In this document: in pieces, positions 1 to 64,000 of the stretch
How positions within the stretch are numbered: the stretch's first letter is position 1
How the letters are laid out: each line of letters begins with the position of its first letter
From: Roseibacillus sp.
Lineage (GTDB): Bacteria; Verrucomicrobiota; Verrucomicrobiia; Verrucomicrobiales; Akkermansiaceae
Direction: 5' to 3'
Assembly: GCA_965242925.1 (NCBI GenBank)
Contig: CBDEUM010000014.1
Location: forward strand, 581,848-645,847
Length of the DNA stretch: 64,000 nt
The notes under the pieces: model-generated
What the model was told of the DNA's origin: nothing
Seen by the model: only the letters and a program-made list of their open reading frames with translations
Database searches by the model: none
Translations under genes and position numbers: made by a program

Positions 1-290
1 TCCGTGAGATCCATCTTCCCATCTACGGTCAGTCTAAAATCCTGGTAGATATCCGTATCGGCGGCCTCGTAACGGGCATTCACGCTGAGAAGATCCGTGA
101 ACTGGTACCCTCCACCAACTCGAAAGCCTTCTCCATCGGCGGAAAGACCAGTGCCGGCAATCGTGCCAACCCCGTGTATGAGCCCCGCCTTCAGGTGGAA
201 CTCTCCAGTGGTTTCGTTCGCGCCGATTTCTGCGTGGGCAGCAGCCATTCCGAAAACGCCAGCAGTAAGGAGGAGGGTTATCTGTTTCAT
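1..290 (-). CDS. Exported protein, probable outer-membrane beta-barrel (3' part runs off the window)
   Basis: Not in the ORF track. Read manually: ATG at 290, MKQITLLLTAGVFGMAAAHA signal peptide, then alternating beta-strand-like segments (FRVGGGYQFTDLLSVNARYE). Open to position 1. Confidence 0.6.
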   Translation of the reverse strand, partial: MKQITLLLTAGVFGMAAAHAEIGANETTGEFHLKAGLIHGVGTIAGTGLSADGEGFRVGGGYQFTDLLSVNARYEAADTDIYQDFRLTVDGKMDLT

Positions 291-389
291 AAAGGTTGCG
301 GTCGTCCGTAATATTGCCCTGAATGTAAAGACCGCAATCGGGGCCTCTCCATTTAGTTCGCTCTTCGGCCGTAATATTTGAATCCATTC

Positions 390-2009
390 ATGTTCCGCGT
401 TTGCTCACTCCCCGGGATCTTATTCCCCCTGGATACTCCGCCCCTGCTGCCTCCCAGACTCCTTTTGCTGCCGTTCTTTCTCGGCCTCGTCGCGACCACT
501 GCCGCGGCCGCCCCGAAGCCCAATGTCCTGCTCATCATGGCGGACGACCTGGGCTACTCGGACCTTGGGTGTTACGGGGGGGAGATCCGCACGCCCCACC
601 TCGATGCCCTTGCCAGGGGCGGCCTGCGCTACACCCAGTTCTACAACACCGCCCGGTGCTGGCCCACCCGCGCGGCCCTCCTGACCGGTTACTACGCCCA
701 GCAGGTTCGCCGCGACAACCTGCCCGGCGCAAAGAACCGCGGCACCCGGCCCTCCTGGGCCCCACTCGTCCCGGTCAATCTCAAGCAAGGCGGATACCGT
801 TGCTACCACGCCGGCAAATGGCACCTCGATGGAATGCCCCTGCAGAATGGTTTCGACCACTCCTACTACCTCAAGGACCAGAGCCGCTTCTTCAGCCCGC
901 AGGTGCACTGGAAGGACGACGTGAAACTGCCCCCGGTGAAGCGGGAGTCCGGCTTCTACGGGACCATCGCAGTGGCCGATGCCGCCATCGACCATCTCAA
1001 GGAACACGCCACCAGTCACGGGGACAAACCCTTCTTTCAGTACGTGGCCTTCGCCGCGCCCCATTTTCCTCTCCATGCCCTCCCGGAAGACATCGCCCCG
1101 TGCAGGAATCGCTACGCCGCGGGCTGGGACAGGATCCGAGCCCAACGCTGGCAGCGGGTGCAGAAGCTCGACCTCGTGCAGGGCTCGCTCCCGGCAGTGG
1201 AACGGGAGATCGGTCCCCCCTATCACTTCCCCGAACACCTCAGGATCCTCGGTCCGGGCGAGGTCAACCGCCCCCTCCCCTGGGCCGATCTCAGCAACAA
1301 CCAGAAGAAGCTCCAGCAGGCCAAGATGGCGATCCATGCCGCCATGGTGGAACGGATGGACAAGGAGATCGGACGCATCCTCAAACAGCTGCGCGCCATG
1401 AAGTCCTGGGAAAACACCCTCGTCATCTTTCTCTCCGACAACGGGGCCAGTGCCGAGATCATGGTGCGCGCCGATGGACATGACCCCGCGGCGGAGGCGG
1501 GCTCAGCCGCCACCTATCTCTGCCTGGGGCCCGGCTGGTCCACGGCCTGTAACACTCCCTTCCGTCGGCACAAGACCTGGGTTCACGAGGGAGGCTGCGC
1601 CACCCCCTTCATCCTCCACTGGCCCGCGGGCATCAAAGGGCACAACGCCCTGCGCCGCACCCCCGCCCACGTCATCGACGTCGCGCCGACGCTCCTGGAT
1701 CTCGCCGGGCTCACTCCGCAGCGCAGGGTTCCCTCCCCGGGACGCTCCCTGAAAGGCACCTTCCCGTCCGACGGAAGGCCGCTCCACGAGGAACTCTGGT
1801 GGCTTCACGAGGGCCACCGCGCCCTGCGCCAGGGGGACTGGAAACTGGTGGCCGCCAAGGGGGACCCGTGGGAACTGTTCAATCTCTCCAAGGACCGGAC
1901 CGAAACCCGTGATCTGGCCGGCAGCCATCCTGAGCGGGTCGCTGCGATGGAAAAGCGTTGGAACAACCTTGCGGAATCTTTCCGGGAAACCCTCAAGGAC
2001 AACCGATAG
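390..2009 (+). CDS. Arylsulfatase (formylglycine-dependent sulfatase)
   Basis: PNVLLIMADDLGYSD, CWPTRAALLTG (CxPxR), GKWHL, SDNG motifs; signal peptide. Start uncertain (378 TTG, 390 ATG or later). Confidence 0.92.
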   Translation: MFRVCSLPGILFPLDTPPLLPPRLLLLPFFLGLVATTAAAAPKPNVLLIMADDLGYSDLGCYGGEIRTPHLDALARGGLRYTQFYNTARCWPTRAALLTGYYAQQVRRDNLPGAKNRGTRPSWAPLVPVNLKQGGYRCYHAGKWHLDGMPLQNGFDHSYYLKDQSRFFSPQVHWKDDVKLPPVKRESGFYGTIAVADAAIDHLKEHATSHGDKPFFQYVAFAAPHFPLHALPEDIAPCRNRYAAGWDRIRAQRWQRVQKLDLVQGSLPAVEREIGPPYHFPEHLRILGPGEVNRPLPWADLSNNQKKLQQAKMAIHAAMVERMDKEIGRILKQLRAMKSWENTLVIFLSDNGASAEIMVRADGHDPAAEAGSAATYLCLGPGWSTACNTPFRRHKTWVHEGGCATPFILHWPAGIKGHNALRRTPAHVIDVAPTLLDLAGLTPQRRVPSPGRSLKGTFPSDGRPLHEELWWLHEGHRALRQGDWKLVAAKGDPWELFNLSKDRTETRDLAGSHPERVAAMEKRWNNLAESFRETLKDNR

Positions 2010-2039
2010 CGCAGCAGGGCTCTCCTCCAAAACTCGCTC

Positions 2040-2067
2040 TTGCATCAGGGACCGCCAACCCTAGAGT
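2040..2067 (+). promoter_or_regulatory. Putative sigma70 promoter of ffs
   Basis: TTGCAT (2040-2045), 16-nt spacer, TAGAGT (2062-2067), immediately upstream of the SRP RNA. Confidence 0.5.
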
Positions 2068-2071
2068 GCCC

Positions 2072-2165
2072 GCGCCAGGGGTCGTGGAGAGGCGGCTGGT
2101 GAAATCCGCCAGGTCCGAAAGGAAGCAACGGTAGCCTGTCCGACTTTGCCGCGGTCCCCTGGCAC
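2072..2165 (+). ncRNA. ffs: Signal recognition particle RNA (4.5S, small bacterial type)
   Basis: Conserved helix-8 motif CAGGTCCGAAAGGAAGCAAC (2110-2129) with GAAA tetraloop; closing stem GCCAGGGG/CCCCTGGC; about 95 nt, intergenic. Confidence 0.92.
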
Positions 2166-2212
2166 TTCCCCGGCAACAATTACCCGACCCCGGCCGCTGG
2201 CCCCGCGGCGTT

Positions 2213-3607
2213 TCAGGCCACGATGTCGCGCAGGACCTTTCCGGCCACATCGGTGATCCGGAAGTCCCGCCCGGAGTGGAAGTAGGTGAGCTCCTCGTGG
2301 TTCAGTCCCATCAGGTGGAGGATGGTGGCGTGCAGGTCGTGAACATGGGCTTCGCCGCTGGTGACGTGAAATCCGAATTCGTCAGTGGCACCCTGCACCG
2401 TGCCTCCCTTGATCCCGCCTCCCGCCATCCAGGTTGAAAACCCGGCGGCGTGGTGATCGCGACCCCCGGTCCCCACCGGGGTCCGGCCAAACTCTCCCGC
2501 CCACACGATGAGGGTCTCGTCCAGCAACCCCCGGGCCTTCAGGTCGGCAAGGAGGCCCGCGATGGGCTTGTCGGTCTGGCCGCAGAGCTTCTGGTGTCGC
2601 TTATCGTTGTCGCCGTGGGTGTCCCAGTTGGAGTGATACAATTGCACGAAGCGGGTCCCCCGCTCAACGAGCCGGCGGGCCATGAGGCAGCTCTTACCGA
2701 AGCGGTCGGCCTCCCCCTCCCCGATGCCGTAGAGCTTCCGGGTGGCCTCGTTCTCCTGCGAGAGATCCACCGCTTCCGGGGCATGAGCCTGCATCCGGTA
2801 GGCCAGCTCGTAGGCCTCGATCCGGGCGGCGAGTTCGGAGTTCCCGGGCAGGTGACTCTGGTGCTCGTGGTTCCACTGAGCGAGGAGGTCCAGCTGGTCC
2901 CGTTGCGTTTCCGGTGACCGGTTCATGGCCGGGGTCAGGTTGGGCACCGGGGTCCCCGAGGTCTTGAAAACCGTGCCCTGGTAGCCGGAGGGCATGAAGC
3001 CTGCGCTCCAGTTCTGGGCCCCGGAGTATGGGGCCCCGTTCACCAGAACCACGAATCCCGGCATGTTGTTATTCGAGGACCCGAGACCATAATTGGCCCA
3101 GGATCCCAGACAGGGATGTCCCTGCCGGACAAAGCCGGTGTTCATCTGGAGGGAGGCCGCCCCGTGGGCGGCGCTATCTGCCTTGGTGGCACGAATAACC
3201 GCCATCTCGTCGACGTGTTCGCGCAGGTGGGGAAAGAGCTCGGAAACCTCGATCCCGGATTGCCCGCAGGACTTGAACTTGAAGGGAGAGCCCTTGAGCT
3301 TGCCCTTTCCCTTCTGGCTTACCCCCTTGGCGGGCTTGAAATCATACTCTTCGCCATGCCGTTTGCTGAGGGCCGGCTTGGGGTCGAAGGTGTCCATGTG
3401 GCTCGGCCCTCCCACCATGAAAAGGAAGATGCAGTGCTTGGCCCGGGCAGGAAAGTGGGTGGAGGGCGTCGCCCCCCCGGCCCGCACCCCGTCCCGGGCC
3501 AGCATCCAGGCCATCGCCGTCCCGAAGAAGCCGTTGCCGGCCTGCCACAGGAACTGCCGGCGGGTCCGGCCGCAGGGAAAGTTGAAGGGGCTGGCGGGGT
3601 TACTCAT
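2213..3607 (-). CDS. DUF1501 family protein (Tat signal)
   Basis: TRRQFL Tat motif, FLFMVGGPSHMDTFDPKP, GEFGRTP, RDH, HDLHATILHLMG. Confidence 0.9.
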   Translation of the reverse strand: MSNPASPFNFPCGRTRRQFLWQAGNGFFGTAMAWMLARDGVRAGGATPSTHFPARAKHCIFLFMVGGPSHMDTFDPKPALSKRHGEEYDFKPAKGVSQKGKGKLKGSPFKFKSCGQSGIEVSELFPHLREHVDEMAVIRATKADSAAHGAASLQMNTGFVRQGHPCLGSWANYGLGSSNNNMPGFVVLVNGAPYSGAQNWSAGFMPSGYQGTVFKTSGTPVPNLTPAMNRSPETQRDQLDLLAQWNHEHQSHLPGNSELAARIEAYELAYRMQAHAPEAVDLSQENEATRKLYGIGEGEADRFGKSCLMARRLVERGTRFVQLYHSNWDTHGDNDKRHQKLCGQTDKPIAGLLADLKARGLLDETLIVWAGEFGRTPVGTGGRDHHAAGFSTWMAGGGIKGGTVQGATDEFGFHVTSGEAHVHDLHATILHLMGLNHEELTYFHSGRDFRITDVAGKVLRDIVA

Positions 3608-3612
3608 CGTTC

Positions 3613-5727
3613 CTAGCGGTAGCTGAACTCATTGGTATTGAAGAGCACCAGAGCAAGCGAGGCGAGCGGATCAATCTTCTGTTCGCGGGCTGCCTTGACG
3701 AGAAACCGCTTGGCCTGCTCCACTTCCCGGGTGGTCGGGGGGCGGCACAGGATGAGGTCAAAGGCGGCCCGGATCCGGGCTGCCTCTCCCTCGGCCTCGC
3801 GAATGCGGTTTGCCAGGTGGACCGTCTGCTCGTTGATGAAGCGTCCGTTCATCATCAGGAGAGACTGCACCGCGGTAGTTGAAACCGCGCGCTTGGCACA
3901 GCTGCAGGAGGAATCCGGGTTGTCCAGCACGGCTAGTTCCGGGAGCGGAATGGCGCGCTTGGCGAAGACATAAACGCTCCGCCGGGAGGCTTCCTCCTCG
4001 GTCGAGTTCTTCCAGTCCGCACCCGAGGAGGCCCCCACCACCTTGTCCGCGAAGGGTGGGTAGATGGGAGGTCCCTTCATCTCGAGATTCAGTTTGCCAC
4101 TGGCCGCCAGCACCGAGTCCCGGATCGCCTCGGCCTCCAACCGGTGGAGAGGCCAGCGGGAATAGAGCGCATTGTCCGGATCCTTCCCAGGTTCCGGATG
4201 CGTGGCCGAAAGGCGGTAAGTAGACGAAAGCACGATCTGGCGGTGGAGGGGTTTCAGTTTCCACCCTCCCTTGATGAGGGAGTCTGCCAGCCAGTCCAGC
4301 AGGGCCGGGTGTGTCGGCTCTCCCCCTTCCGTTCCAAGATTGTTGCCGTCCTCTACCAGGCCCCGCCCGAAGTGATACTGCCAGATCCGGTTGGCCATTA
4401 CCCGGGCCGCCAGCGAAGCCTGCGACCCCGTGATCCACTCAGCCAGAACCCGTCTGCGACCGGAGGATTGCCCGGTCGGACGCGGCTCCGGCAATCCGCC
4501 ACCATCCAGAACCACCGGCACCCCGAAGGGGATTTCCTCTCCCTTCTGATGCACGTCTCCCCGGACCCGGAGCTGGGTGGGTTTGGGCCCGGCATTCCCG
4601 GGATAGACCCAGCCCATTATCGGCTGGGGCCTGTCCTTCTCCACGGTTTTCAGGTCCTGCTCGTGCTCGGCAATTTTACTGCGCTCCTCCTCCGTCGCCA
4701 CCTCGCGGACCGCGGACCGCACCCGGTTACGCTCCTTCTCCAGCATGTTACGCTGCTCCTTGGAGCGCTTGTCCGGGCTCAGGGGAATAGCCTCAATCGT
4801 CAGGGTCAGCTGTTTCTCATTCAACTTCGCCTTCTGCCCCTCCGGCAGCCCCCCCTGCGACCACCTCTTGAGAATCGGCAACCAGAACTGCTCCTCTGCC
4901 TTGCGCCGGGGCTCCAGCGTTTCCCGCCGGTAGACCTCCTCCGCCTCCCGGTGCCGCTTCCGGTCCTCCTCGGTCCCGAGTTGCCGTTCCTTGCTGGTCA
5001 CATTCAGGGACTCAAAGGCGGCCAGGACCCGGTAGTAATCCTTCTGGCTGAAGGGCTCGAACTTGTGGTCGTGACAGCGCGCACATTGCAGGGTCTGGCC
5101 GAGGAACGCCATCGAGGTCGTCGCTACGATGTCATCCAGAGTATCGTAGACCGCCACCTCCCGGTCAGCCGCGATGGTATCGAAGGTCCCGAGGGCCAGG
5201 AAGGTGGTCGCCAGCTGGGTCTCGATCGTAACGTTGTCGAGTTCATCGCCGGCAAGCTGCTCAAGAATAAACTGGTCGTAGGGCTTGTCCCGGTTGAAAG
5301 ACTCGATGACGTAATCCCGATACCGCCAGACAAACTTCTTGTACTCGTCCCGCTCGTAGCCGGTCGACTCGGCATAGCGAACAACATCCAGCCAATGGCG
5401 CCCCCACCGCTCCCCGTACTGGGGCCGACTGAGGAGATCGTCAACAACCCGGGCGTAGGCCTCATCCCCGGGTTCACGAAGGAACTTCTCCACTTCCGCC
5501 GGGGTGGGGGGCAGCCCGGTCAGGTCCAGGTGGACCCGGCGCAGGAGCGCCCGGGGATCCGCTTCCGGGGCCGGCTTGACACCCGCCTCGACCATCCGCG
5601 TGAAGATGAAATGGTCCACCGGCGTGCGAGCCTGCCCTCCCGCCGGATCAGGCAGGGCTGGTTGCTCCAGTTCGCTCCAGGCCCAATGGCCCTCACCCTC
5701 CGGGTCTGCCGTCCCGGGGCCCGCCAT
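3613..5727 (-). CDS. DUF1549/DUF1553 (PSCyt2/PSD1) domain protein
   Basis: [48 protein letters not shown]. True start may be an upstream ATT at 5775 (see findings). Confidence 0.9.
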   Translation of the reverse strand: MAGPGTADPEGEGHWAWSELEQPALPDPAGGQARTPVDHFIFTRMVEAGVKPAPEADPRALLRRVHLDLTGLPPTPAEVEKFLREPGDEAYARVVDDLLSRPQYGERWGRHWLDVVRYAESTGYERDEYKKFVWRYRDYVIESFNRDKPYDQFILEQLAGDELDNVTIETQLATTFLALGTFDTIAADREVAVYDTLDDIVATTSMAFLGQTLQCARCHDHKFEPFSQKDYYRVLAAFESLNVTSKERQLGTEEDRKRHREAEEVYRRETLEPRRKAEEQFWLPILKRWSQGGLPEGQKAKLNEKQLTLTIEAIPLSPDKRSKEQRNMLEKERNRVRSAVREVATEEERSKIAEHEQDLKTVEKDRPQPIMGWVYPGNAGPKPTQLRVRGDVHQKGEEIPFGVPVVLDGGGLPEPRPTGQSSGRRRVLAEWITGSQASLAARVMANRIWQYHFGRGLVEDGNNLGTEGGEPTHPALLDWLADSLIKGGWKLKPLHRQIVLSSTYRLSATHPEPGKDPDNALYSRWPLHRLEAEAIRDSVLAASGKLNLEMKGPPIYPPFADKVVGASSGADWKNSTEEEASRRSVYVFAKRAIPLPELAVLDNPDSSCSCAKRAVSTTAVQSLLMMNGRFINEQTVHLANRIREAEGEAARIRAAFDLILCRPPTTREVEQAKRFLVKAAREQKIDPLASLALVLFNTNEFSYR

Positions 5728-5833
5728 TGAAACGAGGGGCAGAAGGCCCCCGATGACTGCCGTGCATCTGGTAATGGATCTTCCGATGCCCTATAATACA
5801 CCCCCCGTAAAGCCTTGCTTTCAGGACTTTACG

Positions 5834-6877
5834 CTACCTTGGAGTCCCCTCTTCGGGCTCATGCTTCGTCCAGATCCTCGTATTGAGGTTCAGGTCCTCC
5901 ACGATCTCAAAACAGGCCGATAGCTGGTTGAGCAAGCCACGGACCTGGTCGGGAGAGGAGGCAGGTCGCGAGAACTTTGGTTCAAACCAATCCTTCGTGC
6001 TGGGTATAGCAATAAAGACCTGGGGGCCCCTGAACGCCAATCGCAGATCCTTTCCGAGGCGGGTGCGCAAGGTCAGGATCTGCTTCTGCATCTCAGGGGT
6101 CAGGATGTAACTGGCCTCCAAGGGATCCGTAGCACGCACCACAAAGGCCTTTTCGAATTCCGGGTTTTCGCCCCGTAAAAGGTGTTCTCCATGGTCTGTC
6201 CCCAGTTTCTGGAAGGCCCGCCCCAGCCACCCAAAATGCTTCTCGGCGAAGTCCGGGATCACGAATACATCCCCCTGAAGCTCCCCGGGGAAGGCAGCAA
6301 CCGCGAGCAGGCCGTCAAAAATCGTCTTCGTAGATGTTCGTGTCTCCCCATCGCTCCGGTAAGTGGTCTCATTTTGGACCAGGATTTCACCGATCTGGAA
6401 ATCGGTCTCCCCGATGTAGCCCGTTAGATAGTCCTCGCTCTCATAGACGTTGTATTCCTGCTTGTAGAGGCCGCTGTTATAGAACCAGTGTTGTCCGAAA
6501 TTTCCTTCACTGTAGTAGGCCATATCCGGCTGGATACTCCGAACCAGAGCAGGAATCACCTGGCTCTTGTAGGCAGCGCGGTAGCGGGCACCCGGCCCGA
6601 ACACAAAGAGCGAGCACAGGACAAGCGTTCCGATGAGCGCTAACGCCCCGAGGGCAGACAAGCGGTCGGAATCACCGGTCCCCAACTTCAGCGACGCGGC
6701 GACCATGGTGAGGCTAAACCATCCACAAAGAACCGTGGCGAGCACGGCCACTCTCTTTTTCCGCAGCTCCTTCCGGCGAATGGCCTCGAGTTGGTGGAAC
6801 TCGTCGGAAAGTCCCGTCACCAGGGTGTCCTGCCTCGGTGCGTCGCTAACGCCTTTGGCCTCGCTAGATCTGGACAT
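5834..6877 (-). CDS. DUF3137-like membrane protein (LemA-associated)
   Basis: Two N-terminal TM segments, IFDGLL...FVIPDFAE, ENPEFEKAFVV, C-terminal LNLNTRIWTK; overlaps the 3' end of lemA. Confidence 0.7.
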   Translation of the reverse strand: MSRSSEAKGVSDAPRQDTLVTGLSDEFHQLEAIRRKELRKKRVAVLATVLCGWFSLTMVAASLKLGTGDSDRLSALGALALIGTLVLCSLFVFGPGARYRAAYKSQVIPALVRSIQPDMAYYSEGNFGQHWFYNSGLYKQEYNVYESEDYLTGYIGETDFQIGEILVQNETTYRSDGETRTSTKTIFDGLLAVAAFPGELQGDVFVIPDFAEKHFGWLGRAFQKLGTDHGEHLLRGENPEFEKAFVVRATDPLEASYILTPEMQKQILTLRTRLGKDLRLAFRGPQVFIAIPSTKDWFEPKFSRPASSPDQVRGLLNQLSACFEIVEDLNLNTRIWTKHEPEEGTPR

Positions 6878-7421
6878 CCGTCACCTTGCGTTGGCTCTCG
6901 GGAGTTTCAAACCAGTCCTGCACCCGGAATCCGCAGATTCCCGCCATCACGCTCCCGGGGAACACCTCCACCCCCTCATTCCATGCCGTGACCGCCGCAT
7001 TAAAGGCCCGCCGGGACGCCGCGATCTGGGATTCCACCTCGGTCAGGTTCCGCTGCAAATTGAGAAACTGCTCCCCCGCTTTGAGCTCCGGATAGTCTTC
7101 GGCCAGCATCATCACCTGGGAGACTTCGGCCCCCAGATCCTGTTCGTAATTGAACCGCTCCGGGCTGTCCGATTCGACCGACTCGATCCCCCGACGAGCC
7201 CTCGTCACCCTTTCGAACACCCCCTTCTCATGCGAGGCGTAGGCGCGGACCGTCTCAACGAGCTGCGGAACGAGATCCCAGCGCTTCTTGAGCTGGACAT
7301 CGATGGAGGCGAAGGCGTTGCGCAGCCGGTTCCGACGACTCACGAAGCCGTTGTACATCAGGACCAGGATGAGGAGAATGATCCCCAGCAGAATCCCCAA
7401 CGTTATCAAAAGCGGTCCCAT
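6864..7421 (-). CDS. lemA: LemA family protein
   Basis: N-terminal TM, IDVQLKKRWDLVPQLVETVRAYASHEK, YPELKA, RRAFN; start taken at ATG 7421. Confidence 0.92.
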   Translation of the reverse strand: MGPLLITLGILLGIILLILVLMYNGFVSRRNRLRNAFASIDVQLKKRWDLVPQLVETVRAYASHEKGVFERVTRARRGIESVESDSPERFNYEQDLGAEVSQVMMLAEDYPELKAGEQFLNLQRNLTEVESQIAASRRAFNAAVTAWNEGVEVFPGSVMAGICGFRVQDWFETPESQRKVTDVQI

Positions 7422-7548
7422 TCGCCCATTAATACGCTTTGCTGAATTAATTCTCCACCAATAATTTAATGCCTGTTGTCCTCGAATCAGCGCCGTGGGA
7501 CAAGACTCCCTCTCCGACTTGGGGTTATCAAACGGTGCCTTTCGACAT

Positions 7549-8442
7549 CTACTTGCCCAGTTCAATCACAGCAGCCACCGGCCAGTGATCGGACGGCACC
7601 ATCTTCTCCTTCATGTGGTACTCGATCCAAGCCCTCCTGGTTTTCCAGCCGGAGGAGACCAGGACGTGGTCGATCATGCGGGAGCCCGGCACGAATCCCT
7701 TCCAGTGGTTGAAGGTGTTGCGATCCTTGACCTCGGGATGGAGTTCGAGAAACGTGTCCCGCAGGGGGGGCTTCCACTGTTCCGGCGTCTTTCCCCCCGC
7801 CAGCTCAACCTTCCGGCCGAGAAGGTAGGCCACCCCCGGATTGGTCTCGGTGGCATTGAAGTCCCCGGTCACCACCACCGGTTCCCCCGGATGCTTACGT
7901 CCTTCGATGCGCTGCGCCATCAGGCGGCCCGCCTTTTCGCGAGATGGCTGGTTCTGGTGGTCCCAGTGCGTGTTGTAGAAGTAGAAGGCCTTGCCGGTCT
8001 TCTTGTCCACCAGCCGCGCCCAAGTGCAGATCCTGGTCACCTGGTTGCCCCAGCTCCTGGATCCGGCCTTCTTCGGCGTGTCGCTGAGCCAGAAGGTCCC
8101 CCCTTCCCTGGGATCCCGCTCCAGACGTTCCTTGCGGATGAAGAGCGCGGAATACTCTCCCCTGTTCTTTCCGTCGTCGCGACCGACCCCGAACCATTGA
8201 TAATCGGCCAGTTCTGCTGCGAGATACGCCATCTGCTTTGGCAGCGCTTCCTGCACGCCGAAGAGATCAGGATTGATCTTGCGAATGGTCTCCACCACCA
8301 GGCCCCTTCGTGCGTTCCAGCTCCGGAGTCCCAAGTCCCCCCTGGCGGCCTGACGGATGTTGAAGGTCGCGACCGTGAGCTCGGCCGCCGAAGGAACGGA
8401 GACCAGGGCGAGGGCAAGGGAAAATAGGACGGGACGAAGCAT
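7549..8442 (-). CDS. Endonuclease/exonuclease/phosphatase family protein, exported
   Basis: TFNIR, GVQE, NTHWDH, TGDFN, IDHVLV, SDHWPV motifs; signal peptide. Confidence 0.9.
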   Translation of the reverse strand: MLRPVLFSLALALVSVPSAAELTVATFNIRQAARGDLGLRSWNARRGLVVETIRKINPDLFGVQEALPKQMAYLAAELADYQWFGVGRDDGKNRGEYSALFIRKERLERDPREGGTFWLSDTPKKAGSRSWGNQVTRICTWARLVDKKTGKAFYFYNTHWDHQNQPSREKAGRLMAQRIEGRKHPGEPVVVTGDFNATETNPGVAYLLGRKVELAGGKTPEQWKPPLRDTFLELHPEVKDRNTFNHWKGFVPGSRMIDHVLVSSGWKTRRAWIEYHMKEKMVPSDHWPVAAVIELGK

Positions 8443-8482
8443 GGAGGAAATGCTACCTGGGGCCGACCCGTCTGTTCAAGGC

Positions 8483-9289
8483 ATGCCTTCAGCACTTGCA
8501 TTCTTCTTCCTGGCCTGCGTCACAACTGCAACCGCCGCATGGCCTGAGGGCAAACGCTCCGAGTGGCAAGGGTATGAGCGCCTCGACTTCCTCCTGCCCG
8601 GGGACGGGGCCCGCTGCATCGTGGTCACGCCCAAGGCCCCGGCCGAAGGCCGCCCCTGGATCTGGCGTGCCCGCTTCTGGGGACACCAGCCCGCCCTCGA
8701 TCTCCTCCTCCTCGCCAAGGGTTTTCATCTCGCCTACTGCGAGGTGGGCGGACTCTTCGGCGCACCCGCCGCAGTGGAGCGGTGGAACAAGTTTCACGCC
8801 CTTGCGGTCAAGCAGGGGCTCTCGGCCCGGCCCGTCCTGGAAGGGATGTCACGGGGCGGCCTGATGATCGTGAACTGGGCCTCCGCAAACCCGGAAAAGG
8901 TCGCCGCCCTTTATGGCGACAACCCGGTCTGCAATTTCAACTCCTGGCCCGGGGGGAAAAATGGCAAGTTTTCCAAGGGCGACTGGCAGCGCTGTCTCAA
9001 GGCCTACGGTGTCGCTGCGGAGGCTGCCCCGCAGCACCGCCAGCCCCTCAGCCCGGAAACCCTCAGGCCTCTCGCCCGCGAGAAGGTGCCGGTGGCCCTG
9101 GTCCTCGGGCTGGCGGACAAGGTCGTCCCGGTGGCCGAGAACGGGGAGCTCCTCGCCCGCAATTACCAGGCCCTCGGCGGTCCGGTCAGGATCTGGCGAA
9201 AGCCGGGGAAGGGGCACCATCCCCACGGTCTGCATCCCCCGGACGAGCTCGCGGCCTGGTTGCTCAAGGCTATCAAGGCTGAATTTTGA
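8483..9289 (+). CDS. Exported alpha/beta hydrolase
   Basis: GMSRGG nucleophile elbow, ADKVVP Asp, GHHPHG His; signal peptide from ATG 8483. Confidence 0.8.
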   Translation: MPSALAFFFLACVTTATAAWPEGKRSEWQGYERLDFLLPGDGARCIVVTPKAPAEGRPWIWRARFWGHQPALDLLLLAKGFHLAYCEVGGLFGAPAAVERWNKFHALAVKQGLSARPVLEGMSRGGLMIVNWASANPEKVAALYGDNPVCNFNSWPGGKNGKFSKGDWQRCLKAYGVAAEAAPQHRQPLSPETLRPLAREKVPVALVLGLADKVVPVAENGELLARNYQALGGPVRIWRKPGKGHHPHGLHPPDELAAWLLKAIKAEF

Positions 9290-9325
9290 CCTTGAGGGGC
9301 CACCCGTCCACCCCATCTTGCGTCC

Positions 9326-10474
9326 ATGAAGTCCCCTTGGATCCTCCGCGTCCTCGCCCTCGTCGGGTTGACAATCTGCGGATATCTCGGGGCCCTCAAA
9401 TTCACCGGGCAGACGACCTCCATCGTGGGCTGTGGCGCCGGATCCGGCTGCAGTAACGTCCTCGGCTCGGAGTGGTCCCAGTTCCTTGGTGTTCCCGTCA
9501 GTGTCCTCGCCGGGGTCGTTTACCTCGCGCTGCTCATCACCACCTGGCGGCCCTCCCGTCCCCTCTACGGGGCTTTCGCCATCTGCCTCACCGGCGCCGC
9601 ACTCTGGTTCATCGGTCTGCTGTATTTCACCATTAAGGCGGTCTGTCCCTGGTGCCTCGCCATGCACACGATCGGCATCCTCTCCTCCATCGTCCTGGTA
9701 CTTTCTCTAACCCAGCTCCCGACCACCAATCCCAGGACTCCCCTTCGCTTCGCCCCCCTGGGGGCCATTACCGCCCTCCTGGTCCTCGCGCTGGGCCAGC
9801 TCCTTGGTCCCAAGCCGGACACCCACGCCCGGACCACCGAGGTGGTGCGTGATGCAGACCAGGGGAAGAGAGCCGAGGGCCGGGTGGTCTCCTTCTTCAA
9901 GGGCCGCAAACACTACAATGCGGTGACCATGCCTCACCTCGGCCCCTCCGGCGCGAAGCATGTCATGGTGAAGTATTTCGACTACACCTGCAGCTCGTGC
10001 CGGGAGATGCATGAGCATCTCCATTTCGTGACGGAGTCACACCCGGACACCTTCTGCATCATCCTTCTCCCGGTCCCCCTCAACCGCGCCTGCAATCCCT
10101 TCTTTCCTACCGACCTCACCAATCACGATCATGCCTGTGAACTGGCCCGCCTGAGCCTCGCCGCGTGGCGGGCCAATCCGGACCGCTGGCCCGAGGTCCA
10201 TGAGCAGCTCTTCTCCCGCCCGGTTCTCCCGCCGGAAGTGGCCGAGGCCGCGGTGGGACAGATCGTCGGCTACGATGAACTGGCCGGGGCCCTGGAGGAT
10301 CCCTGGATCAATCAGATCCTCCAGACCGGCATCAACGATTTCAAACAGATGATCTTCCGCACCCGTGCCATGCCAAAACTGGTCGTCGGTGATGACGAGG
10401 TCCTGCACGGTGCGCCCCGCTCCAGGGAAGTTCTGCTCGGAAATCTTGAGCAGCTCTACCGGCTCAGTGAGTAG
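9326..10474 (+). CDS. VKOR family protein fused to a DsbA/thioredoxin domain
   Basis: GCGAGSGCSNVLGSEWS loop cysteines, TM helices, CPWC; C-terminal YFDYTCSSC thioredoxin-like motif. Confidence 0.88.
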   Translation: MKSPWILRVLALVGLTICGYLGALKFTGQTTSIVGCGAGSGCSNVLGSEWSQFLGVPVSVLAGVVYLALLITTWRPSRPLYGAFAICLTGAALWFIGLLYFTIKAVCPWCLAMHTIGILSSIVLVLSLTQLPTTNPRTPLRFAPLGAITALLVLALGQLLGPKPDTHARTTEVVRDADQGKRAEGRVVSFFKGRKHYNAVTMPHLGPSGAKHVMVKYFDYTCSSCREMHEHLHFVTESHPDTFCIILLPVPLNRACNPFFPTDLTNHDHACELARLSLAAWRANPDRWPEVHEQLFSRPVLPPEVAEAAVGQIVGYDELAGALEDPWINQILQTGINDFKQMIFRTRAMPKLVVGDDEVLHGAPRSREVLLGNLEQLYRLSE

Positions 10475-10602
10475 CCCCGCCCACTCTTTCTGCCCCGGGG
10501 GCTCTCCTCCCCTCTCCCTCCATTTGCGAGAATAGAGCAAATCCCTTGAATAGATTGACCCCGGCCGGGGTCAAACCGCAGGTAACCACCCCGCTCGAAT
10601 CC

Positions 10603-10983
10603 ATGATAAAAATACTCCTCACCATCGCTGCCGTGACCCTCGCCAGCCTCATTTCCGCACCTCGTGCAGAAGCTGGACACTCATCTCCCTGTCTAACCTA
10701 CCGAAGCGGATACGCTTCCTGTGGATGCCCGGTCTATACCCGGCGTTACGTCCGGGGATACGACTGTCACGGCCACCCCATTTTCGCCTACAGCCGGGCT
10801 CCCCTGTCCCATGGACACTCGTGCCGTCACCGGGTCCAGCATCACAATCACCACTCCCGAACCGTTATGTCCCGGAGCACGCATTGCTCCCAGCCCCGGA
10901 TTACCCTGAGCAGTCACAGATCCCACGGACGCTCCTCCGGAGTCTCCTTCAGTTTCTCGCTCGGCGGCCGCAGGTGCCGCTGA
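10603..10983 (+). CDS. Small exported His/Arg/Cys-rich hypothetical protein
   Basis: Signal peptide (..APRAEA), SCGCPVY, His-rich middle, GVSFSFSLG end; followed by a terminator. Confidence 0.65.
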   Translation: MIKILLTIAAVTLASLISAPRAEAGHSSPCLTYRSGYASCGCPVYTRRYVRGYDCHGHPIFAYSRAPLSHGHSCRHRVQHHNHHSRTVMSRSTHCSQPRITLSSHRSHGRSSGVSFSFSLGGRRCR

Positions 10984-11022
10984 CCCCACCGCCTCAGGGC
11001 CCGATATCCCAACATCTCAACC

Positions 11023-11056
11023 GCGGGGAGAACGATCGTTCTCCCCGCCTTTTTTT
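11023..11056 (+). terminator. Rho-independent terminator
   Basis: GCGGGGAGAAC-GATC-GTTCTCCCCGC perfect stem followed by a T run. Confidence 0.85.
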
Positions 11057-11149
11057 GTCCACTTCCCGAGATACATCGACCCTCGGATGCCGCTCCGGGG
11101 GAGAATTTAGCAGTTCGTTATTCCCCCTTTCTCGCTTAACTTCAAGTTC

Positions 11150-12169
11150 ATGGCCCGTCTCCCTGCCGTCCTCCTCCCCCTCCTCATGGGGGTGCAGATC
11201 ATGGCGGCGGCCCCCCGGGCGACTGACGAAATTCTTTCCGCTCTCCAGACCCGCCTGGAGAACAATGCCGGCTTTGAGGATCTCCTCGAGCAGCTGGATA
11301 ATCTCGAACCCAAGGAACTGGCGCGACTCCAGGCCGAATACGACAAGGTCTGGCCCCGTATGCGCGACGCCTACCTACAAGCCTTCAAGGAGGAAGCCAA
11401 GGAGCAGAACTCAGGCTCGATGCGCCAGGCCAACCAGAAGGCAATCCGGGAAGCTCGGGAATCCTTTCACTCCGTACGAATCATGCCGGAGGGGCCCATG
11501 AAGGCCGCTATCATCGCCCGGAGCGAACCGGCGGTCGGGCTTCTCCACGAACTCCTCCTCCCCTCCTCCGGACGCATCCTCGGGATCGCGGGTGATCCTC
11601 TTAACAAACAGCGGGCCCAGGTCCTTCGCCTGGGCGAGTTTCGTGACGGAATCCTCAAGGCGGCCATCGCCATCGAGGACGCCGACTCGGTCGCAAGGGT
11701 GAAGGCCGAAGAGCAAACGGTGGCTGAGGACCTCTCCGACCTGAGCCGCGATGGGCTGAGGCTCATGGAGCATAACCGCAAGATCGCCGAGGCGGAGATG
11801 GTCCCCAAGGCCGAATGGCGTGGAATCGAGGAACTCAACCAGATGCGCCTTCTGGCGGGCCTCAACGCCCTCCTTCTCGACCCAAGGCTGTGCAATGCCT
11901 CCCGCGGGCACTCCGAAGACATGGCCACCCTCGGGTTCTTCAGCCACACCTCGCCGGTGAAGGGAAAACAGTCCTTCGTCCAGCGGGCCGCGCTGGCGGG
12001 CGCCACTTCAAGCGCGGAGAACATCTTCATGGGATCCAACAGTCCAAAGGCCGCAAACCGCGGCTGGTTCCGCTCCCCCGGGCACCACAGGAACATGTTC
12101 AATCCCGGCCACCGCCGGGTGGGCCTGGGCAACTATGGATCACACTGGACCCAGATGTTCGGACGCTAG
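11150..12169 (+). CDS. CAP (SCP) domain protein, exported
   Basis: HSEDMA, FFSH, AENI, WFRSPGHHRNM, WTQMFG. Confidence 0.9.
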   Translation: MARLPAVLLPLLMGVQIMAAAPRATDEILSALQTRLENNAGFEDLLEQLDNLEPKELARLQAEYDKVWPRMRDAYLQAFKEEAKEQNSGSMRQANQKAIREARESFHSVRIMPEGPMKAAIIARSEPAVGLLHELLLPSSGRILGIAGDPLNKQRAQVLRLGEFRDGILKAAIAIEDADSVARVKAEEQTVAEDLSDLSRDGLRLMEHNRKIAEAEMVPKAEWRGIEELNQMRLLAGLNALLLDPRLCNASRGHSEDMATLGFFSHTSPVKGKQSFVQRAALAGATSSAENIFMGSNSPKAANRGWFRSPGHHRNMFNPGHRRVGLGNYGSHWTQMFGR

Positions 12170-12176
12170 GATCCCG

Positions 12177-12605
12177 TCAAGGATCACAGGGGCTACTCCC
12201 TCCCGGAGAGCGTTCCAACCTCAGGGGTTTTCCTTCCGGCATCTGGACCAGGGCAAGTTGTTGCCGGCAGGTGATAAGGAGGGCCCCGTCCTCGGGCCGC
12301 CGCATTTCGAAGGCACACCAGAAGCGAACCCGCCCCCAGTCGTCGAGCCAGCCCCGGGTCTCCAGCAAATCCCCCAGTCGGCCAGGCCTGCGGTAATCGA
12401 TCTCGGTCCGCACCACCACGGGATAGACCTGGGTCTGTGCCATGCTCCGCAGGTCAAATCCCAGTTGCCCCGCCAGCCTGGTCCGGCACCTCTCAATCAT
12501 CCGCAGGTAGGCGAGGTTATGGACGACGCCCCCGGCATCGGTGTCGTAAAACATCACTTCATCCTGGGTGCGCTCCTCGGGACGAATACCATCCGGCTCA
12601 GCCAT
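12177..12605 (-). CDS. Acyl-CoA thioesterase (4HBT/YbgC family)
   Basis: YDTDAGGVVHNLAYLRMIE hotdog-fold motif; start taken at ATG 12605. Confidence 0.88.
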   Translation of the reverse strand: MAEPDGIRPEERTQDEVMFYDTDAGGVVHNLAYLRMIERCRTRLAGQLGFDLRSMAQTQVYPVVVRTEIDYRRPGRLGDLLETRGWLDDWGRVRFWCAFEMRRPEDGALLITCRQQLALVQMPEGKPLRLERSPGGSSPCDP

Positions 12606-12717
12606 GACGGAAATGTAGCGGACGAAAGAGCGAGGCACAGAGCAATCCGCCCTCCCGCGTTCTTCCCCGGAGCCAAAGGGTTGCGTCGGGTCTGGCCATG
12701 AGAGAGACTTCCGCCGC

Positions 12718-14484
12718 ATGCGCGCGTGCTCTCTGGTCCTCCTGTTCCACCTGCTTACGCCCTCCCTGTGGGCGGATGTCTACATGGGCCCGGACCCGGC
12801 CGCCGCTCTCTTCCGGCGGGACAGGATCCCCATCGACACGGACACCATGCGGGAGCTCTCCCGGCACCTCACTGACCTGGCTCGCCGCGAAATGGTTCGG
12901 GATTCCATCCAGTTGCGGGCCACCGCCCAGTTGCTCGCCATCGCCATGCGTCTCGATCCCGCCAACCGGCCGGCCCGTGAGATCGACAAGGCCCTCAGAG
13001 AAGAACGACCGGTTGATCCCCTTAAGGGCGACATCAATGACCCGCTGCGCCAGACTTGGGGTATCGCCGACTGGCTCGTCGACCCCGAAGCGGGCAAAGC
13101 AGGCGGTCGTCTCGGCCACCAGATCATCGACGCCCTCGCTGTGATCAATCCCCGGAGCCCCCTCGCCAAGCTCCATGATCCGAAAGGTGAGCCCGATCGC
13201 TGGCAGAATGTGGTTCAGCCCCTCGCGGCCTACCGCCGGAGCCCGGAACCGGAAAAGGCTCCCGACCCCCCACAGCCGGAGCCCCCGCCCATCGAACGTC
13301 CCCCCATCCTGCTCCGCCAGGCCAGCACACAGACACCTCTCTTTCTCTACGACAAGGATCTCCGTCGACACCTGCGCCTCGTGACGCTTCAGATGCAGGT
13401 CGAGGAGCTGGCTCAACCCGATCCTTTCTCCTTCTCCCTCCTGCCCGCCATCGAGTCCCCCGACATCGATTCCGCCCGCATCGAGGCCCGGAAGCTCCTT
13501 GAGAAAAGCTGGCCCAATCTTCCCATCAGGTACATCGCCCGGATCTCGACGGGCAAGGAACGCTATGCCTCCAAGAACGAGCAGGCCATCTCGGGCCCGG
13601 CCGCACTCCTCATGCATGCCGCCCTGGCCGACAAACAACTTCGCCCTGATGTCATCTTCGTGGGCGAGTTGACGCCCGATGGCAACCTGACCAGACCACG
13701 CCAGAGCTGGGACTACCTGCGGGCCCTGCGGGTCGCCGGGGGTGGCCGCCTCCTGGTGCCCGCCGATTTCGAGCCGGAGCTGCGAGCCATGATCGCGCTG
13801 GAGGATCCCGCCTTCTTCCTGCGCTGGGAGGTCCTCATCGTAAACTCACTTGAAGTCGCCCTGAGCCTGGCTGCCGTGAACGGAGACCCCGAGGGACTGG
13901 CGGTCACTTCCGCGCTTTATACCGAGCTCCGCGAGGTGAGCCGGAACAAGGACGTGGGCCAGCTCTGTGTGAACGCCAAGGTGCGCGAACGCTTGACAGA
14001 AATCGTCAGCAAGGCGCCCTTTCACTGCTCCGCCAGGATGCTCCTCACCCAGGGAAATGCCGCAGAACGGCCCACCCGGGTGGAGCGGGAAGTGGCCGCC
14101 CGCATCCTGCGCAGTGCCGTCGAGCCCCTGAGCGGGATCGTTCGCCCTCCCCTTTCCCAGCTCAGCGTGAAGCGCCTTATCACCACCGGGGAGGCCTCAG
14201 GTGCCGAGATCGAGCGCTTCGCCAAGTTCATTTCTCCCACGGAACGGGATTTGGTGAAAGAGGCGCGGGAGATCGCGCAGCTGGCCGAAGCCCTGGGCCG
14301 GGGCAAACGCGACGGTGACCTGAGGGAGGGCGTGGTTTACTATCGCAAAATTCCCCTTCCAGACTACCATCATGATCTGCAGACGAGGTTTTCAGCTTAC
14401 CTCAGGAAACTCGCCCCCTTTACCCGAGAAACCATCCGGGACGATCCGCCTGCCGATCCTGCCAAAGCACAGAAAATCCCCTGA
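12718..14484 (+). CDS. Exported protein with degenerate Lon (S16) protease-like domain
   Basis: Resembles the downstream gene; AISGPAALLMHAAL...FVGELTPDG aligns to the Lon C-domain but lacks the catalytic Ser and Lys. Confidence 0.6.
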   Translation: MRACSLVLLFHLLTPSLWADVYMGPDPAAALFRRDRIPIDTDTMRELSRHLTDLARREMVRDSIQLRATAQLLAIAMRLDPANRPAREIDKALREERPVDPLKGDINDPLRQTWGIADWLVDPEAGKAGGRLGHQIIDALAVINPRSPLAKLHDPKGEPDRWQNVVQPLAAYRRSPEPEKAPDPPQPEPPPIERPPILLRQASTQTPLFLYDKDLRRHLRLVTLQMQVEELAQPDPFSFSLLPAIESPDIDSARIEARKLLEKSWPNLPIRYIARISTGKERYASKNEQAISGPAALLMHAALADKQLRPDVIFVGELTPDGNLTRPRQSWDYLRALRVAGGGRLLVPADFEPELRAMIALEDPAFFLRWEVLIVNSLEVALSLAAVNGDPEGLAVTSALYTELREVSRNKDVGQLCVNAKVRERLTEIVSKAPFHCSARMLLTQGNAAERPTRVEREVAARILRSAVEPLSGIVRPPLSQLSVKRLITTGEASGAEIERFAKFISPTERDLVKEAREIAQLAEALGRGKRDGDLREGVVYYRKIPLPDYHHDLQTRFSAYLRKLAPFTRETIRDDPPADPAKAQKIP

Positions 14485-14608
14485 TTACACAAATTGTGGC
14501 GCGAGAATCGCTGCCCGGGTGTAACAAGGGCGCCCATCCGCCTCCCGGCCTAAGCTTTTGCTTTAGCGAAGCGCCACAGATCGCATAAACTCCTTTAGCC
14601 GCTTCAAG

Positions 14609-16390
14609 ATGAACCCGAACCCTTCCCGCGCTCTCGTCCTTTGCGTCGTTCTCCTTTTCCCCGGGCTCCGGGCCAACGTGCACGCCCAGGATGAGGACCG
14701 GCTCTTTTACCTGCCGGACATGGAGGTCGAGCTCTTCGACACCGCATCCCTTGATTTTGGACGACGGGGCACGTTCGACAAGTCGGGCCTGGTGGCAGCC
14801 CTGGCCCGGATCGCCAGTGACTTTGATCCGGAAGAGAAAAACGGCAACGTCCCCAACCTGCTGCGCTCCAACGCCCTTGGAATCGCCGGTCGGATCAATC
14901 CCGATGCCAAGTCCTTCAAGACCACCTATGAACAGCTCGAGAAGGCCGCCGAGGCCTATGGCAGCAGCGGCACCAGCAAGGACCGCCTGGTGGGGAATAT
15001 CTTCCGCGGCGTGCGCACCCTGCTGAAGGACAAGGACAACGAGGACAATAAGATCTGTGCCGCCTATTGTGTGGACGTCGCCTTGCGCCTCCTGCCCGGC
15101 CACAAGTACGCCGGGGATCTCGAAAAGATCCAGCAGGACCTCGAAAAAAACGGTGTCGAGATCGACTGGGATCAGCTCCAGGGCAAGGCCGTGGTGAAGG
15201 AGACCCCTTGGAATCCCTTCGGGCAGGGAGGCCGCATGGAGCCCCGCAAGGAAAAGATGCCCGGGGGCAAGGCCAAGGGCCTGGCTTCCAACCAGAGCTC
15301 GGTCGTCGGGCTCGTGGTGGTCACTCTCGGCAGCGGGAAGCATGCCGGCGCCGCCGCCGAGATCATCGCAACCGCCCTCCGGGAGGAGGGGGTCAAGGGC
15401 GTGGAGTTCAAGATCGACCAGAAGGTCGGAGACATGATGGGCAACAGTCTCAAGTCCATCCGCGATTATCTGCGCGTCACCTATGAACCAAAGGGCATGG
15501 TGCCTGATGGCTACCAGGTGAGCATCGTCTTCCAGGACCGCGACCAGCGGGTGGACGGGCCCTCGGCGGGAACCGCCATGGCACTGATGCTCGATGCTCT
15601 CTTCTCCGGAGAGAAGATCGATGATGAATTCGCCTGCACGGGCGGGATCACGCCCAACGGGAAGGTGACCAGCATTGGCGGAGTCGCCGCCAAGATCCGC
15701 GGCGCAACGCGGCGCAAGTGCAGGATCGTCGGGGTGCCCGACGGCAATGCCAAGGGAGTGAACGACATCCTCGTGCTCGACGGGATTCAGCCGCTTCTGG
15801 ATATCCAGGTCTTCACCATGAAGGACATGGACGATGCCCGGGCCCTCTCGCGTGCCGAGAAGGACAAGGACGTGCAGTCCACCCTCGATGATTTCAAATC
15901 GGTGGCGGACGTGATTACGGATCAGGGCGATACAGCTCTCAAGAACAACCGCGTCCAGGAACGCCTGGAGGAGGTCCTCAAGAAAATGCCCAATCACATC
16001 TCTGCCCAGCTTCTCCTCGACCACATCCGCGAGAAGGCTCCCGAACATCTCTCTGTCGGCGGCAGTTTCCATGAGATTGATTCCCGTGCTTCGGGTGTCT
16101 TCAGCCGCGTACAGCGCATGATGTTCCGCGAGAAGTTCAGCGAGGGCGCCGCCGCCCGCACCGACGCGGAGGACGCCCGCAAGGAGCTGGCGGAACTCGA
16201 CGGCAAGGTCCACGAGAAATTCGAAGAATACCACAAGGCTTCAATCGATCTCTGCGAGACGATCGAGGAGGGCGTTCAGGACGGTGAGAAGGAATTTATC
16301 AAGACGCTCAAGAGCAAATGGGCCAAGATCTCCAGTATCCGCAAGAAGCTCCGGGATGACCCCGAGATCTTCGAAGAGATCCGTGGGTAG
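14609..16390 (+). CDS. Exported S16 (Lon C-terminal) serine protease, no AAA+ module
   Basis: DGPSAG (catalytic Ser), TGGITPNGKVTSIGGVAAK (catalytic Lys), VGVPDGN; signal peptide; no Walker A seen. Confidence 0.88.
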   Translation: MNPNPSRALVLCVVLLFPGLRANVHAQDEDRLFYLPDMEVELFDTASLDFGRRGTFDKSGLVAALARIASDFDPEEKNGNVPNLLRSNALGIAGRINPDAKSFKTTYEQLEKAAEAYGSSGTSKDRLVGNIFRGVRTLLKDKDNEDNKICAAYCVDVALRLLPGHKYAGDLEKIQQDLEKNGVEIDWDQLQGKAVVKETPWNPFGQGGRMEPRKEKMPGGKAKGLASNQSSVVGLVVVTLGSGKHAGAAAEIIATALREEGVKGVEFKIDQKVGDMMGNSLKSIRDYLRVTYEPKGMVPDGYQVSIVFQDRDQRVDGPSAGTAMALMLDALFSGEKIDDEFACTGGITPNGKVTSIGGVAAKIRGATRRKCRIVGVPDGNAKGVNDILVLDGIQPLLDIQVFTMKDMDDARALSRAEKDKDVQSTLDDFKSVADVITDQGDTALKNNRVQERLEEVLKKMPNHISAQLLLDHIREKAPEHLSVGGSFHEIDSRASGVFSRVQRMMFREKFSEGAAARTDAEDARKELAELDGKVHEKFEEYHKASIDLCETIEEGVQDGEKEFIKTLKSKWAKISSIRKKLRDDPEIFEEIRG

Positions 16391-16474
16391 AGTGCGGCCC
16401 TGCACCGTCGCGAGTCCCGCCCGCGGTCGAACTGGATCCTGGCGGCCTGTGGCCTCCGCTCTACCAGGGACCTG

Positions 16475-17920
16475 CTACGCCAGAATCTCCTTCACCACCT
16501 TGCCGTGTACGTCGGTGAGACGGAAATCCCGTCCCGAGTACCGGTAGGTCAGCTTCTCGTGATCAAAGCCGAGAAGGTGGAGGATGGTGGCCTGCAGGTC
16601 GTGGACGTGGACGGGATTCTCCTCGGCCTGAAACCCATAGGGGTCCGTAGTCCCATGCACATGGCCCCCCTTCACTCCTCCGCCCGCAAGCCAGACCGTG
16701 AACCCATAATGGTTGTGGTCGCGGCCGTTGATCTTGCCGGCATTGGAGCCTTTCTTGGGCATCTCCACAGTGGGAGTCCGCCCGAACTCTCCGCCCCACA
16801 TGACCAGGGTCTCCTCCAGAAGGCCCCGCATCTTGAGGTCCTTGAGGAGAGCTGCAATGGGCTGATCGCATTCCCTTGACAGTTTCCTGTGATTCTTTTC
16901 CAGGTCGTCATGATTGTCCCAGGGTTGTCCCGCTCCGTGCCAGACCTGCACGAAGCGCACCCCGCGTTCGATGAGCCGCCGCGTAATGAGCATCTGCCGC
17001 GCCTGGGTTCCGCTGCCGTACATCTTCCGGATCTCTTCCGGTTCCCTGCTGATATCAAAGGCATCGGTCGCCTCCATCTGCATTCGGTAGGCCAGCTCAA
17101 AGGACTGCAGGCGGGCTTCCAGCCGTGCGTCATGACTTCTTTGCCTCTGATGGTCCTCATTCATCGCCCGCAAAAGATCGAGTTGGCGTCGTTGTTCACT
17201 GTCTCCCATCCCGCTCTCAATGTGTTCCACCAGTTTTTTCGGATCGGAGTGACTGGTATCCACGTAGGTCCCCTGGAAGGCCCCCGGCAGGAAGGCCGAC
17301 TGCCAGTTCTGCGTTTCCTGAATGGGATAGCCGCCCGGACACATGGCCACGAACCCCGGTAGATTCTGGTTTTCCGAGCCCAGCCCGTAGGTGACCCAGG
17401 AGCCCATCGCCGGGCGCACCAGGCGCCCGTCCCCACAATTCATCAAAAGCAGGGAGGGTTCATGGTTGGGCACATCGGCATGCATCGAACGGATCACACA
17501 GAGCTCATCCGCCATGCTGCCGACCTGCGGAAAGAGGTCGGAGACTTCCAGCCCGCACCGCCCCCTCCTCGTAAATCCGAAGGGCGACTTGAAGGCCGCT
17601 CCCGTGGGCCGTTCCGTCTTGAGCATCTTGGGCAACTCCTGGCCATGCAGCTTCGTGAGTTCCGGCTTGGGATCAAAGGTGTCGAGATGGGAAGGCCCCC
17701 CGTTCATGAAGAGATGAATGACGGCCTTGGCCTTGCCGGGAAACTGCGGTCTGCGCGGAGCAAGTGGGTTGAGGTCCAGGCCGGAGCCCTTCCCCTCCTC
17801 CGCGGCCACCAGCCCGGGAACACCATTCAGGGCCACCGCCGCCATCCCCATCCCGGCGCGCGACAGCATCTGTCGCCTGGTCAGGAAGAGGTGCTCTGGA
17901 TTGAACGCGTGATGTGGCAT
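16475..17920 (-). CDS. DUF1501 family protein (Tat signal)
   Basis: TRRQML, LFMNGGPSHLDTFDPKP, GEFGRTP, GRDHN; start taken at ATG 17920. Confidence 0.9.
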   Translation of the reverse strand: MPHHAFNPEHLFLTRRQMLSRAGMGMAAVALNGVPGLVAAEEGKGSGLDLNPLAPRRPQFPGKAKAVIHLFMNGGPSHLDTFDPKPELTKLHGQELPKMLKTERPTGAAFKSPFGFTRRGRCGLEVSDLFPQVGSMADELCVIRSMHADVPNHEPSLLLMNCGDGRLVRPAMGSWVTYGLGSENQNLPGFVAMCPGGYPIQETQNWQSAFLPGAFQGTYVDTSHSDPKKLVEHIESGMGDSEQRRQLDLLRAMNEDHQRQRSHDARLEARLQSFELAYRMQMEATDAFDISREPEEIRKMYGSGTQARQMLITRRLIERGVRFVQVWHGAGQPWDNHDDLEKNHRKLSRECDQPIAALLKDLKMRGLLEETLVMWGGEFGRTPTVEMPKKGSNAGKINGRDHNHYGFTVWLAGGGVKGGHVHGTTDPYGFQAEENPVHVHDLQATILHLLGFDHEKLTYRYSGRDFRLTDVHGKVVKEILA

Positions 17921-17952
17921 CTTCTTCCCCTCTGGATCAGCAGGACGTCGCG

Positions 17953-20436
17953 TCAGTCCACATAAAGAAATTCGTTGGAAAGAAGCAATACTTGAGCGAG
18001 CAACGACCACCGCTCAAGGGCCGGGCCCGAGAAGCCCGCCTGCGCCTCGGCCAGGGGCAGCTTCACCCCTTTCTCCAGAATGACCGGGGCCCAATGAAAA
18101 CTATCCCAAGCCTCCTCCCCGGTCGATTCAACGAGGAAGTCCACGCTCTCCCCGGCGGCAACCTGCAAGGTGAGTTCGGTCCCTGATTTTTCTCCGGGCT
18201 CTACCCTCCATTTCCCTAGGATCTTGTTGCGCGCCACGATCAGGCCACGCACTGCATCCCCTTTCCTGGTGGGCCGCGCCAACTCCCCGGAAACCCGGAT
18301 CGTCGCGTTTTTGGGCGCCACCCAGCGCAGGATGGCCGCATGGTCTCCGTGCCCCGGGTGCCCCCCGGCAGCGTGCCAGTGGACCCAGCCGGTCTTCTGG
18401 TCAGGGAGTTCCGGTCCGCCCTGCCAGACCTTGCCTGTGAAATGTGGAAGGGGGTGAAACTCAACCCGTCCCGAGTCCCGATGAACCCGCCCGTGGCCAT
18501 AGCTCCAGGCTCCTGCGCTCTGCTGCATCCCCGCCCCCGCACTGCCGAGAAACCGCTGGGCCCGGGCCAGCTCGCCCGGAGAGGGGACCCGCTGGAGAGC
18601 CCGAAGATAGAGCGCCACGATCCGGGCCTTCTCGTCCTGATGAGAGGCCGTGGCCGCCGCGGTCGCCTTCGCCTCCCCATGGAGAAAGGGGCTGTTCATG
18701 AGATAGAGGGCCTGGTTGGGGGTAGTGGTGGCGGACCTCTTTACCACCGGCTGGCTGGAATCAGGAAAGTCGAAGATGCGGAAGAAGGAAGGCGTGTTCT
18801 GCCGTTCGATCAATCCGTAGATGGTACGCCGTCCTGGAAATGGCGCCTCATGAATCCTGGCCGGGCGGCCACCCAGCTTCCGGTCGAGTCGGCCACTTGC
18901 CTGCAAGGTGGTGTCGCGCCAGGATTCAAGGTCCTTCCGGTGCCTGTTACCGCGGGTATAGTAGCGGTTCTCCGGATCATGTTCGTTCAGCTTGTCGTCC
19001 GCAAAACTGCTGTGGCGCCACGCCCGAGAGGTCATGATATGGCGCACGAGGGCCTTGATGGACCAATCGTGGTTGCGGAGATAGTGGGCCAGATGATCGA
19101 GGAGCTCCGCTTGCAGGGGGAGCTGGGCCTGCATTCCGAAATCTCCAGGGGTGCTCACCAGAGGCGATCCCATCACGTGCATCCAGACCCGGTTGGCGCA
19201 AACCCGGGCGGTGAGGGGATTGTCCGGCCTGGTCAGTTCCTGCGCCAGTTCAAGTCTTCCACTGCCCTTCTCAAAAGCGCGATCCGGGGCGTCGCGGAAG
19301 AAGGCGGGAAAGGCCCGCGGAACCTTCGCCCCCCGGTTTCCCTGCTGTCCGCGCTCGAAAATCACCGGTTCGCGGGGATTGGGCCGATCCCTTACTGCCA
19401 TGGCCCGCAAGGGGGCATATTCCGATTTTCCTTCCAGCTCATCGAGCTTGGCTACAAGCCCCCGATAGTCTCCGCTCTCACTTTGATTAAGTTTTTTGAG
19501 AGCTGCCTTGCGATCGAATTTGAGCGGATCAGCAGGCCGTTTATACCCCTTGATCTTTCCGGCCGCGTAGTCATGGACGGCGTTGGCGCGCTTGATGAGC
19601 TCCTCCCGGAACTTGCGGTAGCCGGGTGAGTCCTCCGGCGTGCTTATAATCGGTAACTCCCCCTCGGGAACTTCCTCGGTACTGTCGAAGACCCCGTAAA
19701 TCCCGTAGTAGTCTGCCATGGTGAGCGGATCGCTCTTGTGATCATGGCAACGCACGCACTGCATGGTAATCCCCATTGTGCTGCGGAAGGTGACGTCAAT
19801 ACGGTCCGCGATGATAAGGGCGTGCTGGTTGAGGTAGCGCCGGCCAAGGGTGAGAAAGCCGAGGGCGGCCTGTTCGCGCACGGGGACATCCATCAGATCG
19901 GCCGCGATCTGGCGCCGCAGGAACTCGTCATAGGGCAGATCCTCGTTGAGCGAGCGCACCACCCAGTCCCGGTAGGTGAAGGCGAAGGGAAAGAGCCGCC
20001 CAGCGGTGAAGTTGTAACCCTTGGTATCCGCATAGCGCGCCACGTCGAGCCAGTGGCGGGCCCAGCGTTCCCCGAAGTGCGGAGAAGTCAGTGCCTCATC
20101 GACGATTCGCGCGCTCCATGCCGGCAGCGTCCCCCCCTGCGGCGCCAAGGCCCGCGCTCGAAGGTCGGGATCCGCCTGCAGGCCGGTGATCACATGCCAC
20201 GCACGGCGGAGAAGAACTTCGCGCGAAGCCTCCGGGACAGGGGAGAGATTCCGTTCCCGCTGCCGGATGGCAAGCAGCTCGTCGATGGGGTGCCCCTTCC
20301 CCGAGAGCGTCGCCCGGGCGAGAGACTGGAATGCCCAGTGCGAGCTGGCCTCATCGAGCGACACCCCCCCCGGCGCGGTGATTGGAAGAAGCACCGCGAT
20401 CCCTAGGAAAACAAGGGCAGGGACTCGCACAGTCAT
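17953..20436 (-). CDS. DUF1549/DUF1553 domain protein with C-terminal inserted domain
   Basis: HWAF, FGERWARHWLDVARYAD, CVRCHDHK, SNEFLYVD; signal peptide. Confidence 0.9.
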   Translation of the reverse strand: MTVRVPALVFLGIAVLLPITAPGGVSLDEASSHWAFQSLARATLSGKGHPIDELLAIRQRERNLSPVPEASREVLLRRAWHVITGLQADPDLRARALAPQGGTLPAWSARIVDEALTSPHFGERWARHWLDVARYADTKGYNFTAGRLFPFAFTYRDWVVRSLNEDLPYDEFLRRQIAADLMDVPVREQAALGFLTLGRRYLNQHALIIADRIDVTFRSTMGITMQCVRCHDHKSDPLTMADYYGIYGVFDSTEEVPEGELPIISTPEDSPGYRKFREELIKRANAVHDYAAGKIKGYKRPADPLKFDRKAALKKLNQSESGDYRGLVAKLDELEGKSEYAPLRAMAVRDRPNPREPVIFERGQQGNRGAKVPRAFPAFFRDAPDRAFEKGSGRLELAQELTRPDNPLTARVCANRVWMHVMGSPLVSTPGDFGMQAQLPLQAELLDHLAHYLRNHDWSIKALVRHIMTSRAWRHSSFADDKLNEHDPENRYYTRGNRHRKDLESWRDTTLQASGRLDRKLGGRPARIHEAPFPGRRTIYGLIERQNTPSFFRIFDFPDSSQPVVKRSATTTPNQALYLMNSPFLHGEAKATAAATASHQDEKARIVALYLRALQRVPSPGELARAQRFLGSAGAGMQQSAGAWSYGHGRVHRDSGRVEFHPLPHFTGKVWQGGPELPDQKTGWVHWHAAGGHPGHGDHAAILRWVAPKNATIRVSGELARPTRKGDAVRGLIVARNKILGKWRVEPGEKSGTELTLQVAAGESVDFLVESTGEEAWDSFHWAPVILEKGVKLPLAEAQAGFSGPALERWSLLAQVLLLSNEFLYVD

Positions 20437-20510
20437 TCGAAGTTACGCCCAGAAAATGCCTGCCCTTTCTCCTTTTCGCAAGAGCAACCGATTGCGCCGC
20501 CAGGGAGAGC

Positions 20511-21740
20511 CTAGAAGGATCTGTTGAAAGAGAGCATTAATCCGTGGAACCGCGACCTGTAGTCGCCCGCCACCAGATTGCCTCCGTCCGCTGCCGCTGT
20601 TCTATCCCGGACCGTGCGGTCTGAGAACGCATATTGATAAGCAACGTCGACGGTCCAGTCTTCCGCCGTGTAGCTCACCCCTGCGCTCAGCCAATGACGG
20701 TCGGCATCCGCAATTGCAGGATTGAAGTTTAGATCCGGTTGACTGTTCTCAATGAAGATGTAGCCCGCGTTGAAGGCCCAGGTCCTGTTGGGCGCGTAGG
20801 TCATCCCGATGCCATACATGAAATTTGATTCCCAGTTAAATGGCAATGGAGTGTCGGGAGAAAAGGCTTGCCGCAGCGTTGACGTAGCGAGTCGTTTCCA
20901 GTTCACCCATTCCACATTGGCTTCGATGGTCCAATGGTTATCCGGCCGGAAGGCATACCCGACAACCAGCGTATCCGGAGTGACGAGGTCCAGCGACGCC
21001 CGGCCATTGGGGAGCCCTACGGCGGGAGCGCCCCCGGAACCCTCCAGGTCGAGATCCGTCTTGGCACGATAGGTCACGCCAAAGGAGTGCTGCTGATGCG
21101 GATTCCAGAGGAGGGACGCGATCCAGTTGGCCGCTACGTCGTCGCCCTTGAATTCAAACTCAGCACCCGGAGCAAGCTGGGGTGCCGCCAACTGTTTAAG
21201 AGTCCCATCAGCATAAGTCACCCCGATGCCGCCCCCGATCGAGAGGCTGTCGCTCAGCTCATACGCCAGGACTCCCCACGCGGTGGCATACTTGAGGTCT
21301 GTCTCGGTCGCCACCGCTCCGAACGGCGTCGACGCGCCCCAGTCCGTTCGCAATCCGAAGGGCGCATTCAGACCAACCCCGACGGCCAGGCTGTCGTTGA
21401 GGGGAGCCGCCACATAGAGCTGGGGGACCGGGATGAACTCCGCATCGTTCTCGTGAGTCAGTCCATCGATATCAGTCTCCGCCTCAATTCCGAGCCGCAC
21501 GGCATAGACGCCGGCATGAACCGCGAGGGAATCCAACTGCGTCAAGCCGGCAGGATTATAATAAATGGCAGATGGCCGGTCGGCAGTTGCCACGAAGGCA
21601 TTTCCCCGCGAGGCCGCAAAGGGATCCTGCACAGGAATATAAAATCCGTTAGCCCGGAGATCGGGTTGACCAGACACCAGCAGGGCCGCGGTCAGCACAC
21701 CTGCGGGAGTCCGGAGGTTCTTAATTTTTGGGAGGTTCAT
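20511..21740 (-). CDS. OmpP1/FadL/TodX family outer-membrane channel
   Basis: NGFY hatch start, AIYYNPAGL motif, APFGL, C-terminal amphipathic strand ending in F. Confidence 0.9.
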   Translation of the reverse strand: MNLPKIKNLRTPAGVLTAALLVSGQPDLRANGFYIPVQDPFAASRGNAFVATADRPSAIYYNPAGLTQLDSLAVHAGVYAVRLGIEAETDIDGLTHENDAEFIPVPQLYVAAPLNDSLAVGVGLNAPFGLRTDWGASTPFGAVATETDLKYATAWGVLAYELSDSLSIGGGIGVTYADGTLKQLAAPQLAPGAEFEFKGDDVAANWIASLLWNPHQQHSFGVTYRAKTDLDLEGSGGAPAVGLPNGRASLDLVTPDTLVVGYAFRPDNHWTIEANVEWVNWKRLATSTLRQAFSPDTPLPFNWESNFMYGIGMTYAPNRTWAFNAGYIFIENSQPDLNFNPAIADADRHWLSAGVSYTAEDWTVDVAYQYAFSDRTVRDRTAAADGGNLVAGDYRSRFHGLMLSFNRSF

Positions 21741-21767
21741 GTCTAGGGGTATGAGCTTGGATTGATC

Positions 21768-22142
21768 TTATTGGGAATCAAAGATGGTGTGTTCCTCGGT
21801 GAGGAAGATCGAAGATCGGGAGAGATCGCAGAAGGTGGCCTCATCCTCAATGAGTTTCTCGTGGGCCGCTGCCCCTTCCGGGGTTTGCATGGCGCCCAAC
21901 AGTTCCTCATGAGAATTCCACCAGATCTCGGTAATCCCATCGAAAGGCCCGGAGGCGCCCCGGCCCCCTTGTGCAATCTCGTTGAGGGGGGACTCCAGAA
22001 GGTGGCTCTGGACGTATCGCTGCGCCTTCAGGGCCCCCGCAAAACTCTGCACCAGCGGCCCGTGATTGTCCTTCCAGTAGCGATAAAATTCTTCCGGGGG
22101 CATCCCGGCCTTCCGATGGACACAGTAAACAAGTTTAATCAT
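21768..22142 (-). CDS. EthD domain protein
   Basis: MIKLVYCVHRKAGM..EEFYRYWKDNHGPL, FDGITEIWW, DEATFCD. Confidence 0.88.
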   Translation of the reverse strand: MIKLVYCVHRKAGMPPEEFYRYWKDNHGPLVQSFAGALKAQRYVQSHLLESPLNEIAQGGRGASGPFDGITEIWWNSHEELLGAMQTPEGAAAHEKLIEDEATFCDLSRSSIFLTEEHTIFDSQ

Positions 22143-22187
22143 TTCGATGGAGGTTGAATGAGGTTATTGGGGTTCAGGGTTGTCCTG

Positions 22188-23390
22188 CTACTCGACGAAG
22201 CGCGACCAGAAGAGTTCGTTGCCCACCAGATCGGCTGCCAGTTCCTCAAACGGGTCATCGGGCGCCCGTTCAATCCGCGACACGTCGAATCCGATCCGCA
22301 ACCGCGCTTCGGTCCGGTTCGGTTCGGGGAGAAAGTCGATCACTCCCCCATGATGAGTGATGCGCATGCAGGCTCCTATGAGATCGAGGGCATGTCTGGA
22401 GGGCTCCTCTGCACTGGCGCTCATGGCGGGCGCGAGCACGGACCGCACCGGGCGCCCCGGAAAGATCAGTTCAAGGCCCGACAGGCACTCCTCCAGACGA
22501 ACCATGCCTTCTCCCTCCACTACTTTTGCGAGGGCGCTAATAAAAGGGCCGATTACGCCCTGAAGATCGCTCAGGGGCCCCGGCCAATCCGGCGGATTGG
22601 CCCGCGCCTCGCCCCACTCCAGGGCGGGACTTCCCTCCACCGCGGGCTTGAGGGCCTCCCCCACCGTGCAGCGGAGTTCAAAGTCCAGTCCCGCGGGACT
22701 GGTGAGGTCGGATGGCAGGGACGTATTGACCGCGCCGAGAAATGACAGGTGCCGCCGATAGAGCTCGCGCCACGAGAGCCCCTCGGATCCGATCGACTCG
22801 GGCACCGGCTTCTCATGGGGCTCTTCCGAGAGGCGGACGATCGCCCTGAGAGCCTCTCCAACGTGGCGGATTCCGGCCTCACGGAAGATGGCCAGGGCCG
22901 CAAGGCACACGATGCGATCTGAGGCCGCCAGCATATCCACACTCATCATCTTCTGGCGCACCAGTTCCTCTCGCTCGAGACGCACCAGGTAAAGTTCCAT
23001 GGCCCGCTTGAGAGTGACCTCCAGTTCGGGAACCTCCCAGGGCTTGGTTACATAACGGTAAATCCCGCCCTTGTTGACAGAAGAAACGGCGGCATCAATG
23101 TCCGCGTAGGCCGTGGAAAGAATGCGCACCACCCCAGGCTTGAGAAGGGCGACCTTTTCAAGGAATTCGCTTCCGGTTTCATTCGGCATCCGCTGGTCGG
23201 TCACCACCACGCCAATCTCGTCCTGGTATTCGCGGAATCGTTCCAGGCCCGCTACCCCGTCTTCGGCAAGAACAATGCGGAACGTCTTGCCGAAGAGCTT
23301 GGCGAAGTACTTGCGGGTTCGTTGTTCATCATCAACGAAAAGAACAACGTGTTGCCGGTAATCTGGCGTTTGCAGGCTCATTTCTTCCAA
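22188..23390 (-). CDS. Response regulator, PhcQ-like (REC plus degenerate kinase-like C-terminus)
   Basis: VLFVDDE, VTDQRMP, STAY, YVTKPW; overlaps the kinase gene. Confidence 0.8.
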   Translation of the reverse strand: MEEMSLQTPDYRQHVVLFVDDEQRTRKYFAKLFGKTFRIVLAEDGVAGLERFREYQDEIGVVVTDQRMPNETGSEFLEKVALLKPGVVRILSTAYADIDAAVSSVNKGGIYRYVTKPWEVPELEVTLKRAMELYLVRLEREELVRQKMMSVDMLAASDRIVCLAALAIFREAGIRHVGEALRAIVRLSEEPHEKPVPESIGSEGLSWRELYRRHLSFLGAVNTSLPSDLTSPAGLDFELRCTVGEALKPAVEGSPALEWGEARANPPDWPGPLSDLQGVIGPFISALAKVVEGEGMVRLEECLSGLELIFPGRPVRSVLAPAMSASAEEPSRHALDLIGACMRITHHGGVIDFLPEPNRTEARLRIGFDVSRIERAPDDPFEELAADLVGNELFWSRFVE

Positions 23391-26206
23391 GCTTCTTCAA
23401 GTTCAACCGCGTCAGGGCGGGTCTCGTGCCGGGGCGGGGGACCCGGCTCCGGATCTTCGTCCTCCATTTCGCATCCGGAGTCTGCTTGCCCCTGCCAGGG
23501 CTGTGGAATCATGACGCTGAATACGGTGAAGTTCCCCGGATCGCTTTCGACCTCAATCCTCCCATCGTGCGATTCCAGGATCCGGTGACAGATGCTCAGC
23601 CCCAGACCCATTCCCTCGCCAACATCCCGCTTCGTAAAGAAGGGATCGAAAATGTGGTCCATGTCCTCGGGATCGATTCCCGGCCCGTTGTCCCGCACCC
23701 GGATACAAACGTCCTGTTCCCCTTCCCGTTCGGAGGAGACCTCGATCTGAGGCTGGCCCCCTTGCGCTCTCGCCCCCTCCAGAGCCTGGGCAGAATTCTG
23801 GATGATGTTGACCAGGACCTGGCAGAGCTGATTGCCATTGCCGCTGACCCTGTGGTCCTCCGACACATCCACTTTAAACTCAATGCCCTGCAGCTCGTCG
23901 GCCAAAAGCCGGCGTGCATTCTCGACTGCTTCCCTGACGACTACTTCCTCCTTCATGGCAACCTCGCCCTTGGTGAAGGAGCGCAGGTCGCTGACAATCC
24001 GGATCACCCGGCCCACGCCCTCCTCGGCATCCGCAACGGTTTCCTCGAAATCAGCCCGTTCGCCTTCGGCCACATCCTCGGCGTACATCCTCAGGGCATG
24101 CAGTGCCGTCTTTACATAATTCATCGGATTGTTGACCTCGTGCACGATCCCCGCGCTCATCCGCCCGAGCGAGGACAGGGTTTCCGCCTGCAGCAGCCGG
24201 GCTTCGTTCTCCTTGATCTCATCCAGAGCAACATCACGCTCTTCCACCGCCACTCGCAACTCCTGGTTGATGATGCCCAGTTCCCGCTGGTACTTCTGCC
24301 TGTCGAGAAGGTTGCGAATCCTGAGACGAAGCTCTGCGGTCGTGAAAGGCTTGGTGAGGAAATCACTCACCCCCGCCTCCAGAGCCTGGATCCTCGGAGT
24401 TTCATCCGCCGCCGCGGTCACCAGCAGGATCGGAACCTGGGATGTCAGGTTGTTCTGGCGCAGGCGTTGCGTCAGGGTGATGCCATCCATCTCCGGCATC
24501 ATGTAGTCAAGAATGATCAACTGGGGCTGGAACTGCTGGGCCCGTTTCCACGCCTCCAATCCATCACAGGCCTCGACCACGCCGCAACCCATCTCCTCCA
24601 CCTCTTCCTTCAGGAAACGCCGCAACCCGTTCTCGTCCTCCGCGATGAGAACCAGTTCCTTATTGGCGGAGCCTTCCGCGCCGGGGACCCCCGTGACGGC
24701 CGGGTCGAGGAGCGAGGGAGCGCTGTCCATGGTGCCCAGCGCTCCCCTGATGCGGGCCCTGTTGTGGATCTCGGTCAGCGGATCCTCCTCGTCTGACACC
24801 TCGGTTTCAGAGTTGCCGGGTGACACCAGGAGAGGGACGGAAATGGTAAACTTCGTCCCTTTTCCGTACTCGCTCTCGATTTCGATCGCGCCATCCATCG
24901 ATTCGGTCAGGCTCTTCACCAAGGCTAGGCCGATCCCGACCCCGTGGTGCTTCTTGGCCGCGGAGGTATCAGCCTGCCAGAATCGCTCGAAGGCCGAATT
25001 GACCTGGTCCTCCTTCATCCCCGCGCCATTATCGGCCACCTTGAGGATCAATCGTCCACTTTCAAGTCCCGCGGAGAGAGAGACCTCCCCGCCGGTCGGG
25101 GTGAACTTGAGGGCATTTACCGCGAGGTTGAGAACAATCTTCTCCAGGCGATCGCGATCGAGATACACTTCCTCCTCTTCGCCGCAGGCCGCGTTCCAGC
25201 CAAGGTTGATCCGCTTCCGGTCAGCCATGGGCTGAAGGTTGCGGCCGAGCCCATCAATGAACGTGAACGGGCGGAAACACTCCGGTCGCATCGGCATGTC
25301 GCCACTGTCCATGCGCACGAGGTCGAGGATGTCATTGATGAGACGGAGGAGCCTCATGCCGTTGTCCTCCAGGCCCTCCACCAGTTCAGCAAGCTGGGCA
25401 TCGTTGCGCACCGCGTTCAGGTTGTGCATCTTCTCGATAGGCGCGAGAATGAGCGTGAGCGGGGTGCGGAGCTCATGGCTGATATTGGCGAAGAACCTGG
25501 TCTTTGCCTCGTCGAGATCCTGGAGTTTACGGTGGTTTTCCGCCAGTTCCTCCTGCTGAGCCACTACCTCCTCCCGCAGACAGAACTCGGCGAATCGAAG
25601 CCGGTTATAAAAATAGAGGCCGATGCATACAAACGCTGCCGTGACGAACAGAAAAAAGAGCGCAATGGTAATGTTCTCGACGCTGCTTTCCGTTCCGAAA
25701 GCGACTCCCAGATAGCCGACGATGCAGAGCAGGGAGTTGATCAGTCCATCGACACACCTCCATCGCAGGAGCAAAACCGCACCAACCATAACCAGATTGA
25801 GCCCCGCGTAGTACGGCGAGCCGCCCCCTCCGGTTTCCACCAGCATTCCGTGGATTGTCACCATCGGGATCAGCGCAACAAGATGGCCAAGGAGGTGAAG
25901 GATCCGACGCGACCCGCTGCGAACCCGATAGAGAAGAAATAACACGAAGAGCAATCCGGAGGAACAGGCCATGCGCAGCATGAACAGTCTGCCCACCACC
26001 CCCTCATAGCCCGGGGTGGAAGAATCCCCAAAGGCCACCAGGTCCATGCCCGCCCCGAGGGCGATGAACAAGGCCGCCAGAAACGCCCCCCGCCGATAGT
26101 TCAGCAGGCGGACCTCGTCCTCCTGGACCTCGAACCGCTCCTGCAACGACATCGGTTTCCTCTCGTCGGCCCCGGGGGCTGCTGCCGTTGTATCAGATCC
26201 CGTCAT
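23378..26206 (-). CDS. Membrane hybrid sensor kinase (TM-HisKA-HATPase-REC-HisKA-HATPase)
   Basis: Multi-TM N-terminus; SHELRTPL; NALKF, DNGAGM, GIGL; AEDE..LDYMMP..TKPF; HEVNNPM; DNGPGI, GMGLGL. Confidence 0.93.
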   Translation of the reverse strand: MTGSDTTAAAPGADERKPMSLQERFEVQEDEVRLLNYRRGAFLAALFIALGAGMDLVAFGDSSTPGYEGVVGRLFMLRMACSSGLLFVLFLLYRVRSGSRRILHLLGHLVALIPMVTIHGMLVETGGGGSPYYAGLNLVMVGAVLLLRWRCVDGLINSLLCIVGYLGVAFGTESSVENITIALFFLFVTAAFVCIGLYFYNRLRFAEFCLREEVVAQQEELAENHRKLQDLDEAKTRFFANISHELRTPLTLILAPIEKMHNLNAVRNDAQLAELVEGLEDNGMRLLRLINDILDLVRMDSGDMPMRPECFRPFTFIDGLGRNLQPMADRKRINLGWNAACGEEEEVYLDRDRLEKIVLNLAVNALKFTPTGGEVSLSAGLESGRLILKVADNGAGMKEDQVNSAFERFWQADTSAAKKHHGVGIGLALVKSLTESMDGAIEIESEYGKGTKFTISVPLLVSPGNSETEVSDEEDPLTEIHNRARIRGALGTMDSAPSLLDPAVTGVPGAEGSANKELVLIAEDENGLRRFLKEEVEEMGCGVVEACDGLEAWKRAQQFQPQLIILDYMMPEMDGITLTQRLRQNNLTSQVPILLVTAAADETPRIQALEAGVSDFLTKPFTTAELRLRIRNLLDRQKYQRELGIINQELRVAVEERDVALDEIKENEARLLQAETLSSLGRMSAGIVHEVNNPMNYVKTALHALRMYAEDVAEGERADFEETVADAEEGVGRVIRIVSDLRSFTKGEVAMKEEVVVREAVENARRLLADELQGIEFKVDVSEDHRVSGNGNQLCQVLVNIIQNSAQALEGARAQGGQPQIEVSSEREGEQDVCIRVRDNGPGIDPEDMDHIFDPFFTKRDVGEGMGLGLSICHRILESHDGRIEVESDPGNFTVFSVMIPQPWQGQADSGCEMEDEDPEPGPPPRHETRPDAVELEEAWKK

Positions 26207-27626
26207 GGTCCTCTTTTTTCCGAACCTCGAGGAAGAGGTTCACTCCCGTTTCATCCCGGTTCAGGGAAGTCTCGAACTGGCCCCCGTTAAGGGGGGCTAT
26301 CTCCATCATGGCCGCGTCATCGCGGTAGATCAGGTTCCACTCCAGGACGAACTCCATCCAGGCGCGGCTGGGGTTGGTGTCGCTGACGTTGGTCACCAGC
26401 ATGAGCCCTCCCGGGGCCAGGAGCCGGGCGAACAGATCATTGAGACGGCGGCAGACCCTCTGCGAAAGGTAGTCGAAGAGTCCCGAACAGTAGACCATGT
26501 CGAACGACTCCCACTTCAAATCCACGTCTCCGGTGGAGGCCTGCCGCAGGAGCTTGTGGACGGAGCGCTGGAGCATGGAGATGGGCGTAACCCGGCCCGC
26601 CTGGGTCCGCACTCTGGCGAGCTCCTTCTGGGTATACTCGATAGTCTCCGCGTTGAAATCCAGAAGCGTGATGTCACAGAGATCGCTCAGCTCTTCGTTC
26701 TCCAGGAACTGCTTGACCTCGTGGGCGGGGCCACACCCGAGGTTCAGGATTCGGGTGCGGCGTCCCTTCATCGCATTGCGCTCCGCCTCGGCCCGGAGCT
26801 TGGTGGTGAGGTAGTGAATGCGGTTGCGGTGTGCCACCACCGGTGCGGTCTGCAGGAAGGCGTGGTTGATGAGCTTGGCGAAGAGGGAGCCCCCTTCATA
26901 GGGATCGCGGACCATCATGTTCACCATCTCGTAGTCGCCCGCATAGCCGAGCGGCTTATGGAAGGAGCGATAGGTGAAGGGCGAACAGAGCACCAGGGGA
27001 TGGATTTGCCGCCGAACATAAAACTTGTGGGTGGCTTCCCGGCCCTCCGGAATTTCCCGCACTGCTTCCTCGAAATCTCCCATCGCGCCCTGCATCTCTT
27101 CCAGAATCCGCTCCTGCAGCTGATCGATTATTTCCCGTTCCAGGGTCGGACGGTCAATCGAGGTGGTGGCCCGGATTCCAAGATCGATCTGCTCCATCCA
27201 ACGCTGCAGGCCAATGAGGAGATTCTGCATGTCGGCTACCGTCAGCTTGAAGGACAAGTCGACCTCGTGCGCCCGCTTCCAGTCCTGCACGAAGGTATCG
27301 AACTGGTCGGTCAGAGGGTCCCGGCCTTCCCGGTCCGACAAAAAATCAACGTCCAGCCAGGCGTTCCCCAGGGTGGCCTCACAAACCAGGAGAATCCCCG
27401 TGTTTACGAGCCCAGTAACCACCGCTTCGCCCTGATATACCACCCGATCTCCTACGCGAATCCTGAAGTCTCGTAAAACTTCAGAAAGTTGCAGGATGCT
27501 GTAAGGATTATAGATTTCAAAGGCTACTGAGTAACGGCGCAACCTCAGGATATTGGCCGTAATCTCGGACCCCTGGCTGTTACGACAGACGACAACACTA
27601 GTGAGAAGGGAAGATCCTTTCTGCAT
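26193..27626 (-). CDS. Class I SAM-dependent methyltransferase, PhcB-like
   Basis: N-terminal RNSQG..EIYNPYSI.Q.SEVL, KPLGYAGDYEMVN, AHRNRI, LNLGCGPA, GLFDYL. These motifs recall Ralstonia PhcB (from memory). Confidence 0.8.
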   Translation of the reverse strand: MQKGSSLLTSVVVCRNSQGSEITANILRLRRYSVAFEIYNPYSILQLSEVLRDFRIRVGDRVVYQGEAVVTGLVNTGILLVCEATLGNAWLDVDFLSDREGRDPLTDQFDTFVQDWKRAHEVDLSFKLTVADMQNLLIGLQRWMEQIDLGIRATTSIDRPTLEREIIDQLQERILEEMQGAMGDFEEAVREIPEGREATHKFYVRRQIHPLVLCSPFTYRSFHKPLGYAGDYEMVNMMVRDPYEGGSLFAKLINHAFLQTAPVVAHRNRIHYLTTKLRAEAERNAMKGRRTRILNLGCGPAHEVKQFLENEELSDLCDITLLDFNAETIEYTQKELARVRTQAGRVTPISMLQRSVHKLLRQASTGDVDLKWESFDMVYCSGLFDYLSQRVCRRLNDLFARLLAPGGLMLVTNVSDTNPSRAWMEFVLEWNLIYRDDAAMMEIAPLNGGQFETSLNRDETGVNLFLEVRKKEDHDGI

Positions 27627-27733
27627 TGACTAAGGGGCCGTGATCAAAAAAGCTGGCGAGGTAAGCATTGCATGATAAGCGCGCTTGCAAATATTTCTCT
27701 TGAACCTGACAATCATTAGTTCCGAATAGCCAG

Positions 27734-28111
27734 ATGGCCCAAGACTCCCCCAAGTTCAAGATTACCCGCGAAGGGCAGCGGTTCATCTGCCCGGACGGAC
27801 AGGATTTGCTCGAACTCGCCGAGGCTGAAGACTTCTCCGTCTCGGGGGTGGCCGAGTCTCTGGGCCTCACCAACCGGCAGTTGGAATACGCCGTCGAGCG
27901 AGCCTCCGGATTGCGCCCGAAAGAACTTTTCCGGCGTCACCGGATGCTCCTGGCCCGCCGCCTGGTCGCGGAAGGTTTCTCTCTCCAAGTGATCGCGCAG
28001 CGGCTGGGGTTCAAGCACTACACTCACTTCGCCTCCGAAGTTAAGTCCTACTTCGACCTGCCTCCGCGCCAGTTTCAGAAATCGGTGCGGGCCCTGTGCC
28101 CGGAAACCTAG
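27734..28111 (+). CDS. Stand-alone AraC-type HTH protein
   Basis: VAESLGLTNRQLE, IAQRLGFKHYTHFASEVKSYFDLPPRQF; no sensor domain; divergent from the phcB-like gene. Confidence 0.85.
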   Translation: MAQDSPKFKITREGQRFICPDGQDLLELAEAEDFSVSGVAESLGLTNRQLEYAVERASGLRPKELFRRHRMLLARRLVAEGFSLQVIAQRLGFKHYTHFASEVKSYFDLPPRQFQKSVRALCPET

Positions 28112-28280
28112 CGCCGGAGAAGCCGCTGGGGCTCCCGCTTGAGGAGAGGCCCTGCGGGGCAGCGGACGAACATTCATACGGTTCAGGGTTAACCCGAAGG
28201 AGCTTGCTTCTTGAAAGCCGGTATTGCCGTGCGCTCGGACCCTTGAGGCCTTCCCTCGAACAACTGCCATGACCAGGGAA

Positions 28281-28682
28281 TTACGCATCTAAGGATGATT
28301 GCTGGAAGGCCTGAGGCAACAGGACGGAGAGATCTACTTTTACACTCTGCTCTTTTCGGGGATCGATCAGGAGGAGCACCAAGCCCGGACTGAACTCGTG
28401 GAGAACCTGGCGGCAGGCCCCGCAGGGAGCGGGGGCTCCCGATGCGCAAATTGCAAGGACCTCAAAATCTCGCTCCCCTTCCGAAACCGCCTTGCCCAAG
28501 GCCACCCGTTCGGAACAGATCGTCAGACCATAGGACGCATTCTCAACGTTGCACCCAGTGAAGATGCGCCCGGAACGGGTCTGCAACGCAGACCCCACCC
28601 GGTAAGCCGAGTAGGGTGCGTAGGCCCGCTCCCGGGCCGCTTGGGCCGCTTCGATAAGGGCCCCCTCTTCGCCGCTGCTCAT
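28281..28682 (-). CDS. cdd: Cytidine deaminase
   Basis: AYAPYS, GCNVENASYGLTICSER, PCGACRQ. Confidence 0.95.
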   Translation of the reverse strand: MSSGEEGALIEAAQAARERAYAPYSAYRVGSALQTRSGRIFTGCNVENASYGLTICSERVALGKAVSEGERDFEVLAICASGAPAPCGACRQVLHEFSPGLVLLLIDPRKEQSVKVDLSVLLPQAFQQSSLDA

Positions 28683-29009
28683 CGCCCCTCCCTCCCTGGG
28701 GCAAATCGCGATTCAAGCCCGCCCGCCTGGGCGTGGTCTGATCCTCGCGGATAGGTCACGTTCGCCACGGTGGTAAAGATACCTTAAATAGAGGGCCGAA
28801 CGGAGCGAAATCGACCTGCGACCACCAAAATCGTCCCCTGAATGGGGGGGTATTTTCCCGTTTTGGGCGGGTTTTCTGCGAGGATTTTAGTAATCCTCCC
28901 GTCACTTTCCCACATCCCCAGTTAGATTTCGGCTGTCATCCCCGGGACCGATCAGGCCCTCCGGATCCGAGAAAATCCTCCATCCCGGCCGGAGGCCTGC
29001 GCCCCTCAT

Positions 29010-30272
29010 TCAGGGAAAGAGCCCGCGTTTCTTTTTGACCTCGGCAACCTCATGTACGCCGAGACAGAGCGCGGCCGTCCGGTGACTCACCTGCCGCTCT
29101 TCCGCGAAGTGGAGCATGCGCTCGAAGGCCCCCTCCAGCATGGTCTCCAACTTGGTAAGCACCTCCCGCTCCGTCCAATGGAACCGGGAGAGATTCTGGA
29201 CCCACTCGAAGTAGGAAACAGTCACGCCCCCTGCATTGCACAGGATGTCCGGGAGGAGAAAGATGTCCCCACGCTCGTCGATGATGGCATCGGCCTCCGG
29301 GGTGGTCGGCCCGTTCGCAGCTTCCGCCAGCACGCGACACTTCAGCTTGGCGGCGTTCCCGTCGGTAATCACGCGCTCCAATGCGGCCGGGACGAGGACC
29401 TCACATGGTTGCAACAGCATCTCGTCCGGATCGATGGCCTCCGCCTCATCGAATCCGGCCACCCCCCCGGTCAAATTCACGTGCTCCCCCAGCAATCCAA
29501 CGTCGATCCCATTATCGTTCCAGAGCGCCCCCGTGATGTCCGAGATCCCCTTCACCTTGACCCCGGACCAGGAAAGCCTCTCCGCCGCGTGGGTCCCGAC
29601 ATTCCCGAACCCCTGCACGATTGCGCCTGATCCATCAACGGGGCAGCCAATCTTATCAAGGGCCCGCATGGCCAGGAAGGCCACCCCGTGACCGGTGGCC
29701 TCCCGGCGCCCCTCCGATCCCTGCAACTCGACGGGCTTGCCGGTCACGATCCCGGGCACAAGATGCCCCGCATTGGTCGAATAGACGTCCACGATCCAGG
29801 CCATGGTCTGCTCATCAGTTCCCATGTCGGGCGCCATGATGTCGACCTCCTCCCCGATGAAGGGGGTGATCTCCGCTGCGAACCGTCGCGTGAGCCCCTC
29901 CTTTTCCCGGTCGCTCATCGCTCTCGGGTCGCAATTGATTCCTCCCTTGGCCCCGCCGTAGGGCAGGCGCATGAGGGCACACTTCCAATTCATCCACATG
30001 GCGAGGGCGGCCACCTCGCCCAGGTCGACATTCGGGTGATAGCGCAGCCCGCCTTTGACCGGCCCCCGCGAAAGGTGGTGCTGCACCCGGTGCGCCAGAA
30101 ACACCTCCGTCCGCCCGTCATCCATCCGCACGGGGAGAGAAACCGTAATGAGCCGCTTGGGCCACTTGCAGCGCTCCCGGATCTCCTCCGTCAGTTCCAT
30201 GAAATCAGCGACCTGGTCGAACTGCCGCGCGGCCATGCCAAAAACCGGGTTCTGCAGGAGCATCTCTTTCAT
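29010..30272 (-). CDS. gdhA: Glu/Leu/Phe/Val dehydrogenase (glutamate dehydrogenase)
   Basis: GPVKGGLRY, LPYGGAKGG, APDMGT, QGFGNVG, NAGGVTVSYFEWVQ. Confidence 0.93.
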   Translation of the reverse strand: MKEMLLQNPVFGMAARQFDQVADFMELTEEIRERCKWPKRLITVSLPVRMDDGRTEVFLAHRVQHHLSRGPVKGGLRYHPNVDLGEVAALAMWMNWKCALMRLPYGGAKGGINCDPRAMSDREKEGLTRRFAAEITPFIGEEVDIMAPDMGTDEQTMAWIVDVYSTNAGHLVPGIVTGKPVELQGSEGRREATGHGVAFLAMRALDKIGCPVDGSGAIVQGFGNVGTHAAERLSWSGVKVKGISDITGALWNDNGIDVGLLGEHVNLTGGVAGFDEAEAIDPDEMLLQPCEVLVPAALERVITDGNAAKLKCRVLAEAANGPTTPEADAIIDERGDIFLLPDILCNAGGVTVSYFEWVQNLSRFHWTEREVLTKLETMLEGAFERMLHFAEERQVSHRTAALCLGVHEVAEVKKKRGLFP

Positions 30273-30402
30273 ACCTCGTGACCCAACACCACTGCTCCCC
30301 CTTGCGCGAGGAATTTGGTGCGATGATCCTGGGCTCCAGGCAGTTCCTCAACTACCGATCTGCGGCCTTGCCGTGGAAAAAAGTGAGCGTATCGTCCACT
30401 CT

Positions 30403-31281
30403 ATGAATTCTGCGCTCTGCGCCAAAGTTGCCACTGCGGTTGTTCTAGTCCTCAGCCCATACGAGCCCCTTCCGGGCCAGGGGGCAGAGGCGCCTCCGCC
30501 TGCAAAGTCACCACGAGCAGGGGAAGAAGTGACCCTGCCCGCAGGCAGTATTGTGGCCAAGGCCTACCTGGCCCTGCCCGAGGCCCCCGGTCCCCACCCC
30601 GGGATTCTCATCTCCCCGGAGTGGTGGGGGCACAATGACTTCGTCCGCATGCGGGCCGACATGCTGGCCACCCTCGGCTATGCCGCCCTTGCCATGGACC
30701 TCTACGGCAACGGCAAGAAGGCGCACGATCCACAAACGGCGGCTAGGCTCGACGGAGCCCTCAAGGGAAACCAGAAAGAGATGAATGCCCGGGTCCTTGC
30801 CCACCTCAAGTTCCTGGTCGGACGGCCCGAGGTGGATGGGGACGCCATCGCCGCCATCGGCTATGGTAGCGGCGGGGATGTGTGTCTTCAGATGGCGCGC
30901 AACGGTATGCGGCGGCTCGACGGAGTAGTGGCCTTCCACCCGTTCTTCAGAGTGCTCCCCTCCCAACCACCCATCTCCAAGGCCACTGCCCGCGTGATGG
31001 TCTGTGATGCACGCGAAGACCCCTATGTCCATCTTCGCAAAGGCACGGTGGAGGCCTTCAGGAAGGAGATGGCCAGCGTGAAGACGGACCTCACCATCGT
31101 CCCCTTCCCCGACTCCATGCAGGGTTTCACCGTTCCGGGAGCTGACAAGACCGGCGAGAAGTTTCGGATTCCCTACGTCTACAACGCCAAGGCCGATACC
31201 CGCGCCTGGGGCCTGCTAAAGGGTTTCCTTCGGGATCTCTGGAAGCCCTCGGAATCATCTGGGGGAGCAGAACCCGAGTAG
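30403..31281 (+). CDS. Dienelactone hydrolase family protein, exported, probably catalytically altered
   Basis: PEWWGHN, GYAALAMDLYG, AIGYGSGG (family GYCxGG), YNAKADTRAW; start taken at ATG 30403. Confidence 0.8.
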   Translation: MNSALCAKVATAVVLVLSPYEPLPGQGAEAPPPAKSPRAGEEVTLPAGSIVAKAYLALPEAPGPHPGILISPEWWGHNDFVRMRADMLATLGYAALAMDLYGNGKKAHDPQTAARLDGALKGNQKEMNARVLAHLKFLVGRPEVDGDAIAAIGYGSGGDVCLQMARNGMRRLDGVVAFHPFFRVLPSQPPISKATARVMVCDAREDPYVHLRKGTVEAFRKEMASVKTDLTIVPFPDSMQGFTVPGADKTGEKFRIPYVYNAKADTRAWGLLKGFLRDLWKPSESSGGAEPE

Positions 31282-31343
31282 ATCAAACCCCACCATTTCT
31301 CCTTACAGCCCCCATCTGCTCCCCGGGGGGAGCCTTCCTCAAG

Positions 31344-31913
31344 ATGAAACAGCGGAAACTGACTGTCCTTGCCAGCGCCGGGCTCCTGCTCCTCGCCTCC
31401 TGCGGCGACCCGGCCACGACCGAATCGGGTGACTCCACCCCGGCCCTCCAGCAACCCCCTCCCCCCCCCAGTCCGGAGGTCCTTGCCGCTCTCAAGGAAC
31501 AAGCCTTCGGCAGCAAGCTCCTGGGCAGGACCAAGTATCTCGTCGGAGAGGGGTATGTCGCCGCCGACCTGCCAAAGGCTCCTCGCTACTATCTCCTAAA
31601 CTTCAGCGCAAGTTGGTGAGGCCCCTGCAAGGAACACGCTCCAGAGTTACTGGAGAAATACAGAAAGCATGTCTTGCCGAACCCGGCAGTTGAACTGATC
31701 CATGCCAGCTGCGATGAAGTCGCAGAAGAAGCAGTCAAGTGGGCCTACAAGGTGGGTTTCACATGGCCCACCGTCCTCTGGCCGGACTGGGAGGCGGTCG
31801 GGTTAGGAGCCTATGGAGCTTTGGCCGGGGAAATGTTCCTGGTAGATAGCAACGGAACCCTGGTCGCGGAGACCGAGGACGAGGCATTTGCAAAAATTGA
31901 CGAACTAAATTGA
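31344..31913 (+). CDS. Thioredoxin-like lipoprotein, probable selenoprotein (TGA 31617-31619 read as Sec, WUGPC)
   Basis: ORFs 31344-31619 and 31674-31913 are in one frame separated only by TGA; FSASW-TGA-GPC; lipobox LLASC; downstream hairpin; 189 aa with readthrough. Confidence 0.85.
31639..31655 (+). promoter_or_regulatory. Putative bacterial SECIS element 1
   Basis: CTCCAG-AGTTA-CTGGAG hairpin; 25 nt lie between the TGA and the loop. Confidence 0.7.
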
Positions 31914-31971
31914 ACACTTCCCATATGCCATTACGTTAGAACCCAAGGAAGAGGCCTCCTCCCTTATATCT

Positions 31972-32691
31972 ATGAAACTAAGACATCTCCTCCATGTTGG
32001 AATCGTGGCGCTCCTCGGAGTCGGCGCGGTCTCCGCCCGGACATGGACCAGCGCCAACGGGAAAAAGACGTTCGAGGGCGAATTGAAGTCCTTCGACAAG
32101 GAAAACGACACGGTCACCATCGTCTACAGGAACGGCCGCACGGTCACCTTCGGAACCCAAAAACTTTCCGAGGCGGACAGGACCTTCCTTGAAGAAAACG
32201 GCAAGGCGGCGGCGGACGCTGCCGACCCCGCCGACGTGGAAGCTTCCCTGAAAGGGCAAAAGATCGGGAAACCCCTGGCGAAGAAGGGCATCCTTTCCAA
32301 ACTTGAGGGCGAGAAGTTCGCCAATTTTCAACTTGAGAAGGCCCCGCAGTATTACCTCGTCTACTTCTCCGCGAGCTGGTGACCGCCCTGTCGTGCTTCT
32401 GCTCCACAGTTGGTGAAGCAATACAAGGAAGAGGTTGCCGATCATCCCAGCGTCGAGATGATCCACGTGAGTCTGGACAATGACAAGAAGGCCGCAGAAT
32501 CGTGGGCGGCAAAGGAAGGGTTTCCCTGGCCTACCGTGATGAAGGACAACTTGGAGCGCAGCGGCCTTGGGGACTACATCCCGAGAGGCGTTCCCAACTA
32601 CAAACTCATCAGCAAGGATGGGGAGATCGTGGCGGAGGGCAAGGGCGCCGTATTCCAGAAAGTCGCGGAATTGAGCAAGACGGAGGTATAG
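31972..32691 (+). CDS. SHD1-like + thioredoxin-like exported protein, probable selenoprotein (TGA 32380-32382 read as Sec, WUPPC)
   Basis: ORFs 31972-32382 and 32410-32691 are in frame across TGA; YFSASW-TGA-PPC, VSLD, GVPNY; N-terminal RTWTSANG...LSEADR; 239 aa with readthrough. Confidence 0.88.
32400..32420 (+). promoter_or_regulatory. Putative bacterial SECIS element 2
   Basis: TGCTCCAC-AGTTG-GTGAAGCA hairpin (7 of 8 pairs); 25 nt lie between the TGA and the loop. Confidence 0.7.
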
Positions 32692-32803
32692 AAGACTCCG
32701 CCCATCCGTAAAAGGTCAGCGGGTCGAGTTACTCCGAACCGCTTTTTGCAATGGGCCATCCTTGCTCTCCGCGCCCCCGGCGTCATACTTTGTTCACGCA
32801 TCC

Positions 32804-33016
32804 ATGAAACATCTCGCTAGAATTACACTCCTCCTTGGGGCCTGCTCCCTTTCTTCCTGCGCTCTGGCCAACAAACTCATCCAGGCTCCCGTTCGTCTTC
32901 TGCAGGCTGGCGTGCGGACCATTTCGGATGTCGGGGATCCCACTCCACCAGCCACCGCCGAAGCAACCCGGGTTCACGGCGTGGCCCTGAAGAACACCGA
33001 AGCAGGCCTCAGGTAA
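32804..33016 (+). CDS. Small hypothetical lipoprotein
   Basis: MKHLARITLLLGACSLSSC lipobox; its end overlaps the tsaE stop. Confidence 0.55.
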   Translation: MKHLARITLLLGACSLSSCALANKLIQAPVRLLQAGVRTISDVGDPTPPATAEATRVHGVALKNTEAGLR

Positions 33017-33431
33017 CGCGGGTCACCCGCCTCGCCTCCCCGGGCAGAATCTGCAGGTTCACCCGCAAGGCCCCCCCCGGAAGCAGCTCGGGGAAACGGC
33101 TCGCCCATTCCACCGCCAGAATACTTCCCGATTCCTCCACGAATTCATCCCAGCCGAGGTGGAGAATTTCCTCTGCTCTCTCCACTCTGTAAAAATCGAA
33201 GTGGTAAAGGGCCCGGACCCCCATGCGGTATTCGTGCAGGAGCGTGAATGTGGGGCTCGTCACCGGTCCCCCATGGCCTACGCCTGCGGCCAGGCCTTTG
33301 ACCAATTCGGTCTTCCCCGCCCCCAATTCACCATCCAGCCCAATCACTCCTCCATTTATCAATTCGCCCGCCAGATCACGTCCCAGCGCCTGCATCGCGC
33401 TCGGATCCTTGCATTTTCTGGGAAAATCCAT
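33009..33431 (-). CDS. tsaE: tRNA threonylcarbamoyladenosine biosynthesis ATPase
   Basis: GELGAGKT, SPTFTL, HFDFYR, VEW. Confidence 0.95.
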   Translation of the reverse strand: MDFPRKCKDPSAMQALGRDLAGELINGGVIGLDGELGAGKTELVKGLAAGVGHGGPVTSPTFTLLHEYRMGVRALYHFDFYRVERAEEILHLGWDEFVEESGSILAVEWASRFPELLPGGALRVNLQILPGEARRVTRVT

Positions 33432-33560
33432 ACCCGGACAGTCTGGGGACCAGTTTCCGGATTGGCAAAAATTTCTTGCTCCCCACAGATCGCTGTGGTG
33501 AATTCCCGGCCCGCCACGTCTTCAGGCCGGGTCCCTCTCACCTCGTCACCTCCCACCACT

Positions 33561-33875
33561 ATGTCCTACGCAGTATTCAAGACCGGCGGAAAGCAGTACC
33601 GCGTGCAGGAAGGCGATACGCTCGACGTCGAAAAGCTCGATGCCGAAGTCGACGGTGAAATCCGTTTTGCCGAGGTTCTTCTGGTCAACGACGGCTCGAG
33701 CACCACGGTGGGAACCCCCTTGGTGGAGGGCGCTGCCGTAACGGCCAAGGTTCTCAACCAGTTTCGCGCCCCCAAGGAAATCGCCTTCAAGTTCAAACGC
33801 CGCAAGGGCCATCACAAGACCAAGGGCTACCGCCGTGCCCTCACCAAAGTGGAAATCACCAGCATTGCCGGTTGA
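33561..33875 (+). CDS. rplU: 50S ribosomal protein L21
   Basis: MSYAVFKTGGKQYRV, FKFKRRKG. Confidence 0.97.
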   Translation: MSYAVFKTGGKQYRVQEGDTLDVEKLDAEVDGEIRFAEVLLVNDGSSTTVGTPLVEGAAVTAKVLNQFRAPKEIAFKFKRRKGHHKTKGYRRALTKVEITSIAG

Positions 33876-33909
33876 ATTCCGCCCTTGATCATCCCAAACC
33901 CCGAATCTC

Positions 33910-34164
33910 ATGGCTCATAAGAAAGGACAAGGATCCGTCAAGAACGGCCGCGACTCCCGCAGCAAACGGCTTGGAGTGAAAAAATTTGGAGGCGAAGCGG
34001 TCATTGCCGGCAATATCATTATTCGCCAACGCGGCACCAAGTGGCAGGCCGGGCAAAATGTCGGGCTTGGGCGCGATCACACCATCTTTGCTCTGGTCGA
34101 CGGCAGCGTCTACTTTGACCGAAGGGGCCGCCGCGTCAATGTGGTGGAAGCGGGAGTCAACTAG
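33910..34164 (+). CDS. rpmA: 50S ribosomal protein L27
   Basis: [22 protein letters not shown]. Confidence 0.98.
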
Positions 34165-34203
34165 CCTCCCGGCGTAACTCAAGGACTTCCCCCCAAGACT
34201 CCC

Positions 34204-34234
34204 AGCGGCCCCAACCCCGGGGGCCGCTTTTTTT
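34204..34234 (+). terminator. Rho-independent terminator after rpmA
   Basis: AGCGGCCCC/GGGGCCGCT stem followed by a T run. Confidence 0.85.
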
Positions 34235-34275
34235 CTGTCTGCCGGGCCCCGTAAATTTCCGAAAAGGTCGATCCG

Positions 34276-34725
34276 ATGTTCAACCTCGTCCTCGTCGCCC
34301 CCGAGATTCCGCACAACGCCGGGGCTGCCGGAAGGCTCTGCCTCGCCACCGGCTCGACCCTCCACCTCATCAAGCCACTGGGTTTCTCGCTCGATGACAA
34401 GTACGTCCGCAGGACGGGACTCGACTACTGGAAGGACGTGGACCTTAAACTCTGGGACTCCCTCGAAGAGCTTTATGCCATCGCCCCCCCCGAGCGCACC
34501 TGGTTCCTCTCCACCAAGGGCCGTAGCGCTCACTGGGATGTCTCCTACGCAGAAGGAGATTACTTCATCTGTGGTTGCGAAACGCGAGGCCTGCCCGCAT
34601 CCATCCTGGCAGCCCATCCGGATCGGCTCATCCGTATCCCAATGCGCGACCGGGGAACTCGTTCCCTCAACCTCGCCACCGCCGCGTCTATCGTCCTCTA
34701 CGAGGCCGCACGACAGGTAGGTTGA
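34276..34725 (+). CDS. trmL: tRNA (cytidine/uridine-34 2'-O)-methyltransferase
   Basis: PEIPHNAG, PLGFSL, GLDYW, RSLNL, YEA. Confidence 0.93.
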   Translation: MFNLVLVAPEIPHNAGAAGRLCLATGSTLHLIKPLGFSLDDKYVRRTGLDYWKDVDLKLWDSLEELYAIAPPERTWFLSTKGRSAHWDVSYAEGDYFICGCETRGLPASILAAHPDRLIRIPMRDRGTRSLNLATAASIVLYEAARQVG

Positions 34726-34755
34726 TCCGCCAGTCGTGCGACGGGCGGGCTCCTG

Positions 34756-34962
34756 CTACTCCGAATCCGAAGTCTCCTGGATATCCTGCAGGGCGGCGAT
34801 AAAGTCCGCCAAGATTTCCGCCGGCACCATAATGGTGTCCCGGTTGCCCGCCACATCCTCGGTAATCTTTACCACTTTTCCGCGGGCGTTTTCCTTCAAA
34901 TCCAAGAAAAACACCTTCCGATCCGCGAGAATCTTCTCCGTGTGCAGTAGGTCGTTTTCCAC
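34756..34962 (-). CDS. PUR/DUF3276-like nucleic-acid-binding protein
   Basis: RKVFFLDLKENARGKVVKITE; strong SD (AAGGAGG) before GTG. Confidence 0.8.
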   Translation of the reverse strand: MENDLLHTEKILADRKVFFLDLKENARGKVVKITEDVAGNRDTIMVPAEILADFIAALQDIQETSDSE

Positions 34963-35339
34963 CTCTCCTCCTTTAATGTCGTTGCTTAGTTTGGCGGTAA
35001 CTATCTAGCGAATTCCGGATTGCGTCAAACCCAAAAGATCAAGGCTGCTAGAGAGCTAAATTTGCTTGATAAGCATCGCCTCAATGGATTGCGGCTTGGA
35101 CTTCCTCCATCTCCCTTAATGCCAAGAGGACTTTCCCCAAGCCGACCTGTGGCCATGCTCCCCTACAGCGCCCAGATGGTTGCGAGAGGAACGAATGCCA
35201 ACTGGGCACGGCCGGGCCCTCCCATCAGCCCCTTCATAAACAGAATTCGTTTCCTCCCGATGGGTGGCCATTCCGGCGGGGTGAGCCCTCTCTTTTCTTC
35301 TGTGCCACGCCTTTCCTCGTGAGTAGCAAAATCACCCCC

Positions 35340-36305
35340 TCACCGTATCCCCACCGCCTTGCGCACACGGGTGAGGACCCGATTTGCTTCCTCCCGCGCC
35401 CGGGCGGCTCCGTTGGCCAGCACCTGCTCGACGTGGCCAGGGTCAGCGAGAAGCTCTTCCCGTCGTTTGCGCATAGGGGCAAAAAACTCCCAATAGGCCT
35501 CCCATAGTCGCTTCTTGAAGTCCCCATACCCTATGCCCCCGGCTTGGTAGTCCGCCACCATCTGACCGTAATCCCCTTCCGTGGCAAAGAGCTTGTACAG
35601 CTCCAGGATGACGGAGCCCCCCGTGGGCTTGGGGTCCTCCACCGCGGCGGAATCCGTCACGATCCGCATCACCGTCTTCCGCAGCGGCTTTTCCTCCCCG
35701 AAGATGGGCAGGGTGTTGTTGTAGCTCTTGCTCATCTTCTGGCCGTCCAGCCCGGGAACCTTGGCCACTGCCTCTGGGATAAGAGCTTCGGGCAGGACGA
35801 GGGACCCTTCTCCGTAGCTCTCGTTGATCTTGATCACGAGATCCCGGGTGACCTCGAGATGCTGCTTCTGATCTTCGCCCACCGGCACCTGGTTGGAGTC
35901 GAAGAGGAGGATGTCGGCCGCCATGAGAACTGGATAGGCAAAGAGGGCGTGACTGGGCGCAATGCCCTGGGAAACCTTGTCCTTGTAGGAATGGCACCGT
36001 TGCAGAAGGCCCATGGGGCAGACCGTGGAGAGGATCCAGGCGAGCTCACAGACCTCCGGAATGTCACTCTGCTTCCAGAAGACCGCCTTTTCAGGATCCA
36101 GGCCACAGGCCAGGAAATCCAAGGCCACTCCACGTACGTTCTCGCGCAACTCGTCCGGATCGTGAGTTGTGGTCATGGCGTGGTAGTCGGCGATGAAATA
36201 AAATGCCTCGCCCTCTTCCTGGAGTTGCACTGCCGGGCGCATCGCTCCGAAGTAATTGCCCACGTGCAGCGTCCCGCTCGGCTGCAATCCCGTCAATGTC
36301 CGCAT
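35340..36305 (-). CDS. trpS: Tryptophan--tRNA ligase
   Basis: TGLQPSG.LHVGNY (HIGH), YPVLMAADIL, VPVGEDQ, KMSKS; start taken at ATG 36305. Confidence 0.97.
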   Translation of the reverse strand: MRTLTGLQPSGTLHVGNYFGAMRPAVQLQEEGEAFYFIADYHAMTTTHDPDELRENVRGVALDFLACGLDPEKAVFWKQSDIPEVCELAWILSTVCPMGLLQRCHSYKDKVSQGIAPSHALFAYPVLMAADILLFDSNQVPVGEDQKQHLEVTRDLVIKINESYGEGSLVLPEALIPEAVAKVPGLDGQKMSKSYNNTLPIFGEEKPLRKTVMRIVTDSAAVEDPKPTGGSVILELYKLFATEGDYGQMVADYQAGGIGYGDFKKRLWEAYWEFFAPMRKRREELLADPGHVEQVLANGAARAREEANRVLTRVRKAVGIR

Positions 36306-36486
36306 GGCCGGATGTATACGCCGCGCCAAGATGGAAGCAAGAAGTGAGGACCCGTTCTTGACCCGCGTCTCCTCCAGGGGCCAGGAGCGGGCCCTTTCCC
36401 CCTGCCGCGGAGAGAAATCCCCGGCCATCTGCAAATCGATCGCTTGTGGCTGGACTCCCCGAACGATGCTCTGCTCTCCTCTTTCC

Positions 36487-37203
36487 ATGAGCACACTCAA
36501 CGGAAAGGTCGCCGTCGTTACCGGAGCTTCCAGCGGAATTGGCCACTCCATTGCTGAGGCCCTTCTTGATCGGGGAGCACGCGTTTTCGGGCTTTGCCGG
36601 AAAATCGGCAGAATCCCAGAGGCCGCCACTCCTGTCTCCTGCGATGTGCGCGATCCCCGCCGAATCGCCCATGCGTTCGAGGTCCTCAAGGCGGCCACCC
36701 CCACGGTGGATATCCTGGTCAACAATGCCGGGATCGCCTACCTCTCCAGCCTGCTCAAGGGGCCGGTGGAAGAGTGGGACGAAATGTGGGAGGTCAATGT
36801 GCGGGCCGTTGCGCTCTGCACAAAACACGCCATCCCCATGATGCCCGGGGAGGGGGGGCGAATTGTCAACGTCTCCTCGCTCAGTGGACATCGCGTGCCG
36901 CCAACCGGAGGGTTCTACGCACCCACCAAGTTCGCCGTGAAGGGCCTCACCGAGTCCCTCCGCAACGAGTTGAAGGCTGCCAATCTGCCCCACCAGATCG
37001 GCTCCGTCTCTCCCGGCTTCGTGGACACCCCCCTCGTCAATACCTACTTCCGTGGACGCGAAGAGGATCTTTCCTCCCTGCGCCAGAAAACCCGCATGCT
37101 TGATCCGGAGGATATTGCGCGTGCGGTCCTGCATATCCTGGAGGCCCCACCTCATGTCGAAATCGGGGATGTGGTTCTGCGTTCAGGCGATCAGAAGGTC
37201 TAG
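36487..37203 (+). CDS. SDR family oxidoreductase
   Basis: TGASSGIG, NNAG, YAPTK. Confidence 0.93.
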   Translation: MSTLNGKVAVVTGASSGIGHSIAEALLDRGARVFGLCRKIGRIPEAATPVSCDVRDPRRIAHAFEVLKAATPTVDILVNNAGIAYLSSLLKGPVEEWDEMWEVNVRAVALCTKHAIPMMPGEGGRIVNVSSLSGHRVPPTGGFYAPTKFAVKGLTESLRNELKAANLPHQIGSVSPGFVDTPLVNTYFRGREEDLSSLRQKTRMLDPEDIARAVLHILEAPPHVEIGDVVLRSGDQKV

Positions 37204-37264
37204 CCTGCAGAAGGGCATGATGATGCCCGGACCCTGGCGGAAGGGCCGGCGGGGGCCCCGGTTT

Positions 37265-38365
37265 TTACCCTCCCACTTCCTCGGGGTCGTATAGCTCGGC
37301 GAAGACCATCTGTCCCGCTGCGGTCTGCAGGGTTGAAATCACCAGCACATCCTGCGTCGTCCCGATTTTGGGCGCGCCATGGTTTACAACGATCATGGTT
37401 CCATCCGGAAGATAGCCAACCGCCTGGTTCTCGTCTTTCCCCGTTCGCACCAGAGCCAGATGAATCTTTTCCCCCACCACCACCGCCGGCTTCAGGGCAT
37501 CTCCCAGATCAGCGATGTTGAGCACTTCGGCACTCTGCAGGCGGGCCACCTTGGTCAGGTTCTCATCGGTGGTCAGAAGGCGTGCCCCGAGGACGCGGGC
37601 GGTTCGGATGAGTCGCGCCCCCATCTCTTCGGCCTGCAATCCTTCCCCTGACTCGTGCACCGAAATTTGAATGTTCCGGTCATTCTGCATCTCTTCCAGA
37701 GAATCGATCCCCCGTTGCCCTCGCTGGCGTTTGCCGGGGGAGGGGGAACTGGAATACACCTTCAGCTCATCCAGGATGAAGCGGGGCACAATCAAGCGCC
37801 CGTTCAGGAACCCTGAGGCCAGAATCCGCGGGACCCTTCCGTCCATGATGACGCCTGCGTCAAGGAGCAGCGGCTGCCCCGAGGCGACGTCCTGCCGGAA
37901 ACGGACATAGGGAATGATGAAGGCAAAGTCATCCCGGCCACTCCGCATGGCCAGCACGGCCCCCAGAAAAGCCAGGCTGGCAAAAAGGAAGACGTTCACG
38001 CCGAAGTTGAGTGAATGGGCGAAATCAAGGGCGAGAGCCTCCTGATGGGGATTCAGCCCCAGCAGGATGCCCTCCACCGCTTCCTGATAGTTCAGCTTGG
38101 TGATGAGCCAGGCGCAGAAGAGGCCCACCAGGATTCCAAAGGAGGTGTTGGTGAGTCCCCGCAAGGTGAAGTTGCGGATGCAGGTCTCGCAGAAAAGGAT
38201 CATGCCGGCCACCGCCAGTCCGCCCAGAACACCCAGGGAAAGCGGAATTTCGAAGTCTCCCATCCCCCGGGTGCTCAGCGACACCCCGATCCCGGCCAGT
38301 TCGCAGACCAGCAGGTAGGTGATGCGCGCGACGTTGATCGATGTTGGCGCTAGGAAATTCCTCAC
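37265..38365 (-). CDS. PIN/TRAM domain membrane protein (YacL-like)
   Basis: TM N-terminus, LLDAGVIMDGR, RGQRG, GYLPDGTMIVV, QTAAGQMVFA. Confidence 0.9.
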   Translation of the reverse strand: MRNFLAPTSINVARITYLLVCELAGIGVSLSTRGMGDFEIPLSLGVLGGLAVAGMILFCETCIRNFTLRGLTNTSFGILVGLFCAWLITKLNYQEAVEGILLGLNPHQEALALDFAHSLNFGVNVFLFASLAFLGAVLAMRSGRDDFAFIIPYVRFRQDVASGQPLLLDAGVIMDGRVPRILASGFLNGRLIVPRFILDELKVYSSSPSPGKRQRGQRGIDSLEEMQNDRNIQISVHESGEGLQAEEMGARLIRTARVLGARLLTTDENLTKVARLQSAEVLNIADLGDALKPAVVVGEKIHLALVRTGKDENQAVGYLPDGTMIVVNHGAPKIGTTQDVLVISTLQTAAGQMVFAELYDPEEVGG

Positions 38366-38447
38366 GGCTACTGTTAGATTCGGGGAATCTCCTCAGAGGG
38401 GCAAGCTAAACCAGCGGACGCGCAAGTCCCCTGCCCGCGGCCCCGGG

Positions 38448-39875
38448 TCAGGACCCGCTCTTCGGCCACTCATACTTGGCCGGGCCATCTCCTCCGCCTC
38501 CGATGCGATCCCCGATGTCCTTGGTGGTAATGAAGAAGAAGAGCCCGAGGAGAAGGAAGAAAAAAGCGAACTGGACCACCTCCAGAAGACGGGCCTGGAT
38601 CGGCCGCCCTACCAGGAACTCCCCGATGGCAAGGACGATGTGTCCCCCGTCCAGGATGGGCAGGGGCAGCATGTTGAGGATGGCAAGGTTGACATTGAAG
38701 AGGACCATGAAAAAGAGGAGCCGCCGCCAGCCATCCTCAATGCTCAGCAGGTCGAACATGACCCCGCCAATCCCCACCGGGCCGGAAAGGTGCTGGATTC
38801 CCACGTCCGACTTGGGAGAGGCTATCTTGGCCAGAGTCACCCACATCATGCGCACGCTGTCACCGACCTGCTCCAGCGGGCCAGGATTGTAAATGGTGTT
38901 GGTGAACTCATCCCCGGTCTCAAAGCCCACCCCGATCATGGCCTTGGCCTTTTCCACATTTGTCGGTTTCCGGGGGGTAATCCCTATCTCCTTTTCCTTG
39001 CCGTTGCGCAGGACCGCAAGTTGAAGCTCCTTGTTTTCGGAGTTGCTCACGATTTCGCTGAAACGCTGTCGGCTGCGGAGAGCTTCTCCGTTGGCGGAAA
39101 CAATTTCATCTCCTGCCTGCAGCCCTGCCCGGTCAGCGGGCCCGCTCTCCGAAATGAAGTTGATCACAATCCTGTTCTCGACCCAGATTCCCACCGTTCG
39201 CATCCCCTTCCGTTCCCACCATTTCGTATCCGGAATATTGAACTCGGTCGTAACGATCACCTCTTCCCCGCCCCGCTGCACGAGGAACTGGATCTTGTCG
39301 CCCTCGCTCAGCATGATGCTCTCCTTCACGGAATCGAAGGAAGAGGAGCCCAGGAATCCGTTCACCCGCGTCCCGTTCACGGCCAGGATTTCATCGCCCA
39401 CCTGCAGCTTGCCGTGGGCCACCCCGTCCTCCGCCACATAGCCGATCACCGTGCTCTCCACGGTGTCCTTGGGCTTGCCCACACCCATCACGATCAAGGC
39501 CGAAAAAAGGGCCAGAAGAAAACTGAAGAGCGGCCCCGCGAAGGCCACGATGATCTTGTCGAGGGGCTTGACCGGAGGCAAGGGCTCCTCCAGTTCCTCC
39601 ATCTCCTCCGGGTCCCCCGGGTCGCGGTTCTTTCCTTCCACTGCCTCCATGGGCGCCATTTGTGGCAACGCCACAAAGCCCCCGGCCGGCAACCAGCCCA
39701 ACCCGTATTGGACCCCGTTGATTTCCTTCTTCCAGAGGGGCTTTCCGAACCAGATCTGAAAGCGATCTATCCGCAGGCCCCTCCACTTGGCGGCGAGAAA
39801 GTGCCCCAGCTCGTGCACGAAGATGATGACGTTGAACAGCGCCACCACGATAAGGATGTTGAGCAAGACAATCAT
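38448..39875 (-). CDS. rseP: RIP (site-2) metalloprotease with PDZ domains
   Basis: HELGH, AGPLFS, PDZ segments, NMLPLPILDGG. Confidence 0.93.
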   Translation of the reverse strand: MIVLLNILIVVALFNVIIFVHELGHFLAAKWRGLRIDRFQIWFGKPLWKKEINGVQYGLGWLPAGGFVALPQMAPMEAVEGKNRDPGDPEEMEELEEPLPPVKPLDKIIVAFAGPLFSFLLALFSALIVMGVGKPKDTVESTVIGYVAEDGVAHGKLQVGDEILAVNGTRVNGFLGSSSFDSVKESIMLSEGDKIQFLVQRGGEEVIVTTEFNIPDTKWWERKGMRTVGIWVENRIVINFISESGPADRAGLQAGDEIVSANGEALRSRQRFSEIVSNSENKELQLAVLRNGKEKEIGITPRKPTNVEKAKAMIGVGFETGDEFTNTIYNPGPLEQVGDSVRMMWVTLAKIASPKSDVGIQHLSGPVGIGGVMFDLLSIEDGWRRLLFFMVLFNVNLAILNMLPLPILDGGHIVLAIGEFLVGRPIQARLLEVVQFAFFFLLLGLFFFITTKDIGDRIGGGGDGPAKYEWPKSGS

Positions 39876-40095
39876 GGGTGGGTAAGGGCGGGGAAGGTAG
39901 CGCCGGCCCACTGGCAGGCAAGGCCTTATCTGCCACCTTTCCCGGCCCCGGGAGTCCTGCACAAAAAGCCGATGTAGGCCTCAGCGCGGCGAAATCCTGC
40001 CACAAAGGCTACTGTTTAAGAAGCATTAACGAGCCTTCCCGACTCAGACCCATCCGGCCTCCCCAAGTCCCCCCGATTGGCCGCCTTTTCGCCCC

Positions 40096-40557
40096 CTAGG
40101 CCGTAGCCCCCCGGGTTTCCTCGGCATCCTTCCGCACCCGCCGGAGAAGGGTGGTCAGGACGCTGCGTTCACGTTCCGACCACTTGCGAAAAACCTCCTC
40201 CAGCACTTCCCCCCGCAGTTGCAGAAAATTCTCCACGATTTTCTCCGCCTCGGATGTCACTGAGACCCAGACCACTCGCTTGTCTTCCAGGTCTCTCCTG
40301 GTCTCCACCAGGTCACGCCGGTGAAGGCGCTGCACTGCGGAGGTCATCGACCCGCTGGTGAGTCCCACCTGCCGGGCCAGCCCATTGACCGGACAGGCTC
40401 CCTTTCGCGCCAAACGCTCAAGGATGGAAAGATCACTCTCACACAGCCCCTTGGGCAGCAGGGTGCGGTCAATCTCGCTGAGCTCCTGCTCGGCGCGGAC
40501 TATAGTCCTTCGCAAGCGAAACATTTCACGCCAGTCCTTTTCCTTTAGCAGCGCCAT
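40096..40557 (-). CDS. MarR family transcriptional regulator
   Basis: LARQVGLTSGSMTSAVQRL, DLEDKRVVWV. Confidence 0.9.
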   Translation of the reverse strand: MALLKEKDWREMFRLRRTIVRAEQELSEIDRTLLPKGLCESDLSILERLARKGACPVNGLARQVGLTSGSMTSAVQRLHRRDLVETRRDLEDKRVVWVSVTSEAEKIVENFLQLRGEVLEEVFRKWSERERSVLTTLLRRVRKDAEETRGATA

Positions 40558-40587
40558 TGCAGGTGCCCTTGCGTGGACGTCGGATTC

Positions 40588-40974
40588 CTAGAACCAGCCT
40601 TTGCGTCCCTCGACGTAGGTGGCAACAAACTCCTCGTCGGACTTGGTGAGGTAAATAATCCCCTCTATTAACCCGACAAGGCTGCCGATCCCGCAGGTCA
40701 CCAGGGTGATCACGATCTGGATAATGCCTTCTTTGGTATATCCCAAGATAAACTTATGGACCCCAAAACCCCCGAGGATAATACCAAGGACGCCTGCTAG
40801 CACTTTCTTGTCGGCGCCCGGGAGTTGTCCGCTGGCGGGCGCGGCGGCCATGGCCGGGGGTGCCTCTGGCGGTGGGGGCGGAGTATCCTCGGATGGGGTG
40901 CTCACGGCCGGAGTATCTTCTGATGGGGCTCCCTCGGGCGGAGTATCTTGTGGTGATGGCGTTTCCTCTGACAT
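40588..40974 (-). CDS. TM2 domain protein
   Basis: KKVLAGVLGIILGGFGVHKFILGY, IEGIIYLTKSDEEF; Pro-rich N-terminus. Confidence 0.9.
   Translation of the reverse strand: MSEETPSPQDTPPEGAPSEDTPAVSTPSEDTPPPPPEAPPAMAAAPASGQLPGADKKVLAGVLGIILGGFGVHKFILGYTKEGIIQIVITLVTCGIGSLVGLIEGIIYLTKSDEEFVATYVEGRKGWF
40879..40960. repeat. 30-bp-period tandem repeat, about 3 copies, coding
   Basis: CGGAGTATC at 40879, 40909 and 40939; encodes the (S)EDTP/QDTP repeats of the TM2 protein. Confidence 0.7.
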
Positions 40975-41164
40975 GGGGGCTCAAGATATCTTCAGACTCG
41001 AAACCCTGACAAGCTTAGAGGAGCAGAAAATCGCGGCATGATGGTATATTAAGGTGAACCTGCCATGTTTGCAGGAAGTCGCCCGGCGCAAACTACTGTG
41101 GACAACCTGCCTCGACTTTTGGATCGAATTCCGCGCCTCCATCGCGACACTGCGGCCCTTCGCC

Positions 41165-41896
41165 GTGAAGCCCACCCACACCCTTGCCGAAACAAGCACA
41201 CCTGACGGTGTTCCCCTCGCCCTGGTGGAACATGACGGTGAATTCTATCTGCAGGCGGCCGGGACCCCGCTGCAAAGCACCTTTGCCCATAACGGGGCCG
41301 CGGAATTGGGCCGCCTTGCTGCCCAGCCGTTCCGCGGGGCGCGCCAGCCTCGTCTCCTCCTGGCCGGTCTGGGATTGGGTTACACCCTGGCCGCCCTCCG
41401 CGAAGCCCTGCCGCAGAAACGGGCGGTATTTCAGGTGGCAGAACCGATTCCGGACCTTCCCGGCTGGCACCGCCAGCACCTCACCACGATCCATCCCGGA
41501 CAACTCGATGATCCCCGCCTGATCGTCCACAGGGAGGGTCTTCCAGGAGCGTTGCGCAAGGCAGAAGAAGGATTTCAGATCATGATTATTGATGCCGAGG
41601 GCTCCTTGCCGCAGGCGGGGGTGACCGATCGCAGGGGAGTTCCCCACTCCTCCTTCTTGCACCGTGCGCATTCTTCGCTAAAGGAGGGGGGCCTTCTGGC
41701 CATCTCCTGCCAAGCCAACCTGCACTCTTTTGAGCGGAAGCTGCAGCAGGCCGGTTTCGATGTGGCTCACGAATTGGTGCCCACTTCGCAAAAAGGGAAG
41801 CAAAAGCAATGTTCTACCATCTGGCTGGCCCGCAAGGGCGCCTACCAAAAACGCCGCTCCTCTTCCGGAGCTCCAAAGAAAACGTCCAACTCATGA
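41165..41896 (+). CDS. Spermidine-synthase-like SAM-binding protein
   Basis: TPDG..L.L, LLAGLGLGYTL, LKEGGLLAI; start taken at GTG 41165. Confidence 0.7.
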   Translation: MKPTHTLAETSTPDGVPLALVEHDGEFYLQAAGTPLQSTFAHNGAAELGRLAAQPFRGARQPRLLLAGLGLGYTLAALREALPQKRAVFQVAEPIPDLPGWHRQHLTTIHPGQLDDPRLIVHREGLPGALRKAEEGFQIMIIDAEGSLPQAGVTDRRGVPHSSFLHRAHSSLKEGGLLAISCQANLHSFERKLQQAGFDVAHELVPTSQKGKQKQCSTIWLARKGAYQKRRSSSGAPKKTSNS

Positions 41897-43326
41897 AACC
41901 GTCACCACTGTTCCTCACCGCCTTCCTTGCTCTTCCCGCTGCATTCGCGGGGGAATTCAAGGTTGAGAAAAAGCCCTTTAAAGCAACCGTCGCCCTCGAC
42001 GGCGTGTTCCTTCCCAACAAGGTCCATGCCCTGAAGATCGATCCCAAGACCTGGGCCGACTTCACCATCAAGGAACTCGTCGGGCAGGGAGCCCCTGTGA
42101 AAAAGGGAGAACCGGTGGTAGTCCTTGATACCAAGGCCATCGATCGCCAGCTCGCCGATGATACCGACGCCACTAGCTTGCGAAAGATGGCCCTGGCCGC
42201 AGGGGAACTGGACCTCGCCAACCTTGAAAAAACCACTCCCTGGCAATTGGAGACGACCGAGCGGGCCTACGAGCGAGCCAAGGACGACCACGAATATTTC
42301 GTGGAGGTCGGTCGGCCTCTGCAGGAGGAGTCGACCAAGCGCAGCCTCCAGAGTGCCGAGCGCTATCTCGAGTCTGCCACCGAGGAGCTGAACCAACTCC
42401 TCAAGATGTATAAGGAGGATGACCTTACCGAGGAGACCGAAGAGATCATTCTCAAGCGCCAGCGTTATGCGGTCGAATCCGCCGAGTTTCGCCTCAAATC
42501 CGTCAAGCTTTCCACCAAGCGCAGCCTGGAGGTCGCCATTCCCCGTTCGGCCATCGACCAGGAGCAGGCTCTTAAGGACGCAGAGATCCTGTGGAAAACG
42601 GCCCGTGAGAATCTTCCCTCCGCCCTCCAGCAAAAACGTCTTGAGATCAAAAAACTTCAACTGGCGGACAAGCGGGCAGACGAGAAATCCACCGAACTGA
42701 AAGCGGACCGGGCTCAAATGGATCCCCAGGCCTCCGCGGACGGGCGCATCTACCATGGCGAAATTCGCAATGGTCGCTGGAACGCTGCCGCGGCCGCAAA
42801 GTTCATGAAGGTGGGCGGCAAGATCCCTCCCCGTATTATCTTCGCCTCCCTCATTCCGGCCGATGCCCCCATGCAGCTCAGCGCATTCGTGGATGAAACC
42901 GCCATCGCTAAGCTCAAAAAAGGTCAGAAGGGCTACGTCGCCCCTGTTTCTTCTCCTCGCTCCCGCCTCTCGGTAGAGCTTGCCGAGGTCGCCGACCATC
43001 CCGCCGTAGACGGGAAATACCATGTCGTACTCAAGGTTAGCGCGGGGCCCGATGGCCTCCACCTTGTTCCCGGAATGAAGGGCAAGGTCAAGATCACCAC
43101 CGGCGATGAAGGCGATCGTCTAGCCATCCCCGCCAACGCCCTGCATGAGGAGGCGGATGGATCCTACTCGGTCAAAGTAAAGGGGGAGGATGCAAAGGAA
43201 AACAAGGTGGCGGTCGCCGTGGGAACTGAATCCAACGGTAAAATCGTCGTCCTCTCCGGCCTTGAGGAAGGTCAGGTCCTCATCACTCCTGACGCCCCGG
43301 CCCCCAAGCCTGCACCTCAGAAGTAG
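41893..43326 (+). CDS. HlyD/RND-type periplasmic adaptor-like protein
   Basis: Signal peptide, GAPVKKGE lipoyl-like half, long coiled coil, PGM, SGLEEGQ. Confidence 0.8.
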   Translation: MKPSPLFLTAFLALPAAFAGEFKVEKKPFKATVALDGVFLPNKVHALKIDPKTWADFTIKELVGQGAPVKKGEPVVVLDTKAIDRQLADDTDATSLRKMALAAGELDLANLEKTTPWQLETTERAYERAKDDHEYFVEVGRPLQEESTKRSLQSAERYLESATEELNQLLKMYKEDDLTEETEEIILKRQRYAVESAEFRLKSVKLSTKRSLEVAIPRSAIDQEQALKDAEILWKTARENLPSALQQKRLEIKKLQLADKRADEKSTELKADRAQMDPQASADGRIYHGEIRNGRWNAAAAAKFMKVGGKIPPRIIFASLIPADAPMQLSAFVDETAIAKLKKGQKGYVAPVSSPRSRLSVELAEVADHPAVDGKYHVVLKVSAGPDGLHLVPGMKGKVKITTGDEGDRLAIPANALHEEADGSYSVKVKGEDAKENKVAVAVGTESNGKIVVLSGLEEGQVLITPDAPAPKPAPQK

Positions 43327-43334
43327 CAAGACCC

Positions 43335-44543
43335 ATGCGCGCCTTTATGATCCTCCTGGGGGCTCTTGCCCCGGCCGTTGCACTCGGAGAAGAGCCGGAA
43401 CCGAAAGCCGGAGGCCCCGCGGAAAAACCGTGGCGATCCGACCTTCCTCCCCTTCCTGAAATCGAGCCTATCACCAGCGCCCAGATCGATGCCTCCATCC
43501 GGCGCGGAGCAGACTTCTTGATATCAAGTCAAAATAAGAACGGTTCCTGGGGTTCTGCCACCATGACCAAGGGACTGAACATCACGGCCCCGATTCCAGG
43601 GGCGCATCATGCCTTCCGGGCCGGGTCAACCGGGCTTGCCCTGGAAGGGCTTCTTCGCTCGGGTGACCGTCGGCCGGAATCGGTGGCCGCGATCGAAAAG
43701 GCCGAAGCCTGGTTTCTCAAGGAACTGCCCCGCCTCCGGCGGGGCACGGTCGATACCATGTATAATATCTGGGGCCATTCCTACGGAATCAAGGCCCTGG
43801 CGGAGCTCTATCGCTACCGGGAGGGCGATGAGGCCAAGCGGTCCGCCCTCAAGAACCTCGCTCAGACCCAGGTGCAGCGCCTGCAGCGCTATGAGGATGT
43901 TAACGGAGGGTGGGGCTACTACGATTTTGACGAGGCCACCCAGAAGCCAACCGGGATTCCTACCAGTTTTACCACTGCCACCGTCATGATGGCCCTGCAC
44001 AAGGGCCGGGATGTAATGAATCTCGAGCTTCCCCCCAAGGAAGTGAAACGGGGCATCGCTTTTCTGCAACGCCAGCAAACCCCCGACTTTGCCTACGTTT
44101 ATTCCAACGGTCATCGCTACAGACCCCGCTACAGCATCAATCGCCCCGGAGGCTCCCTGTGCCGGTCTCCTGCCTGCAATGTGGCCCGTCGGGTCTGGGG
44201 CGATCCCGGTCCCACAGACGAAATAGTCAAAGTCTGGCTCGACCGGCTCATCCTGCGCAATGGCTGGGTCGACATTGCCCGCAAACGACCCCGTCCCCAC
44301 TCAACCCACTTCGCCAATTCCGGCTACTTTTACTTCTATGGGCACTATTATGCCATGGACTGCGTCGCCCTGCTGCCACAAACCGACAGGTCTGTTTATT
44401 ATCAACATTATGCGAAGATCATGCTTTCCAAGCAAGAGAAGAATGGTTGCTGGTGGGATTATCCTCTCTACCAGTATCACTATGCCTACGGAACCGGTTA
44501 TGCGTTATGCGTTCTTTCGGAGTGCCGCAAGGGAGCTAAATGA
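43335..44543 (+). CDS. Prenyltransferase/squalene-cyclase (QW) repeat protein, exported
   Basis: SQNKNGSW, NGGWGY, KQEKNGCWW repeats. Confidence 0.75.
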   Translation: MRAFMILLGALAPAVALGEEPEPKAGGPAEKPWRSDLPPLPEIEPITSAQIDASIRRGADFLISSQNKNGSWGSATMTKGLNITAPIPGAHHAFRAGSTGLALEGLLRSGDRRPESVAAIEKAEAWFLKELPRLRRGTVDTMYNIWGHSYGIKALAELYRYREGDEAKRSALKNLAQTQVQRLQRYEDVNGGWGYYDFDEATQKPTGIPTSFTTATVMMALHKGRDVMNLELPPKEVKRGIAFLQRQQTPDFAYVYSNGHRYRPRYSINRPGGSLCRSPACNVARRVWGDPGPTDEIVKVWLDRLILRNGWVDIARKRPRPHSTHFANSGYFYFYGHYYAMDCVALLPQTDRSVYYQHYAKIMLSKQEKNGCWWDYPLYQYHYAYGTGYALCVLSECRKGAK

Positions 44544-44782
44544 TTTTCTCTGCAACAGGCCCAGGCCTCTCCCCACCATATTAACTTGATATCAAGCAAT
44601 TTGTCCCTCCCGATCCAGGGGAGGCACTCCCAACATCAGCAGTATTGCTCCTTGCCGGCTGGCAGTCGAGTCACCCAAGAAATACCCTGACAGGATAGAT
44701 CCAGCGTGGCTCTGCACCCCTCCTGTTGGGTCCACGTTCGAACCCACACCAGCAGTTCTCGCAAATTCACCCTTACGAGGTG

Positions 44783-44815
44783 GCCCCGCCCGGGAGACCA
44801 GGTGGGGCTTTTCTT
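44783..44815 (+). terminator. Rho-independent terminator-like hairpin
   Basis: GCCCCGCC..GG-GAGA-CC..GGTGGGGC then TTTTCTT; about 240 nt after the preceding stop codon. Confidence 0.7.
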
Positions 44816-44925
44816 GTCTCCCAACCCCAACCCGGGATCAACGCATCATTGACGGTGCGGGACGGGATTTCTATGCTGTCCAGCGACCAATCTGGATGTC
44901 GCCGCCCTCCGTGCGGGCCCGATTC

Positions 44926-47916
44926 ATGACTCCCCACAAATCACATTGTCGCCTTGCGCTGAACGCCGCTTTCGGCGCCTTCGTTCTGGCAGGCGCTCCC
45001 CTCAAGGCGGACATCAACAGTGGGACCCACTGGGCCTTCCAACCGCTTCGGGAGATCGCACCCCCCCGCACAGACTGCCATCCCATCGATGCCTTCATCG
45101 AAAGAAAACTGAGAGAACACGGGCTGCAGCTCTCCCCGCCAACTGATCGCCGTACTCTCATCCGACGCCTCTTCTTCGACCTGCACGGGCTCCCGCCCAC
45201 GCCTGAGCGCGTCGCAACATTTCGGGAAGAAAGCACAGATCGCTCGGTTGCAGCCCTTATCGACGAGCTCCTCGCCAGTCCACGCTACGGCGAGCGCTGG
45301 GCCCAACACTGGCTCGACCTCGTGCGCTACGCCGACACGCACGGCTTCGAAGTCAATACCGAGCGACCCAATGCCTGGCCCTACCGCGACTACGTCATCC
45401 GCGCCTTCAATGAGGATCGTCCGTACCCACAGTTCATCCTCGAGCAACTGGCCGGCGACGCGGTGACGGAAGACGCTGCGACCGGCTTCCTGGTGGCCTC
45501 CGCTGTTCTCCTTCCGGGACAGATCGGGAAGGACGAGGAGTCGGTGCGCCTCGCCCGGCAGGATTCCCTCGACGAGATCATCGTGGCGACCGGCGACACC
45601 TTCCTCGGTCTCAGCATCGGATGTGCGCGATGTCACGATCACAAGTTCGATCCCATCACGGCCCGCGACTACTACACGATGCAGGCGTTCTTCGCCGGGG
45701 TGGAGTACGGCGAGCGTCCCCTGCGAAACCCCGCCATGGAAGCCAAGGCCAAGGCCACGTCCGCCCGGATTGCGGAAGTTCGCGCCCGGATCGATCGCGC
45801 CTACGCGCCGCCGGTGGTGTCCCGCACCATTTTCATCGACGACGAAGATGCCGAGCGCACCACCCACGTGGTGGGCAAGATCGGCAGCGGGGCCAAGTCG
45901 CCGGGAGCGAATCGCGGTAACAGGGACGACCCCGGCGGGGTGGACCGGCTGCCATTCCTTGGTGGCAACGGCTACTCGTGGTGGTCGAACAAGCCGGGCA
46001 TGGATGTCTTTACCTACAATCCCGGTGCGGCGGGTGAGTTCCGCGTCTGGATCTCGTGGGGAACGCACGGGGGCGGCGTGCACACCCGCGACGCCCGCTA
46101 TGTCCTCGACCTCGATGGCGATCTCGAAACGAAGGACGACCAGGAGGAGATCGCGCAGGCCGACCATTACTACTTCGCCGGAGTCTCGGAAGGAAAAACC
46201 CAGGCCGTGCCACTTTGGAGCGGGTTCCTCGATGCCGGCGTCCACCAGCTTCGCGAGGAGAGCCGCATCATCCTGCGCGGCGGGGAGACCCAAACCGCAA
46301 TCACCGCCGACGCCATTCTCCTCCAGGAGGGAGCTCCGGAGTCGGTGTACCCCGCTTTGCGCGCTCCGGCCAATCCCCTCCTCAATGTCGAGCGGATCAA
46401 ACCGGTGCAGGCCCGCTTCGTGCGCTTCACCGCCCTCGCGACCATCAGCGAGAATGAACACGAACCCTGTCTCGATGAATTCGAGATCTACCGGGCGGGG
46501 TCCGATACTAATGTCGCCCGCACCGGCGTCGCCACTTCATCCGGCAACTACGACGACCAGGTCCGGCATCGTGTTGCGCACATCAACGACGGTGAGTACG
46601 GCAACGAGAAGAGCTGGATCTCCAACGAACCGGGGAAGGGTTGGGTGCAGATCGAGCTCGCGGAAGCGGAGGAGATCGACCGCATCGAATGGTCCCGCGA
46701 CCGCAACGGGAAGTTAACCGACCGCCTCCCGCATCGCTACACGATCGAGGTCGCGCTCCAGCCCGGCCAGTGGACCACGGTGGCGAGCTCAGAGGATCGA
46801 ATTCCCTACGGCCGGCCGTTCGACGAGGTTCACGCCGTCTTGCGCGACCTTCCTGCCGAGGGCGCCGGTCCCCTGCGCGAAGAGGCCCGGCTGCTTGCCG
46901 AATTGGAAGCTGACTTGGTTCGCTTCCAGGCCGTCCAGAACGTCTACGCCGGCAAGTTCCGCGACCCGGACCAGACCCACGTCCTCTACCGGGGGGATCC
47001 GGAGCAAAAGAAAGATGAAGTCCATCCCGCCATCCCCGCCGTCCTCGGCGCGATCGCACTCGATCCGGAAGCCGGGGAACAGGAGCGGCGCCTCGCTCTC
47101 GCGCGCTGGATCGGAAGCGAAGGCAATCCCCTCACCGCCCGCGTGATGGTGAACCGCGTCTGGCAATATCACTTCGGACGCGGGCTGGTCGACACCGCCA
47201 GCGACTTCGGGCTGAACGGAACCAAGCCGACCCATCCCGAGCTCCTCGCCTGGCTGGCGCAACGTTTCATCAGCGACGGTTGGTCGATCAAGAAGCTCCA
47301 TCGCCTGATCCTGAGTTCGCGCACCTACCAACAGTCGAGCGACCTCGACGAGAAGGCCCTCGAGGTTGACGGAGAAACGAGGCTCCTGTGGCGCTTCCCC
47401 CTGCGCAGGTTGGAAGCGGAAGCGATTCGCGACAGCATCTTGGCGATCTCGGGCAACTTGAACCCCACGATGGGGGGACGGGGGTTCAACTTCTTCCGCT
47501 CGCGCGGCGGACTGACCGGGTTCCCGGTGGTGGAGTCGTTTGAAGACGACGGCCACCGCCGCATGATTTACGCGCACAAGATTCGGATGGAACGGGCCCC
47601 GGTCTTCGGGGCGTTCGATTGCCCCGACGCCGGTCAGGCCACCCACCGCCGCAGCCAGGCCATCACCGCCCTGCAGGCCCTCAATCTCTTCAACAGCCAA
47701 TTCGTGATCGATCAGTCCGAGGTCTTTGCGGAGCGCCTCCAGAAGGAATGCGGGACCGACGCGCGCGCGCAGGTGCAACGGGCCTTCCAACTGGCCTACA
47801 GCCGCGCGCCGACCGATCGCGAGCTGGAGTTTTGTGCGGAGGCGGTGACCACGCACGGTCTTCCCGACCTGTGCCGGGCCATCCTCAACAGCAACGAGTT
47901 CGTCTTTATGCCCTGA
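44926..47916 (+). CDS. DUF1549/DUF1553 protein with inserted carbohydrate-binding-like (discoidin F5/8-type) domains
   Basis: [46 protein letters not shown]. Confidence 0.9.
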
Positions 47917-47918
47917 CC

Positions 47919-49379
47919 ATGAGCGCTTCGCCTTACAGCAATGCCCGCTGGCTCGATCGCCGCGACTTCCTCGCGCACACCTCGAGCGGACTGGGGGCGA
48001 TGGCCTTGACGAGCCTCCTCGGCTCGGAGGGTCTCCTTGCCGCACAGGCGCCCTCCATCGATCCCTCCCAGCCGCACGCGCCGCGCCCCGGCCACTATCC
48101 GGGCAAGGCCAGAAACGTCCTCGTCATCTTCTGCGCCGGTGCGTGCAGCCAGCTCGAGACCTGGGATTACAAGCCCGAGCTCATTAAATATGACGGCAAA
48201 CCGCTTGAAGGCGGCCCGGCGGTGACGTTCCAGGGACCGTCCGGGAACCTTGCCCGGCCGCAGTACGAATTCCGGCCGCGCGGCGAGTGCGGCAAGATGG
48301 TCTCCGACATGGTTCCGCATCTCGGGGAGCTGGTCGACGAGATGGCCTTCGTCCACTCCCTGACCAGCAAGTCGAACACGCACGGCCCCGCCGAGAACTT
48401 CCTCTCCACCGGCTTTGTGCTGGATGGCTTTCCCAGCGTCGGGGCGTGGGTCACGTACGCGCTCGGGACCGCGAACCATGACCTTCCCGCCTTCGTGGCG
48501 ATTCCCGATCCGCGGGGCATCCCGCAGGCCAGCATCAACAACTGGGGACCGGGTTTCCTGCCCGCCGAGTTCCAGGGAACCGCCTTCAGCGCCAAGGACC
48601 CGATTCGCAACCTCGCGCGTCCCGAGGAGATTTCTCCCGCTCGCGACCAGGCGGCCCGCACGCTCCTGAAGGGACTGAACCGTGAACACCTGCAACGCCA
48701 TCCCAACGAGAGCGCGCTCGCGGCCCGCATCGCGAGTTACGAACTGGCGGCCCGCATGCAGCTCAGCGTCCCCCGGATCAGCGATCTTTCCTCCGAGCCC
48801 GACCACATTCTCAAGATGTACGGGGCGGACGATTCCAAGAACAAGCTCAAGGCCGGCTTCGCGCGCAATTGCATCCTCGCCCGACGCCTCCTCGAGAACG
48901 GCGTCCGCTTCGTGCAGCTCTTCAATGGCGCGTATGCCAGCGGCGGGGAGTTGAACTGGGACGGACACAAGGAGCTCCGCAAGCAGTACGACGTGCATGG
49001 CGCCATCATGGACCAGCCCGCCGCGGCCCTCCTGCGCGACCTGAAACAGCGCGGTCTGCTGGAAGACACCCTGGTGGTGTGGTGCACCGAATTCGGACGC
49101 ATGCCCATGTTCCAGAAGGGCGCAAAGGGCCGCGACCACAACCCTAACGGCTTCACCGCCTGGCTCGCCGGCGCCGGCGTGAAGGCGGGCGTGAGCCATG
49201 GCGCCACCGACGAACTCGGCTACCAGGCCGTCGAAAACGTCCTCTCTGTTCACGACCTCAACGCCACTATTCTCCACCTCCTCGGACTTGACCACGAGGC
49301 TCTCACCTTCAAACACAACGGCATCGAGCGCAGGCTCACCGATGTGCACGGGCACGTGATCAAGGAGATCCTGGCGTAG
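47919..49379 (+). CDS. DUF1501 family protein (Tat signal)
   Basis: [27 protein letters not shown]. Confidence 0.9.
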
Positions 49380-49566
49380 TTTCGTTCTCGGGGGCTCCAA
49401 GGGGAAGGGCGTCGAAGGTGGGAAGTCGGCCGTCACAGGCTGCCCCACTTCTCGTCTTCGCCGCGTCACTCCATTCCGGTAAAAAGCGACGCGGGCCGGG
49501 GCGCGAGGGGGCTGCGGTGGTGACCCTTCACCCGTTCCATTGCCGGAATCAGGCAGGTGTTTGTCC

Positions 49567-51144
49567 TCAATTGGTTACTTCCACCCTGACGTTATCAATG
49601 GAAAGGCCACTGAAGGCGTCCGCACTGCCATCACTCACGAAGTTAAACTCAAGGACAACCCTTTCGCCAAGGGCCTCGGGAACCACCGCGATCCTGTGCG
49701 TAACGTAACCTTCATCCAGGATGTTCATGCCGAGGGGCGTCTCGGCTCCGAGTTGGATCTGATCTGCCGCGCGCAGGAAGCGAACCACCGCGGAGTCCCC
49801 TAAACCATCCGCATCCCGGAAGGCCTCAAAGGTCAGCTCGGCTCCCCCTGCCCCGCCCAGGTCGATCGCGGGCGAACGGAGGGCAATATCAGAATCCGCC
49901 CCGTAATCGCCGATGTTGGTAGACCAGGCATTGGCGGAATCAGCAGCACCCGCAAGCGGTCCGGTGCTGCCGGCGGGAGTACCGAGTTCCCACTGCGAGT
50001 TGCCGTCCGCATCATTGATGGCGGTCGTCCAGTTTCCCGGACCCGCTTCGAAATCATCGAAGAAGAGCGGCGGAACGGGTCCGACGACCAACGCGTAGAG
50101 CCGGAGAGGTTCAGCGGGGCTGACGACGCGATGCTGGTTCAGCGGGGGAGTGGCCGCCAGATTTTCCAGATCAGGGACGACGTCCCAGGTGTTTGGATCC
50201 GGATTTGTAGCCGGATCATCCGTGCTCACCACAGAGTAGGCCTCGAGGGCGGAGCTGTGCCACTCGAAGTCGAGGTTGTCTCCGCCGTCTTCACTGGAAA
50301 CCTTGAACTGGTAGGTGCCCGGGTGCAGCCCGACGACAGCCCCCTCAAAGTAATATTCCCTGAGAATGAGACCTGAACGGTCCCCGGAAACAGCAATTCT
50401 CGCCCAGCCCTTATGCCCATCGAGTTCAAACCCAATCCCTCTTTCCCCGGCTCCACCAAACTGCCCCATCCAGGCAGCTCCCCCCCAACCGATATAGCCG
50501 CAGTAAACACGGATATCCTCCCCGTCAAAGCTTCCCGAAGAACCAACCTCCTCGCCATTTGAAAGGAAGTGAGGATTGTAAGTGCTAATCCCGGCATGCC
50601 CCGGATCAAAATTGCCCAGGATTGCGCCATCGGCAGAGGCCTGAGCGTACATGCCCACCACCCAGTTCCCGCCGCCATTGGGACGCAGCTCGGTCGTGAA
50701 GGCTATCGTGTTTTCCGAAATCGCGTCACCGGGCATAGGCTTATCCTCTGCAGTCGGGTACAAGCCCCCGCTGGCCCCAAAGGACGATGCCGTCCCCAGG
50801 CTGCCATGCCCTCCTCCATTGTATGTTCCCTCCGGATTGAAGTACTGGTGAGTCCGGGCAATTTCAGTGAAGACCTCCCCGGTATAAGGATTGAACGCCA
50901 ACAGAACGGCCCCCTCATTGTCCCTGCTCTGATCCCCAAAACCGGAAGCGGGAGGGGCAAACCATGGGCCATGGGAAATCCAGTAGTCGTATGAGGCCGA
51001 ACCGATCCCGGCGGTGTTGCCACCATCCGTGTAGTCCTTATGAGTGCCTCCTTCGCCAACAGCGCCAAACTCGACTTGGGCAGACATCGGAATGCTCAAT
51101 GCCCAAATTGCCAATCCCGCCCACTGTCCCATTCTCATAATCAA
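49567..51144 (-). CDS. Secreted multidomain hypothetical protein
   Basis: Signal peptide; Gly-rich N-domain; C-terminal FFDDFE..WELGTP..LRSPAIDL..IDNVRV beta-sandwich. Confidence 0.7.
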   Translation of the reverse strand: MIMRMGQWAGLAIWALSIPMSAQVEFGAVGEGGTHKDYTDGGNTAGIGSASYDYWISHGPWFAPPASGFGDQSRDNEGAVLLAFNPYTGEVFTEIARTHQYFNPEGTYNGGGHGSLGTASSFGASGGLYPTAEDKPMPGDAISENTIAFTTELRPNGGGNWVVGMYAQASADGAILGNFDPGHAGISTYNPHFLSNGEEVGSSGSFDGEDIRVYCGYIGWGGAAWMGQFGGAGERGIGFELDGHKGWARIAVSGDRSGLILREYYFEGAVVGLHPGTYQFKVSSEDGGDNLDFEWHSSALEAYSVVSTDDPATNPDPNTWDVVPDLENLAATPPLNQHRVVSPAEPLRLYALVVGPVPPLFFDDFEAGPGNWTTAINDADGNSQWELGTPAGSTGPLAGAADSANAWSTNIGDYGADSDIALRSPAIDLGGAGGAELTFEAFRDADGLGDSAVVRFLRAADQIQLGAETPLGMNILDEGYVTHRIAVVPEALGERVVLEFNFVSDGSADAFSGLSIDNVRVEVTN

Positions 51145-51679
51145 AAAGAAATAGATGGAAAAACCCGGTGCCTACTAGAAGTTTAACGCGGAACTTTGCT
51201 TCCCATCCCAAACCAGAGACATCAGCTTCCGCTCGCTCATCCGGCTTCAGGGTTCACGGTTCAGGCCAGACTTGAAGTGGAGCCCTTCTATCCATACCAA
51301 CGGGTTGGTTAATTATTTATATCCCTTAAGGAGTCGGTGCTGGCACCTCGCGGCCCATGGTTCGTTTTTTCCTGGCTGATCCCCATACGGTTGCGCTTTT
51401 AGCAGGCCATCCTCGGCAAAAAGAGATTGAAGCCACGCCTTAAGACTTGCTGGCAACACCCCCCCATCGCCATCTGGCTTGACATCAAGGTAACTTGCTC
51501 CGGTGGAAGAGCCTGTCCAGGGTCACTCCCCGGAAGAGATCAGGATTCCATCCGGTCGGAATTGCCAGCTACGCCGTTCATATGGAATTGGGCGATTGAT
51601 TGATCGTTTCTTCCTCCTTCCAACGACTTCCCTCTCGCCTCTTCCCGCTCTTTCTGCTTTCCACAGGGGCAAGGAAGAG

Positions 51680-52252
51680 ATGTCTGAAAACACACGTGAG
51701 GAATTAAAACTGCTGCTCTTGGACAAGTCCGTCCGAACGGGGGAGTTCACCCTGGCCTCCGGCAGGAAGAGCGACCTTTATCTCGATTGCCGGGTGACCA
51801 GCTTTGATTCACGGGGTGCTCGCCTTATCGGGGAGGAAGGGTGGCTGGCCGTCCGGGAAAAACTGTCCACGAGCGGCCTGAACGCTGCGGCCATCGGCGG
51901 TATGACCCTGGGAGCGGATCCCATTTCCCTTGCCATCGGCATGGAGTCCGCCCGACAGCGACCGGATGATTTCCTTCAGGTGTTTACAGTCCGTAAGGAA
52001 GCGAAGGGATACGGCGTGGGCCGCCGTATTGAAGGCAACTTCTCCCCGGGCGATTCCATCGTGGTGGTCGATGACGTGATCACCACGGGCGGCTCCACCC
52101 TCAAGGCGGTTGATGCCATTGAAGCCGAGGGCGGCAAGGTCCTCTTTGCCTTCGTCCTGGTCGATCGCGAGGAGGGCGGACGTCAGGCGCTGGAAGAACG
52201 GGGCATTGAAGTCCTCTCTCTTTTCACCCGCACCGATCTCCTGGGGAGCTGA
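51680..52252 (+). CDS. pyrE: Orotate phosphoribosyltransferase
   Basis: FTLASGRKS, VRKEAK, VVDDVITTGGS, VDREEG. Confidence 0.96.
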   Translation: MSENTREELKLLLLDKSVRTGEFTLASGRKSDLYLDCRVTSFDSRGARLIGEEGWLAVREKLSTSGLNAAAIGGMTLGADPISLAIGMESARQRPDDFLQVFTVRKEAKGYGVGRRIEGNFSPGDSIVVVDDVITTGGSTLKAVDAIEAEGGKVLFAFVLVDREEGGRQALEERGIEVLSLFTRTDLLGS

Positions 52253-52357
52253 TCCGGTTTCCTCTCCTGCCTTCTCGCTCCCCTCTGTTCTTTTCCCGCA
52301 CGCAGGGTTGGCATTTGCAAACGTGGTGATGGCGGTCACCGTCGACTTGAAAGGCCC

Positions 52358-53280
52358 ATGACGATTTTTCTTTCTGGCGCCACCGGGCTTTATCGGACGG
52401 GCCCTGGCGCTCCGCCTCCAGCGCCGTGGGCACGCCGTTCTTGCCTGGGCCCGCTCGCCCCACCGGGCACGGGCACAGCTGGGGGAAGATGTCACCCTTC
52501 TGTCCATCGAGGCGGGGGATCAGGAACTCGCCGATGTTCTCAGTCAATTCGAGGCGGTTATCAACCTGGCCGGAGAGCCTCTTTTCGGAAAACTCCGCAC
52601 TCCCGGTCGCAAGCGGGCCATCGTGGAGAGCGGGGTCGCCTTGACCTCCCGATTGGTGGGCGGGATGCGCCGGGCCGAGCGACCACCGAAGATCCTCATC
52701 TCCGACAGCGCGGGGGACTATGACGGGGACCGGGCCGCAGAACGGCTCAAGGAGCAGGATGCGCCACCGACAGGTTTTCTGGCACAGCTCTGCTGTGACT
52801 GGGAACACGCCGCCATGGCAACGGCCACCGCTGGAGCCCGGGGCGATGGGGTGCGACAACCGGTAGCCCATGGTCGAGAGCTCCTCCCTGAGGAAGCGGC
52901 CACCCTCCACTTTGTTGGTGGCGCGCAGCGTCCTGAACGAACCTATTGATCCCGTCTTTTCCTTTCTCTCCAACCCTGCCACCCTGGGGTTGCTCGCCCC
53001 CTCGCAATTGAGTTTTACGCTTCTGCGTTTCAATCGCCAGGTGACACACGGCGTAAATCTCAACTCCACCGTTCCTGTTTGCAGCCTGCTAATTCGATGC
53101 CGTTCCCGCATGGAGTCCCGGGAACCACGCCGGTATTTCATCGACTCACGACTACAGGCCTTCCGGCGGGCCTGGTGACACGCACGCCATTTTCCCGAAG
53201 ACGGCGAAACCCTCAGAATGGAGGATTGGGGCTCCCGGGCCGCCTGGCCCATCGCCTGTTTCTTTCTTCACGACTTTGAG
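52358..53280 (+). pseudogene. Degraded TIGR01777-family epimerase + SRPBCC gene(s)
   Basis: GATG/FIG split by an extra G near 52386; INLAGE and DWE motifs in the shifted frame; epimerase C-half missing; SRPBCC-like segment with internal TGA at 53176-53178. Confidence 0.75.
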
Positions 53281-53849
53281 CAGTCTTCCATTCCCGCGCC
53301 GCGACGATTCGCTTTCGATTCGGAGTTGGTCCAATTTCCGGGAGCACCGCCCGGAGAAAGGCATCTTCCTGGTTTGCGGAGACCTCCCCCCAACGGCAAC
53401 CGATCCCCTTTTTCTTTTCCTCTGCACTCACCCCTCGCAATTCCTCACAGATCTGGTTACGATGTCATCCCGGCCCTTCTGTTAGGTTTTGTTAGGCCCC
53501 ACTGTTAGATTCCGGAATCCATTCCTGCCAATTCTTCCGCCCCCCCTGCCGCCTTCTCCTCGATCCGCTTAACCTATTGATCTTCAACAGATTGCGGGAT
53601 GCCTACTGCCCGCTCGGGCCCTTGGTCATTGCCGATTCCGTCCAATCGAGCCCAGGTTCAACCCCTCCCCAAGGCTCCCTTCCTCTGCCGATTCCAATCC
53701 CATCCCCGGCAGGCCGGCCCTCGCGGCGTCACCGCCTCAACCTCTCCCCTTCCCTGCGGCTGGATCACCAGGTCTCATCGGGCAGAGGGAGCCGAAAGAC
53801 GGGATGGTGGTCCCGATCCCCCTTCTGCGTCGCCCTGAAACACCAATGC

Positions 53850-53865
53850 CGTTCCACGTGGAACA
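53850..53865. promoter_or_regulatory. parS site
   Basis: CGTTCCACGTGGAACA, 15/16 match to TGTTCCACGTGGAACA. Confidence 0.85.
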
Positions 53866-53971
53866 GGTTTCTTGAAGGAAAGTGATCAGTCTGCACGAAG
53901 AGTTTCCTGCTTGCCCTGGTTCTTGAGTTCCGGCCTCCAGGTGTTAGCCTCCACAGCTCTCAGAGGACTCC

Positions 53972-55849
53972 ATGTTCCGCTATCCCAAAGAATACGATGT
54001 TCTGGTCATCGGCGCAGGCCACGCTGGCTTGGAAGCCGCGTTCGCCGCTGCTCGTCTGGGCTGCCAGGTTGCGGTTCTGACCCAGAACCTCGATACGATC
54101 GGCCAGATGAGCTGTAACCCCGCGATTGGGGGCCTCGGGAAGGGGCATATGGTCCGCGAAATTGACGCCTTGGGGGGCGTCATGGGCCTCAACACAGACG
54201 CCACCGCCATCCAATGGCGCCTTCTCAATGCCCGGAAAGGCCCCAGCGTCAGAGCCCCCCGCGCCCAATGCGATAAGAAGGCTTATCAACTCCGCATGAA
54301 ACACCTTCTGGAGTCCGCCCCCGGGATTGACATCCACCAGGGCAACGCGCTGCGCCTCCTCGTTTCCCAATCCGCGGCCCAGGGGGTCCAAACCAATCTG
54401 GATCTTGAGCTCAGGAGCCGCGCAGTCGTATTAAGTGCCGGAACCTTCATGCGGGGGCTCATGCACATCGGCCAACAGAACCAGCAGGGTGGCCGCATGG
54501 GCGATGCTATTACCACGATCAGCGACTCCCTCCGGGATCTGGGTTTCGAACTGGAACGTTTTAAGACAGGGACCCCCTGCCGACTCAATGGCCGCTCTCT
54601 TGATCTTGCCAAGTGTGAACGCCAGGACGGTGATACGCCCCCGCCCCTTTTCAGTTACCTGGCTCATACGATCTCAAAGCAGCCCGACGACCTCTTCACC
54701 TTGAATTCTTGGAATAGTGAAGGGTTCCACGTGGAACAGCTTCCCTGCTGGATCACCTGGACCAACCCCGACACCCACCTTAAAATTCGCGAAAACCTTG
54801 ACAAGAGCCCCCTCTTTTCAGGTGCAATCGAAGGAATTGGGCCCCGTTACTGCCCATCCATCGAAGACAAGGTCGTCAAGTTCCCTGACAAGGAACGGCA
54901 TCAGATCTTTCTTGAGCCGGAGGGTCGTCACACCAGAGAATACTATGTTAACGGGGTGTCGACCTCTCTCCCTTACCAAACCCAGCTGTCTTTTATCCGC
55001 TCCATCGCTGGGTTGGAGCGGGCCGAGATTCTTCGCCCAGGCTACGCGGTGGAATACGACTATTGCCCGCCCACTCAACTAACCCCCTCCCTTGAAACAA
55101 AGCGCGTTGAGGGCCTCTACTTTGCCGGACAAATCAATGGTACCTCGGGCTATGAAGAGGCCGCCGGCCAGGGCCTCCTCGCCGGTGCCAACGCCGCCCT
55201 CAAGATTCTCGGCAACAAGCCCCTCATCCTCTCCCGTGACCAAGCCTACCTTGGCGTCATGATCGACGATCTCGTCACCAAGGGCTGCACCGAGCCCTAT
55301 CGCATCTTCACCAGTCGCGCTGAATACCGCCTTCTCCTCCGCCAGGACAATGCCGATCAGCGCCTCAGTCCCCTTGCTCAAACCTTCGGATTATCCTGTG
55401 ACCAGCGCAACGAGCAAACGGAGGCAAAACTCAAAATCCTCGGGGAGGCCGCGCGTTTCGTGCGCGAAACCACGCACGACGGTCTCAAACTCGATCACTG
55501 GTTCCGACGTGAGAACAATCGCTGGCAGGATCTTCCTGCCTCGCTCCAGCAGCGGTTCCCCATGGAACTCTGGCCCCTCATTGAAACCGACTTCAAATAC
55601 GAAGGGCACATCCTGCGCCAGCGCCAGCAGATCGACCGCATGGCCCGCCAGGAAGCCCGTCCACTGCCCCATGATACTGATTACCGGTCTCTTACAGGCC
55701 TGAAGCGCGAAGCGCAGCAGCGCCTCAGCGAAATTCGTCCACAGACCCTCGGCCAGGCCGCACGTATCAGTGGCATCACTCCGGCCGATATCGCGGTTCT
55801 TTCGATTTGGCTTGAGAAGCGCGACCGCTCCGCTCCTCCTAACGAGTGA
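53972..55849 (+). CDS. mnmG: tRNA uridine 5-carboxymethylaminomethyl modification enzyme MnmG (GidA)
   Basis: [46 protein letters not shown]. Confidence 0.98.
54723..54738. promoter_or_regulatory. parS site inside mnmG
   Basis: GGTTCCACGTGGAACA, 15/16 match; reads FHVEQ in the protein. Confidence 0.85.
55554..55569. promoter_or_regulatory. Degenerate parS-like site inside mnmG
   Basis: GGTTCCCCATGGAACT, 12/16 match. Confidence 0.4.
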
Positions 55850-56012
55850 CATCATTCCCCTCTCCCGATTGGGGGCAACTCTCCTCGAGCTCTGCACGAC
55901 AGCATCTTCTTCTTGTTCCGGTGCAATCTGCCGGATGGTCCTGCGATGCCTGCCTAACGCCAGTTAATACTATGGTTATAGTAGCAGTGCACGCCGGAGC
56001 CTTTCGCCTGTC

Positions 56013-57077
56013 CTAACCCTCTAATTCGCCACTGGTTCCCGCAAGGACCGCACGCAGGCGCACATCATTCTCAATCCGCTTGAACCGCAGGTGGTCCAGG
56101 CGAACCCGTTTTTTGAAATCGGCCACCCCTTCGCCCCCGCTCGCCGGGACCAACCCTCCAGTCAGAAGGGGCGCGAGATAAAAAACGACCTCGTCGGCCC
56201 AGCCTTCATCAAGCAGGCGGCCCACCAAGCGACCGCCCGCCTCGACCAGCAGACTGACAACACCGTAATCGGAAACGAGTTCACGGAGGATGCACTCGAT
56301 GCGTTGCCCCTTGTAAACAAGGGTTCGATCCGCATAGGCGTCGGTAAAAATCTCCGCTCCGCGAGGCAGCTCTAATTTGCTTGATGTCAAGATAACTCGC
56401 CACGGCTGGATCTGGCCTTCCTTCTCATCTTCGCCCCGCAAGGTAAACCGGGGATTATCGGCCCGAACGGTTTGGCCACTACTTAGAATCGCATCTACTT
56501 CTCCTCTAAGTTCCTGCACTTCCGCCCGTGAGCCAGGTCCACTGAGCCACTGCCCCTCACCCTTCATTCTCGTTATTCTGCCGTCCAGACTCAGCGCGCT
56601 CTTGATGATGACCCACGGCAATCCAGTCCGTTGAACTTTGGCAAATGCCCGAATCAGTTCTTCGCAACCTGCCTCCTCTATGCCTTCCACCACCTCAATT
56701 CCCGCCTCGGTCAAAATCCCTGCCGCTTTTCCCCCATGGGCTGGATTGGGATCACTTGCGCCAATGACAATCCGTTTGACACCCGCTTGGACAAGGGCCG
56801 TGGTGCAGGGCCCAGTCCGGCCCTGGGTGCAACATGGCTCAAGGGTAACATAGACCGTTGCACCCCGGGCCGCATCCATGCCGTGACGGCTCACGGCATC
56901 CTTAAGAGCCTCCACCTCGGCGTGCGGCTGCCCGGCCGCTCGATGCCAGCCAACGCCCACTTCCTCCCCATCTTTTACAATCACCGCTCCAACCGGCGGA
57001 TTCGGACTGGTTAGTCCCACCCCAAACTCTGCCAAATGCAGTGCCCGGCGCATGTATTCGCTGTCGTTCACAGACAA
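56013..57077 (-). CDS. ribD: Bifunctional riboflavin deaminase/reductase
   Basis: PNPPVG, HAE, TLEPC, SLDG, LVEAGG. Confidence 0.96.
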   Translation of the reverse strand: MSVNDSEYMRRALHLAEFGVGLTSPNPPVGAVIVKDGEEVGVGWHRAAGQPHAEVEALKDAVSRHGMDAARGATVYVTLEPCCTQGRTGPCTTALVQAGVKRIVIGASDPNPAHGGKAAGILTEAGIEVVEGIEEAGCEELIRAFAKVQRTGLPWVIIKSALSLDGRITRMKGEGQWLSGPGSRAEVQELRGEVDAILSSGQTVRADNPRFTLRGEDEKEGQIQPWRVILTSSKLELPRGAEIFTDAYADRTLVYKGQRIECILRELVSDYGVVSLLVEAGGRLVGRLLDEGWADEVVFYLAPLLTGGLVPASGGEGVADFKKRVRLDHLRFKRIENDVRLRAVLAGTSGELEG

Positions 57078-57528
57078 GCTCTAGCGCTCACACACCCTCC
57101 TCGCAAGGACCGTGGAGAACATGCTAAAAACCTGCGGGAAAGATGCGAATGGCCTGATCATTTCCGGAACAACCAACAATTTCTGATCAAGACGAGCTTG
57201 CGGCACACCTTTGTTCGCTTCCTTTTCGCAGCGTGGAACATCGTGAAAAAAAGGGGGGAACGCACAAACTGCCGACTTATTCTCGACTATAAGAAGAAGA
57301 ATTAAGGAGTGATTTTAAGACCCTACTTCTTCACTTCATCCAATCATCCCCTCCCTCCCGCGGCCACGTTCCCAAACCATCTGGAAGCCCATGAGCGCAC
57401 CGCATTGTCTAAAGTTCGAAGTCCTTCGTCAAACATCCGCCGACCGAATCCTGGCAAGATTTGACCTCCCTGATACGAGCGACGGATTTTTTCGTGCACG
57501 AAAACGTATTTGGGTGTAGCAGAGGATC
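57078..57528. other. Candidate replication origin region
   Basis: C-to-G skew switch on the + strand, AT-rich intergenic segment, nearby mnmG and parS; only degenerate DnaA-box-like 9-mers. Confidence 0.5.
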
Positions 57529-58104
57529 GTGAACCGGACGCTAGCACCCTTTCTCCTGGTTGCCCTTCTTGTGGCCTTCAGCCTTGTTGGGGCGAGATGG
57601 CAGGAAGTGCTTCCCGGGTTCAGTCCCTTACCTGCCGTATTCTTCTGCGTGGCAGCGCGGGTCGGAGTTCGCTGGCTCTGGGTCCCCCTCGTCGCCTGGT
57701 TGCTTTCCTATCCCCTGACCAATCTCACCCAGGGTTATGGCTGGGATTTCCACATCGCAATCGCATTCGGTGGTTTTGCGGTAGCGGCCGGAGCGGGATA
57801 CTCTCTCCGCAGGAGAAACTGGCTGGCGATGATGGGCGGCTCAATTGGAGCGGCGATCCTCTTTTACGCGGTGACCAACACCGGATCTTGGCTTCTTCTC
57901 CCGCAATACTCCAAGACGTGGGCTGGCTTCGTGCAGGCGCAGACAGTCGGAGTGCCAGGCCCGATTCCTCCGGCCTGGGTTTTCCTGAGGAGCTCGATCG
58001 CCGCCAGCGCACTATTCAGCGGGCTTTTCCTCCTTGGCCAGCGGAAGTGGGGGCTTGTCCCGGACGGAGTCACCGCACTTTCTGGGATTCGCGCGCGGCG
58101 CTGA
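57529..58104 (+). CDS. DUF6580-like putative membrane transport protein
   Basis: PGFSPL, several TMs, AILFYAVTN..W..YSKTWAG. Confidence 0.7.
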   Translation: MNRTLAPFLLVALLVAFSLVGARWQEVLPGFSPLPAVFFCVAARVGVRWLWVPLVAWLLSYPLTNLTQGYGWDFHIAIAFGGFAVAAGAGYSLRRRNWLAMMGGSIGAAILFYAVTNTGSWLLLPQYSKTWAGFVQAQTVGVPGPIPPAWVFLRSSIAASALFSGLFLLGQRKWGLVPDGVTALSGIRARR

Positions 58105-58184
58105 GATAGGGAAGGCCCCTTCCCCAGACCTTAACTCTTGCCCGTTGTGAGTCCACCGGGTATTCACGCCCAGAAGTCTTCATC

Positions 58185-59273
58185 ATGCAGGAACCCCCCG
58201 CCGAGCGCCCTTTTGCGGTGATGGATTTTTCCAGTTCGCCAGTCAATCGCAGTCTGACCGCCCAGGACAAGATCGAATTTTACCGCTCCATGGTGCGGAT
58301 TCGTCGCTTTGAGCACCTCGCCCTCGGGCAGTACCAGAAGAACAGAATGGGGGGATTTCTCCACCTGTATATCGGGCAGGAATCGGTGGCAGTAGGGGCC
58401 GTATCTCTGACGGGGGACCACGATCATATAATTACCGCTTACCGCGATCACGGGCACGCCCTTGCTGTTGGCATGAGCATGGAAGAATGCATGGCGGAGC
58501 TTTTTGGCAAGGTCACCGGGTGCTCAAAGGGAAAGGGGGGATCGATGCATTTCTTTGCTCCTGACAAGAATTTCTGGGGCGGCCACGGCATTGTGGCAGG
58601 GCAAACCCCCCTCGGCCTCGGTCTGGGTTACGGGTTGAAATACAAGGGTCTTCCAGGGTGTGCTCTCTGCTTCCTGGGCGATGGCGCCATCAACCAGGGC
58701 GCCTTCCACGAGGCGCTTAATCTGGCCTCCCTCTTTGAGATTCCAGTGGTCTACATTATCGAGAATAACGGGTATTCGATGGGGACCTCCCAGATGCGCT
58801 CGAGCGCCTATCGCGACTGCCTGGCCCAGCGGGGAGAGGCCTACAACATGGCTTGGGACCTGATTAACGGCGAGGACCTTTACGAGGTTCGTGCCAAGAC
58901 TCATATCGCGATGGAACGAGCCCGCAAGGAGCACCAGCCAAGCCTTCTGGAGATCCAGACCTACCGCTATTATGGTCACTCGGTAGCAGATGCCAATACA
59001 GACAAGTACCGCACACCTGAAGAGATCGAGCGCTACAAGACTTATCATGACCCTATTCGCCTCTGGGAGCGCCGCCTGATCGAAGAAGGCGTCATGACCG
59101 CAGAGGACGCCAAGGCCCATGAAAAGGAGGCCACCCGCGAGACTGCGGCTGCCATCAAATTTGCCGAAAACTCACCGGCGCCGACTGTGGAAGCCATCCT
59201 CCAGGACGTTTATTGCGAGGTGGACGAGAATTCGGAAGCCGGGAATACCGGGCGTCACTTCTTCAACGATTAA
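58185..59273 (+). CDS. pdhA: Pyruvate dehydrogenase E1 alpha
   Basis: GGFLHLYIGQE, GKGGSMH, GDGA, TYRYYGHS. Confidence 0.95.
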   Translation: MQEPPAERPFAVMDFSSSPVNRSLTAQDKIEFYRSMVRIRRFEHLALGQYQKNRMGGFLHLYIGQESVAVGAVSLTGDHDHIITAYRDHGHALAVGMSMEECMAELFGKVTGCSKGKGGSMHFFAPDKNFWGGHGIVAGQTPLGLGLGYGLKYKGLPGCALCFLGDGAINQGAFHEALNLASLFEIPVVYIIENNGYSMGTSQMRSSAYRDCLAQRGEAYNMAWDLINGEDLYEVRAKTHIAMERARKEHQPSLLEIQTYRYYGHSVADANTDKYRTPEEIERYKTYHDPIRLWERRLIEEGVMTAEDAKAHEKEATRETAAAIKFAENSPAPTVEAILQDVYCEVDENSEAGNTGRHFFND

Positions 59274-59287
59274 GGGAGCCGTCAATA

Positions 59288-60271
59288 ATGAGAGAACTAC
59301 TTTATCGCCATGCTCTGTGCGAAGCTCTCGATGAAGAGCTCGCCCGCGATGAAAACGTTGTGATCATGGGCGAAGAAGTGGCCCAGTACAACGGGGCCTA
59401 CAAGGTGACCGAGGGGCTGTGGGATAAATGGGGAAACAAGCGGGTGGTCGATACGCCGATTTCGGAGGCGGGCTTCATCGGAATGGGCGTGGGGGCCTCG
59501 ATGCTGGGGGTACGTCCCGTGATGGAGCTTATGTTCTGGTCCTTTCATTCGGTGGCCTTTGATCAACTCGTGAACAACGCCGGCTGCATGCGCTACATGG
59601 CGGGAGGGTCGATAAATGTTCCCATCGTCGTACGCGGTCCGGCCAACGGCGGCACCAACGTGGGCGCCACCCACTCCCATTGTCCCGAGGGACTTTTTGC
59701 AGCCTTTCCAGGGCTCAAGGTATGTGTTCCAGCCACCCCGGCCGATGCCAAGGGGCTCATGAAGACGGCTATTCGCGACAACGATCCGGTTTTCGTGATG
59801 GAGAATACCAAGCTCTATGGCACCCGTGGTCCGGTTCCCGACCCTGTGGAGGGGGAGCATCTCGTCCCCCTGGGTCGGGCCGACATCAAACGAGAGGGTT
59901 CCGATATCACTCTCATCGCTCATGGCCGCTCAGTTTTGCACGCCCTGGAGGCGGCCGGGACTCTCGCTAGTGATCACAGCATTTCGGCGGAAGTCGTCGA
60001 CCTGCGCTCCATTCGTCCGCTCGACCAGGAGGCCATAATCAACTCCGTGATCAAGACCAGCCGTGCCGTTCTAGTGGATGAGTCGAAGCCGTTCAATGGC
60101 GTGTCCTCCCAGATCGCGGCCCTGATCCAGGAGCACGCCTTTGATCATCTGGATGCTCCGGTGAAACGCGTGTGCAGTATCGACGCCCCGTCCATCTACT
60201 CACCGCATATCGAAGACGAGCAGCTTCCAAATGCCCGTCGGGTGGTCGAACAGGTGCTCACAATCGCCTGA
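59288..60271 (+). CDS. pdhB: Pyruvate dehydrogenase E1 beta
   Basis: GEEV..YNGAYKVT, DTPISE, DLRSIRPLD. Confidence 0.95.
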   Translation: MRELLYRHALCEALDEELARDENVVIMGEEVAQYNGAYKVTEGLWDKWGNKRVVDTPISEAGFIGMGVGASMLGVRPVMELMFWSFHSVAFDQLVNNAGCMRYMAGGSINVPIVVRGPANGGTNVGATHSHCPEGLFAAFPGLKVCVPATPADAKGLMKTAIRDNDPVFVMENTKLYGTRGPVPDPVEGEHLVPLGRADIKREGSDITLIAHGRSVLHALEAAGTLASDHSISAEVVDLRSIRPLDQEAIINSVIKTSRAVLVDESKPFNGVSSQIAALIQEHAFDHLDAPVKRVCSIDAPSIYSPHIEDEQLPNARRVVEQVLTIA

Positions 60272-60430
60272 CCGGACCACCAACATGCCCGAAGGCCCTA
60301 TTATGAAGGATGAAGGAAAGAGGAGCGGCCCTTCAAGTTCCCCAATAATAAACGTCCCGCCGGAGAGCTGGACAAGGGATTGGAAATTCTAGTTGCATCG
60401 TGGTCGTGCAAATCTAGCATTCCTCGGTCT

Positions 60431-60805
60431 ATGAAAAAACTGGCGTTCATCCCGGCGATTCTATTTTTGCCCCTGATCTTCTCCTCATGCGGTCTCAGCT
60501 GCAACGGGTGCTCGAAAAAGTATGTGGAAATAGAGGAGGTTGAGTGGATTGAAGAAGAAGTATTTGCCGATCCCGGGTCCAAGGACGGAAAAGGAGGCAC
60601 TGTCAAGGTGCGCCGGCCCGTTGTTAAAACCGTGCGCAAGGCGGTCAGATGCAGTTCCTGCGGATCATGGTACTGCGCTGATTCGGAGTGTTGCGGGATC
60701 GTGAGCAATCAGGTGTTACGCCGTGCGACCACGCAGGGAGGCAGCGGGGAGCCCCACATCGGGCTCATCCCGACGATGAAGGAGCTTGCTCCCGAAGAGA
60801 ACTAG
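60431..60805 (+). CDS. Small Cys-rich hypothetical lipoprotein
   Basis: Lipobox FSSC; CNGC, CSSC, YC..ECC. Confidence 0.7.
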   Translation: MKKLAFIPAILFLPLIFSSCGLSCNGCSKKYVEIEEVEWIEEEVFADPGSKDGKGGTVKVRRPVVKTVRKAVRCSSCGSWYCADSECCGIVSNQVLRRATTQGGSGEPHIGLIPTMKELAPEEN

Positions 60806-60988
60806 GAGCTCAATCGGAACTGATTTTCCGCGGGCTCTCCTTCCCTGGAGAGCCTGTTGCTTTTGGTGGGGCGGCGGGCAGCTCTCCGGGCGGCGCCAAA
60901 AGCCTTGCGTTGATCTTGAAAAACTCTGATGTCACGGTATTGACCGGAACGGGCCTTTGGCCCCAACTTCCGGCGCACCCTTCGACCC

Positions 60989-62335
60989 ATGGCAACGCAT
61001 ATCGAAATGCCCAAGCTCTCGGACACCATGACCGAAGGCACGGTGGTACGCTGGCTCAAGAACCTCGGCGATGAGGTGGAGATCGGGGATGAGATCGCAG
61101 AGATCGAAACGGACAAGGCCACCATGGCGATGGAAGCGTTCGACGAGGGGACTCTTTCCGAAATTCTGATTGAGGAGGGGGGCAAGGCCGCAGTCGGCGC
61201 CACCCTTGCCATCCTGCGGGATGAGGGGGAAGCGGACGCGGCACCGGAAGAAGAACCCTCGACGGAGGCGCCTGTGCCTGAGATGGCCTCGGACCCTCCC
61301 GCGAACCTTGAGCCGGTGGCGCTCGAAGCGAAGGGTCCCGAACTCGTGCCGGAGCCCGCGCCGGAGCCCACCGTGGAACCTGCCACGGAACCCCCTTCGT
61401 CGCCGGTTGCACGACCAACCACTTCAAGGCGCATCAAGGCCTCCCCTCTTGCCCGCAAGATGGCGCAAACCAACGGAGTGGATCTGGCTGGCCTAACGGG
61501 CTCAGGTCCCGGGGGCCGGATTGTCAGGAAGGATGTGGTAGCAGCCATGGGCAAAGCTGATACTATTGAATCCACGACGGAGTCGGGCCGTGTCGCCGTA
61601 TCAACTCCTGTGGCAACCCCGGAGCCGGCTCTTTCCCTCGAAGCAGGGGATCAACGAATTGAGCTCTCCAGTCTTCGGCGCATCACCGCGGAACGGCTCC
61701 TTGCCTCCAAAACCACCATCCCGCACTTCTACCTGCACACCGAAGCAGATGCCGCCCCCCTGATGGAAATCCGACGGCAGGTGAACCTTCAGGCGGAGGC
61801 CTCGCACGGAAACAAGTACACGGTGAATGACCTGATCCTCAAGGCCGTCATTGGTGCACTCCAGGCTGTTCCCAGTGTGAATGCCACCTTCCAGGGCGAT
61901 CACATTCTACAGTTCGGGGAGATCGGGGTAGCCGTGGCGGTGGCAGTGGAGGATGGCTTGGTTACGCCGGTGGTAAGGAACGCTACGACCAAGTCGCTTC
62001 TGCAGATTTCGCGCGAAGTAAAGGATTTTGCGGCTCGGGCTCGGGAGGGGAGGCTTCTGCCGAACGAATTCGACGGCGGGACAATCACCGTTTCCAACTT
62101 GGGAGCTTATGGGGTCGAGGCTTTTGACGCCATCATCAATCCACCCCAGGCGGCCATTATCTCAGTGGGCAGCATCGTGGAGAAGCCCGTGGTGGCTGGT
62201 GGCGAAATCGTGCCTGGGCTGCGTCTTGATCTCGGGCTCTCATGCGACCACCGGGTGGTGGACGGGGCGGTTGGAGCCGAGTTCCTGGCCCAGGTCAGGA
62301 AACTCATCGAGAAGCCCGCTCTCATGCTGGTTTGA
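60989..62335 (+). CDS. pdhC: Dihydrolipoamide acetyltransferase (PDH E2)
   Basis: Lipoyl ETDKA, ASPLARK..GSGPGGRI, DHRVVDG. Confidence 0.95.
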   Translation: MATHIEMPKLSDTMTEGTVVRWLKNLGDEVEIGDEIAEIETDKATMAMEAFDEGTLSEILIEEGGKAAVGATLAILRDEGEADAAPEEEPSTEAPVPEMASDPPANLEPVALEAKGPELVPEPAPEPTVEPATEPPSSPVARPTTSRRIKASPLARKMAQTNGVDLAGLTGSGPGGRIVRKDVVAAMGKADTIESTTESGRVAVSTPVATPEPALSLEAGDQRIELSSLRRITAERLLASKTTIPHFYLHTEADAAPLMEIRRQVNLQAEASHGNKYTVNDLILKAVIGALQAVPSVNATFQGDHILQFGEIGVAVAVAVEDGLVTPVVRNATTKSLLQISREVKDFAARAREGRLLPNEFDGGTITVSNLGAYGVEAFDAIINPPQAAIISVGSIVEKPVVAGGEIVPGLRLDLGLSCDHRVVDGAVGAEFLAQVRKLIEKPALMLV

Positions 62336-62489
62336 GGGGGAAACAGAGCCCTGTCCCTTGTGGAGAGATGATGGATTGGTTCGGGGGTACCGAACAATCC
62401 CGGGGGGAAATGCTGCTGGCATTCCCTCCTTTTTCCTTGGAACCACGGGATGAGTACGAGGAAATCTCCTCTTCATTCAATCTGGTCAC

Positions 62490-63626
62490 ATGATCCGCAT
62501 CCTGTCCTGTCTGGCCCTGAGCGCGATTTCCGGGTGGGCCGAACTCCTGCCCACATGGTCGCCACACCAGATGTGCGCGGAGGCCGATGCCATCGTAGCG
62601 GGGGAACGGGTAGGAGCGAACCGGGTCGCGGTTCGGGAATGGATTCTATCGCCCTCCGGCGGGAGAAAGGCCGGGAGCGTCATCACCATCGTCGGACTGG
62701 ACAAGCACGACAGAATGATCGGAACCCGGCCGGATGGGGCGGACCGGGAGCAGGGGAGGAGACTCAAGTCGCAGCGTCTGCTGTGCTTTCTGGAGGAGAA
62801 AAGTGATGGATGGCGCGCGATGGCTGCCACAGAGCAGGGAAGCTCGGGACTGATCTGGATCGAACAAGGTAAATGCTATCGTTACGAGCAAAGGAATAAT
62901 CCAGGATCCCATGTCCTCCTGCCCTCCCGGGAACACCAGACCGAGGAGGTCCTGCGCCTGGCGGTTGGCAGTGGGCTCGCCGATCGCGAGGGGTGGGAGC
63001 GGGCCCAGAAAATCCCGCATCCCCAGGAGAAGGCGATCGTGTTCTGCTCTTATCTGTTGGAACGCACCTCCCCCGAGGGGGCGGAGGGGACCTACCGAAG
63101 CCGCGTGCGGCGGGTGTTGCCCAAGCTCGGGGAACAGGCGGTGGCGGAACTGGTGGTGCTCCTGGAGAACGCGATCCCGGGGGATCGTCTCGATGATGCG
63201 GTGCTCATTCTTTACGACCTCGGCTCCGCCGCCAAGCCAGCGGTCCCGCACCTTGTGGCGCTGCTTCAGGAGCCCGGCTACGTTCACCCGGTGCGCTTGA
63301 TCGAGGCGCTGGGGCGGATCGGGGATGCCGCCGTGGCACAGCAGCTTCTTCCCTATCTTGATCGCGAACTGCGGGTTCGCGCCGAAGTGGCCGGGGCCAT
63401 GGCGCGCTTTTCCTATCAGGACTCTGTTCCACTCATTACCAAATCCCTGCCGGAGCCCAGAGCCGTGGAAGACGGGGATGCCTATCACGTCTACGCCATG
63501 CTGCGCGCGCTCCATGAACTGGGCTGCGAGGACCTTGTGCGGCTGGCCAAGGCCTATCTGGAGGTCCCCGCTATGAGACATGTGCGCAATCTCCTGGAGC
63601 CGTTTCTACAAGAGCAGAATCCATGA
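62490..63626 (+). CDS. Exported HEAT-repeat protein
   Basis: Signal peptide; AKPAVPHLVALL, IEALGRIG repeats. Confidence 0.7.
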   Translation: MIRILSCLALSAISGWAELLPTWSPHQMCAEADAIVAGERVGANRVAVREWILSPSGGRKAGSVITIVGLDKHDRMIGTRPDGADREQGRRLKSQRLLCFLEEKSDGWRAMAATEQGSSGLIWIEQGKCYRYEQRNNPGSHVLLPSREHQTEEVLRLAVGSGLADREGWERAQKIPHPQEKAIVFCSYLLERTSPEGAEGTYRSRVRRVLPKLGEQAVAELVVLLENAIPGDRLDDAVLILYDLGSAAKPAVPHLVALLQEPGYVHPVRLIEALGRIGDAAVAQQLLPYLDRELRVRAEVAGAMARFSYQDSVPLITKSLPEPRAVEDGDAYHVYAMLRALHELGCEDLVRLAKAYLEVPAMRHVRNLLEPFLQEQNP

Positions 63627-63677
63627 TAGCAGGGAGAGTTCCAGGTCCTCTGCAAGGAGTCAGCCCAAAGACGCAAT

Positions 63678-63714
63678 TGCAAATTACTTGCGTTATTAAT
63701 GCGAATTACTTGCA
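63678..63714. promoter_or_regulatory. Tandem Fur-family (Zur/Fur-like) operator boxes
   Basis: TGCAAATTACTTGCG (63678-63692) and TGCGAATTACTTGCA (63700-63714), 22-bp period. Confidence 0.6.
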
Positions 63715-63719
63715 ATTGT

Positions 63720-63730
63720 GGGGGGGGGGG
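63720..63730. repeat. G11 homopolymer tract
   Basis: 11 consecutive G directly after the operator boxes. Confidence 0.9.
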
Positions 63731-63750
63731 ATGCTAAACGAGATTCCGTT

Positions 63751-64000
63751 ATGAGCATTCACCTATCCCAATACGCCCTTGTCATCGCAGCGCTTGCCGC
63801 CATCTCCTTTGCCGGGGAGGAGGAGGGGCACGCGCACCTGACCTCCGATGAGGCCGGATCCTCAGGCCACTGGTTTGATCCCTGGGAACACGCCCACTTT
63901 CGCGATGGGACCCCGCTGGAGCACCATTTCGACCTCGAGCCCGCGTTTCTCTGCCGGGATCTCATCGTGGATTATTCCGGGCGGACCTTTGCGGAGGAGT
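63751..64000 (+). CDS. His-rich exported protein (runs off the window), possibly metal uptake
   Basis: Not in the ORF track. MSIHLSQYALVIAALAAISFA signal, then GEEEGHAH..GHWFDPWEHAHF..GTPLEHHFDLEPAF; open to the window end. Confidence 0.65.
   Translation, partial: MSIHLSQYALVIAALAAISFAGEEEGHAHLTSDEAGSSGHWFDPWEHAHFRDGTPLEHHFDLEPAFLCRDLIVDYSGRTFAEE

Follow-up and report, generated by a model that had tools for sequence, protein, structure and literature searches.

In the literature cited here, Phc signalling appears as a trait of the Ralstonia solanacearum complex and closely related Betaproteobacteria. The phcBSRQ genes form the quorum-sensing operon of Ralstonia and Cupriavidus, with methyl 3-hydroxymyristate (3-OH MAME) or methyl 3-hydroxypalmitate (3-OH PAME) as the signal. 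In the published accounts PhcB makes 3-OH MAME or 3-OH PAME, and PhcS, PhcR and PhcQ sense and relay the signal (PMC10653808, PMC11960443, PMC6989110); the phospho-acceptor histidine of PhcS is given as H230 in strain OE1-1 in one of them (PMC11960443). In the window, by which we mean the whole 64,000-nucleotide stretch of Roseibacillus sp. DNA that was analysed, a sequence-only reading had pointed to three overlapping, co-oriented genes at 22188..27626 encoding a SAM methyltransferase, a multi-TM hybrid kinase and a REC protein. The ORF list confirms this arrangement, with all three genes on the minus strand, and Pfam and a hydropathy scan agree with the assignments. The features of the locus, including the domains of the kinase, are the following.

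20511..21740, minus strand: FadL/TodX-family outer-membrane channel for hydrophobic compounds, 409 aa (Pfam Toluene_X, E 8.5e-59)
21768..22142, minus strand: EthD-domain protein, 124 aa (Pfam EthD, E 1.6e-20)
22188..23390, minus strand: PhcR/PhcQ-family receiver protein, 400 aa (ORF list; Pfam Response_reg only)
23378..26206, minus strand: kinase, 942 aa, a six-TM double kinase with one receiver (ORF list and Pfam)
23492..24229, minus strand: second kinase core HK2, PhcS type, kinase aa 660-905 (34% identity to the PhcS core)
24302..24661, minus strand: internal receiver domain, kinase aa 516-635 (Pfam Response_reg, aa 519-630)
24797..25561, minus strand: first kinase core HK1, kinase aa 216-470 (Pfam HisKA and HATPase_c_2)
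25562..26206, minus strand: six-TM PhcS-type membrane sensor domain, kinase aa 1-215 (profile match to PhcS)
26193..27626, minus strand: PhcB-family SAM-dependent methyltransferase, 477 aa (ORF list, Pfam and homology)
27627..27733, no strand: divergent intergenic region of 107 bp with the palindrome AAGCGCGCTT (sequence read)
27734..28111, plus strand: small AraC/MarA-type HTH protein, 125 aa (Pfam HTH_18, E 2.6e-17)

The methyltransferase and kinase reading frames overlap by 14 nt, and the kinase stop and the receiver gene start overlap in ATGA (4 nt), or by 13 nt with a TTG start. The EthD gene lies 45 nt downstream of the receiver gene and the FadL gene 27 nt downstream of the EthD gene, both in the same orientation, and the operon probably continues through both, beyond the interval that had first been delimited. 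The gene encoding the small AraC/MarA-type protein, a candidate regulator or output, is divergent from the methyltransferase gene, and the region between them (27627..27733) is the presumed promoter/operator. A sigma-70 consensus scan of 20000-28600 returned no promoter-like site, and a terminator scan returned three terminator-like sites, below chance expectation. Contigs from RNA libraries of four studies cover all five genes, and three of them span the methyltransferase/kinase junction, which is a weak hint of expression at most and no proof of transcription; coverage gaps in single RNA runs are evidence of nothing, and the same holds for the kinase/receiver junction, at which no RNA-library contig has at least 31 letters on each side.

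The locus resembles phcBSRQ in having overlapping genes in the same order (methyltransferase, kinase, receiver protein), with a PhcB-family methyltransferase, homologous over its full length, first in the operon, a homologous six-TM sensor and PhcS-type kinase core in the second gene, and a third gene whose product has a receiver of the PhcR/PhcQ subfamily. The original observation had proposed reciprocal searches with PhcB, PhcS, PhcR and PhcQ; run with the R. pickettii proteins, these were all positive, and the cluster is therefore homologous to phcBSRQ, beyond a likeness in domain content. The suggestion of a related system stands as regards the homology of the three core proteins, but the wiring of the relay is no copy of that in Ralstonia.

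Methyltransferase of the PhcB family

The methyltransferase consists of an N-terminal beta-barrel (aa 10-86), a helical domain (aa 105-286) and a Rossmann methyltransferase domain (aa 291-470). The Pfam matches of the 477-aa protein, to class I SAM methyltransferases, fall at aa 290-415. Residues 8-467 align with residues 7-459 of Ralstonia pickettii PhcB at 41% identity (E 2e-118), a homology that takes in the ~280 N-terminal residues, specific to this family, that precede the methyltransferase domain, and a Paraburkholderia homologue is 40% identical. In reciprocal searches, the methyltransferase and R. pickettii phcB find each other as the single match in each genome. The motifs for which a match to PhcB had been noted, EIYNPYSI, KPLGYAGDYEMVN and AHRNRI, are all present and common to the window methyltransferase and the R. 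pickettii PhcB orthologue in the alignment (EIYNPYSI at aa 37, KPLGYAGDY at 224, AHRNR at 265), and the SAM-binding motifs GCGP, LLDF and GLFDY are retained. With an AlphaFold model of the protein (mean pLDDT 92.2), Foldseek returned small-molecule methyltransferases as the closest among the matches listed, and no protein methyltransferase among the listed top matches. NCBIfam has no curated PhcB model and gave weak generic methyltransferase matches only, far below cut-off.

The family is large (617 clusters at 50% identity with E<=1e-30), and weak CheR-type matches were found in 16 of 60 members. A reading of the N-terminal beta-barrel as PilZ was rejected: none of the 60 members matches PilZ at E<=0.01, and the barrel has no relevant Pfam match even at E<=10. 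PilZ domains are shown only by Atlas rows of remoter clusters, a lead only. A plasmid search yielded one full-length relative of the methyltransferase, in Paraburkholderia graminis.

In a FastTree tree of the family (122 rows), the backbone of which is poorly resolved, the 14 named proteobacterial sequences, nearly all from Burkholderiales, form one group, with support of 99 when unlabelled rows are ignored and with one unlabelled row inside the clade. The window methyltransferase falls elsewhere, with two genomes of the same family and unlabelled rows, and Verrucomicrobial sequences are scattered over at least five separate parts of the tree, among unlabelled relatives, where many forks are unresolved. 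Clustering with PhcB, which the sequence-only reading had anticipated, was not recovered in this tree, the enzyme lying in a clade separate from Burkholderiales PhcB; because the tree places the Verrucomicrobial enzymes apart, PhcB function is not transferable as strict orthology. The locus differs from phcBSRQ in the position of its methyltransferase outside the Burkholderiales clade and in its host, a marine Verrucomicrobium. At about 40% identity, the substrate of the methyltransferase may differ from that of PhcB.

Membrane kinase and receiver protein

Pfam recognizes two HisKA/HATPase_c stretches and one Response_reg in the 942-aa kinase, and has no family that covers its six-TM sensor domain. 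Six hydrophobic segments were detected by the hydropathy scan within aa 39-203, and the domain is membrane-embedded, with almost no loops. When 13 Verrucomicrobial N-terminal domains were compared with 10 of Burkholderiales PhcS by hhalign, they aligned over 189 columns (E 1.5e-38, probability 99.95-100%), and LDY.VYP and WMI...G..SPYYAGLNL are common to the sensor domains of both groups. The two best matches of PhcS in the window's own genome are both inside this kinase, the top match being HK2 (34% identical to the kinase core of PhcS, E 3e-47), which has the motifs HEVNNP, DNGPG and GEGMGL; H689 of HEVNNP aligns with the PhcS H-box. HK1 has its best HisKA stretch at aa 234-302 (H244 in SHELRTP) and HATPase_c_2 at aa 367-452 (motifs DNGAG and GVGIGL), and is only 22% identical to the PhcS core.

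In PhcS, the sensor is joined directly to one core, whereas the window kinase has an inserted HK1-receiver module, which separates the sensor from the PhcS-type core in all 14 related genomes as well. At E<=1e-3 the internal receiver has a match in one of 81 Burkholderiales phc loci, and is therefore not of the PhcR/PhcQ type. In one related genome (L106) the kinase is split into two genes, TM-HK1 and REC-HK2, and this prompted a reading of the 942-aa protein as PhcS fused to PhcR. Such a fusion was rejected as the best mapping because the internal receiver is matched in that single Burkholderiales locus and has no match in L049, because HK2 is closest to the core of PhcS and not of PhcR, and because the separate receiver protein is what aligns full-length with PhcR.

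The separate receiver protein has a Pfam Response_reg domain at aa 16-125 (D65 in TDQRMP), followed by a degenerate kinase-like C-terminal domain in which the H-box histidine and the G1 box (DNGPG) are lost. Residues 16-166 are 40% identical to PhcQ (E 1e-34). PhcQ, searched in the window's genome, finds this protein at 1.6e-30 (next match 2.6e-6), and the protein, searched in Ralstonia, finds PhcQ at 3.9e-30 and PhcR at 7.5e-23, with all others at 1e-11 or weaker. In hhalign comparisons (the L078 row being left out of the alignment), the profile of the receiver-protein family aligns full-length with PhcR (347 columns, E 2.4e-44), its alignment with PhcQ ends after 174 columns, comprising the receiver and linker only, and the PhcQ-homologous C-terminal domain was not found in the family. 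PhcR itself is a regulator in which a receiver precedes HisKA and HATPase_c. Relatives in L101, L103, L104 and L110 have Response_reg, HisKA and HATPase_c domains by Pfam, and Verrucomicrobial receiver proteins range from intact receiver-kinases to degenerate proteins in which, as in PhcQ, the receiver is the only domain still detectable. Where Ralstonia has PhcR and PhcQ, the window has a single PhcR-like receiver protein, its kinase domain degenerate.

A structural model of the receiver protein is poor in the kinase-like C-terminal half (pLDDT about 50-70), and the LvrB structure 8vc9 is its sole listed near-full-length Foldseek match (about 410 columns), the other listed matches being mainly or only to the receiver domain. 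The LvrA/LvrB system of Leptospira, too, has a hybrid kinase with a receiver-kinase protein downstream. Among NCBIfam models the 942-aa kinase scores best with LvrA, though its 267 bits are far below the family cut-off of 1200 bits, and comparison with LvrB 8vc9 (receiver plus kinase) gives a TM of about 0.33 and an rmsd of about 21 A, in a region where the model is poor. We know of no methyltransferase or PhcS-type sensor for Lvr. The alpha-hydroxyketone quorum sensing systems Lqs/Cqs of Legionella and Vibrio have a synthase of a hydrophobic fatty-acid-derived signal and a six-TM membrane-sensing kinase, and the window operon may be alike in pairing a synthase with a six-TM kinase that senses a hydrophobic signal within the membrane. 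The Lqs synthase is presumably unrelated to the window methyltransferase, being a PLP-dependent enzyme according to PMC10653808, which describes LqsA, LqsS and LqsR.

Distribution and gene neighbourhood

The methyltransferase is present in 14 of 400 other sampled Verrucomicrobiota genomes, and is followed in all 14 by a TM-HK1-REC-HK2 kinase (split in one) and in 12 by a receiver protein after the kinase. In metagenome loci with at least 3 kb downstream, the order methyltransferase then kinase is kept in 41/41, with TM and HK1 found downstream of the methyltransferase in 41/41, REC and HK2 in 40/41, and the receiver protein in 34/35. The methyltransferase-kinase order is kept across several families.

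FadL is associated with the operon more widely than in the window, where it is the sole PF03349 match of a 4.58-Mb genome: a FadL gene is nearby in five of 14 related genomes, and of the 26 metagenome loci with long enough flanks 15 have one, placed in four different ways. EthD is found beside the operon in L110 and in nine of 80 metagenome loci, and homologues of the AraC/MarA-type HTH protein are found at the operon in L099, L100 and 17 of the 80. These attached genes set the locus apart from phcBSRQ, none of the three being matched in 81 Burkholderiales phc loci. The master regulator of Phc, PhcA, is of the LysR type; a Pfam scan of 49 window ORFs gave no LysR-type (PhcA-like) match. The Verrucomicrobium is a recurrent one, near-identical DNA being present in metagenome runs from 10 studies other than the possible source study. 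In the Atlas rows of look-alike clusters, Myxococcota, Bdellovibrionota and Nitrospirota are the most frequent phyla, a lead only.

Proposed function and alternatives

We consider it fairly probable that the cluster is an operon for cell-cell signalling of the Phc type, wired in its own way; its putative product, a hydroxy-fatty-acid methyl ester, and a possible quorum behaviour are suggested by the homology and by the association with FadL. In the mechanism that we infer, from its chemistry and density dependence to the direction of phosphoryl flow and the output, the methyltransferase would carry out SAM-dependent esterification of a fatty-acid-like carboxylate, by analogy converting a 3-hydroxy fatty acid to a hydrophobic, diffusible methyl ester. 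The ester would cross the outer membrane, probably via the co-encoded FadL, and the 942-aa kinase would sense it within the inner membrane through its six-TM PhcS-type domain. The signal state would then pass from HK1 to the internal receiver, to the PhcS-type HK2 and to the PhcR-like receiver protein, the degenerate kinase domain of which probably works by protein-protein contact. The small AraC-type regulator is the candidate output of this relay, and EthD may modify the signal.

FadL is equally compatible with uptake of outside fatty acids, the activity for which its family is best known, and the operon could sense and handle such acids with no self-made signal: long-chain or hydroxy fatty acids coming, for instance, from algae or lysed cells would enter through FadL and be sensed by the membrane kinase, and the methyltransferase, with EthD, would convert them to methyl esters that are less harmful or volatile. 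Among named NCBIfam models, that of E. coli FadL comes closest to the window FadL, the gene is tightly linked to the operon, and the window FadL as query matched none of the 81 Burkholderiales phc loci, so that the Verrucomicrobial system may have a different job. We nevertheless think this function unlikely, given the homology of methyltransferase and sensor to a proven pair of synthase and receptor, the conserved dedicated three-stage relay (present in 41/41 loci), which a detoxifying enzyme would not need, and the lack of a nearby FadL in 11 of the 26 well-flanked loci.

Action of the methyltransferase on another small metabolite, or on a protein or lipid carboxylate, would leave the likeness to Phc only evolutionary, with the two-component genes merely regulating or responding to methyltransferase activity. 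The size and depth of the family (its 617 clusters), the position of the Verrucomicrobial members outside the characterised clade, the weak CheR-type matches (16/60) and the remote Atlas relatives with PilZ domains (a lead only) are in keeping with such a role. It is quite improbable in our view, however, since small-molecule methyltransferases are the closest listed structures and no protein methyltransferase is among the listed top matches, 0/60 family members match PilZ at the above threshold, and a hydrophobic ligand is suggested both by the near-loopless, membrane-embedded sensor and by the association with FadL. That the genes are neighbours by chance and form no functional unit is scarcely credible: the reading frames overlap, and the idea is contradicted by the synteny counts, the same gene order being found in 14/14 genomes and 41/41 loci of several families.

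The Phc-type signalling reading suggests that fatty-acid methyl-ester signalling extends beyond Betaproteobacteria. More tentatively, methyl-ester signalling of the PhcB/PhcS type might be an old, widespread chemical language, of which the marine and soil Verrucomicrobiota would use a version built on a kinase cascade of three stages and an outer-membrane FadL gate dedicated to it. To judge from Atlas look-alike rows only, the wider family may reach other phyla. The sequence-only reading was aware of no such system characterised in Verrucomicrobiota, and literature searches agree, having returned no paper on this Phc-like system in Verrucomicrobiota and no quorum-sensing system described for the phylum; if the signalling reading is true, Verrucomicrobiota would here have their first defined quorum-sensing system. 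If functional as proposed, it would also present a new relay design (sensor-kinase-receiver-kinase, then a receiver-pseudokinase protein) and a FadL channel genetically tied to the passage of a lipid-like signal. The Verrucomicrobial receiver proteins are a natural comparison for questions about the roles of PhcR and PhcQ in Ralstonia. Automatic annotation at JGI already puts the PhcB function name on relatives of the methyltransferase.

Gene organisation of the operon

The sequence-only reading had described three overlapping, co-oriented genes within 22188-27626, and the corresponding open reading frames, of 477, 942 and 400 amino acids, are present on the minus strand, with the methyltransferase motifs that it had quoted located at residues 37, 224 and 265. 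Two co-oriented genes follow the three, and a small regulatory gene diverges from them (domains by Pfam):

26193-27626, minus strand, methyltransferase (477 aa), class I SAM methyltransferase domains at residues 290-415
23378-26206, minus strand, kinase (942 aa), two HisKA/HATPase_c stretches (the cores HK1 and HK2) and one receiver domain
22188-23390, minus strand, receiver protein (400 aa), receiver domain only
21768-22142, minus strand, EthD-domain protein, 45 nt after the receiver protein gene
20511-21740, minus strand, FadL/TodX-family outer-membrane channel, 27 nt after the EthD gene
27734-28111, divergent, upstream of the methyltransferase, small AraC-type HTH gene

The methyltransferase and kinase reading frames overlap by 14 nt, and the kinase stop overlaps the receiver protein start as ATGA, or by 13 nt with a TTG start. 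A hydropathy scan of the kinase found six hydrophobic segments at residues 39-203. The intergenic region between the divergent AraC-type and methyltransferase genes (27627-27733) contains a perfect 10-bp palindrome (AAGCGCGCTT) with TTGCA...TGCAA flanking, a possible operator. A 4HBT-type thioesterase gene is located about 8 kb away from the operon (12177-12719), and that it helps to supply free hydroxy fatty acids is speculative. Pairs of DUF1549/DUF1553 (PSCyt2/PSD1) and DUF1501 genes, which are typical of PVC genomes, occur three times in the 64-kb window (2213-5727, 16475-20436 and 44896-49379), one of them directly downstream of FadL; a PSCyt-type gene is also near the operon in one other verrucomicrobial locus (L110).

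Relationship to the Phc proteins of Ralstonia

Authentic Phc sequences were required because NCBIfam has no curated PhcB model. A plasmid protein search with the methyltransferase returned one full-length relative, on a plasmid of Paraburkholderia graminis, where a kinase, a short response regulator and a response regulator come after the methyltransferase in that order; with this relative as the query, a search of a collection of named genomes recovered 80 loci from Paraburkholderia, Cupriavidus, Ralstonia and Oxalobacteraceae. R. solanacearum is absent from these 80 loci, so the comparisons rest on orthologues such as those of R. pickettii (locus L049), whose phc genes were assigned from their order and lengths (463, 453, 377 and 333 aa). 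Their domains agree with published descriptions, in passages of which PhcR is a receiver plus kinase and PhcQ a receiver plus uncharacterised C-terminus (PMC10653808, PMC6989110). Four Paraburkholderia loci (L001:10736-11140; L002, L019 and L025, approximately 9754-10131) have PhcR shortened to a receiver domain of about 125-134 aa; in L019 a piece with similarity to the PhcR C-terminus comes next, suggestive of an internal deletion. A 6.8-kb contig (L016) in an assembly under the name Rhodanobacter sp. encodes a methyltransferase that is 90% identical to that of Paraburkholderia and groups with Paraburkholderia in the tree, perhaps through misbinning or recent transfer.

Reciprocal searches, proposed with the sequence-only reading, bear out its comparison for all three proteins. 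The methyltransferase is 41% identical to R. pickettii PhcB over residues 8-467 (E 2e-118), including the N-terminal 280 residues, which no Pfam model covers; phcB is the one match to it in the R. pickettii genome, and in its own genome it matches only itself. Assemblies of Roseibacillus sp. hold its closest named relatives (97-98% identity), which together with the DUF1549/DUF1553 and DUF1501 gene pairs indicates a marine Verrucomicrobium as the host; many relatives bear the JGI pipeline name 'extracellular factor (EF) 3-hydroxypalmitic acid methyl ester biosynthesis protein'. The family comprises 617 clusters (50% identity) at E<=1e-30, mostly about 470 aa long. In a FastTree tree of 122 rows, from which representatives outside 430-530 aa were left out, one group takes in the 14 named sequences from Proteobacteria, almost all of them Burkholderiales, and verrucomicrobial sequences are scattered over at least five positions among unlabelled rows, on a weakly supported backbone (47 of 119 forks open). 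Given this placement and backbone, PhcB function is not transferable as strict orthology.

An AlphaFold model of the methyltransferase, built with 60 family members (mean pLDDT 92.2, pTM 0.90), predicts a beta-barrel (residues 10-86), a helical domain (105-286) and a Rossmann methyltransferase domain (291-470); the barrel of the PhcB family is confidently modelled and lacks Pfam coverage. PilZ is present in 10-84% of members of remoter look-alike clusters in the Atlas and in none of the 60 close family members.

PhcS has its two best matches in the window's genome within the 942-aa kinase, one at HK2 (35%, E 4e-44) and one across the transmembrane domain and HK1 (26%, E 4e-24), and profiles of 13 verrucomicrobial sensor domains and 10 Burkholderiales PhcS N-termini match over 189 columns (E 1.5e-38, probability about 100%). 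HK2 (residues 660-905, with H689 in HEVNNP) is a PhcS-type core of 34% identity, HK1 (H244 in SHELRTP) shares only about 22% identity with PhcS, and the internal receiver has a match in only one of 81 Burkholderiales phc loci; the kinase is therefore neither a plain PhcS nor, HK2 being of PhcS type, a PhcS-PhcR fusion. Judging from sequence, it is described most simply as a conventional kinase-receiver module set between a PhcS-type sensor and a PhcS-type core. Both cores retain their phospho-acceptor and ATP-binding motifs, and the receiver aspartates are likewise intact. After the window's own proteins, the best matches in the genome to the PhcS core (E 8e-23) and to PhcQ (E 2.6e-6) come from another pair of adjacent kinase and receiver genes, which lies beyond the window (G000:C12:134472-135745).

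PhcQ finds the 400-aa receiver protein (1.6e-30) well ahead of that next match, and the reverse search in R. pickettii returns PhcQ (3.9e-30), PhcR (7.5e-23) and then unrelated receivers (1e-11 or weaker). At family level, 347 columns align with PhcR (E 2.4e-44) and only 174, the receiver and linker, with PhcQ (E 4e-48). Receiver, HisKA and HATPase_c domains occur together in relatives from four verrucomicrobial genomes (L101, L103, L104 and L110); in the window's copy the H-box histidine and the G1 box are gone and an HHGG remnant is left, and the low-confidence model of this copy has helices and an alpha/beta region C-terminal to the receiver. Because of the full PhcR-family alignment and the degenerate kinase boxes, the protein is, from its sequence, PhcR-like by descent and PhcQ-like by state.

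Conservation and proposed signalling

The full-length methyltransferase was found in 14 of 400 other sampled Verrucomicrobiota genomes, in several families, and in none of the 28 genomes sampled from a genus of the same family as the window. The following gene encodes the same sensor-HK1-receiver-HK2 kinase in all 14, and a PhcR/PhcQ-type receiver protein comes next in 12 (missing in L105 and L106). Among the best 80 of 583 confirmed metagenomic methyltransferase relatives (43-100% identity), the transmembrane domain and HK1 are present at 41 of 41 loci with at least 3 kb downstream, the internal receiver and HK2 at 40 of these 41, and the receiver protein at 34 of 35 loci with at least 4.3 kb downstream. 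Five loci in two families (L107, L108, L109, L111 and L112) have two or three tandem PhcR/PhcQ-type receiver proteins of about 354-437 aa after the kinase, a paralogue expansion like that of PhcR and PhcQ in Ralstonia. In L106 (10389-13106, genome G290) two genes, one for TM-HisKA-HATPase (485 aa) and one for REC-HisKA-HATPase (395 aa), stand in place of the single kinase gene, an outward layout resembling phcB-phcS-phcR, with no third receiver protein downstream.

The operon's FadL is the only PF03349 match in the 4.58-Mb genome (89.9% complete). A FadL gene lies within 9 kb in five of the 14 related genomes and nearby at 15 of 26 metagenomic loci with adequate flanks on both sides; among the best 80 of 583 it takes four arrangements (downstream in either orientation, immediately upstream and co-oriented, or upstream and divergent). 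EthD and AraC-type genes, at 9 and 17 of those 80 loci, are mostly confined to the window's own clade. Searches with the window's FadL, EthD and AraC-type proteins matched none of the 81 Burkholderiales phc loci; the system differs from Ralstonia Phc in its relay architecture and its FadL/EthD accessory set.

The Phc-like interpretation is supported as far as homology and gene organisation go: the three core proteins are homologous to Phc proteins, the gene order is conserved and FadL is repeatedly linked to the operon. In the proposed mechanism, which as a whole is probable by a modest measure, the methyltransferase would produce a hydrophobic methyl ester (of the 3-hydroxy-acyl type if PhcB is a guide), which would pass the outer membrane via FadL and be sensed inside the membrane by the six-segment domain. 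Phosphoryl groups would flow from HK1 to the internal receiver, controlling HK2, which would then act on the receiver protein, whose pseudokinase domain may signal through contact with a partner, perhaps the small AraC-type regulator.

An operon that includes a FadL channel beside its Phc-like core might instead sense or handle fatty acids from outside, which is rather unlikely. That the methyltransferase has a different substrate is improbable. Its Foldseek matches include an uncharacterised Bordetella protein (3ocj) and varied small-molecule C-, O- and N-methyltransferases, with no close solved relative. For Phc-type signalling, a literature search, with subscription-journal papers outside it, found no paper on such systems in Verrucomicrobiota or other non-proteobacterial phyla, in keeping with the earlier remark that none was known to be characterised in Verrucomicrobiota; the operon would place a Phc-type system, of chemistry predicted by analogy, in a phylum where none was found described.

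Occurrence in metagenomes and RNA libraries

Near-identical DNA (84-99% of sampled words) is present in marine and seawater metagenome runs of 10 studies besides the possible source study. In RNA libraries, assembled contigs of four studies (95-99+% alike) span 25-30 of the 30 bins of 20500-27750; they place the sequence in an RNA library but do not demonstrate transcription or one continuous transcript, and are a weak hint of operon expression. Three such contigs extend across the methyltransferase/kinase junction, and one across the EthD/FadL junction.

Follow-up and report, generated by a model that had tools for sequence, protein, structure and literature searches.

Two tandem genes, A and B, in the window analysed (a 64,000-nt stretch of a Roseibacillus sp. 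genome) are very probably genuine selenoprotein genes, and we infer that one in-frame UGA in each is read as selenocysteine (Sec). The locus comprises the following features:

31344-31913, + strand: gene A, putative lipoprotein of the TlpA/thioredoxin-like type, probable selenoprotein of 189 residues including Sec92 (from translation with TGA as U, Pfam and orthologues)
31344-31403, + strand: predicted signal peptide and lipobox (LLLAS-C20) of gene A, read by eye
31617-31619, + strand: proposed Sec codon of gene A, in W-U-G-P-C (from the aligned homologue column)
31639-31655, + strand: candidate SECIS of gene A, CUCCAG-AGUUA-CUGGAG, with a stem beginning 19 nt past the UGA
31972-32691, + strand: gene B, putative secreted protein with SH3-like and TlpA/tryparedoxin-like parts, probable selenoprotein of 239 residues including Sec137 (from translation, Pfam, AF2 and Foldseek)
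31972-32037, + strand: predicted signal peptide of gene B, residues 1-22, ending in GAVSA and followed by RTWTS, read by eye
32038-32196, + strand: predicted N-terminal small beta-barrel (SH3/SHD1-like) domain of gene B, residues 23 to ~75
32380-32382, + strand: proposed Sec codon of gene B, in W-U-P-P-C (from the aligned homologue column and the position in the model)
32394-32420, + strand: candidate SECIS of gene B; in the family register it occupies 32401-32419, GCUCCAC-AGUUG-GUGAAGC, with one C.A mismatch

Both frames are continuous except for a single TGA, located at the first Cys of the thioredoxin motif WCxxC. Gene A reads MKQRK...NFSASW-TGA-GPCKEH...IDELN and closes with an ordinary terminal TGA (31911-31913), and gene B reads MKLRH...YFSASW-TGA-PPCRAS...SKTEV and closes with TAG. 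The mechanical ORFs 31344-31619, 31674-31913, 31972-32382 and 32410-32691 are fragments of these two frames, as the initial annotation had proposed. The motifs it had quoted (HASCD/HVSLD, GF.WPTV and a cis-Pro in the second gene) were all found in the translations, as IHASCD/IHVSLD, GFTWPTV/GFPWPTV and, in gene B alone, GVPNY. The read-through products of A and B share 42% identity over 147 aa (E 4e-34). Standard reading gives products of only 91 aa (A) and 136 aa (B), and the public protein collection contains mostly N-terminal stumps of 133-140 aa, which bears out the expectation that gene callers mishandle such genes. The neighbours of the locus encode glutamate dehydrogenase, dienelactone hydrolase, DUF6726 and TsaE, and no cytochrome c biogenesis genes were found among them. 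A promoter and terminator scan of 30900-33100 gave counts no higher than in shuffles, the sole relevant match being the gene A hairpin on the opposite strand.

The interrupting codon is conserved. The homologue set comprised 38 sequences from 30 loci in 29 genomes. At the Sec-codon column, TGA was found in every one of the 30 close homologues, which come from 21 genomes, namely 19 genomes of the genus (this one counted), G020 and G029, and TGT or TGC in all eight distant homologues. Nothing else occurred in this column, where Cys or TGA had been expected. All A-clade orthologues (six genomes) contained the TGA, and three paralogues of this genome share it. True Cys forms were also present in the public protein collection (P0011, P0012 and P0014, at 39%–45% identity), where they are single polypeptides. 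Synonymous sites are near saturation (pS 0.6-0.75; 0.54-0.75 over the non-trivial pairs of the dN/dS comparisons), so the persistence of TGA in 30 of 30 sequences, with Cys in all eight distant ones, goes beyond chance. In the tree, the A clade and the B clade are both all-Sec, so the TGA is older than the A/B split, with one ancestral origin rather than two independent events, and it has been retained through speciation. The initial annotation had argued from the same stop in two diverged paralogues; the shared TGA is real, but according to the tree it represents a single inherited event and not two.

Substitution patterns also bear on the possibility that A and B are pseudogenes, each with a nonsense mutation followed by a decaying 3' remnant. 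The short products at which public gene calls end would fit such decay, as would the loss of the cis-Pro from gene A. On the contrary, the roughly 100 codons past the TGA have dN/dS of 0.05-0.39 in gene B (12 comparisons) and 0.17-0.40 in gene A (five comparisons), higher than in gene B, and neither extra stops nor frameshifts were found in any aligned copy. Purifying selection acts on the codons 3' of the TGA, and a nonsense mutation would have to precede the A/B split and then stand unchanged at the same codon in 21 genomes. Pseudogene formation is therefore highly improbable, and the preference of the initial annotation for Sec recoding over decay is upheld by the conserved TGA and these dN/dS values, together with tRNA-Sec, SelB and SelD described below. 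Those of its suggested checks that were carried out all spoke for Sec, with the caveat on selA given below. An error of sequencing or assembly hiding a TGC or TGT codon could be suspected because the genome is metagenome-assembled, but it is untenable when the same TGA recurs in 21 genomes, each assembled independently, as well as in three paralogues here; many database entries end at exactly this residue, and the probability of such an error is negligible.

Domain structure likewise points to single proteins spanning the TGA. The Pfam domains Thioredoxin_8, AhpC-TSA, Redoxin and Thioredoxin cross this codon in the read-through products (Thioredoxin_8, Thioredoxin and AhpC-TSA in gene A). PF13905 was matched with 47.3 bits by gene B and 31.8 bits by gene A at a cut-off of 27, and gene B also exceeded the cut-offs for PF00578, PF08534 and PF00085; its Thioredoxin_8 match covers residues 126-219 (E 2.8e-12). 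In the AF2 model of gene B (pLDDT 88.6), a strand at 127-133 is followed by U137 and a helix at 138-154, and U137, placed directly before the helix, occupies in this model the canonical position of the thioredoxin-fold nucleophile. In alignments, the UxxC of gene B falls on the CxxC of ResA and tryparedoxin. Its cis-Pro loop is present (GVP208NY, P208 being at least 90% conserved). Gene A lacks this nearly invariant proline of the family and has LAGEMF in place of GVPNY; the A-clade orthologues contain AG[ED] at this site in four of six cases and VPD in the other two.

Mechanical ORFs with TTG starts 19 and 10 codons past the TGAs (31674 and 32410) raise the question of whether each frame is a pair of genes, the first encoding an N-terminal domain protein and the second a C-terminal protein with its own start. 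Such a division would cut the thioredoxin fold within CxxC, between strand beta-1 and helix alpha-1, whereas the codons from TGA to TTG are conserved and include the resolving Cys, single Pfam and PDB alignments cross the TGA, and the Cys homologues are undivided. We give this arrangement almost no credence and consider A and B as single read-through products.

Both products are predicted to be exported, A as a lipoprotein and B by means of a signal peptide. The lipobox L-[AG]-[SG]-C was found in five of six A-clade orthologues, the sixth (L025) having LAC. B-type orthologues conserve a hydrophobic N-terminus with ARTWTS after it, and the model of gene B shows residues 1-19 as disordered. The predicted SH3-like domain of gene B contains modelled strands at 23-27, 33-42, 47-52 and 57-61 and gave a weak Pfam match to the RimP C-terminal SH3 domain, and homologues of gene B at ~30% identity carry PF03983 SHD1. 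The 'thioredoxin-like' label of the initial annotation holds for the fold; 'thioredoxin' itself is too narrow, since these are probably exported TlpA/ResA/tryparedoxin-like proteins and not cytoplasmic TrxA. Classical TrxA was rejected as an identity for A and B, given the export signals and TIGR01068 scores of 24-27 bits where the cut-off is 96.8.

Another way to read through the TGAs would be insertion of an amino acid other than Sec, either by genome-wide reassignment of UGA to Trp or Gly (codes 4 or 25) or by a near-cognate tRNA inserting Cys or Trp. One public call, P0003, has Gly at this codon, evidently from code 25. In this genome, TGA is the commonest stop and terminates 1,070 of the 2,085 open frames that reach 400 codons or more, as well as gene A and selB; prfB, encoding RF2, is present (476 bits), and the G+C content is 60%. 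The anticodon UCA occurs only on tRNA-Sec, tRNA-Trp having CCA. TGA is not reassigned genome-wide. In addition, the homologue column contains Cys and never Trp or Gly, and the genome has SelB, SelD and a SECIS-like hairpin, so that a non-Sec recoding is very unlikely.

The search for Sec machinery, which the initial annotation had suggested as a check, returned all components except SelA. The tRNA-Sec gene scored 59 bits against a gathering threshold of 47 bits and was called SeC(tca) by ARAGORN. SelB is complete, with 663 aa and the domains GTP_EFTU, Beta-barrel_SelB, SelB-wing_2 and SelB-wing_3, the wings being the SECIS-binding winged-helix domains. SelD (366 bits) is itself of the selenoprotein type, with U (an in-frame TGA) within SSCAG-U-ASK. 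Searches of this genome with the PF03841 and TIGR00474 profiles gave no match for selA. A bacterium lacking SelA is unable to make Sec-tRNA(Sec). A true absence of selA would thus preclude Sec-tRNA and speak for non-Sec recoding, and the missing gene also counts in favour of pseudogenes. The assembly is a MAG with 89.9% completeness. Of 19 congeners, 18 have the gene; by form, it occurs in 19 of 21 TGA-form genomes and in one of eight Cys-form genomes. In G008, a close relative with 90.5% nucleotide identity at the A/B locus, selA lies within a 54-kb region for which no syntenic match was found in this assembly by blastn, dc-megablast or tblastx; the selA loci of three other congeners likewise had no syntenic match by blastn. 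Given the occurrence of selA in the congeners and the absence of the whole G008 selA region from the assembly, the gap fits a missing segment, without amounting to proof, and is best explained by the missing 10% of the MAG.

A candidate SECIS element follows both Sec codons. It is a conserved stem-loop, with AGUU(G/A) at its apex, that starts 19-22 nt past the UGA, inside the coding region, and is predicted to be bound by SelB. In columns 22-28/34-40 past the UGA, 84% of the cells are paired, compared to 26%–53% with the partner slid. The covariation score of the hairpin was 0.067 versus 0.031 in shuffles, and none of 500 shuffles reached 0.067. Its conservation is mostly invariance: the only double-sided compensatory change is C-G to G-C in gene A relative to the family consensus. 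Because the hairpin lies over the conserved residues APQLV[EK], part of the pairing conservation is due to protein constraint. Synonymous sites are constrained in this region, the loop Leu codon being TTG or TTA in 30 of 30 sequences (together 8.5% of Leu codons genome-wide) and the Ala codon GCT in 28 of 30 (13% genome-wide). No consensus structure was found at the hairpin position in the Cys-form homologues. A hairpin at a similar distance was seen at each of the 17 candidate Sec sites inspected in this genome, with GU in most loops, and the gene A hairpin was also picked up as a palindrome in the promoter and terminator scan. Single-sequence fold z-scores were unremarkable (-1.0 and -0.3), and the minimum-energy fold of gene B spans 32394-32420 rather than the family register. 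Comparison of 31300-32800 with Rfam at E<=10 revealed no SECIS family, the sole match being a spurious lncRNA. The first 34 nt that follow the terminal TGA of gene A are unpaired, and the sole hairpin, a weak one, starts 32 nt past this TGA, farther away than the 19-22 nt seen at the Sec sites.

These features suggest the following mechanism. SelB.GTP carrying Sec-tRNA(Sec) with the anticodon UCA would bind the AGUU(G/A)-loop hairpin starting 19-22 nt 3' of the UGA, and delivery at this hairpin would allow the in-frame UGA to specify selenocysteine instead of termination by RF2. With no such hairpin behind it, the UGA at the end of gene A would remain a stop. Within the thioredoxin fold, the products would belong to the TlpA/ResA/tryparedoxin-like branch and act as exported thiol-disulfide oxidoreductases, A probably anchored as a lipoprotein and B soluble, with the N-terminal SH3-like domain. 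In the active site W-U-x-P-C, Sec at the N-terminus of helix alpha-1 would act as the solvent-exposed nucleophile and the downstream Cys would resolve. The selenolate could attack a disulfide (or sulfenate) of an extracytoplasmic substrate to form a mixed Se-S bond, which the Cys would resolve into an internal selenenylsulfide, and a DsbD/CcdA-type membrane electron shuttle could then re-reduce the enzyme. Redox direction, substrates and reductant are given here as we infer them.

UxxC selenoproteins of the thiol-disulfide-isomerase/TlpA-like type are already catalogued, and A and B are further members of this kind. The tables of the prokaryotic selenoprotein catalogue (PMC13188914 Table 1, a 2026 review; PMC1088965 Tables 1-3) list 'Prx-like thiol:disulfide oxidoreductase' (PF00578), described from a metagenome of the Sargasso Sea, as well as 'Thiol:disulfide interchange protein' (PF13098). 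As described there, these families resemble A and B in having a TlpA/AhpC-TSA/Redoxin-type thioredoxin fold, Sec for the first Cys of CxxC, and widespread Cys-containing homologues; the likeness is drawn from Pfam family, which A and B share with the catalogued UxxC selenoproteins, and from description. The 2026 review also lists as known the selenoprotein thioredoxin (PF00085, UxxC), with W-U-G-P-C as in gene A. The catalogue descriptions, as far as these tables go, do not mention the WU[GP]PC tryparedoxin-type motif, a lipoprotein form, an N-terminal SH3/SHD1-like domain, a tandem (up to triple) arrangement or an Akkermansiaceae host. Classical Trx is cytoplasmic, comprises ~105 aa and has no signal peptide, unlike A and B with their predicted lipobox and signal peptide. 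None of the NCBIfam selenoprotein models reached its cut-off for A or B.

Among solved structures, the top sequence matches (E 1.3e-10 to 1e-6) were tryparedoxin, nucleoredoxin and 16-kDa thioredoxin (WCPPC; PDB 4fyu, 2lus, 1qk8 and 6gxg). The WCPPC of tryparedoxin and 16-kDa thioredoxin aligns with U-PPC, and the surroundings of the active site, yfSAsWCPPCR..P.l, are nearly identical. Within this group, structural scores with the gene B model went up to TM 0.70 (tryparedoxin 6gxg, Foldseek), and several A/B homologues are named 'nucleoredoxin' by JGI. However, tryparedoxin-type proteins are cytosolic, eukaryotic, Cys-containing and reduced by trypanothione or thioredoxin reductase, whereas A and B are bacterial and probably exported with a Sec nucleophile, and overall identity is just 20%–27%. 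The best Foldseek matches of the gene B model were ResA (1st9, E 1.9e-8) and StoA (3erw). The ResA/TlpA/StoA/CcmG/DsbE group, acting in cytochrome c and copper-protein maturation, is exported or membrane-anchored, as A and B seem to be, and depends on a DsbD/CcdA-type reductant, for which this genome has one DsbD_TM gene, at C4:127864-128520. In A and B, Sec replaces the Cys of this group. Models of the ResA/TlpA/DsbE type were the best NCBIfam matches, with 27-40 bits against cut-offs of 123-359 (dsbE 39.8 vs 123, ResA 36.5 vs 170; TlpA gave 15.9 vs 230), and such scores, far under the cut-offs, indicate that A and B are not orthologues of these proteins.

With A and B, the UxxC thioredoxin-fold selenoproteins gain exported, membrane-anchored and domain-fused forms, Sec having apparently been kept through gene duplication and across the whole genus. 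They do not overturn what is known of Sec decoding and represent an ordinary, though routinely mis-annotated, type of bacterial selenoprotein. Since both genes are cut at the catalytic residue and the stumps are named 'hypothetical protein', the redox capacity of these Verrucomicrobia is probably under-counted.

The genus appears to be a heavy user of selenium. A six-frame comparison was used to screen for TGA-interrupted genes; it listed many same-frame neighbouring genes, and cases were kept where a domain or repeated motif crossed the TGA. A first genome-wide screen based on codon usage was discarded because antisense frames were dominant. This genome also contains a third A/B paralogue and candidate selenoproteins SelD, FdhA, Prx, ArsC-like and AhpD-like. 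It is doubtful, although conceivable, that the tandem WUxPC proteins are part of a genus-specific extracytoplasmic selenium redox network, serving or served by FG-GAP/ASPIC proteins, rather than stand-alone housekeeping reductases; if so, the genus would possess one of the larger bacterial selenoproteomes, mostly exported. The exported FG-GAP/UnbV_ASPIC (CRTAC1-like) family is greatly expanded, with 14 matches here, each with a conserved in-frame TGA, and appears to be absent from the current prokaryotic selenoprotein catalogue as represented by its tables. Its genes have a covarying hairpin with a GGUC loop and often encode a C-terminal TlpA-like CxxC domain.

The initial annotation had described two tandem thioredoxin-like genes, each interrupted by one in-frame TGA at SASW-U-xPC, and inspection of the frames confirmed this anatomy. 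Translation with TGA as selenocysteine (Sec, U) gave the following features:

31344-31913, plus strand: gene A, lipoprotein-type, from ATG at 31344 to the terminal TGA at 31911-31913
31617-31619, plus strand: TGA, Sec codon of gene A, the single in-frame one, context YYLLNFSASW-U-GPCKEHAPELL
31972-32691, plus strand: gene B, secreted, from ATG at 31972 to the terminal TAG at 32689-32691
32380-32382, plus strand: TGA, Sec codon of gene B, the single in-frame one, context YYLVYFSASW-U-PPCRASAPQLV

Each of the two frames was split into two of the four mechanical table 11 ORFs. Across 147 residues, the read-through products share 42% identity. Matches to Pfam Thioredoxin_8, Thioredoxin, and AhpC-TSA cross the TGA in both genes, and Redoxin and Thioredoxin_2 were also above the cut-off in gene B.

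The search with gene B against 41 genomes (the analyzed MAG, G000, and 40 relatives) returned 30 loci, from which every W[U/C]xxC frame with long open flanks was taken, yielding 38 sequences; one returned locus, L048, contributed no sequence matching this pattern. The aligned codon was TGA in 30 sequences, drawn from 21 genomes (G020, G029, and 19 members of the genus, G000 among them), and TGT or TGC in eight sequences from eight more distant genomes, with no other codon in this column. A second internal stop was absent from every copy of the extracted set. The dN/dS values (Nei-Gojobori, about 100 codons 3' of the TGA, the window's copies as reference) were 0.05–0.39 for gene B (12 comparisons) and 0.17–0.40 for gene A (5 comparisons), with pS mostly 0.6–0.75, that is, with synonymous sites near saturation. 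The range of 0.05–0.40 indicates purifying selection after the TGA.

In the maximum-likelihood tree, a 100/99 branch split seven Cys forms from the Sec forms; the eighth, L040, formed a very long branch of uncertain position. Both the A clade (6 sequences) and the B clade (18 sequences) consist entirely of Sec forms, and the TGA therefore predates the A/B duplication. Occurrence of the same TGA in two paralogues still favors Sec recoding over decay, as initially proposed, but the two are not independent events: they are one state inherited from the pre-duplication ancestor and maintained, not two coincident mutations. Some congeners, at loci L022 (G009 C122:1-3068) and L023 (G014 C58:47370-51089), carry three tandem Sec copies instead of two, and the extra copy groups as its own clade.

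The hairpin analysis used an ungapped alignment of 63 nt from each UGA. It contained a nearly invariant block, GCUCCNCAGUUGGUGNAG, which folds as a 6–7 bp stem (columns 22–28 with 34–40) with an AGUU(G/A) loop. Paired cells accounted for 84%, versus 26–53% with the 3' partner shifted by 1–3 columns, and none of 500 shuffles reached the covariation score. In 27 sequences the stem closes with a C-G pair; two, gene A of G000 and gene A of G006, have G-C instead, a swap that counts as one event. Protein constraint (APQLV[EK]) explains part of the block conservation, but synonymous positions are fixed too. The loop Leu codon is TTG or TTA in all 30 Sec forms (together 8.5% of Leu codons in G000 long frames), and the hairpin Ala codon is GCT in 28 of 30 (13% in G000). 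The Cys homologues have CTG or CTT (6 of 8), TTG (one), or an Ile codon (one) at the loop Leu, and no consensus structure was found among them in the hairpin region. No hairpin directly follows the terminal TGA of gene A, where the first 34 nt are unpaired; the sole one past this stop is weak and starts 32 nt downstream. Folding of the 66 nt after each of 17 candidate Sec codons of G000 revealed a hairpin at comparable distance in all 17, with loops AGUU (AhpD-like), GGUC (ArsC-like, FdhA, and an FG-GAP family), and GUC (SelD). In the SECIS element of Escherichia coli fdhF, SelB is contacted via G-U of the apical loop. An Rfam scan of the gene A/gene B region returned no match for the hairpin, which is a good but unproven SECIS candidate.

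The G000 genome encoded the following Sec machinery:

C30:304340-304433: tRNA-Sec, anticodon UCA (Rfam 59 bits against a 47-bit threshold; also found by ARAGORN)
C34: SelB, 663 aa, with GTP_EFTU, Beta-barrel_SelB, SelB-wing_2, and SelB-wing_3 domains
C14:573853-574776 (L009): SelD, 366 bits, 7 kb upstream of the window start

The tRNA-Sec was the only UGA-reading tRNA of the 46 found. SelD is itself a selenoprotein, with an in-frame TGA in SSCAG-U-ASKLG and a GUC-loop hairpin 26 nt after the UGA. RF2 is present. Since TGA ends 1,070 of 2,085 frames of at least 400 codons, the genetic code is standard. The expected machinery was recovered except for selA, which was not found in this MAG (89.9% complete, 42 contigs); this is the one real gap in the machinery case. 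All TGA-form genomes but G000 and the 70%-complete G006 have selA (19 of 21), versus one of eight Cys-form genomes; among 19 congeners, the gene is present in 18. In sequence comparison with the relative G008, 90.5% identical to G000 in DNA across the thioredoxin locus, the 54 kb around its selA had no counterpart in the G000 assembly. The simplest reading is that the segment carrying selA is missing from the assembly.

The N-terminus of gene A, MKQRKLTVLASAGLLLLAS-C, was read by eye as a lipobox, kept in five of six A-clade orthologues; the sixth has LAC. Gene B, also by eye, has a hydrophobic signal sequence ending AVSA/RTWTS, and the mature start ARTWTS is conserved among its orthologues. 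In the AlphaFold2 model of gene B from 20 homologues (mean pLDDT 88.6), the signal peptide is disordered, and a small barrel of four strands (23–61; Pfam SHD1 at this position in homologues) is joined through a helical linker to the thioredoxin fold (108–238), in which residue 137 directly precedes helix 138–154. Foldseek matches of the model (E about 1e-8 to 1e-6, TM ≤0.70) were tryparedoxins and exported thiol-disulfide oxidoreductases such as ResA and StoA. By sequence, the nearest solved structures were those of 16-kDa thioredoxins (4fyu, 2lus) and of tryparedoxins; their SA.WCPPCR motif matches SASW-U-PPCR. Both genes scored far under the cut-offs of the DsbE, ResA, TlpA, and TrxA NCBIfam models, and no selenoprotein-specific NCBIfam model fitted them. 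Going by the known chemistry of thioredoxin-fold CxxC proteins and UxxC selenoproteins, Sec would act as the attacking residue of a periplasmic, reductase-type U-x-x-C site, with a selenenylsulfide as the oxidised form. The one DsbD_TM protein of G000 is a possible reductant. Neighboring genes (glutamate dehydrogenase, dienelactone hydrolase, DUF6726, TsaE) offered no functional clue. Gene A has LAGEMF (window 31800-31850, residues about 153–170) in place of the cis-Pro loop, GVPNY in gene B, found in at least 90% of homologues; as in gene A, AG[ED] occupies this site in four of six A-clade orthologues, and VPD in two. Such loss is unusual for an active thioredoxin-fold oxidoreductase.

Thiol-disulfide selenoprotein families are already catalogued, the first-listed originating from the Sargasso Sea survey (PMC1088965). 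Genes A and B are therefore not a new kind but further examples of a catalogued type, as placed by description. Their homologues in public protein collections are mostly stumps of 133–140 aa, in agreement with the earlier statement that gene callers would split such genes; one entry has Gly at the Sec site, and another is named "hypothetical protein [Roseibacillus sp.]". Taken with the TGA/Cys column, purifying selection, the candidate hairpin, and the presence of tRNA-Sec, SelB, and SelD, the hidden-selenoprotein reading proved right, and both are clean, well-supported mis-annotated selenoprotein genes.

A six-frame screen of G000 for TGA-interrupted coding frames revealed further candidates:

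C22:23068-23835 (L075): third gene A/B paralogue, with signal peptide, ARTWTS domain, thioredoxin fold, SASW-U-GGC
C22:62350-65205 (L072): formate dehydrogenase alpha (FdhA), NCSRA-U-HAPT
C14:406947-407753 (L074), minus strand: Prx/BCP, STGG-U-TKQVC
C38:183858-184337 (L076): ArsC-like, HNPH-U-GSS
C14:245518-246237 (L077), minus strand: AhpD family, peroxidase-related, DCYY-U-TLSH
C12:63811-64845 (L071): unassigned exported protein, DPGTT-U-GSC, no Pfam or NCBIfam match

The hairpin of the third paralogue, GCUCCAC-AGUUG-GUGGAGU, has the family form. Contig C14 ends at position 645847, which is window position 64000.

The FG-GAP family consists of proteins of ~700–1400 aa (~1200–1400 aa in the screen) that combine FG-GAP_3/FG-GAP repeats with UnbV_ASPIC, to which several add a C-terminal AhpC-TSA/TlpA-like CxxC domain and TPRs. 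Members in G000 include:

C22:98095-101703 (L066)
C30:359064-363140 (L064)
C13:130395-134276 (L065)
C20:14635-18165 (L067)
C29:916-4476 (L068)
C17:48854-50974 (L069)
C12:49642-52248 (L070)
C13:146029-148494 (L073)
C34:104371-107034 (L078)

Each has one in-frame TGA in the motif DL-U-S[FC][FLY]WR (DL-U-SF[FY]WRQV), followed by a GGUC-loop hairpin whose stem co-varies among paralogues. Matches numbered 14 in G000 and occurred in 23 of the 41 genomes, with one TGA within the match in nearly all of those listed; among these genomes the family turned up only in those that have selA. The words FG-GAP, ASPIC, CRTAC, VCBS, and UnbV are absent from the 2026 review of prokaryotic selenoproteins (PMC13188914), the family is not among NCBIfam selenoprotein models, and a full-text literature search pairing it with selenocysteine returned nothing relevant. 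These proteins may form a selenoprotein family not described before, and they merit a separate account. In the 108 full-length database homologues with the motif, of 120 examined, the TGA column was occupied by N (44), S (30), A (16), C (9), and other residues (9).

Follow-up and report, generated by a model that had tools for sequence, protein, structure and literature searches.

Two neighbouring thioredoxin-like genes of Roseibacillus sp. are each interrupted by one in-frame TGA codon, and each carries a small hairpin with a closely similar loop a short distance downstream of that codon. This arrangement raises the question of whether the hairpins are bacterial SECIS elements and the TGA codons positions at which selenocysteine (Sec) is inserted, or whether the shared nucleotides have a more trivial origin in the proteins they encode. 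The genes lie in a window of 64,000 nucleotides (the whole stretch of DNA that was analysed, at 581848-645847 of its contig), and a first-pass annotation of this window had proposed that the hairpin is a SECIS which may define a lineage-specific pattern usable to find further selenoproteins. We followed up this proposal through homologue comparison, covariation and folding analyses, a survey of the selenocysteine machinery and genome-wide scans. In both genes the hairpin they share is very probably a true bacterial SECIS of the ordinary kind, and the two in-frame TGA codons therefore most likely encode selenocysteine, not stop.

The features expected of such elements are captured by the bSECISearch model of Zhang and Gladyshev, as summarised in passages of a 2026 review (PMC13188914). 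The model specifies a loop of 3-9 nt on an upper stem of 4-16 bp, a G in the first two loop positions that is mostly followed by G or U, a distance of 16-37 nt between the UGA and the loop, a minimum free energy of -7.5 kcal/mol or lower and, in most elements, an N1-N2 loop pair. In the fdhF SECIS of E. coli, passages of a second source describe U17, G23 and U24 as conserved, with U17 and G23 serving as SelB contacts (PMC8659212). Thioredoxin-fold selenoproteins with a UxxC motif have been recognized in marine metagenomes since 2005 under designations such as 'Prx-like' and 'thiol-disulfide isomerase-like', according to the portions of the sources that treat them (PMC1088965; PMC13188914). Our literature search returned no dedicated paper on SECIS elements of Verrucomicrobia or on FG-GAP/ASPIC selenoproteins, and none of the family names tried matched in the single BSepDB supplementary file that was searched.

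Homologue sample and alignments

Homologues were gathered regardless of the hairpin. A species-representative genome collection supplied 61 loci, and a family-wide search covered 301 genomes of the same family, 246 of which contained a homologue. Among the matches listed in the latter search, a count by eye gave 10 without a stop codon and one with TAA only, the remainder having TGA. From this search 29 loci were read and 62 further TGA rows were added (chosen for lower identity), and the 10 rows without a stop codon and the TAA row were also fetched. Merging of identical 93-nt fragments, with one spurious antisense match and one N-containing row left out, yielded 98 distinct Sec rows. Five additional Sec forms (L183, L144, L152, L158 and L164) were read apart from the alignment, for a total of 103. 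The Cys set comprised 62 rows, two of them spurious, leaving 60 Cys homologues. Covariation was evaluated on the 98-row Sec alignment with a six-pair structure, 500 shuffles and controls in which the partner position was slid.

The two genes and their protein family

The genes are arranged in tandem, and the table-11 ORF list gives each as two same-frame ORFs split by one TGA (Table 1). For gene 1 these are the ORFs at 31344-31619 and 31674-31913. The terminator of gene 1 is itself a second TGA (31911-31913), so TGA has not been globally reassigned in this organism. Translation through the internal TGA gives ...NFSASW-U-GPCKEHAPELLEKY... for gene 1 and ...YFSASW-U-PPCRASAPQLVKQY... for gene 2, each with a UxxC motif. 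Inspection by eye indicates signal-like N-termini in both proteins, with a lipobox-like L-A-S-C in that of gene 1. Gene 2 also has an additional N-terminal domain.

Table 1. Features of the two thioredoxin-like genes, their paralog and further likely selenoprotein genes of the genome.
Feature	Position	Strand	Hairpin (5' arm / loop / 3' arm)	Loop start after UGA (nt)	Description
Gene 1	31344..31913	+			thioredoxin-fold, putatively exported; 189 residues including predicted Sec; active site SASW-U-GPC
Gene 1 predicted Sec codon (UGA)	31617..31619	+			aligns with first Cys of WCxxC in Cys homologues
Gene 1 probable SECIS hairpin	31639..31655	+	CUCCAG / AGUUA / CUGGAG		over codons A-P-E-L-L-E
Gene 2	31972..32691	+			thioredoxin-fold, putatively exported; 239 residues; active site SASW-U-PPC
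Gene 2 predicted Sec codon (UGA)	32380..32382	+			single TGA, kept in orthologues of 95% to ~35% identity across the family
Gene 2 probable SECIS hairpin	32400..32420	+	UGCUCCAC / AGUUG / GUGAAGCA		
Third paralog (locus L018, other contig)	G000:C22:23140-23829				one TGA, same site as in genes 1 and 2
FdhA (likely selenoprotein)			GUCGCC / GGUCU / GGCGGC	18	
SelD (likely selenoprotein)			stem 7-8 bp, loop GUC	33	
AhpD/CMD-like (likely selenoprotein)			GCGGCCG / AGUU / CGGCCGC	19	CxxU
FG-GAP + DsbD_N protein (likely selenoprotein)			GUCCAC / AGUUU / GUGGAC	19	
Hypothetical protein (likely selenoprotein)			GUGGCGC / GGUCA / GCGCCAC	20	
FG-GAP/UnbV_ASPIC proteins (likely selenoproteins)			GCGCAC / GGUC / GUGCGC or GCGRCA / GGUCG / UGUCGC	17	

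Pfam matches of gene 1 to Thioredoxin_8, Thioredoxin and AhpC-TSA are at or above cut-offs, and those of gene 2 to Thioredoxin_8, AhpC-TSA, Redoxin, Thioredoxin and Thioredoxin_2 are all above them. The NCBIfam models for dsbE, ResA and StoA scored 22-40 bits against cut-offs of 123-359, which leaves both proteins below the level of a named equivalog. As judged from sequence, the two proteins are predicted to work like TlpA/ResA/DsbE enzymes, outside the named equivalogs. Genes 1 and 2 share 42% identity, and the three paralogs of the genome are 42-48% identical among themselves. In all three the TGA occupies the position of the first Cys of WCxxC and the open frame is conserved on either side. 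The three gene-1 orthologues that were found (L024, L025 and L109) also retain the TGA.

This thioredoxin-like subfamily comprises 2-5 paralogs per genome, some of them in tandem. Within the sampled genomes, Sec forms turned up exclusively in genera other than Akkermansia that belong to a single verrucomicrobial family, and in a 401-genome sample of the phylum the homologues outside that family were all Cys forms. The gene family consequently cannot separate an AGUU loop that follows the gene from one that follows the host.

The hairpin and its tie to the Sec forms

In gene 1 the TGA is followed by 25 nt (31620-31644) and then by the loop AGTTA (31645-31649), which is enclosed by the arms CTCCAG (31639-31644) and CTGGAG (31650-31655) in six perfect pairs. 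Gene 2 has the same 25 nt between its TGA and the loop AGTTG (32408-32412), with arms TGCTCCAC (32400-32407) and GTGAAGCA (32413-32420). Its stem spans eight positions with one C.A mismatch at the fourth pair counted from the loop. The six-pair core, mismatch included, joins 32402-32407 with 32413-32418, and the two outer pairs beyond it are typical of a V-K-Q clade. The third paralog has CTCCAC/AGTTG/GTGGAG at identical spacing, and in all three the stem begins 19 nt past the TGA. The loop is closed by a G-C pair in gene 1, where the coded residues are E-L-L, and by a C-G pair in gene 2, where they are Q-L-V. The spacing, loops and stems reported by the first-pass annotation, and the exchange of the closing pair along with its E/Q and L/V changes, can all be read in the sequence; the C.A mismatch of gene 2 had gone unmentioned.

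The hairpin is tied to the Sec forms without exception. AGTT stands at TGA+26..29 in all 98 aligned Sec rows and in the five additional Sec forms (103/103), the spacing from TGA to loop is 25 nt in every Sec form examined, and at least five of the six pairs are formed in 94/98 rows. At the equivalent site of the Cys set, AGTT is present in none of the 62 rows (two of which are spurious), no row forms six pairs and four form five. Paired cells amount to 89.8% in the Sec forms vs 40.6% in the Cys forms. Equal conservation in Cys-encoding orthologues, the outcome named beforehand as speaking against a SECIS, was looked for and the hairpin was found in none of the 60 Cys homologues.

An RNA structure so conserved could in principle serve another role, such as stabilising the mRNA or pausing the ribosome for export or folding, with Sec inserted via another element. 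The hairpin is weak enough to allow this thought: its energy, computed for the hairpin alone over the 98 Sec rows, has a median of -6.4 kcal/mol, 36 of the rows reaching -7.5, and its 5' arm shows no evident bulged U like U17 of E. coli fdhF. Nevertheless, linkage to the TGA is perfect, no Cys form has the structure, the placement and G-U loop of the hairpin match the SECIS consensus, no other conserved structure was found between -15 and +75, and unrelated selenoprotein genes of the same genome bear analogous RGUY-loop hairpins past their TGA. We regard a different role as very improbable.

Folding of single sequences

Folding gives a mixed picture for individual genes. The minimum-free-energy fold of gene 1 includes the hairpin. 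Across the Sec rows, the own 70-nt minimum-free-energy fold displays the hairpin in 73/98 and lacks it in 25/98. The 64-nt folds have energies of -14.5 and -15.9 for genes 1 and 2, the latter with a different pairing. Folding z-scores relative to shuffles, for stretches of 64-96 nt, lie between -0.2 and -0.9 and are not significant; single-sequence folding of the other candidate SECIS elements of the genome against shuffles likewise gave no significant z-scores. A search against Rfam produced no family match, the single hit being a spurious lncRNA match of 15 bits against a gathering score of 70.

The different pairing in gene 2 deserves consideration as the functional structure in its own right. 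Both the 64- and 96-nt folds of this gene prefer UGCUUC/GAAGCA with a large loop, and its AGUUG hairpin contains the C.A mismatch and reaches only -4.5 kcal/mol. However, the 5' partner TGCTTC is unconserved, with AATTCT, ACTTCT or AGTTCT in gene-2 orthologues, whereas CTCCAC-AGTTR-GTGAAG is invariant in the gene-2 clade. The C.A variant of the fourth pair (GTGAAG) is present in 22/98 Sec rows, and the mismatch is often offset by the two outer pairs (G-C and U-A). It is accordingly very unlikely that the alternative pairing replaces the AGUUG hairpin.

Codon choice and covariation

The remaining question about the shared nucleotides is whether they are no more than the trace of a conserved helix start (A-P-Q-L-V-E) in the thioredoxin fold, with no RNA element involved, and the first-pass annotation had itself allowed that part of the similarity could arise at the protein level. 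The motif does open the helix that first follows CxxC, Cys homologues frequently have a 'P-x-L-V' pattern as well, and the three paralogs are related at the identities given above. Codon choice, however, sets the Sec forms apart. The Leu codon after Q/E is TTR in all 93 Sec rows that have Leu there vs CTN 26 times and TTG three times in Cys rows with Leu, and the preceding codon is CAG or GAG in 98/98 Sec rows. Cys forms with the Q-L dipeptide use CAR-CTN in 9/9 cases (by eye). In L032, the most closely related Cys form that is informative, the heptapeptide APQLVEK is the same but is written with GCT CCG CAA CTC GTG GAA, and no hairpin forms.

The codons fixed in the Sec forms, which include GCT and CCA, are rare ones in this genome. 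TTG and TTA make up 7.6% and 0.9% of Leu codons, GCT 13% of Ala and CCA 12% of Pro, as tabulated from open frames of at least 500 codons, which are not curated genes. The product of genome codon frequencies gives a prior of ~2 in 10,000 for the A-P-Q-L-V-E codon set of the third paralog.

Substitutions within the stem are coordinated by base pairing. Paired cells account for 89.8% of the Sec alignment vs 83.4% in shuffles, and cells with double changes number 32 vs 5.1; in neither measure did any of the 500 shuffles reach the observed value, although these statistics overstate independence because the Sec rows are related and partly hand-chosen. The slid-partner controls are 34-57% paired. Both-sided changes are present in five of the six stem pairs, so that the covariation across relatives which the first-pass annotation suggested looking for is found. 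Variants of CTCCAC/GTGGAG include TTCCAC/GTGGAA, CGCCAC/GTGGCC, TTTCAC/GTGAAA, CCCCGC/GCGGAG and CTCCAG/CTGGAG. The compensated states require at least 1 (closing G-C), 3, 3, 4 and 5 changes on a tree with the hairpin residues masked, counts that may be inflated because the tree is a quick FastTree of ~120 columns. The G-C/C-G exchange at the closing pair, which the first-pass annotation had reported, is a single event that marks the gene-1 clade, where the G-C pair is kept in 4/4 rows. Mismatches among the 98 rows are found at pair 2 in 17 and at pair 4 in 23, and RNAalifold returned no consensus structure and no pairs, either for the 98-row alignment or for four narrower slices of it.

Several of the compensated stems need coupled residue changes, namely P to S with E to K, V to A, and E to A; in one example CCA becomes TCA along with GAG to AAA. 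Residues changing in base-pairing couples, together with synonymous sites fixed only in Sec forms, speak against the protein-only account, which is highly improbable and already contradicted.

Selenocysteine machinery

The genome encodes a SelB above the NCBIfam cut-off (ORF L001:796-2754, minus strand), with the domains GTP_EFTU, Beta-barrel_SelB, SelB-wing_2 and SelB-wing_3, and a tRNA-Sec with anticodon tca (Rfam and ARAGORN). SelD, itself a Sec form, is located ~7 kb upstream of the window. No SelA was detected in the Roseibacillus sp. assembly, which is 89.9% complete; 18/19 other genomes of the genus have one. That the TGAs are true stops or inactivating mutations in split genes or pseudogenes, or encode another amino acid, would accord with the two ORFs per gene of standard ORF calling and with the missing SelA, yet is extremely unlikely given a TGA that aligns with Cys at the catalytic position of more than 100 homologues from many genera with intact downstream frames, the use of TGA as the terminator of gene 1, and the machinery present in this genome and its congeners.

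The proposal of a SECIS 3' of a Sec-UGA is thus borne out by a hairpin that all Sec forms and none of the Cys forms have, by conservation at synonymous sites, by covariation and by the presence of SelB, tRNA-Sec and SelD. We consider it highly probable that both hairpins act as bacterial SECIS elements and that each UGA is read as Sec with SelB bound to the stem-loop. A ribosome arriving at the in-frame UGA would meet a stem-loop 19-41 nt downstream, held by the C-terminal winged-helix domains of a SelB that arrives carrying Sec-tRNA(Sec). We infer that SelB contacts the element, likely through the G-U at loop positions 2-3, and that Sec is actually inserted, to give exported thiol-disulfide oxidoreductases of the TlpA/ResA-like type, whose active site is U-x-x-C. 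The requirement for the RNA would overrule the usual codon choice and confine the peptide to [A/V]-[P/S]-[Q/E]-[L/F]-[V/A/L]-x, and a base change in the stem would bring a change of its partner base even if a residue is altered.

Other likely selenoprotein genes of the genome

To what extent the shared pattern can serve as a lineage-specific search key was evaluated through scans of the genome. A strict whole-genome scan (TGA, 25 nt, AGTTR loop and at least five contiguous pairs) recovered paralogs only, and TGA was no more frequent there than other triplets. Genome-wide, AGTTR-loop hairpins with five or more contiguous pairs number 76, and two of them have TGA at -28 vs ~1.2 expected if triplets are equally frequent. 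Counting the pattern by itself therefore gives nothing beyond chance, and the evidence consists of frame, conservation and covariation. A relaxed AGUU search (stem of at least 6 bp, open frames) returned gene 1, the third paralog and an FG-GAP/DsbD_N gene, and relaxed searching for AGUU also recovers an AhpD/CMD-like gene whose hairpin is kept in 12/12 genus orthologues.

A de novo scan for TGA with coding-like sequence on either side and a downstream hairpin was followed by Pfam analysis of 20 read-through candidates. Twelve of these had no Pfam family and, except for L088, were treated as chance open frames. The genes for FdhA, SelD, the AhpD/CMD-like protein, the FG-GAP + DsbD_N protein, a hypothetical protein and the FG-GAP/UnbV_ASPIC proteins are likely further selenoprotein genes (Table 1). 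GGUC-type loops are present in FdhA, the FG-GAP/ASPIC genes and one hypothetical gene, and SelD has GUC, at spacings that range over 17-33 nt. One FG-GAP/ASPIC member has an AGUUU loop instead. Across the selenoprotein genes of this genome the loops thus share R-G-U-Y, with AGUU as one of two classes and with variable spacing.

The idea of a lineage-specific key holds to the extent that AGUU recurs in the AhpD/CMD-like and FG-GAP/DsbD_N genes. It does not hold as a description of the genome, where the strict pattern finds paralogs only and other genes have GGUC or GUC loops, and the hairpin falls within the general bacterial SECIS consensus as outlined in passages of the review (PMC13188914). 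With at least two loop types and spacings of 17-33 nt in one genome, a single lineage-specific pattern would miss most of the selenoproteins.

A more ambitious view, which we offer tentatively and consider rather doubtful, is that SelB of this verrucomicrobial lineage accepts GGUC and AGUU loops interchangeably and that the element is a portable, lineage-tuned SECIS cassette with a flexible distance from the UGA. The cassette, compact and of the form CCAC-AGUUN-GUGG with NAG-UUN as its constant codon phase, would have been installed independently in unrelated ORFs, at +25 nt in the thioredoxin-like genes and at +19 nt in the FG-GAP/DsbD_N gene. In the AhpD-like gene and one FG-GAP/ASPIC member the AGUU loop is on a different stem. 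If such a cassette exists, it would force the same P-Q-[L/F]-V peptide on differing folds.

Comparison with known elements and selenoproteins

The SECIS proposed here resembles the bSECIS consensus, as far as this is set out in passages of the review (PMC13188914), in being a stem-loop within the ORF just 3' of the Sec-UGA and in its 5-nt loop, 6-bp stem, A-G-U-U-R sequence and 25-nt spacing. It differs in energy, the bare hairpins lying near or above the -7.5 kcal/mol threshold (folded alone, -7.4 for gene 1, -4.5 for the gene 2 core and -7.8 for the third paralog), and in loop positions 1 and 5, where A with A or G forms no N1-N2 pair. With E. coli fdhF it shares, by the relevant portions of the source (PMC8659212), a hairpin downstream of the UGA with an apical-loop G-U (a SelB contact in E. 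coli) and remaining positions that vary and co-adapt with the coded residues. The present loop reads AGUUR instead of GGUC, the 5' arm shows no evident bulged U, and the loop G, numbered from the U of the UGA, falls at position 30 vs 23, 7 nt further away. FdhA of Roseibacillus sp. keeps the E. coli-like form, with its G at position 23.

The proteins share with the UxxC selenoproteins of the Sargasso Sea, as characterised in parts of the original report (PMC1088965), a thioredoxin fold, the UxxC motif, Cys homologues and a marine bacterial origin. In contrast to those, the present subfamily is predicted to be exported, often has an extra N-terminal domain, and combines multiple paralogs per genome with a Sec form limited, in the sampled genomes, to non-Akkermansia genera of a single family. 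As the hairpin fits the SECIS consensus and the proteins fit the UxxC thiol-disulfide-isomerase-like selenoproteins, the kind is already known and the members are new. A genuine SECIS in new members of an already known selenoprotein type is well supported.

Conclusions

The value of these observations lies in correct annotation and in a natural example of a coding constraint imposed by RNA. When the TGA is read as Sec, exported redox enzymes that are otherwise split in two regain their full length, and this marine verrucomicrobial family would carry a sizeable selenoproteome. The hairpin also provides an unusually clean natural case of dual coding, in which one 17-nt RNA signal fixes rare codons and its base-pairing drives coupled residue substitutions across ~100 homologues.

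Additional probable selenoprotein genes in the source genome

Genes with an in-frame TGA and a downstream hairpin are found elsewhere in the source genome (G000), and one of them encodes an FG-GAP + DsbD_N protein with the Sec site S-T-U-C-S-T-F-C. Its hairpin (GUCCAC/AGUUU/GUGGAC) has in common with the family the core CCAC-AGUUN-GUGG in identical codon phase, so that this gene, too, encodes P-Q-F-V. The distance from the UGA differs, at 19 nt compared with 25 nt in the thioredoxin-like family. The hairpin is kept in one orthologue, which is 88% identical. An AhpD/CMD-like gene (Sec site C-Y-Y-U-T-L-S-H) carries a hairpin in which a stem of 8 bp is capped by an AGUU tetraloop, and its TGA, loop and stem, the last with G-U variants, are conserved in all 12 orthologues obtained from 20 genomes of the genus.

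Coordinates of the genes and regions considered here (L-numbers denote loci)
Feature	Position	Locus or region
Hypothetical gene	G000:C14:321334-322101	L088:1-768
FG-GAP + UnbV_ASPIC genes	G000 contigs C12, C17, C20	L090:1-2607, L091:1-2121, L092:1-3531
Additional FG-GAP + UnbV_ASPIC copies	G000:C34:106063-106707, C30:153037-153669, C13:146350-146931, C29:2455-2775	
FG-GAP + DsbD_N gene	G000:C34:28896-30719	L087:427-496
AhpD/CMD-like gene	G000:C14:245518-246237	L086:294-363, minus strand
SelD gene	G000:C14:573757-574881 (~7 kb upstream of window start)	L085:127-196
Gene 1 stop codon	window 31911-31913	

A GGUC loop characterizes the hairpin of the FG-GAP + UnbV_ASPIC (CRTAC1-like) genes, 17 nt 3' of a single in-frame TGA in the context D-L-U-S-x-x-W-R. 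This family, with proteins of 800-1400 aa, is strongly expanded. Matches occur in 31 of 121 genomes of the same bacterial family and, among those listed, reach up to 12 copies per genome and all contain the TGA except for one fragment (counted by eye). One review (PMC13188914) does not name the family, and PMC4807772 includes it only as 'selenoprotein gene candidates' (Table S9). No Pfam family matches the hypothetical protein L088 (Sec site G-S-T-U-C-R; hairpin GUGGCGC/GGUCA/GCGCCAC), whose N-terminal part is similar, as judged by eye, to the N-terminal domain found in gene 2 and in the thioredoxin-like paralog on contig C22.

SelD and SelA

SelD of this genome is itself a Sec form (S-S-C-A-G-U-A-S-K), and its best hairpin, with a GUC loop starting 33 nt past the UGA, is unlike the AGUU and GGUC elements. 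SelA, found in 18 of 19 congeners, was not detected by TIGR00474 or PF03841 anywhere in the assembly; since the assembly is 89.9% complete, this probably reflects an assembly gap.

Sec forms of the thioredoxin-like family

Three whole loci from relatives (L144, L152 and L158) encode thioredoxin-like Sec forms that lack the resolving Cys (W-U-P-P-G, W-U-P-S-A), and the hairpin is retained in them. Gene 1, the upstream member of the tandem thioredoxin-like pair, terminates at a TGA, so that UGA would have both roles within one mRNA, specifying Sec at the first site and ending translation at the second.
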